This document shows, piece after piece, positions 1-29,492 of a stretch of DNA of 29,492 nt (the stretch's first letter is position 1; each line of letters starts with the position of its first letter). The translations under genes and the position numbers were made by a program. The stretch is from Psammoneis japonica (lineage: Eukaryota). The DNA is taken from NCBI GenBank assembly GCA_008632985.1, contig QPGO01000250.1, forward strand, positions 62,001 through 91,492, in the 5' to 3' direction. Below the pieces are notes generated by a model. It searched no databases. It had not been told where the DNA came from and was given only the letters and a program-made list of their open reading frames with translations.

Positions 1-3000
1 CCCAAAAAATTTGCCGCGGTTCCAGGCAAAATCAGCAGAAGGAAGGAGAGCAGACGGGGAGGTCACGGCGTGGAGAAAGGCAGAGCAGGAAGCAGCAGAG
101 TTGCAGAGGTCGGCAAAGGAAGACCAAGGAGGCTTGGGCAAGGACCAGGTGAAGGAAAGCGTGGAGCTGAAGAGAAAGCAACGACTGAAGCAGCTGAGGC
201 TGCCAAGGTGGTCAACGGCAAAAGAAAGGGCAAAGATGCCGCTGTTTTGTTGAGGGAGGCAACAGCGAGGAGCCCATCAGAAGAAGAGGTGGGAGGTCCA
301 AGGAACTTCAACCTCACACTCAAGTGGTGTGCCCAAGCTGAAACAGGGAAAAAGAGAGCAGCAGGCAGACCAGGAGGAGGCAGGGTGGAAAAGGAGCTTG
401 GGGGAGACGGCGACATCAACAGCAGTGCAGTGGCAGTGGGAGGGAGCCAAAAGAGAGAGGCAGGAGGCAGCACGGAAATGCTGATGTCAGCATGGCAAAG
501 AAGCAGGTGGCCAGAGCAAGGTTTGCAGCTTTAAGATGAATGTCTTCAGAAGAGCAACAGAGCTTGGCAAGAGGGCCCAATGTCAGGGACACAACGAAGA
601 GGGTGTCATGAAGGCTGTTGGAGAGGTTGGACTTGTGAGCACATTCACAAGAGAAAGCATGATTGCTGCAGGCATCAAGCACAATGTGGTCAACATGCTG
701 CATGGCAAAATCTTTTTGTGTTGAGTTTGTGTTTTCTTTTTTTGTGCCATTTGAGTGCTGACATGCTCCTGCCCTGGGCATGAGCTTGCAGCAGTGCTGG
801 CCTGTCACACAGCCATTTTTTGCCATCATTTGCATGCACATTTCTGCTGTGTGTGCTCTGCCAAGGAGTTGCTCCACACTCCCCATTTGCAAAGCTCAAG
901 AAATTTCATTTGGTGCACTTGCGGGAACAGCAGCACGCCAAGCACGCTCTTCAATGTTGGAAGAGAACACACCATGCTAAGCAAGAAACGATGCTCTTCA
1001 ATCATGGACAAGTTTGTGCATTTGCAAAATTGCCTCTTTTTCTGTTGGCAATCATTGATTTGTTCATCACCTGACAATTTTGCTGCAGAGCTCACACACA
1101 GAATTGGTCTGGAATGTGTCTGCTTGCCAAAGATGCCATCTGTGGCCCTGCTTTGTCACGGCTTTGTGGGTGCAGGGCTGATTGTCTCACATGATCAGCT
1201 GTTGCTTCTGCAATGATGGCATGTTTTTCACAGTGTTTGCACCACACCAGCACTCCAATCAAGAAGCCTTTCTCACTTGCTGCTCCCACTTGACAACCCT
1301 TTGTGGAAAGTTTTGTGAACAATGTTGGTGTGCTTGCAATGCTCTTGGCTTGCTTCTCAGGGACTTGGCTGGCTTGCAAACATGGCACGCCATTTTTCAC
1401 CATCACAATTTCTGGATGCACTCCAATCACAGGTGGGAATCCGCTCGACAGTGTGTTGGAACATCTGGGTGCAAGGTGGTTCTTTTGCTGCTGGCAGAAG
1501 GGCAGACAGACAATGTTGCAGTTTGTGACACACTGGCGATTGTTGTGATGCGGTGATTCTGCATTTTTGCAACTCTTGACAAGCTGCAGGTCATGTGCTC
1601 ACTTTTTAGCTTCTGCACCTGGTTGACACAAAAACAGCATCAAAAGCATCCGAAATGTGTTTGCAGGCCATGCAGTGAGTTGGGGATCAGCAAAGCCAAA
1701 CGCACGCTGGCCCGCAAGCTGTGCAAGTCCAACACAGCAGCTGAAAAGTCATGGCATGACACTCAAAGGAGTGGCATCATTCAAATGCAAAGATTCTGAG
1801 GGCCTTGCTGTGGGACAGCCACAAGGGCTGCCGAAGGAAGGCGCGGTGAGGTTGTGTCAAGCTGGGACAAAATGGGCAAGGATGCTGAGTGAGGAAGTGC
1901 AAAACAGATTCAAAGGAGCGGGTGCATGATGCCATTGCTGAGTCAGGGCGACAGGCAGATGGTTGCACAGAGACTGTGAGAAAGATGAGCAAGCATGTCA
2001 GAAAAATGTGGTGCAGGTGTCAGTGTCTCTGAAGCAGGAGAGCAAACAAGTGGAGCCAGAGCATCCATCAGGTGATGCCATGTTGGAGAAGGACAAGTCA
2101 ATCTGGGGGGGAAAAGATGTGACCACCATGTGAAGCAGGACATGATCCACAAGACACACGAGGCAAAGGCATTCAGCGCAATTGCAGGACAGTGTGTGAA
2201 GGCCATCCATCACAAGGTTGAAGGAGTGATGGAGTTTGTGAAGGCAACAAAGGAGCAAGGCATGGTGTTTCTGGCATTCTCAAGTTGATCTTGTTCAGCT
2301 CAAATGGGAGAATCTGCCCACACATTCAGGCAGTCAAGGCTTGGAAGCAGTTGGTGCTTGTTCATCAAGATGAGAGAGAGAGGTGTGGTTCAGGATCACC
2401 ACAGCTGGTTTGTGAGCATTGCAAGGTGGTGGAGAGGTCCTGCAGCAGAGTCTCCCCCTGAAGAAATTGACAAGAAAGAAAATGGGTTCAGCAAGGATGC
2501 TGATGACACCCAGAAGAAAGAAAGGAACAAGTTGTCAGTGGTGCTGCGCCAATGGAAGGCACCAAGGAACATTTGCACATCTTGAAAGACCTGCGCAGGC
2601 AGTTTGCATTGGGGGTCAACAACTGCCCCAACTCACCCAAGGAGGCATTGCAGGTGTTGGACATGTGTGGGGCCAACAAGATGCTGAGGGTGCAAGTTTT
2701 GTGCAAAGCAAGAAGAAGCAGCTCAAGTGCCAGAAATGCAACAAGGTTGGGCATGTGAAGAGAGATTGTCCTCTGCTCAACAATGACTGTGATGTCTCGT
2801 CAGTGGAGACAGAAGAAGCAAGCCATGAGAATTGGCAGATCAGTCAATGTGGCACTGGGTGGCGCATGGTTTCCAACTGTCATCCTCCTTGAAGCAGTGC
2901 ACATGAGGCCAGTCAATTGGTGGCTCATGTGAAGGAGTGTGCTCTTGGAATGTTCAGCCATGAGGTGGTTTTTGGAAGGACAGACAGAAAATGTTGAGTC

Positions 3001-6000
3001 ACTGGCACATCACCATCACTTTGAAATGACCAGTGAACAAGTTTTAGAAATGAGCAAGAAGTGAACGTTGCAATGGTGGAATTTTGCCAATCGCAGGTTG
3101 AGGTTGTGGGTTCAAATCTCTCCTCCACACTGCACTTGCATGACATGCCAGTGCACTGGAAAAAGACAACAACGCGTGCTGGCACATGGGGCACACCTGT
3201 TCTTTGTGTGCCAGGACGTGTCATCTTCTTGCACCTTTTGAGTGGCAGCAGCCTTTTTTGCCACAGGTTGAGCCATCATCTCAGAGATGTTTTGTCCCTC
3301 GATGTTGTCGTTGCTGTCCAAGACATCATGTCACCAATGCCGTGGCATGTTGCAACAGGCAAAATGGGGAGGTGGGAGCTTGCGCGTGGAGCGTGGGTGC
3401 AGCGCACCACTGGCAGCACTTGAGGCCATGAAATTTGCCAGGGGAGCTCAGAGCTGCCTCTGAAAGGCAACACAGTGAGTGTGCCATGACATGACACAAG
3501 TCCTTTGCCATTGTTTGTTCATTTTGGGAGCCAATTCCTGAAGGTTTCAATGTCCAGCAGGTCTGGAGAGAGGCAACGGATGAAATGTGAACTGGCCAGA
3601 TTGGCTGTTCTGCAATGCAGACATGCTGAGGAACCACCGCCCCCTCAGACGTTTCTGTGCTCATCAGCGCTGCAACAACAAAAATGCAGAAAGACATGTC
3701 CCTGGAGGGGTTGTTGTTGACTGAGTCAACTTCCAAAAAGAGAGGGGCAGATGACCTCTTGCTGGTGCACCCCCAAGCTTTTGCTGTTGCATTTTGGTCA
3801 AAGCAGCAAGGGTGAGCATGTTGTCAATGCTCTTCTTGCTGATGCCCTTTTCCCAAACTTCAGCATTGCTTGTGCAGCAAAACTGATTGGGTTGGAGAGA
3901 AAGCAGGAAGGGCTGTTGGTTTGCTTTTTGCAATGATCTGGTTTTCTTTTTTTTTTCCAATTGAAGAGATCCACAATGTGTCAAAGGGAGCATTGTTTGC
4001 AGGACCCTCCTTGTGGTCATCCATGCTTTGAAGAAGAACATGGAGTTTGTTGCAGTCAAGAGAAGTGCTTGTGGTGGTTTCTCATTGTTGCACTCACATG
4101 CAACAAAAACAGCTGTTTTACACACACAAAATTTTTGATGCCAATGATGCTGTGCAGGCCATGAAAGCATTTCCAGAGCATGGGACATTGCAGCAGTGTG
4201 GCTGTGTTGCACTTGGGTTTTTTCATGCCACAGAAACATGGGACATTTGGAGAAACTTGTGAAGGCAGTGCAACAAAAGCACAAGAAGTGGGTGAGGAAC
4301 ACTCCACTGCAACAGACAAGACAGTGCTTGCACCAATCAACCCCGCTGTGATTTTTGCCATGAAAAACCATGGTGACCACGTGTCAATCACAAAAGATTG
4401 CCGTCCAATTTCTCTTCAAATTGTTTGCTGCCAATGACTGAGAGCAAAGCAGGAAATCATCAAAAATGATGGAAGCAAGTTGCCTGGTCAGCTGAGGTGA
4501 TGAATGAGTCCATCCATGAGTGCTGCTTTTCTTAAGATTTGTCTTTTTCTTGTGCCTTCTTTTCAAAAAAGCAAAGGTGCAGAAATGATGACACAAGCAG
4601 TTTTCTCTGCTGAAAAAAAAAAGAGCTGACCTGCATTGCAGCACAGTGCTTTCAGCTCACTGCAATTGATGCCACAACTTTGCAGTCTTGGGAATGCACA
4701 CAATGCTGCACACAGAGGAAAGCAAATGAAGAACTCAAAGATTGTGGTTTGTTGCCAGGCCAAGTGGCTTTCATGTCACCCCATGTTGTTTTTCCCATTG
4801 TTTTCCCACAAGCAGCCACCTGGCCAGGTTGGGTCAACCCCACAAAAAATGAATGAAAAGAAAAAGAGAGGAAACAAGGAGCAAACATGCAGCCAAGATG
4901 TCAAATGTCTTTCAGAGCCATGTGTCCACACAGCAGCTCCCACTCCACTTGTTGTGTTTGGCCTCACTGTTTTCTGTGAGCCTCTTTCATGTTGAGAAAT
5001 GCCCCCCAGTGCTCCGGCATTTGTCGGAGCAGCTCGCTGAGTGCACACCAAGGAGGTGCTGGCCAGTTGGAGGCAAGTGCTGTGGCCCAACATTGTGCTC
5101 TTGCTGCGCCCTCCCCAGCACTGCCTCCGCTTGTTGTGCCCATGCAAGCTGAGCAGATGTTGAGTGAGCTGCCCCATTTCTGTGATCCTGCTGGTTCCAA
5201 GGAGCCACGTTGTGACAGAGCTTGACAATCAAGTGCCTTGCCCATCTCTGACCTGTTTGCATGGTCCCACCCACTGGCAACATGTGTCCAAGTTCAACTT
5301 TTATAGAGCAAAAGCCAGCAGGGGGCAGTGTTTTGTTTTTCCCTTTCTCAGCACATCAGCTCTCCCCTTGGCCAAGCACAGAATGTTGTTGTGGAGTGTG
5401 CAGAGGCATCAAAGCCAGCACCCACAGCAGAAGGGAGGTTTGACACCAAGCAAAGCTGAGGTGATGACAAAGAAGCACACTGCAACTTGATGAGCTCTTC
5501 CATTTTTGCACAGTTCCCAGTTTTTTGTCCTTTTCAAGCTCACCTCTTTGAAAAATAAATCTGCCATGGATGACACCCCACATCCTCCTGTGTCTGCTGC
5601 AAGAAATGCTTGCAGTGTGCAAACAATGGCTCATGTTCTGCTTGCATCACAATGTGCAAGCAAGAGAAGGGCAGAGCTGCACAGTTGAAACAATGACAAC
5701 AACAAGACCATTGCACAAGAAAAAAGACAAAATTGTTTTGCCAAGAGCAGCACACACCGCACACTCACAATGTTGTCAAATTGCAGCAAAAAATTGACAC
5801 TCCATTTCACAGCATTTTTCCAGAGAATTGTGCCATTTCCACTTGTTTCATGTGAAGCGGTCAACATTCTTGCAACACTGTTCATGCTTTCCATTGAAAA
5901 GTCTTTTCTGTGCTGCAGGAGCTGGGTGAGATTTGCAGTTGGATCTCCACACCCAGCATGACAAACTCCACTTTACAGCCCCATGAGCATGACCATCTTT

Positions 6001-7750
6001 CCTGCTGCTTGTCCACACTGGAGACAAGATTTTAAGCTGGTGCAGTCTTTGATCAGCTGTTTGGCTCATCTTGAGTGTGCACAAATTCTGGGATTGGCTC
6101 AAGTTGGCCACACAGGTTGGCTTGTGACAGGCTGGCCTGGCTGGCTGTGGGGAGTTGCCACCGCATCAATGTCCTCAAAGGTGGCTGCTCCAAGTGTGCA
6201 CTTGTTCTCAACATTGGTGCTGCATTGCCAGCACAGACTTGCAGCTCAAAAATTTCGCTTGCTTTGTTTGCCAAACACGCCATGGCCAATCATGTGGCAA
6301 CAAGGCTTTTGTTCAAACAAGACAGGTCATTGTTGCTGAGTTGACCTGCTCCACTTGCAAGCCAAAATGGCTGTGCTTGTCTTCTTTTTCTGAGCTGGGG
6401 GATGAGAGATGAGTTTGGACATTTTTGTTTCTTGCCAGCATTCAAAGCTCCAGCTTTGCCTGTGAAGTTGCTGCCAAATTGGGAGAAGGGTGTTGCAGCA
6501 TTGCCATGTCTCATCCCACTGTTGCACACAAAAGATGTGCTGAATGCAGAAATGGAGCACTTTGCTTTCCAGTGCATCACAGTTTTGGAAAAGGCATTGA
6601 AGGTTTCACCTTCAACAGCCTCATGGCCCAAGCAACTGCTGACAAAATGTTTTGTGGTGATTTTGCACAGCCAGCATGAGTTTGTTGCAGATGTGCTGAC
6701 ACTGGCCCAGCACCTTGCCCACTGCATGCCTTTTGCAGCTCTGCTCCCAGGGAGTCATCAGCCCTCAAAAAGGCCACACTCCATTGTGGTTTCCAGCTGA
6801 CACCAACTCCACCTGCAGCACAGAAGAACAGCAGCTGCAGGCCACAGAGAAATGAGTCACAATGCTTGTTGGCAACAAGTGGTCAGAAGGACCTTTCTGC
6901 TTTGTGCGGGCGCCAGGCACCCGGGTCATTGAGCTGTTCCATCCTTTGTCCTGACGGAGCTGTGGGTGGTTGACCCAAGCTTCAACAACATGCCACGGTG
7001 CTCAAAATCACACCAAGCTTGGAAATGTTTCATGTTCTGATTGCCAGCAGTTGGCCTTTGGTGACAGTTTGTCCACTGCAGAATGCAAAGCAGTGCACCA
7101 TGTGTTGAGCATCAAATTTTGCGGCTGCAATGAGACCCGCCGCCTGTTCTGCAACACCTGCAAAGACGGCTCTGTCCCATCCAATCTGGCAAAGGAGGTC
7201 ACATTTTGCAAAACCTGCTGCAACCATGCAGCTGATGCTTGTTTCACAGATCCAAGTGAAGACATGTGCAAAGCTGCGCAAGCAAGCTGTGGCAGACACT
7301 GCTGCACATGTGCGATGACATCTTGGCTGGACAGGATGCGTGCCAGACATGCTCTGTTGGCACAGCTGCTGCCAATTTGAGCCACACAGTTGGCATTGGC
7401 AGCTCGTCATTGACAGCAGAAACCCAGAGTTGGTGGGAAATGACCCTGATGCAGAATTTGCATGTGACAATGCATGGGCATTTGGCCCTGAATGTTGTGC
7501 ACGAATGGACCAGGCAACAAGCTGTCTGACTGGCACTCTGCTGCCCCGAGTCCAAATGGTGTTGCCACTTCAACTCCAACCAGCATTGCCAGTTGCCACT
7601 CCTGATCCAGCTCCTTTCTCCAGCACCAGAGAGGGTGCACTCAAGCAACAAGGGTCTCTTCCTCCAGTCCCTGTGAGACAAATGGGGCCCTTTTTTCACC
7701 CACTTCAGGTGTCACCAGCATCCTGGTCAGCAGAAACACATGTCTTGGCC
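1..7750. other. TpA-depleted (and CpG-depleted) hypermutated block of decayed repeat/TE-derived sequence
   Basis: About 11 TA dinucleotides counted by eye in 7750 bp (532, 978, 1607, 3045, 4119, 4533, 5302, 5304, 5556, 5974, 6033). TG and CA are very abundant and CG is scarce. ORFs in all frames almost lack Tyr and are Cys/His-rich. Confidence 0.92.
1960..2880 (+). mobile_element. Degenerate LTR-retrotransposon Gag relic (Ty1/Copia-type, diatom CoDi-like), no adjacent pol recognised
   Basis: CX2CX4HX4C zinc knuckle CQKCNKVGHVKRDC at 2728-2769. It is preceded, across a frameshift, by DLRRQFALGVNNCPNSPKEALQVL, which resembles the Copia Gag 'L.N.y..G...YP.t...A..lL' segment. Multiple frameshifts. 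Confidence 0.6.
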
Positions 7751-8022
7751 TAATCAATTTCTTCCTCTTGGGAAGCCTGGCTGGTCGTGTTCTGTAGTCG
7801 AAACACATTGTTTCTTGGAGACAAAGGACATCTTGGGACAGTGCCATTTTGTTTACATAAAGGTTATAGGGAATACATGTGTAAAAGTTCATTACATAAG
7901 TTCGATGTAACAGCTCCGTTTTTCGCTGTTTTCTTGAATTGATCTAGAAGATCAACTCAGGCATTTCTGAGGTGTACTCAATGAAGCTTGCCGGGAACAT
8001 CTAAACGGATCGTCTTCTACGT

Positions 8023-11000
8023 TCAGAGCGGGAGCAATTTGCTAAGCTCTTCTTCTAACTCTGGATTTTTGTCGCCATTGTCGATCTCTTGGAAAACTTG
8101 ATAAGCCTTTTTGAACGACTCTGCAGCCATGGACTCTCGACCCTCCAGTTTATGGATGTTTCCGTCCATCAACAGCACCTGGACCAACTCTTCGGTTTTC
8201 TCTTCTTCACTGTCATTTTGTATTCGGACAAATTCTTCCAGATAGCGTTGTGCTCTTCCATAGTTGCCACATTGAAATTCGGTAGCTCCTAAGTACTGAA
8301 CGACTTCTGCAACTCTCATGTCACTGTTTCCATACAAGAGTGTTCGTATGGACAGTGCTTCCTCGTACGCGTTCCTTCCCTCGTCATAGGCTTCATGATC
8401 ACTTCTTACACTTCCCAGGGCAATCAGGGCGTCTGCGACCTTTTCGTGCTCATCCCCGAATTCGTCTCTACGTATTCGTAAGCACTCTTCGTAGCACTCC
8501 GCTGCTAGCTCGTGTTCTTTCTTCGATTCGTGTGCGTTACCGATGTTTTTAAGAATGTCTGCAACTTTGCGAACATCATTGTGGAGTTTCCGGATTTTTA
8601 GTGCCTCCCACAGTAAGGAAAGCGCTCCGTCGATCTCCCCCATTTTCGCTTTTAAGCATCCCATCATGTTTAATACTTCAGCTGCCTCCCTCGACTCTTC
8701 CCCGCATCGATTCCTTCTAATCTTTAATGCGTCATCAAAACACCGCAGCGCTTCGTCTGTTTTCTCTTGGTGATGAAAAGTGAAAGCCATGCTGTAAAGA
8801 GTTGTAGCTACATCTTCATGATCATCACCCAAGTGATTCTTTCGTATTTGCAGCGCTTCTTCGAAACAACGCATCGCCTCGTCATGGTTCTCCATTTCAT
8901 CTTCCAAGTCTCCTAGTTCTTGCAAGACATTTCCTACTAGCTCATGACTGTCCCCGTGAATTGACCTTCTTATTCTCAATGTCTCTTTGAAGGAGCTTAT
9001 GGAGAGCGCTGTATCTCCTGCAATGTCCGAAAGCAACCCGATCTTTTCGTGCGTGAGTGCTACCTTTTCACTGCCGGGCAAGAGTTCAACGCGAATCTTC
9101 AGAGAAGCTTCTAGGAATTCTAGGGCCTTCTTGAGACGATTACAAGTTTGGTGTATGAAGGCGATGTTGAACAAAGTCGATGCCACTTCTAACTGAACGA
9201 ATCCAAGAGTCTTATCTCGAGCAGCGAGACTCTGCTCAAAGTAATCCATCGCCTTGTCGTAGTCGCCAGTCACAAGGGATACGCACCCAATAAGATGTAA
9301 AAGAGCTGCAATCTTTTCTTTCTTGTGTGGTACGCGAGTTTGGAGAATGACGAGGCTTTTTTCATAGCTTGCTAGCGCATCTTCGTGTCGCCCTTGAATA
9401 TTATAGAGAACACCCTCAATTGATAAAGCTTCGGCTTCTTGTTCGTCATCATTTGACCGTCTCTGCCTAAGTAACCAGATTGCCTTGTCGAACTGCTCAA
9501 TGGCATCCTCTGTTTGGTTCAGATCTGACAAGCAATTCCCAATGTGCTGATGAGTAGCCGCAAGTTCCGGATGATCTTCTCCCAGTTCCACCTTTTTGGA
9601 GTGCAACGCATCTTGATAGCACTGGAGAGCATTTTCTATCTGGCCCTTACTATAATGGATGTTGCCCATGTTTCCAAGAGTGTCACCTATATCGATGCGG
9701 TAGAAATTTTCAGCGGCATACATAACGTCAAGCGCAAAAGTATAGCACTCCATGGCCTCTTCAAAGTCACTAATGGCCAAGAATACGTCACCAATCTTTT
9801 GAACCGTAAGGGCGAAAAGTATATGATGGTCCCCATGGATAGCGCCTCTAATGCGAAGACAGCGCTTTAGAAAGGACATGGCCTTTTTGTGTTTGTGAAT
9901 CTCCGCATAAGCTACTCCAATGTTGAAAAGAACCGCGGCGACGAACTCTTCTACTCCCAATGATGAGACCAACATCTCCTCGCTTGTTTCCCAGTGACTA
10001 ATAGCTGCATCCCAGCACCTCTTTTCGGCAAGCGACAGTCCAATTTCATAGTGCGCAGTACCAGTCTCCACGAAAGAAACCGGATCATCGTCTTCACCAG
10101 AACTGTCGCTGTCATCGACCGTCAAGAGGTTGCCCAGCAGCTTGTAGCCTTCAATCATAAATGCCTGAGATCGCTTCTCTTTCTCGCCGTCTGCATCATT
10201 TTCATCTTTAGCAAGCAATTCGTAAAGAGCTTCGCAGTCCGTAATGTGCTGCCGTGTGGCATTCTTTCGTCCCATGCATTCAACCCGTGCCCGAACAAAT
10301 TCCACGTCGTGCATCAATTGACAAGCCTCTTGGCTCATTCCCGCCCGTATCATGTGTGAAATAATCATTTCCGACATGTAGAATCTGGTCGATTCTTCCG
10401 TTCCCCAACCCGAAGAGTTTTTCAAGTGGCTGGTGACGAGCTCCTTGTTCCATTTGCGTTCGCCGTCTATGCAAAGCTCTTGCAAATCCGGATCCTCCGT
10501 CGCAAGAAAATCCCCATATTCTTGAAAGAAACGATGCATAATTTGCAACAACGCAGTTGCGTCTGCGTCCTCACTGCTATCGTCCGACCAACTCATATCG
10601 GAAGCGCTATCAAACAGTGGCGTATTCGCGTTCTCTACATGAATCACCTTGACCACACCCAACGCCGCCAGAGCCTCAGGTATCAAAATCGTAGCATCGC
10701 GTAGCTGCGAGAAGAACTCAGGTCCATCCTGGGACAGTCTTTGCTCTTCCAGTTTGAGTGCGGCAGCAAGTAGCATGTCGACTAGCGCCATTGGGATTTT
10801 GGGTTGTACTTCGGCAGGCGAAAAGAGCGAATGGTGCTCCTCCTTGAAAAACACCATTACCAGGGCAGCAAAGCAATACTTGATGACACGAGTTGGTTTG
10901 CCACTGACTTCTGGCGAAAAAGCCATGTTGAGAATTTCGTACATTGCATCACAACGTTCGTCCCCACCGCTCCCAGTACTCTTTGTCGTATTACCAAGAC

Positions 11001-12192
11001 TACTTGTGGCAAGGCTGCCAGTAGCAACGCTGCTGAGATCGTCGTTCTTGGAAATGAGTGCGTTCAGCAGTTGAGCCACTTGTGTTAGACTCTCATGTAC
11101 AATTTTCTGAATATCATCACTATCTTGCTCCGCCTCCGCAACCTGTTTGGCGTGCTTGAGACTGAGCCATCGCGCGACGCACTTGACCGCCAGGGGATGA
11201 TCTGCGCAAACTTGCACCAACCGGCGCGCTTCTCGTGTTTCCGCCATGGTTCGGTCCAAAATCTGACCCGACTCGGTAACCATGAGACGGATGGCCTCTG
11301 CGTCATAGAGCAAGTCAACTTCCACCGTGTCGGCGGGCAGCAATAAATCGCGACGAGACGTGACCACCAAGAGAGAGCGTGCATTCTTGGAGGGCACTCC
11401 CATCATGTTGACACTGGAAGTCGATCCCGTCAATGGGCAAAACCGAAACCAGTCCAAATCATCGCTGTATTCGACATTTTGAAGCACAATCAGTACTTTG
11501 CGGTCTCGTAATATTTGCGAGACGAGATCGCGTGCAAAACACATGAAACCCACTTGTCGTCCCTCCCGCGTCGAAGATGATTCACCGGGTGTCCGCAAGA
11601 GAACCGGAAAGACCGGCATTCGTTTTTCTGGTATCAGCTGAGACAATAGCTCCTTGAGACAAGAAACGTATCGAGAATAATTCATTTCTTGTGATCCCAC
11701 ATTAACCCAGGCTATCCCGTCCTTGTAGTACCTGCGAACATCATGATGTGTAGTCACCATAGCAGCCATGGTGGCCTTGCCTACACCTCCCATGCCCGGT
11801 GAATAGGGATCACTCCATTCTTCCGGTATCGACGAAATCGAAACAGCAACAGACGTGTTGGAGTCACGTCCCAAGTGACTTCGCAACGACTTTGTTTCGC
11901 ACGTGACCGCCGTGATGATGGATGCGTCCGTCAAGGCGTGCATGGGAAGCAATTTCGAAAGAATACGACTCATTGTTTTAGGACGAGGCAATGGTTCTTC
12001 GTGGATGCTACTCAATATTTCAAGAGCCATGGGTGGGATGCGAGCAAGGTTGCGGTCCTTGTCTTGGACATCCTCGTCGTCCGTTTTTCTTTCGGTGCTC
12101 TTGTTGTCTGGAGTGACAGGATGAAACGCCCCCTTTTCTGATCCTCCAATCTTTGGAACATTTTCGCTATTGATGACAATTTCAAAACTCAT
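8023..12192 (-). CDS. STAND/NB-ARC-like NTPase with long C-terminal TPR array (nephrocystin-3/kinesin-light-chain-like TPRs), about 1389 aa
   Basis: Uninterrupted 4.2-kb ORF with first ATG at 12192 (the ORF track starts at an upstream GTG). Walker A-like GMGGVGKA at ~11773-11796, Walker B-like KVLIVLQNVE, RNBS-B-like LLVVTSR. More than 10 42-aa TPRs of the type A..L.N.G..Y...G....AL..Y..AL.I....G.DH. Normal TA and CG content. The true 5' end may involve an upstream exon. Confidence 0.88.
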   Translation of the reverse strand: MSFEIVINSENVPKIGGSEKGAFHPVTPDNKSTERKTDDEDVQDKDRNLARIPPMALEILSSIHEEPLPRPKTMSRILSKLLPMHALTDASIITAVTCETKSLRSHLGRDSNTSVAVSISSIPEEWSDPYSPGMGGVGKATMAAMVTTHHDVRRYYKDGIAWVNVGSQEMNYSRYVSCLKELLSQLIPEKRMPVFPVLLRTPGESSSTREGRQVGFMCFARDLVSQILRDRKVLIVLQNVEYSDDLDWFRFCPLTGSTSSVNMMGVPSKNARSLLVVTSRRDLLLPADTVEVDLLYDAEAIRLMVTESGQILDRTMAETREARRLVQVCADHPLAVKCVARWLSLKHAKQVAEAEQDSDDIQKIVHESLTQVAQLLNALISKNDDLSSVATGSLATSSLGNTTKSTGSGGDERCDAMYEILNMAFSPEVSGKPTRVIKYCFAALVMVFFKEEHHSLFSPAEVQPKIPMALVDMLLAAALKLEEQRLSQDGPEFFSQLRDATILIPEALAALGVVKVIHVENANTPLFDSASDMSWSDDSSEDADATALLQIMHRFFQEYGDFLATEDPDLQELCIDGERKWNKELVTSHLKNSSGWGTEESTRFYMSEMIISHMIRAGMSQEACQLMHDVEFVRARVECMGRKNATRQHITDCEALYELLAKDENDADGEKEKRSQAFMIEGYKLLGNLLTVDDSDSSGEDDDPVSFVETGTAHYEIGLSLAEKRCWDAAISHWETSEEMLVSSLGVEEFVAAVLFNIGVAYAEIHKHKKAMSFLKRCLRIRGAIHGDHHILFALTVQKIGDVFLAISDFEEAMECYTFALDVMYAAENFYRIDIGDTLGNMGNIHYSKGQIENALQCYQDALHSKKVELGEDHPELAATHQHIGNCLSDLNQTEDAIEQFDKAIWLLRQRRSNDDEQEAEALSIEGVLYNIQGRHEDALASYEKSLVILQTRVPHKKEKIAALLHLIGCVSLVTGDYDKAMDYFEQSLAARDKTLGFVQLEVASTLFNIAFIHQTCNRLKKALEFLEASLKIRVELLPGSEKVALTHEKIGLLSDIAGDTALSISSFKETLRIRRSIHGDSHELVGNVLQELGDLEDEMENHDEAMRCFEEALQIRKNHLGDDHEDVATTLYSMAFTFHHQEKTDEALRCFDDALKIRRNRCGEESREAAEVLNMMGCLKAKMGEIDGALSLLWEALKIRKLHNDVRKVADILKNIGNAHESKKEHELAAECYEECLRIRRDEFGDEHEKVADALIALGSVRSDHEAYDEGRNAYEEALSIRTLLYGNSDMRVAEVVQYLGATEFQCGNYGRAQRYLEEFVRIQNDSEEEKTEELVQVLLMDGNIHKLEGRESMAAESFKKAYQVFQEIDNGDKNPELEEELSKLLPL

Positions 12193-14423
12193 GGTACATT
12201 TCACAGATTGACCTGATGAGACAAGAGATTGCGGACTTGCGGCGCTTCACCACTAGCATCCGCATTGTGTCCCGCCTTTTGGCCGCTTGCGTGACCTTGA
12301 CGCGCACTCCCAAGAGAAAATTTTTGTCTCCATGCGTTGAATTGTGTAGGAGCGCGACTCAACATAACTGCTTTCTTTTATATAAATATATCGAAAATCA
12401 TTCCAACTTATTAGATACTGTTTACATTATTGTCCGCATTTTCTGATAATAAAAATCTCGAGAACCTCTTATTTTTCGATACAATTTTTTACGTCATGAA
12501 GATATTTCAAAAAATTCTTTGATCGGCAACAATGAAACCAACGCCATCACCATCACACCGCGGTGTACACCAACCACAAAACGGGCTTCGTTTGATGACA
12601 ACCCCCAACCAGCAGCAGCGAGGGTTGCTGCACATGCTTCTCAAGGCATTGGGTGTCCCCAAATGAGTGGCTCTTTTTGCACTGGAAGGGGACCACCACA
12701 TCATGCTTCACAAGGCAAAAAGCCAGCTTGATGCCACAGATGGTGCTCGGCATTCTTCAAGCATGATGTGTGGATGCAACTGACATGACAGCTCTCACTG
12801 TGGCAGCAGGATGCCTCCACATCACAGTGGAAGCAGTGCACATGCTGCACAAGGCACTTGACAGCAACACTTGCATGTGTTGATGTGTTGCAGTCTCAAG
12901 CAACAGGGTCGAGCCGGAGGCCAGAGCAGGCCCTTGAATGTCAAAGACAGAGACGCCCACTTGTTTGGACAGAAGATCCCTTCAGAACCTTTCAAATTTC
13001 ATTTTCAAGCAGGCCATTGCAGCAGAATCTTCTCCCAGTCCTTTGATGAGAAGTGGTGTGGGCGTTTGCACTGCTGGAAAAGCTGCGGGGTCTGGCCGGT
13101 GAGAGCCGAAGCCTGTGCTGCAACAAAAGGGCAAAAAAACTCCTTCTCACAAAGCACAAATGGCAGGCAAATCTGCTGGGCCCCAAGGACTGACACAATG
13201 ACAACAATGTCATTGATGCAAGGGTTGCCTTGCGCAGCAGATTGATTTTGTCTTTGCAGCTGGCGCGGCTCTGGGCCACAAAGAGCTCACAGCTTCGTTG
13301 AGGAGGCACCACTCAAGCTCACCAATGAACACATCAAAGTCATGGGCAGCGTGAGTTCAAAGTGCTTCAAGGAATTCCAGGACCTCTTTGTGGAAGGATT
13401 TGTGGTGGTGCAGAACAACTCCAATGTGTTGCTCTTGGTCTGGCTGAAATCATGATGCACAATGGCAGCTGCCCACATGCTTTGCTGGAGCAGCTTCAAA
13501 TGGTTGACATGCCAAAATTGAGCCTGAAAAAAAAGCCTTGGTCTTATCTCACAAGTTCCTTGCATGTGTTGGCGTCTATTTCACAATCATTTGTCAGCCT
13601 CGCACTCATTTTGTTCAACCTTTTGCACACAACAAAAAATTGCACAATGGCGCTGGCACTCATTGGCTGCATGTGACATGTTTCAGCACCGCTTGAGTGG
13701 CAGTGCCATTTGGCTCATTTTGAAAATGTGGGCACTCCAACTGCGCTGTTGCAGAAACAGAAAAAGGCTCTGGATGAGTTGACAAAAGCACAGTTGGATC
13801 AGCGCAATTCCTTTGCAAGAAAGAACGTGACTTTGTTTGAGATGTTGTGACGTGGTGTGGAAGGGTTGCACTTCAATGAGACAGAGTCAAACAAAAGGCA
13901 CTTGCCCCACAGCGCACAGAAGAGTTGTGCATTCTTGCTTGCTGCTGCATCTCAATGTGCAGCTGTGCTGAGATGATGTCTGGAAAGCATCCAAGACTGT
14001 CCCCAATGATGCGAGGGTGTTCAACATGAACAAGAGCTGCCCCCCGTGATTGTGCGCTGCATCTCCTGATGTGGATGTCAGTTTGGACATTGTGGAGTGT
14101 TCACGCATGTGGCCATTGAGGTGTCAGAGCCTGAGCCAGAGAAAACCAAGGAGAAAAACTTGGAAATCATCCCTGTGAATTCATCTCCAGACTTGCAAGA
14201 AGAAACAAAAAGGGAAACAGCAGAAGACACCAACAAGAAGGAGAAGAGCGAGAAACAAAACCAATCTCAGAGGATGGGAAAAAGTGAGATGGCGGACATC
14301 ATCTTGGCCAACAAGCAATGCCATCACCAGAAGATTGAGAACACAAAAGATGCTTCCTGACAAACCTTGTGCCAATCATGCATTGTTGGCTGAGGTGGAA
14401 AAAACAGTGCGGCTCTTGTCTTG

Positions 14424-14570
14424 CAGCGCCAAATGGAAAAGGGCGCAAAACAGCCAAGGCCACAAAACACGGACAAGGTCACAAAATCAAGAAGGGCAAA
14501 AACTGGCGGCTCAAGGTGCAAAATGGATGAGGGCACAAAATCATCAAGGGCACAAGATGGCTGAGGGCAC
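14424..14570 (+). repeat. Degenerate tandem array of about 9 units of 16-21 bp, core (A)AGGGCACAAAAT
   Basis: Units include agggcgcaaaacagcc / aaggccacaaaacacggac / aaggtcacaaaatcaag / aagggcaaaaactggcggctc / aaggtgcaaaatggatg / agggcacaaaatcatc / aagggcacaagatggctg / agggcacac. Confidence 0.7.
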
Positions 14571-15160
14571 ACGTTTCGATGCTCATCATCGATCGAATTG
14601 CACTGCACTTTTGTTTCAGTGTCTCGCTTGTTTTCTTTGACATGGTCATCTTTGTGAACCCCACAGAGAAGATCTTGATCAATGTGCCAGCCCTGTGGAT
14701 GAGCAATGGGTGATGTTTTGGTGTCGGTGTCGACATCATTTCGTTTCAATTGACATTCTTCGTTGTGTTGGAGTGGGGCTGCGGGGTGTCCCACGCTCCC
14801 TTTTGGACCAAACCAAGCAAGCTGCAGTTGACACTGTCACGAGGAATGACAATTGCAGTGCGCAATGGGAGGGTGTTGATGTCCATGACGCTGCCAAGTG
14901 CCGGTTGGCAGTGCTCCCTCGTTCAGAGAACGCAAACTGGGGTCAGATCTTGGTGGCGTGGAGAGTCTGCGATTGGAGTGTGAGCGAGCAGGCTGGAATC
15001 TCGAGCAGTTCACTTCTCAAGGATGTGTGCAAAAGGTGTGCTCACATTTAAAGGAGCATTGATGCATCATGGATTTGCAGTGCTGGCATGAGGATTTACA
15101 AACTGACAATGTCGTTCTCCGTCTCCATCTTTCCCATCCAGTGGCGTCTTAATTTTTCCT
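14571..15160 (+). repeat. Dispersed repeat copy A (TpA-mutated), homologous to 18841-19440
   Basis: Colinear direct similarity with shared anchors such as ttttctttgacatg, gtgtcggtgtcgaca, aaccaagcaagct, tgtgagcgag.aggctggaatctcg, attgatgcatcatg and atctttcccatc. Confidence 0.92.
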
Positions 15161-15947
15161 TGCCACAAGCACTGCATCCACTGCACCTTCTCTGTTGGCT
15201 TGGTGAGCACGCTTTCTAAAAGCTTTTCCATTTTGACAACATCTGAAAGCAAGTCAATGCGCTCGCAGAGCATGGTGGGGACGTGACCGCGTGGAGTCAT
15301 GTTTGGGAACTTGCGTGCCGCGTCGGACTCAAGTGCATGGACCTTGCGTGATTTGTTGCTCTTGCCACTTTCTTCCCATGAGTGTCTGCCATGATGTGGC
15401 CTGGCCACATGGGAAAAAGGAGAAACAAACGACAGTGTGTGGCACAGCACCATGAGCAGACATGACACACAAAAAACAGAGACACAGTCACTCACTGCCG
15501 ACAACGCTCCACGTCAAAACCTTGACCTTCATCGCACGTCTTGAAGAAACAATCCATCCAATGGCAGCAATTGTGTTCTCAAGTGTCCTTCTCAAATGAT
15601 TCCTGTTCTCTAAAACTTGACAACTGGACGACATTCGTTGCTGGCATCTTTTGGGAGATGCGAGCGGGAGTGTTTGACAAGAACAAACAATGCACCGCGT
15701 TTGCACGACTTGCGCGCAGGAATCAAAGTGGCTCGCAGATGCGTTGTCTGGAAAATGTAACGAGACATGCACACAACATCTCCTGCCGCAATGACACTTT
15801 GTCGGAGCCATTGCGAGGTCTCACGGTTGGATGTGCAAGTCGGACTTCTTCTGCAATTTCCGTTGGGGCTGTTTGGTGCTGTACGTCATTCCTGAAGACG
15901 GAATCTCGACTTGAAATAAAAACAAGTCGGCACTTTCACAAGAGACA

Positions 15948-15949
<2 letters not shown>

Positions 15950-15985
<36 letters not shown>
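15950..15985 (+). repeat. (CT)18 microsatellite
   Basis: Perfect CT dinucleotide run seen directly. Confidence 0.97.
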
Positions 15986-15987
<2 letters not shown>

Positions 15988-16927
15988 TCATCACAGAACT
16001 GGGCCATTTCTACATTCCTTCGATTGATCCTCTGCAAAGGTGCGAGTGAATTGGAAGGGTGCGGTTTATCTTGCAACGTCAACGAGAGCATGACATTGAT
16101 TGCATTTTGCCGACTGGGAGCGACTTTCACAGGTTTTCAAGCAGTGCGGAAGACTTTGGGAAATGATGCCACACGCGTGTTGGCGCCAAAGAAGAAAGCA
16201 AAGAGCCACATGCTTAAAAGTCGTCCTGCCACGAAACACCCTCTGGAGGAAGTTGCGTGGAGCGGATCGACTGGCAAGTTCTCTACAATGATTGTCCGCT
16301 GCTCCATTCGGTCGAAATCTGGGAGGGTGGCTGCTGCAGTGACAATCTGCCAGGATGGACTGTGCTGCTGTTCTTATGCTTGAGACAGGCCCTGCCATTG
16401 ACAAGAAACCAGTGCGCAACTAAAGGGTGCCAAACTAGTCCACCGGTGCCGTAGAAGCGTCCTTGGCCTTCGATCTATCGGTTGGGACACGAACGACAAA
16501 AATTGCGATCAAAACTAGTTTACGACGACACGGAGAAGTGTTGGATAATTTTTTTGTTTTTATTTAATGTTTGTATTGTACAAGACTCTAGTCATCTTGA
16601 TTGAATGAAAGCAACATTAGATTGCCCAACTGAAATAGAACAGCAAAGTATCTCCATGCGTTTCCGTCTTGAACAGTTTCCTCGGCTTCAATTTTCCTTT
16701 TCCACTTGCCTCCACTTTCAAAAAGAAAGCGCCTCTTTCAGATTTTTGCTTCAGAAACAACTCGTTTTGCACATATAAAATGAGCATGAGTTTGAGTGCC
16801 ACATGGATCTCTCATTTTCGTTCACATGTTGTTCGAGAACAAAGACATGCTTCGGAATCAGCTTGATGAACATGTGTGTCCAATGCAAGCTTGAAATCGA
16901 GACCCAGCGTGATCAATCAAACATTCC

Positions 16928-18010
16928 TTAACAAAGTACTTCCATGGTCGCACCTCTCATATCGATGGCAAAGGCCTGCTTTATTGAAAAAGCGAGCCAG
17001 AAAAACAAGTCACAGCCGCATCCGCATAAAAACACTCGGCAATCCTCCCCAGTCGAACATCTTGTTGGAATGATCGTCACAAGATTGCACAAACGATATC
17101 CTCTCCCCCAATTTAGCACCTTACAAGTCGCAATCCGGATCGTCGTCAAAGATGTCAATAAAAACCTCAAAGTGAACCACCCCCCTCCTGAGCCGAGCTG
17201 GTCCGAAAGGTGGTCCTCGGTCGTCTGTTTCTCGCGTCCGTCGCCCAATTTCACATCGTAGAACGGGTCAAGGTCATCGTCAAAATAGACCCTTAAAATC
17301 TTTGCCCTGCACGTCTTGTCTGGATGGCGATAATACGCGTACTGCCCCTTCTTGAATTTGGACGTTGGCTCCTTCCAAGGCTTCTTGACACGGTCGTCGC
17401 GATGGCTCGACAGATCGTCCTCGGTTGATGGTAAAAACGATCCCGTAACGTGCATGCGAATGAGACAGGCCAGTGCCACTACCAACATGAGACGGAAGAG
17501 AAATCCCATAAGGCCACTGATATCAAAATTCTTGAAAGCCATGCCGATGTGAAACACGACAAAAGCAGCAGTCAAATCGAAGCGCTTCAAAACGGCTGCT
17601 GCGCTCGCAAAGTCGACACGCTTGATGCATTCCTTGGACATGTCAACAACGAGTCCCATGCACTTCAATAAGATTGATTTGGACTTGATGGCAACGAAAT
17701 GGAGTTGGCTCCAGATGGGAGACCCGATGATGGAGGACCAAATCGATTTGACAGTGACGTTCGGAAACCACTGCTGCTTGACATGCAAAAAGTCCTCCGT
17801 GAGCCCCAACAACCCCTGGTACAATCCATAGATAAACGTCGAGAATATCGTGATAGAAACAACATCGAGATCTTGTAGTAAGGCGCAATAACCGACCCAA
17901 AGAGCAAAACGAAGCCAATCGCTCGCGCTCTTGCGTTGAATCATAACTGCAATCAAGTCACAGTGGCTGACATTGATAACTGCGTTCATAAAGAGGATAG
18001 AGGACATCAT
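16928..18010 (-). CDS. Putative membrane protein (several hydrophobic segments) with a C-terminal Tudor/SH3-like beta-barrel module
   Basis: 360-aa ORF starting at ATG, with hydrophobic stretches such as FISGLMGFLFRLMLVVALACLI-like. Motif FKKGQYAYYRHPDKTCRAKILRVYFDDDLDPFYDVKLGDGREKQTTEDHLS resembles a small barrel domain common in diatom proteins. The C-terminal tail is uncertain (possible intron or read-through). Confidence 0.6.
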   Translation of the reverse strand: MMSSILFMNAVINVSHCDLIAVMIQRKSASDWLRFALWVGYCALLQDLDVVSITIFSTFIYGLYQGLLGLTEDFLHVKQQWFPNVTVKSIWSSIIGSPIWSQLHFVAIKSKSILLKCMGLVVDMSKECIKRVDFASAAAVLKRFDLTAAFVVFHIGMAFKNFDISGLMGFLFRLMLVVALACLIRMHVTGSFLPSTEDDLSSHRDDRVKKPWKEPTSKFKKGQYAYYRHPDKTCRAKILRVYFDDDLDPFYDVKLGDGREKQTTEDHLSDQLGSGGGWFTLRFLLTSLTTIRIATCKVLNWGRGYRLCNLVTIIPTRCSTGEDCRVFLCGCGCDLFFWLAFSIKQAFAIDMRGATMEVLC

Positions 18011-18840
18011 GGTGATGATGGTGATGCAATGTCTTTGTTGTTTGTACCTTCAAAGAAATTGTGACAGCTTGAATCGATGCCTTTCGAAGGGCGCTCGGAC
18101 AGTCGTCAGTACAAAGACACGTAGAATGTACGAGGAATCCCGGCAAAAAGAAAGTCTTGGCACCGTTTCACCATACGGTATACTAATATCGGGCTGGATA
18201 TATGTATTGGCCGAAACCGACCTCTAACATCATGGTCACTACCGGTAAACATGTTCCGACATCATGGTGGTGTTGCGATCAATTCGGTTGCTTTTTGACG
18301 CTTTGATGGATGTTTGTGTGGTTCAGGGAAGTTCAACATTTCCTATTATGTCTTTTCCTCTGCCACGTATCTTCTATTTAGTAAAGGCTATTGTTTGACG
18401 ATATGTCTACTTTCGTTGATTCATCTTTTTATTTAGGACTCTTTCTTCACACATATGTATGGTATCATAGTACTTCTCCATGGCCTTGTCCCTTGTCGGC
18501 AAGGATTTATAAGTCTGTCAGGATGTACAAGCTGCGTAGAACGCGTGTTGCCATGCGTGGTCAACAGCCTCTAAGTAATTTTGACGGTGCGAACTCCGCC
18601 GTTAAAGTATATTAATTTATGGATATTTTGTATATCCTCATTTTTTCAAGGGATCGCGCATCATTCATCAAGCACCACACACCATGATAATCGGAGCGCC
18701 GCTTATTAGACTATTGACGATCCTTTCAACAGTACCAACGCTATCTACTAGTCTTTACCTCCATATAGAAACAGCTTATGTTGCTTTTTCGAAGGTAAGC
18801 GGCCAATTGTAAGGTGAAAAAAGGATTTTGTATTGACACC

Positions 18841-19440
18841 ACGGTTCGAGACTCATTGTCGCTCTCTGTCGCAATCGAATTATATTGTGCTTTTGTTTCG
18901 GCATCTCACTCATTTTCTTTGACATGTTCGTCTTTATAACTCATATAGAGAAGCTGTTGAGCAACTTATCACGCCTACGGACGAACAATATCTCATAGTT
19001 TCGTGTCGGTGTCGACACCATTTCTTTTCAACTCATGTTCTTCCTTATATCGGAACGGGGCTGTGGTGTGTCCTACGCTCTCTTTTGGACTGAACCAAGC
19101 AAGCTACAGTTGATAATTTCACGAATAATGACAATTATAATGTGCAATGGGTTGGATATTGACGTCCATGACCTTGCCGAGTGCCGGTTAGTAGCACTCC
19201 CTCGTTCGGGGACCGAAAACTGGGGTAAATCTTGGTGACGTGGAAAGTATGCGATTGGAATGTGAGCGAGGAGGCTGGAATCTCGTGCAGATAACTCTTA
19301 AGGCTGTGTGCCAAAGAAAGGTATGTTTACATTTAAAGCAGTATTGATGCATCATGCATTTACAGTACCGGCATGACAAACAAACTAACAATATCATTCT
19401 CCATCTCTATCTTTCCCATCTAGGTGGTGTCTTATTTTTG
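18841..19440 (+). repeat. Dispersed repeat copy B (TpA-retaining), inside the hAT element, homologous to 14571-15160
   Basis: Colinear with copy A and retains about 36 TA dinucleotides. Confidence 0.92.
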
Positions 19441-19775
19441 ATTCTTGGCCAGTGATGAGGGGCAATGCATAAAATTTTAGTGCTTCTCTCGGGCTTCAAG
19501 TAATGGACAATGCTTTGGACGAGACGCTTGCATCGTGTGTTTTGCGTCACGCGTATCCTTGCCAGCGGGCGACCCCAAAGTGGATCATTAGCGTGAATCA
19601 GCGCTTGTCGAAACACATGACAATTTGGCGAACTACAGCAGCATACATCATCACTCATCGTTACAACAATCAATCAGTCATTGGGTTGATTGGCAATCGG
19701 CGGCAGATTTTAGAGCTACCATATTTGAAATTCCATTTCGTCTCTGTCTTCATCCACGTACCGTACGCCACCGCA

Positions 19776-19857
19776 CCATCACATTTCGTGCCGTCTGTTA
19801 TCCCCCCTCCATCACGTTTCGTGTGCCGTCTGTTTTCTCCCCTCCATCACGTTTCGT
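19776..19857 (+). repeat. About 2.5 tandem copies of a 33-35 bp unit
   Basis: ccatcacatttcgtgccgtctgttatcccccct / ccatcacgtttcgtgtgccgtctgttttctcccct / ccatcacgtttcgt. Confidence 0.85.
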
Positions 19858-20052
19858 CTTCGAGGTATCTATGATATTTGTGCATGGTTATTTATAAATG
19901 ATAAGTTCGTCCCGTCAGAAGCCCTACGTAGACTGCCGTAAAACGCAGTACAAATTTTAACGGTGTTCGTACCACGCATGGCAACAGGCTCGTGCGTAGA
20001 TTTGTACCGGAGCTTGTACATCCTGACAGACTTATAAATCCTTGCTTGTCGG

Positions 20053-21330
20053 TCCCTGGCGACCCCACGCACCACGATGGAGATCAATCAGGTGCGGCGG
20101 CTGTCATCAGAGCGGCATTGCGATAATAGTCTACTGTAAGTGCTCTGCTTCTCATGGCTGTATCATACTGCGAATAATAGGCAACATGATTCAGGCGAAA
20201 GCAACCCTGAAAAAAATAGAAACGAATGTCCGCACACGTCCGGTTCATGATGCTACTATAGGGGTATAGGTGCGTTGCCAATTCCAAGAGACAGGGCGTT
20301 CTGATAGTGCTTTTCCGGAAGCAAAACACCTAGAGATGGATGTTTCCAAAAGTTCAATGCAAATTACGTGCATGATTTTTCCACACATCGCCGAAAGGAT
20401 TCGTGGGCCTGTACAATCGACGTCATATTGCGTTGTCGGTTGTCTGATGACAAGCTACCGGTATATCACGTCATCTCACAGGATTGTCTTGCGACGAATG
20501 GAGATAAGAGACAAGTCGAGATCAGTCAAGTCGATAAATGATGTGTTCAATTTTGGCTGCATTGGCATTACAGGTACCCCGTTCGTTGATGACTATCCTA
20601 TCTTTTGGCTATCTCCGGAATGAGCGGAAAGGGGACATTTCTGATCTTTTAGACCGAAGCTTTTACGCTTATTTGAGTGAAAGACTCTCAAGAACGAGTT
20701 TGAGGTCGTTTTCAAGGCGAAAATAGTCACATTCCGCAGTGGAATATGCGTTCTCTGATTACACTGGCTTGCAGTCCGCCGCCGGTTCTGAGGGACTTGA
20801 CTCCAATCATCTGTGGAGGCATAAAACAATTATGCGACAAAAAAGTCAGTGTCGTGGTTTACAACAGGAAGCGCATCGTCTGAAGTATCATAGTGCGAGT
20901 GACAGTGGCTGACAGTGCGTGACAGCATGGTGTTACCGGTACATTTACCGGTACGGTCGAGTCGAACAAAGAACAAAGCAGCTTCCTCGTGGTGGGACGA
21001 CGATGTTATTGCTTACCAGAGATATCGTTTAGCAGCATCATCGACAAGAACCAATCGCAGCCATACTTTATTGCTACGGCGCTGACCTATAATACCGGTA
21101 CAAATATGGCCATGCCGAATGCAACAACAAGCATTTATTGTTGGATCTTCTCTCATGAACGAGCACATCGTTTTGACGCACGTTCCAATAGTGTTCACGG
21201 TGCGAAATTACACGACACACGATGGATCAATCGCATGATCCGTATGAGATCTTTTGCTAGTATTTCCGTTGTCGTAATTGATCAACATTACTCATGCCAT
21301 AACGAGGAGACTAGCCACTTTTTAAACTGC
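20053..21330 (+). pseudogene. Fragmented relic of a large protein gene, possibly SF2-helicase-like, that may continue left of the hAT insertion
   Basis: Protein-like pieces in alternating frames (RSVKSINDVFNFGCIGITGTPFVDDYP; FGYLRNERKGDISDLLDRSFYAYLSE; ISFSSIIDKNQSQP). GITGTP resembles SF2 motif III (GFTGTP). Many stops and frameshifts. Family assignment is weak. Confidence 0.3.
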
Positions 21331-21930
21331 GGTTGAATATCAACGGGGGTATTGGTGCAGCTCAATAAAAGCAAGCTAACGAAAAGCCATATTCTATCTT
21401 CTCTGACAAAACAACAAGAGATGATTTGCCAATGATTTCAAAATTATTTTTTCTCTTTTTCAAGCCAACCAAGGCGAAGAATCCATCGTTCTCCACTACT
21501 TAGAGTAGCGCGTACTGCACGGGAGAGATGACCGCATTCAGCCTCCCAAGGTCGGATGCATGATCGATTTGTGTTCGCTTTAATACCCGTGTGTTTTGGT
21601 GGCGGGGTTTTAAATCTGCAGAATCTAGAAAGAGGTACGTTATCCCATGTTTTTGTTGCAGGAAAGACTTCCTTTTGGTGCAGTAGTTTGGCAAGCGGAC
21701 TCAATTTATTAATGGAGTTATCCTTGAGTTGCTGTAGCAAAGTCGTCATCTTGATAAGTATAGGGCCTAGCTAGTTTTTCGTTCACGTTCTAGCTTCACG
21801 CTCAGGAAGGGTTACGATAGTTCAGTTTTCTATTGGAGTAAATGGACAAATTCTATGTTAACCTGAACTGCACGCTGACGCTCGTCGCTCTTATTATATA
21901 GTCGAACCATCGATCTCTAGTACAGTATTA

Positions 21931-23015
21931 TCATTTCCGGCTTCTAGTAGGGCCCATTCTTAAGTCACGAATGAGTGGATGTGGCTTCTCCTTGATCAAT
22001 TCGTACATGACGTCTACCGGCGACGTGGACTGAGCCGTCCTGGCCAGGACAAGGGGCCACAGAGCTGTCGGCATGTTCGACAGGACTTCAACATCACGGC
22101 AATGATGAGTCACAAGAATCGACGCCATCGTCTTTCGTCCGAGTGAGACAGCCAAGTCCAAAGGAGTTTCGAAGAAATGTCTTTTGTGCACAGATTGGCA
22201 TTGTGTTGCAGCAAGAGATGCACAAGGTGTTCATTTTCTTGTGGAAGACAAGCAAGGCGCAGTGGTGTCTTACCCGCTCGTCCTGGCTGTGAAGCATTGG
22301 CGCCCGCCTCCACGAGGAGCCTAGGAAATTCTTAAGCAATGTCCTCGTCGCTGCTGCAGTCATCGCTGATGTCATGATTGACGCTGCCTGAAACACTCAT
22401 AAAGCAAGCGCGACTCAATGGCGTCGGCGCATCCTCAGTCTTTTGATGATTGACATCAGTGCCATGGAACAGCAAGGCTCGCACCATTTCTGCTTGTCGA
22501 TGCTCGAAGGCGACTTGAAGCGGTGTCTTGCCAGAACTGTCTGTTGCGTGCATGTGAGCACCGTTCCCAATGAGCAAGGCAGCAATCACTACGTGCCTTT
22601 GTGAGCTCGCATAATGAAGGGTCATTTTCTCATCTGGAATGAATAGGGATCTCGACAGACGCGTATCTCTTGCATTGACGCTCGTCGCGGCACCATAAGA
22701 CACGAGCAGCTCCACAATTTTCTCATTTCCGAGATAGACGGCCATGTGGAGAGCCATTCTGTGCGCATCGTCGACTTCTCCCTCCTTTCCAATAAACAGC
22801 CCTTGTCTCACCCGAGCATTCACTTGAGCTCCATGCTCCAACAAGAGACGAACCATTGGTACATCTTGACCATGAACGGCAGCGGCAAGCGGAGTCCTTC
22901 CTTCGCCATCCGAAAAGTTCACATCAGAACCGCTGTTTGCGATGAGATCTCGTACTACTTGGACGTCTCCAGAATACTGTCATCCGACAAGCATCACGTT
23001 CTACAGAGAAGCCAT
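21931..23015 (-). pseudogene. Ankyrin-repeat protein pseudogene
   Basis: About 6 ankyrin repeats (GRTPLAAAV...VRLLLEHGAQVNA; ALHMAVYLGNEKIVELLVSYGA; GKTPLQVA...VRALLFHGTDVN; GKTPLRLAC...LLLQHNAN; ETPLDLA). In-frame stops at ~23001, ~22980 and 22332, and a frameshift near 22190. Confidence 0.85.
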
Positions 23016-23459
23016 CTTGCGCGTTCTAATTTGGGTTTTGCTGTTTTCAGCTTCGAGTTTTGTTGTGGTGTGCAGTTTCGGTGTGCGTGTTGTGCTGTTG
23101 TGCTACAACCGCGATGCGCGCAATGAGACGATTGGCAGTTGGTCGGCAATAGTTCAAATAACGCCCAAGAAACGTCCCTTTCTCGTTTTTCGTCACATTG
23201 AGAGGAAAAAGAATGTTGTTGTGTCCATCAAATATTTTTCGGAAGCAATACGAGGTAGGAGAAAGAGAACGACCGGAGTAAGCACCGACTAGCACGTTGG
23301 GTACACTAGTTTTCGCCGCAAGGGAGTACGCCTTTGAGGTGGGATTGGAAGAAACAATCAACACCTTGACCTGACACTATATGAAACATCGCTTCTTATC
23401 AAAAGTCAAGGCTTGACTTGATTGCTTGGTCCCAAGAAAATGCAAACGCAGTCAGCCTT

Positions 23460-24110
23460 TGCCTTCTATGGTCGATCCATCCATACTATCCAGCTGAAGT
23501 TCAATTTCTTTGGCCTTGGCGTAGAAATGGCGTTAATTTCAAACATTCCGAAAATTCAGGATACTGGCAACGCTTTGAATCAACTTCGCCTTTGAAAACG
23601 GATACTGCACAGTAATCATCCGAAGACCCTTGGTATAAGCGGCACCTTGAGCACGCACCGACGGTGTACCCTTCTATACTTCGAAAGCAGGTTCGTTGAA
23701 ATAGGTTCCTGGACTAACATGAGACACTGAACACCTGCCAATACACCTGTAACAAGGTAGATTTGTTGCAAATCTAAAACCGGGGTCCAAGTTCCCAAGA
23801 AACTAAGGCAAACTTTCCCGTCATTTGCATTGTAGATGTTCGGATTGTATCGAATCCGCCACCGCCAGTGCAAAAGAACTTGACTTTAGGTGCCTTAGCA
23901 AGATAATCATGAAGGTTCAAGCAAAGGTAATAGATGCTGAGAACGATTCCAAGCATAGCTCCCACCAGCGAAGTGCAACACTGACCTCTAATAAGAACAC
24001 TTACCAAATCCATTCTCAACTCAAGAGCAGTTGGAATCCATTGGAAGATTAAGCTTGTATTCCAGTAGCTCTCCGTGAATGGTATGAGCTCGGCTTGCAA
24101 GAACGAATGC
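23460..24110 (-). pseudogene. Ubiquitin-conjugating enzyme (BIRC6/UBE2Z-like E2, UBCc) pseudogene
   Basis: Across frameshifts: GELLEYKLNLP, RMDLVSVLIRG, DYLAKAPKVKFFCTGGG, RIRYNPNIYN..DGKVCLSFLGTW (catalytic Cys context), VQCLMLVQEP. This matches the family pattern RFNPNLY.dGKVCLSLLGTW. Confidence 0.82.
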
Positions 24111-24660
24111 AAAATCAAAGCGAGCCGGGCCTGAGGTGTCAAGGTAGGAACTATTCGTTTCATTTGACCAGGATCCACTCTTTGACGATTAACCACCAAG
24201 GTCAATCTCAATGGCGTCTGCAGTTCAAGGTAGAAGGTACGGAAGACTTTTCGCCTGCGTCTGACTCGTGGTGCAACTGTCATCGTATAAGTCAATCACA
24301 TCATTACCCACAGGTAGAGAAGCGATCCCATTTGAATTGACCAACTGACATGATTTGTCACCGCCGTCTTCGTCGTCGTTGGCTCACATCAAAAGATCCA
24401 CACTACAGTTCAATGTTTGTCCACTCCCCCAGCGTTCGGGAGATTAGAGGTCTACGTAGATGCAGATAGTTTTATATCGCGTAGAATTCTACGTAATGAG
24501 TAACTCGAATATTTCTACGAACTCCCTCCCAGATTTCAAGACGCTTTTGGTCGATTCAAGCCGGCTCAAAATGCTTTTCGCAAAAGGGTCAAAAAATCAA
24601 CAAAATTGGTCCACCGCTGCGTGCCGCCGCATTAAAAGCACTTGACGTCATGCTGACATA

Positions 24661-25615
24661 ACAACATGCCAAAGTGCCAATTGTTTGAAACCAAATCCGA
24701 TGACAAGCGCGTGTTGACCTTTCCCGCTTTTTGTTGCCCATGCATCCTTGATGAAACCCAGTGAATCAGTCGTTTCGGCCAATGTGCCATGAGCCCCATT
24801 TTGCCTCTGTTGCGCGAAGTTGTGGCAGACCCAATTCGCTGCCATTGCTTTGGGCCTTGTTGTCGGAACGCTCGACCAATTGCGGCCGATGGGCACTCTC
24901 CATGTTGACATTTGCAGCAGGATGCAGGCTCGTGATTCCAAGAGAGCAGGCAATGGAAGGCGCCTTTTGCACTTTCGAGGAGCTTGATTCTGCGTGGACC
25001 GCTCGCGGGTGTGGCGGGAGCGATGCATGGCCAGATGCAGTTCAAGAGCCAAAGTCACAAAGTGATGGATTGAGACACAAACAGGTGCAACAAGTGCGAC
25101 AGGCTGCGGCGCAGGTGCGCTCGCCCCAGGTGGATCAAGCGGTGCTTTTTGGGCACGACGGGTTTGTGCCAGTGCGCGGCGTGTCATTGAGAATCCACCA
25201 CAAGGGAGTGTGAGTGTTGAGTCCAGCATTTTGTTTGCACTCGAACAACTGCACTTGTGTCTCACGCTTTTGCACTGCTCTGTCTGTTGGCCACATTGTG
25301 CTCTGCACCTGCAGCTCAAGAGAGATTTGAGGTTGCACGCGAATGTTCCGTTTTCAGAGAATCCGTGCAGCCATGGAAACAACAGGACAGCGACCCTCGG
25401 CTTCACCATGTCCACCGCACCTCAACCTGCAAGGCACCCTGGTCATGCTCTGGGTGGTGGGCATGCACAGCAGACGTCCGCCGGCTGTTGCCAACCCTGT
25501 TGTGGACCTGTTGGACATTGCGGCTCCTGCCGAACCTGGCAAAACAGTGACTCAAAGTGCAGCAACAGTCCAACAGTGTCGTGGGAATGTTTGATTCTGT
25601 GCAGCATGCGACTGT
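24661..25615. other. Third TpA-free block, with CpG retained
   Basis: No TA found by eye in 955 bp, while about 50 CG remain. Confidence 0.9.
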
Positions 25616-26020
25616 TACATGCATGTTTATGATTGTGTGTTATTTGTGTGTCAATCGTACCACAGTCGTGGATGCGCACAAAGGACAGAACGATCACACA
25701 GAGTTGATCGGATGTCGAGAATTGCAAATACGATCGATTGACGATGTTGACATCTTACGTGTCAACAGCAATCGTATCCGGACAATCTGTTGTCACGAAT
25801 ATATTCTCCGAAAGGCCTTTTGTCTGTAGAAGCAGTACAGAAGCTTTAGGCCATTGAGAACTCGTTCGGAGAAACCAAAAATCACAGAGCAAAATTCAAT
25901 CTTATAATTTCCACTTTTCGCACACTATTCTACTTTCGTTTGCACTCGTTCTTCGAGCACAGTGCATTGTGTGTGCACACCACAGAAGGTAAAAAGCACG
26001 GAAAATGAAAATTTTAACTA

Positions 26021-29000
26021 ATGTGCCTTTGCAAATTCTTCTGTGAACAGGAACGAATCGCATCAGTTCTGCTGGAATCGATTTCCGAGCGGAAGAAGCT
26101 CAAGCCGAGCAGCACCTCAAGATGGAACGCTGTTTTTCGTCTACCAGACAAGAGGATTCGCTTTAATGCGGTCTATTCCAAGCACCCAAGGATCAAGGGC
26201 TCTCAAGTACACCGCATTATCAAAAAATCTACACCAAGTCATGGTTGCAGAGAATGCAAGTTCCGAGTCGATCAGGTCCGAGAAATACGTCTGGCATGCA
26301 AGGAGAGACCATTGGAGAGTTTTTGGAGACCGAATCAACGAGCCTCGAGTCCAAGGGCAAGATGGAACCGTTGGAAAGTACCTCAAGAGTCTCATGTCTC
26401 ATGTCTTTCCAAGAATTGCACTTCAGAATCAGAATTATTTTTTTCAAGACGATCTGAAGAAACCAGAGCTGCTTGACAGCAAGAAAGCCTCTGTTAGACC
26501 CAAGAGGTCAATGATGAGAGTCTATGCGACCCTCAGATGGATTCTAAGTCGAATCTAGCGGGAAACCGAGCGCTGATTTATCAGCTGTCACTCGCACCGC
26601 AAGGATGGCAGCATCAGTCTACTGTCCAAAACAATCAACTATTGCAACTCATCCTTGATGAGCTGATTAAGTTTTGAGTCATCTATAGGTCGTTCATGAC
26701 GTCCGTGACGAAAAAACATATCAACTCAGGCTCTGATAGCGCAGTTGGTTCCAAAATAAAAAAGGTTCCAAATTTGGTTCCAAAAATGGTCTCCCATGTG
26801 GCACCAGAACAATCCAAAGTGAATGCAAGGTCTTGTCTTTGAAAAAAGAACACCTGCATCACGGATTGAAGCTATTCTAAAAATGAACTAGCAAAAGAGT
26901 GCAAGGGTGACTCTGAAAGAGACCCAAAAATGCGCCGTTCAAATGGCAATCGCACGCGGTCGCGTCGCGATAACGAAAATGCCGCTCGCAAAAAAAGAGA
27001 TGAACGTCATGATTGATCAGGCGGTTCAAAAAATGCTCAAAGCGAGTTCCTTGAACAAAGAAAAAGAGCACAAGGGCAAAGAATCAGATTCTGATACCCT
27101 CAGTGAAGAAAAACACCAATTTGATCGGATGATCCAGACTGAATCCGAAGAATGATTTTGGTCTATTCACGAATTGTGTGCTTTGCTGGATGTTAGGAAG
27201 CCTAGAAAAAAGGCAGAAATAATTCATGCCAGTCCAGGAGTCATCATTTATGTGAATGCTTCCTTGGGAAAGGAGAAAAAAAAAAAAAAAAGCATCTGCG
27301 TGTTCCTGTCGACAACGGAACATCGTCAACCATAATTTTGCGCAAATTCGTGCGAAAGTTGAGAACACAAGAATCCGCCACCAAAAACTTGGGAAACCAA
27401 GGGTGAGCTCTTTACGACTGATGGTAAACACCGAATTCAGTTCTCACTGTGCGAAATTTAAGGCACGCTGATGTTCAAACAGCACATGTTGAAAACACCA
27501 AATTTTCTTCAGGTTCAAATGATGTGATCATGGGACGCGACTTAATGTCCAGTCCTACAAGTCACATTGGACTACGCAAATGAAGAAATCTAATGGGAAG
27601 AAGCAATTACCTTATGAAGAATGTTCATGCACTCTTCGATGCCGATGTTTTCAAGCTGAAAACCGATCACATTGAAAAACATGACGCCGTGAACAGAGTT
27701 GACAACGGAACCAATGGTCCTCGACTCACATCATCACGCCATCGATCTTAATCAAGTGACAACTACGGCGATGCATCTAACCCAAATGAACACAACCAAC
27801 TCAATCTTCTTCTTAAGAGGTTGAAATCGTTTTGAAAAGTTCCTCAGACGAATGCATGGGAAGCATCAGTGGATCTCATCGTGGAAAATCTGACGCGATT
27901 CCACGACGCGTGAGAACCTTCTCCTGTCACAGTCTTTGGAGGCGTCCAATCAAAAGGAGTTTGACCTGTTATGAAAGATTGAAGTCTTAAGAATGAAATT
28001 GCTCTGAACAAGTCGCTCTGAGACTCATTGTCTAAAGAAAACAGGTCGAGTTTGACCGTGTCCGACACTCAGAAGCTTGGCACAAGGTTCACACAGGTGG
28101 TGCATCCTTTACCCAATATTCAGGAAATGCTGTTGAAGCAAGAACGTTTCATATATGCAATCTATTTGATTCAAACATGGAATGCCACCATGTCAAATAA
28201 AAAAAGCACACGTCGTGCTCACACGAAAATCATGCCGTGGGGAGAAAATGAGTGCCATGGACTTCCAATGAGAATCTATAGAGCCCCAGATATTTTCACA
28301 CAACACTTGAGTGAACTCATAACAGGTTTGAAGTTGTCAGAACGACTGTGTGTGATCGTTTGTGCCTGACAAAAGTAACTTCAAAATGTCACCTGCACAA
28401 GTGACAGCTTAGTGCGGCATTCAAACGACTAAAACAGTCGCTTAGAAGGTTAACAACAAAAGTCCTTCACTGTTTAACTTGAAAAAAAACTATCAAGACT
28501 TCCATGCGTGACGACATGCAATCGATTACAAAGAAAATGGAGGCGATTCAAGCAATCGCAACACGAGAAAAACGTAAAGAACACTACGACATCTCGTTGT
28601 CATACGTTGCCATTATCGAGACATGTAGTCTCAACGATCTCCTGTACAATGCTAGCCAAATTCACCTCAATAAAGGTCAAACGGCAAAAGTACAAGTACG
28701 GAACGAAAAGTCTCCGAAAATATGGAGCGTATCAAATCAAAAACTATATTGTCATCATACACGTATTTCAACATTATATGTTACAACGGAAAAAAGAACT
28801 TCTGTCCATAGTGAAAACACTTATAAAATTCCGAAACACACTGTTTGGCCAACAGATTTATACATGTGCGGATCATAAGACACAACGGACAAAGTCATAC
28901 GTTGACAACTTCAGTCCCGAATTAGAATGCAACGAGGGCAAGGCGAACATCGTCGCGATAGACGCGATCAGCCGACTTACTATAGAAAATTGAATCCTAC

Positions 29001-29400
29001 GACAATGTCCTACCGTTAAAACGGGATAAAGACATTCCCTCCAAATTGTCGGACGCGACATATCATACGAACACTTTTCGTGGAGGCGAGCGAGATCGAA
29101 AAATGCTCATGTCACAAGGATAAAATCGCCTTTTTAAAGGACGATTTAGGAAAAAACAGTGACAGATTGGTGTACATTATACGCATCCACTTCACACTGG
29201 CAAAAGACAATCTCACAACACCCGTACGGTTGTATTGTACAATGTACGAGGCAAGACATTAAAATATACATCATGTCGACACACGAGATGTGCCAAAGAT
29301 CTAGAAAAAGAAAAGAAAAATGGACATTTATCCACTTGGTGCACGAAACCAGTGCCTTCGGAATGACAAAATGACACCGGTGTGTCAGAAAGAAACGTCC
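26021..29400 (+). mobile_element. Decayed Ty3/Gypsy LTR retrotransposon internal region (gag-PR-RT-RNaseH-start of IN)
   Basis: Gag-like K/E-rich frames at 26043-27155. Protease remnants (CALLDV; NDVIMGRDLMS). RT remnants (HPLPNIQEMLLK..RFIYA; NMECHH; IMPWGENECHGLPM...APDIF). RNase H remnants (KKMEAIQAIA; KELLSIVKTLIKFRNTLFGQQIYTCADHK; GKANIVAIDAISRL). Domain order is Gypsy-type. Many stops and frameshifts, and LTRs were not identified. Confidence 0.88.
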
Positions 29401-29492
29401 AAATAACGATTAAAATCCAACTGATAGATGGTTGAAGTACAAAAAAAAATCCACAATGGAATTCATAACCATCACAGGATTGATTGTCAACG

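Follow-up and report, generated by a model that had tools for sequence, protein, structure and literature searches.

Near-complete loss of TpA in blocks of the Psammoneis japonica genome: probable TpA-specific hypermutation of silenced DNA in a diatom

A spared gene between TA-erased blocks

The stretch of DNA analysed here (the window; 29,492 nt, positions 62,001-91,492 of the forward strand of Psammoneis japonica contig QPGO01000250.1) is diatom nuclear DNA. It carries an intact NB-ARC/TPR gene, by which the organism is recognised as a diatom, and three discrete blocks in which the dinucleotide TA is virtually missing. Dinucleotide frequencies are given below as ratios of observed to expected counts (O/E).

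1-7751, no strand: TA-erased block 1; TA O/E approximately 0.022, CpG O/E 0.18, (TG+CA) O/E 1.82
2725-2772, plus strand: CCHC zinc-knuckle motif (PF00098, E 8e-6 and 4e-5)
8023-12204, minus strand: intact NB-ARC/TPR gene of 1393 aa, spared, between blocks 1 and 2
12566-15048, no strand: TA-erased block 2; 2 TA, TA O/E 0.013, CpG O/E 0.38
15049-16500, no strand: right flank of block 2; TA O/E 0.19, (TG+CA) O/E 1.45, CpG O/E 0.76
24659-25616, no strand: TA-erased block 3; 0 TA in 956 bases, CpG O/E 0.70, (TG+CA) O/E 1.69

The first-pass annotation, made from the sequence of this DNA, had reported about 11 TA in 7750 bp where several hundred were predicted, and the count bears this out: base composition predicts 494.8 TA for positions 1-7750, which hold 11 (O/E 0.02), and in the remainder of the window the TA O/E is 0.46. 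With 0.040 TA per base, the non-block rate, 7750 bases would contain no more than 11 TA with a Poisson probability of approximately 1e-115. The saturation of the block with TG and CA was likewise recovered (873 TG, O/E 1.75; 889 CA, O/E 1.91), and CG is reduced to 85 against 471 expected (O/E 0.18). Block 1 extends past the left end of the window. Its right border is abrupt: a TA lies at 7751, and from 7795 onwards TA is dense. The block borders are sharp to approximately 45-60 bp. The right flank of block 2 is either a fuzzy edge of that block or a partly mutated stretch. Blocks 2 and 3, which show the same TA loss as block 1, were absent from the first-pass list.

The adjacent gene had been described as ordinary in TA density, and the segment 7752-12565 that holds it indeed has a TA O/E of 0.54 and a CpG O/E of 1.04. 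As a composition control we took ten metagenomic, diatom-like loci, 115,014 bases in total, in which relatives of the NB-ARC gene lie; their TA O/E is 0.54-0.69 and they have no TA-free gap longer than 235 bases, whereas gaps in the window reach 1718 bases, although these loci, being gene-rich metagenome contigs, are uninformative on the repeats of other diatoms.

The loss of TA distorts the apparent coding content. The blocks have no TAA or TAG stops and no Tyr codons, and codons for Cys and His are in excess. Because the two stops are missing, long false open reading frames (ORFs) arise, and block 1, which makes up 26% of the window, holds 18 of the 38 window ORFs of at least 120 aa. Because of the enrichment in Cys and His codons, false zinc-finger matches are possible as well. 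The sole match in a Pfam scan of six read-through frames of block 1 is zf-CCHC. This knuckle may, weakly, point to a Gag remnant, and it could also be a chance product of the Cys/His-rich composition: among 300 simulations matched in composition, 17% contained the bare C-x2-C-x4-H-x4-C spacing and 1.3% the stricter GH form. When ORF 2416-2892 was compared with the whole library using HMMER, the best stretch of each of the 102 matches included or abutted the zinc knuckle, and none of these matches indicated Gag homology. In the rest of the window (83 ORFs of at least 75 aa) Pfam recovered only ankyrin repeats, a UQ_con fragment, a weak RT_RNaseH match and two chance-level matches, and neither in the block 1 frames nor in the window ORFs did it find a reverse transcriptase (RT), integrase or viral domain. 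The ORF at 16931-18049 gave one weak match, and the translations of the block 3 ORFs are featureless. Support for the blocks being of foreign or transposon origin is weak and comes from the one CCHC motif and from multi-copy read depth in part of block 1.

Read support and direction of the change

Three sequencing runs, the public run X1 together with X2 and X3, were compared with the window. The Logan contigs of X1 have a mean of 214 letters per record and a k-mer depth of 64-67. Because they are built from exact 31-letter words at this depth, the underlying reads are taken to be accurate, a judgement made from the contigs since the platform is not on record; the X1 sample may be the source of the assembly and is not an independent biological replicate. 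The X1 contigs carry TA-free block 1 at depth 67, equal to that of the NB-ARC/TPR gene. One record of 3963 letters spans 3947-7909 with 4 differences from the window, and another of 7933 letters spans 8044-15939, joining the gene and block 2, with 5 differences. The X1 bins 668-3335 are multi-copy, with a summed depth of 315-8019; the bins 3336-7337 are single-copy at 85% likeness or more, and yet TA-free.

These contigs bear on the caveat, raised by the first-pass annotation itself, that a modified base at TpA (6mA or 5hmU) was miscalled in native long reads and that the error was kept in the assembly. Nanopore assemblies are known to carry systematic errors at methylated motifs, and at a palindromic site the reads from one strand would give TG and those from the other CA. 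The artefact is nevertheless very improbable. The accurate-read contigs of X1 reproduce the TA-free sequence, and none of the seven differences listed for the block 1 single-copy contigs (40 of 428 differences being listed) turns TG or CA back into TA. Neighbouring sites alternate between TG and CA, unlike a majority-strand consensus, and in Bigelowiella natans the same signature was obtained with Illumina sequencing, according to the available text of the preprint (bioRxiv 10.64898/2026.01.13.699255). The evidence thus argues against an artefact and for a TA loss that is real in the DNA.

Where X1 and the window disagree in block 1, four of the seven listed differences exchange CpG with TpG or CpA and two convert a residual TA to TG:

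978-979, no strand: residual TA, variable TpA site; TG in the X1 contig
4533-4534, no strand: residual TA, variable TpA site; TG in the X1 contig

That 2 of the 11 residual TA differ in this manner hints that the activity is still ongoing. Run X2 contains 0.45 of the sampled words, roughly the share of the gene in the stretch searched. Its depth is approximately 47 over the gene and 7-15 over block 2, while most of block 1 has no coverage. These depths would fit a transcriptome with silent blocks; the run type of X2 is not on record and no conclusion is drawn. No contigs of run X3 were placed on the window.

Two copies of a dispersed repeat, one inside and one outside the TA-depleted sequence, allow the change to be followed site by site:

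14592-15156, plus strand: copy A, hypermutated; 78.1% identity over 571 columns to 18874-19439
18874-19439, plus strand: copy B, unmutated high-copy copy with ordinary TA and CpG, adjoined by ORF 16931-18049

Copy B has a local TA O/E of 0.74-0.83 and a CpG O/E of 1.09-1.14, at a summed X1 depth of 1600-2630. In this one paralog pair, 554 aligned columns contain 114 differences. Read from B to A, the transitions are 35 A>G and 24 T>C against 9 G>A and 12 C>T. The A>G and T>C changes thus account for 59 of the 114 differences; the other 55 come from the ordinary divergence that two old copies accumulate, which only a consensus would separate from the process. The 34 TA of copy B appear in copy A as 18 TG, 12 CA, 2 TC and 1 GA, with 1 kept, so that 30 of 34 became TG or CA, in agreement with the earlier claim of an A:T>G:C process acting at TpA on both strands to near saturation. 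The rate of A>G by 5' base is 18/33 after T, 7/35 after C, 7/37 after A and 2/32 after G, and that of T>C by 3' base is 12/34 before A, 3/51 before T, 6/45 before G and 3/42 before C. Sites that became TG are interleaved with sites that became CA, in 16 runs where 15.4 are expected, and the TG and CA counts are homogeneous across block 1 (chi2/dof 0.94-1.28). Since the outcomes alternate from site to site, both DNA strands are affected. In the three blocks, then, essentially every TpA has become TpG or CpA by A:T>G:C change on a strand that is random per site, and the neighbouring gene and one high-copy repeat copy were spared.

Of the few TA that remain, 12 of 19 have a T immediately 5', compared with 160 of 704 TA in normal DNA, and an A follows 4 of 29 changed A against 10 of 29 spared A. 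These counts hint at 5'-TAA-3' being poorly targeted, in small numbers and with a block-versus-normal tetranucleotide comparison confounded by the differing sequences.

The direction from TA to TG or CA is drawn from this one paralog pair and from parsimony. The alignment of copies A and B alone is unrooted, and one could suppose that the blocks are foreign or selected DNA that never had TA, or that copy B gained it by RIP-like CpA>TpA change. This reversed reading is highly improbable: both versions call for an ancestor nearly devoid of TA across kilobases of non-coding sequence, and hence for some TA-erasing process in any case; the TA O/E of the blocks (0.00-0.02) is far under the range in related DNA (0.54-0.69); and copy B shows no excess of TA and has normal CpG.

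The same interleaving bears on the idea that retroelement RNA, in double-stranded form, underwent ADAR-like A>I hyperediting and that the edits became permanent when it was reverse-transcribed and reinserted. In favour of such editing are the preference of ADAR enzymes for a 5' U, as cited in the B. natans preprint (bioRxiv 10.64898/2026.01.13.699255), and the possible Gag knuckle in block 1. It would, however, leave only TG or only CA along an element, whereas here the two alternate, 873 against 889, and Pfam found no reverse-transcriptase remnant in the block 1 frames or window ORFs. We regard this origin as extremely improbable.

CpG decay and the proposed mechanism

The CpG O/E is 0.18, 0.38 and 0.70 in blocks 1, 2 and 3, against 1.03-1.04 in all non-block segments. 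The CpG deficit and the TpG/CpA excess of the blocks, beside a CpG-normal gene, are the pattern of 5mCpG decay. This decay is limited to the TA-erased blocks, where it is lesser and variable in degree, and TpA loss can be near complete while CpG is little changed. CpG being less depleted than TpA in the same blocks, TpA loss is therefore the faster process. In the diatom Cyclotella cryptica CpG methylation is binary: repeats are methylated in blocks reaching 30 kb, and the gene-rich DNA next to them is unmethylated (PMC5124317).

A system of the kind seen here has been reported once. Mettrop et al. (bioRxiv 10.64898/2026.01.13.699255) describe TpA-only A:T>G:C hypermutation in B. natans, where it affects NCLDV and virophage DNA integrated in the genome. 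Their mutation-accumulation lines, sequenced with Illumina, had 231 mutations in the two viral regions, and 230 of them were A>G or T>C; the authors place every one of these GC-biased changes on a TpA dinucleotide, and the changes arose in real time at approximately 1000 times the background rate (bioRxiv 10.64898/2026.01.13.699255). The first-pass annotation knew of no such genome-defence pathway, a claim overtaken by this preprint.

We consider it probable, at roughly three chances in four, that the blocks record real, DNA-level, TpA-specific hypermutation of silenced DNA, saturated, enzyme-driven and directed against mobile or foreign DNA. The activity would be aimed at silenced DNA that is probably CpG-methylated and heterochromatic, and the blocks would be what is left, at saturation, by the process observed as it happened in the B. 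natans mutation-accumulation lines. Any coding sequences or TATA/AATAAA-type signals in the blocks would be permanently wrecked.

As to the chemistry, we tentatively suggest, at somewhat less than even odds, that a nucleic-acid deaminase turns adenine into hypoxanthine in the 5'-TA-3' context. Hypoxanthine would pair with C at the next replication and give A:T>G:C. The palindromic TA would offer one target A per strand, and the first event would destroy the site, leaving about half TG and half CA. For B. natans, too, an ADAT2-like adenine deaminase has been proposed (bioRxiv 10.64898/2026.01.13.699255). Alternatively, it could be the T of TpA that is modified in silenced DNA, for example to 5-hydroxymethyl- or 5-formyluracil by a TET/JBP-type dioxygenase, and that then miscodes as C. 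Dinoflagellate 5hmU is reported to prefer TpA and TpC, and 5-formyluracil is reported to cause A:T>G:C transitions. The products would be the same (TA>CA, read as TG on the opposite strand) and fit the alignment and the interleaving equally; TA being palindromic, the two chemistries are indistinguishable by product. A miscoding base would be expected to cause transversions as well, yet 30 of the 33 changes at TA sites in copy A are the two transitions, and we consider modification of T unlikely.

More tentative again than adenine deamination is the idea of an ancient genome defence, SAR-wide or wider and common to diatoms and chlorarachniophytes, in which an enzyme active on chromosomal DNA would be guided to mobile and viral sequences in a methylated or heterochromatic state and would turn each TpA there into TpG or CpA. 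Such a shared pathway would amount to a natural context-specific A-to-G DNA editor, under which stops, Tyr codons and TATA/poly(A)-type signals would be lost faster than CpG is by 5mC decay; the window would show its saturated end state, possibly with continuing activity at the two variable residual sites.

The diatom case is new: it lies in a different eukaryotic supergroup from B. natans, whose description in 2026 is the only precedent reported so far. Full-text literature searches turned up nothing on TpA erasure in diatoms, and the text of the B. natans preprint does not mention diatoms or stramenopiles, although its supplementary tables might list other taxa. If the preferred reading of enzyme-driven hypermutation is true, TpA-specific hypermutation is no quirk of one chlorarachniophyte and is saturating in diatoms too, which are among the most important groups of marine primary producers. 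The enzyme, of interest as a natural A:T>G:C DNA editor, would be findable by comparing the deaminase and dioxygenase families of lineages with and without the signature. Transposons inside such blocks would escape homology-based annotation, and the blocks would form a sequence-readable fossil record of DNA that a diatom treated as foreign or silenced.

Comparison with known systems

The closest likeness is to B. natans, here a chlorarachniophyte (Rhizaria) set beside a diatom (Stramenopila). In both, going by the available preprint text, A:T>G:C change at TpA yields TpG and CpA and is confined to discrete regions, and long-term TpA depletion with a gain of CpA and TpG is clustered. A one-kb-window criterion of the B. 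natans type picks out 12 of the 29 windows here, in runs of 8, 3 and 1. The degree differs: rho TpA is 0.45 in the NCLDV region described for B. natans, with coding sequences of TpA frequency 0.0018 reported as well, whereas 98-100% of TpA is lost here. The B. natans targets described are viral, and the diatom blocks are repeat-like without recognisable viral genes, although the B. natans genome also has TpA-depleted clusters and coding sequences enriched in RT and DDE domains (bioRxiv 10.64898/2026.01.13.699255). By way of comparable targets, the window offers the multi-copy part of block 1, copy A in a dispersed repeat and, in Pfam, only the CCHC knuckle. In the diatom TpA loss coincides with CpG decay, which the preprint text does not report, and the de novo events of B. 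natans are matched here by a fossil record and two variable sites alone.

Fungal RIP is similar in its permanent, saturating, dinucleotide-specific transitions on both strands, in blocks of mobile DNA beside intact genes. It proceeds in the direction C:G>T:A (CpA>TpA) and creates TpA, whereas the diatom process destroys it, and it was rejected on this ground (TpA O/E 0.00-0.02, CpA/TpG O/E 1.7-1.9). It was also rejected on copy number: RIP needs duplicated sequence, and here high-copy copy B (depth 1600-2630) keeps a TA O/E of 0.74-0.83 while the single-copy stretch 3336-7337 is mutated. The repeat-targeting in the RIP sense that the first-pass annotation had envisaged is not borne out by the same observations.

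Decay by deamination of 5mCpG shares these blocks and also yields TpG and CpA, but it cannot remove TpA and is slower and incomplete here (CpG 0.18-0.70 against TpA 0.00-0.02). The methylated repeats of C. cryptica, as far as described, resemble the blocks in forming block-wise binary domains beside unmethylated genes (PMC5124317). ADAR hyperediting and APOBEC3 action on cDNA likewise use hypermutation against invading nucleic acid; they leave strand-asymmetric tracks, of C>T in the case of APOBEC, whereas in the diatom both strands are affected equally at neighbouring sites. The 5'-T/U preference of TadA/ADAR-type adenine deaminases, including DNA-editing ADAT2/TadA, as cited in the preprint (bioRxiv 10.64898/2026.01.13.699255), fits the TpA context.

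Extent and borders of the TpA loss

The TpA dinucleotide (hereafter TA) is nearly missing from positions 1-7750 of the window, where 494.8 occurrences are expected from base composition and 11 are found (observed/expected ratio, O/E, 0.02). Over the same bases TG occurs 873 times (O/E 1.75) and CA 889 times (O/E 1.91), while CG is reduced to 85 against 471 expected (O/E 0.18). The TA O/E of the window outside this stretch is 0.46. Such a near-total loss over 1-7750 had been described in the first-pass annotation, and mapping of every TA position not only bears it out but also carries it further, as three TA-erased blocks can be delineated.

Features of the window (coordinates; strand where assigned; description)
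1-7751; block 1, TA dense again from 7795
2725-2772; CCHC zinc knuckle, the sole Pfam match in block 1
8023-12204; minus; NB-ARC/TPR gene, intact ORF of 1393 aa located between blocks 1 and 2, with NB-ARC and numerous TPR repeats
12567-15048; block 2, 2 TA, O/E 0.013
14519-14571; tandem repeat, 17-base unit x3.1, inside block 2
14592-15156; copy A of a dispersed repeat, inside block 2
to about 16500; fuzzy, part-depleted right edge of block 2, TA O/E 0.19
15950-15985; tandem repeat, (CT)18, where contigs of run X1 break
18874-19439; copy B of the dispersed repeat, in TA-normal DNA
19776-19857; tandem repeat, 35-base unit x2.4
22335-22979; minus; ankyrin-repeat ORF, in TA-normal DNA
23619-23885; minus; ubiquitin-conjugating enzyme fragment (E 8.5e-6, just below Pfam's cut-off), in TA-normal DNA
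24660-25615; block 3, 0 TA
28478-28990; plus; weak RT_RNaseH match (E 0.002), in TA-normal DNA

With the TA rate outside the blocks (0.040 per base) as the reference, the Poisson probability of such low counts is approximately 1e-115, 1e-40 and 1e-17 for blocks 1, 2 and 3, respectively. When the hypermutation cut-offs of a preprint on Bigelowiella natans (Mettrop et al., bioRxiv 10.64898/2026.01.13.699255) are applied, 12 of the 29 1-kb intervals fall within them, in runs of eight, three and one. Ten metagenomic loci surrounding relatives of the NB-ARC/TPR gene (115,014 bases in total) served as an outside control; their TA O/E ranges from 0.54 to 0.69 and no TA-free gap in them exceeds 235 bases, whereas gaps in the window reach 1718. 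Intermediate TA depletion (rho TpA 0.19-0.38) with CpG near normal is seen at 15049-16500, 22001-23000 and 26001-28000. These regions may be partly hypermutated, or, at the ankyrin gene (22335-22979), the depletion may instead be ordinary coding bias.

The NB-ARC/TPR gene with its flanks (7752-12565) has ordinary values of both TA (O/E 0.54) and CpG (O/E 1.04). The block borders (7751/7795 and 12503/12566), defined to within 45-60 bases, lie approximately 270 bases past its stop codon and 360 bases before its start. A search with the N-terminal 700 residues yielded 32 relatives at 30-44% identity, and since the three bearing organism names are all diatoms (Grammatophora oceanica, a Bacillariaceae species and Epithemia clementina), the window is most likely diatom nuclear DNA. 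The junction of block 1 with the 3' flank of the gene (7598-7953) has a second, 86% alike copy in the sample, present on contigs of 1968 and 2012 letters and set apart by 42 differences and 5 gaps, so a further gene-plus-flank arrangement seems to exist at another place in the genome.

Direction, strands and authenticity of the changes

Self-comparison of the window revealed one dispersed repeat with two copies of 78% identity. The copies, a single and unrooted paralog pair, differ at 114 of 554 alignment columns. From copy B to copy A the transitions are 35 A>G and 24 T>C versus 9 G>A and 12 C>T, and outside TpA both directions are about equal. The 34 TA of copy B appear in copy A as TG (18), CA (12), TC (2) and GA (1), with one kept. 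A>G is found at 18/33 adenines preceded by T, and at 7/35, 7/37 and 2/32 of those preceded by C, A and G; T>C is found at 12/34 thymines followed by A, and at 3/51, 6/45 and 3/42 before the other three bases. The direction is taken to be TA>TG/CA in copy A, because the reverse polarity, a gain of TA by copy B, would require an ancestor with zero TA, and copy B has no TA excess (O/E 0.74-0.83).

Read in alignment order, TG and CA outcomes form 16 runs versus 15.4 expected (z = 0.23), as for independent choices, and over block 1 the TG and CA counts are homogeneous at 100-, 250- and 500-base scales (chi2/dof 0.94-1.28). Three mechanisms are thereby excluded, namely editing confined to one strand of an element (e.g., at the RNA stage, ahead of reverse transcription), deamination of single-strand cDNA, and a consensus artefact from the locally majority read strand. 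The TpA-specific A:T>G:C process on both strands that had been proposed from the first reading is upheld: 30 of the 34 TA of copy B became TG or CA in copy A, with the two outcomes interleaved.

The blocks could also have been a base-calling artefact. This was addressed with X1, a public sequencing run of unrecorded platform from a sample from which the assembly may itself derive; the Logan contigs of X1 amount to 140.7 million letters in 657,387 records (mean 214 letters per record). X1 contains 0.98 of the sampled 31-letter words from 4000-13500; the word depth of its contigs is 67.3 in the single-copy part of block 1 and 63.9 in the gene, and exact words at that depth indicate that its reads are accurate. 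One record of 3963 letters matches 3947-7909 with 4 differences, and another of 7933 letters spans the gene and block 2 (8044-15939) with 5. Polymerase-based sequencing does not misread modified bases. Among the 40 of 428 difference rows listed, none of the seven differences between block 1 and its single-copy X1 contigs restores a TA. As accurate contigs reproduce the TA-free sequence at gene-like depth, an artefact is very improbable, and the TA erasure is real and striking. A second run of the same sample, X2, covers the NB-ARC gene (word share 0.45, depth approximately 47), the TA-free blocks being almost absent from it, and its profile resembles that of a transcriptome or of a biased library.

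The seven listed differences (window versus X1) are CG versus CA at 474, 2799 and 4381, TG versus CG at 6334, TA versus TG at 979 and 4534, and T versus C at 7035. Six of them are at CpG or TpA, and among the differences listed two of the 11 surviving TA of block 1 are variable (chance probability of two in seven on TA approximately 2e-4, TA making up 0.28% of block 1 bases). This fits, as a hint, a pair of allelic or clonal variants in which both kinds of change continue to accumulate.

CpG decay, repeats and the content of the blocks

The CpG O/E is 0.18, 0.38 and 0.70 in blocks 1, 2 and 3, respectively, and 1.03-1.04 in every non-block segment; the same domains are thus marked by TA erasure and CpG decay. 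In block 3 TA erasure is complete though CpG is just mildly reduced, and at 15611-16500 the loss of TA is already strong (O/E 0.24) at a CpG O/E of 0.86. TA erasure thus outpaces CpG decay, which speaks for an enzyme and against spontaneous decay. For the diatom Cyclotella cryptica, mostly CpG methylation with a binary distribution has been described, in which repeat stretches as long as 30 kb are heavily methylated and the gene-rich DNA next to them is unmethylated (PMC5124317). The block layout of the window resembles this, and by analogy its locus is probably methylated.

Repetitiveness by itself is no predictor of mutation. Within block 1, bins 668-3335 are multi-copy (X1 summed depth 315-8019); bins 3336-7337 are single-copy at a likeness of at least 85%, yet equally TA-free, and copy B is high-copy (X1 depth 1600-2630) but unmutated.

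A mobile or foreign origin of the blocks is likely and has been demonstrated in part. In a whole-library HMMER search the ORF with the zinc knuckle matched 102 proteins, the best stretch being always at or abutting the knuckle, and a Pfam search found no reverse transcriptase, integrase or viral domains in the blocks. As a Gag remnant the knuckle is suggestive but not decisive, since bare CCHC spacing arises in 17% of composition-matched simulations (n=300; 1.3% for the stricter form with GH). Cys, His and Tyr make up 6.6%, 5.0% and 0.0% of the six-frame translations of block 1, compared with 3.8%, 3.6% and 2.4% for 15611-24658, because TA>TG/CA converts Tyr codons to Cys and His codons. Chance zinc-finger-like patterns are the consequence in hypermutated DNA, and the enrichment of a zinc-finger motif among TpA-depleted coding sequences of B. 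natans (Mettrop et al., bioRxiv 10.64898/2026.01.13.699255) might partly be such a composition effect. TGA is the sole stop codon left in block 1. Loss of TAA and TAG leads to long meaningless ORFs in block 1, which makes up 26% of the window and holds 18 of its 38 ORFs of at least 120 aa; automated annotation would predict too many genes in DNA of this kind.

Possible mechanism and known systems

The erasure occurs in discrete, sharp-bordered domains, with the neighbouring gene spared, and an enzyme aimed at silenced chromatin may act on the blocks. Most likely, adenine preceded by T would be deaminated, and the resulting hypoxanthine pairs with C. A palindromic TA would be lost as soon as it is hit once, which would explain the near 1:1 ratio of TG to CA and the lack of CG products. 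A modified, miscoding thymine at TpA is the alternative, with products identical to those of adenine deamination, so that the sequence cannot separate the two. Two observations weakly suggest that 5'-TAA-3' is disfavoured as a substrate: A is next 3' to 4/29 changed and 10/29 spared adenines, and surviving TA are preceded by T in 12/19 cases in the blocks versus 160/704 in normal DNA. The survivors (532-6033, 12566-15217 and 24659) often follow a T run, e.g., ttttTA, and may be due to an unfavourable context for the process, to newly arisen mutations or to errors tied to homopolymers.

Fungal RIP has the opposite chemistry, C:G>T:A creating TpA, which is destroyed here, and its all-copies rule does not hold in the window. 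Editing of the ADAR or APOBEC type should leave a strand asymmetry, which is absent here. One 2026 preprint, on TpA hypermutation in the chlorarachniophyte B. natans, has superseded the first-pass statement that no such pathway was known. According to this preprint, two integrated viral regions mutate approximately 1000 times as fast as the rest of the genome in Illumina-sequenced mutation-accumulation lines; 230 of 231 mutations there are A>G or T>C, the GC-biased ones all being on TpA dinucleotides according to the authors, who suggest an adenine deaminase resembling ADAT2 as the enzyme (Mettrop et al., bioRxiv 10.64898/2026.01.13.699255). The main text of the preprint does not mention diatoms or stramenopiles, and full-text literature searching found no report of a TpA-erasure signature in diatoms. 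The signature is the same as in B. natans; however, the present host belongs to a different supergroup lineage, and here the process is carried to saturation and spatially coupled to CpG decay. The finding is classified as a diatom case of a very recently described kind of genome defence.
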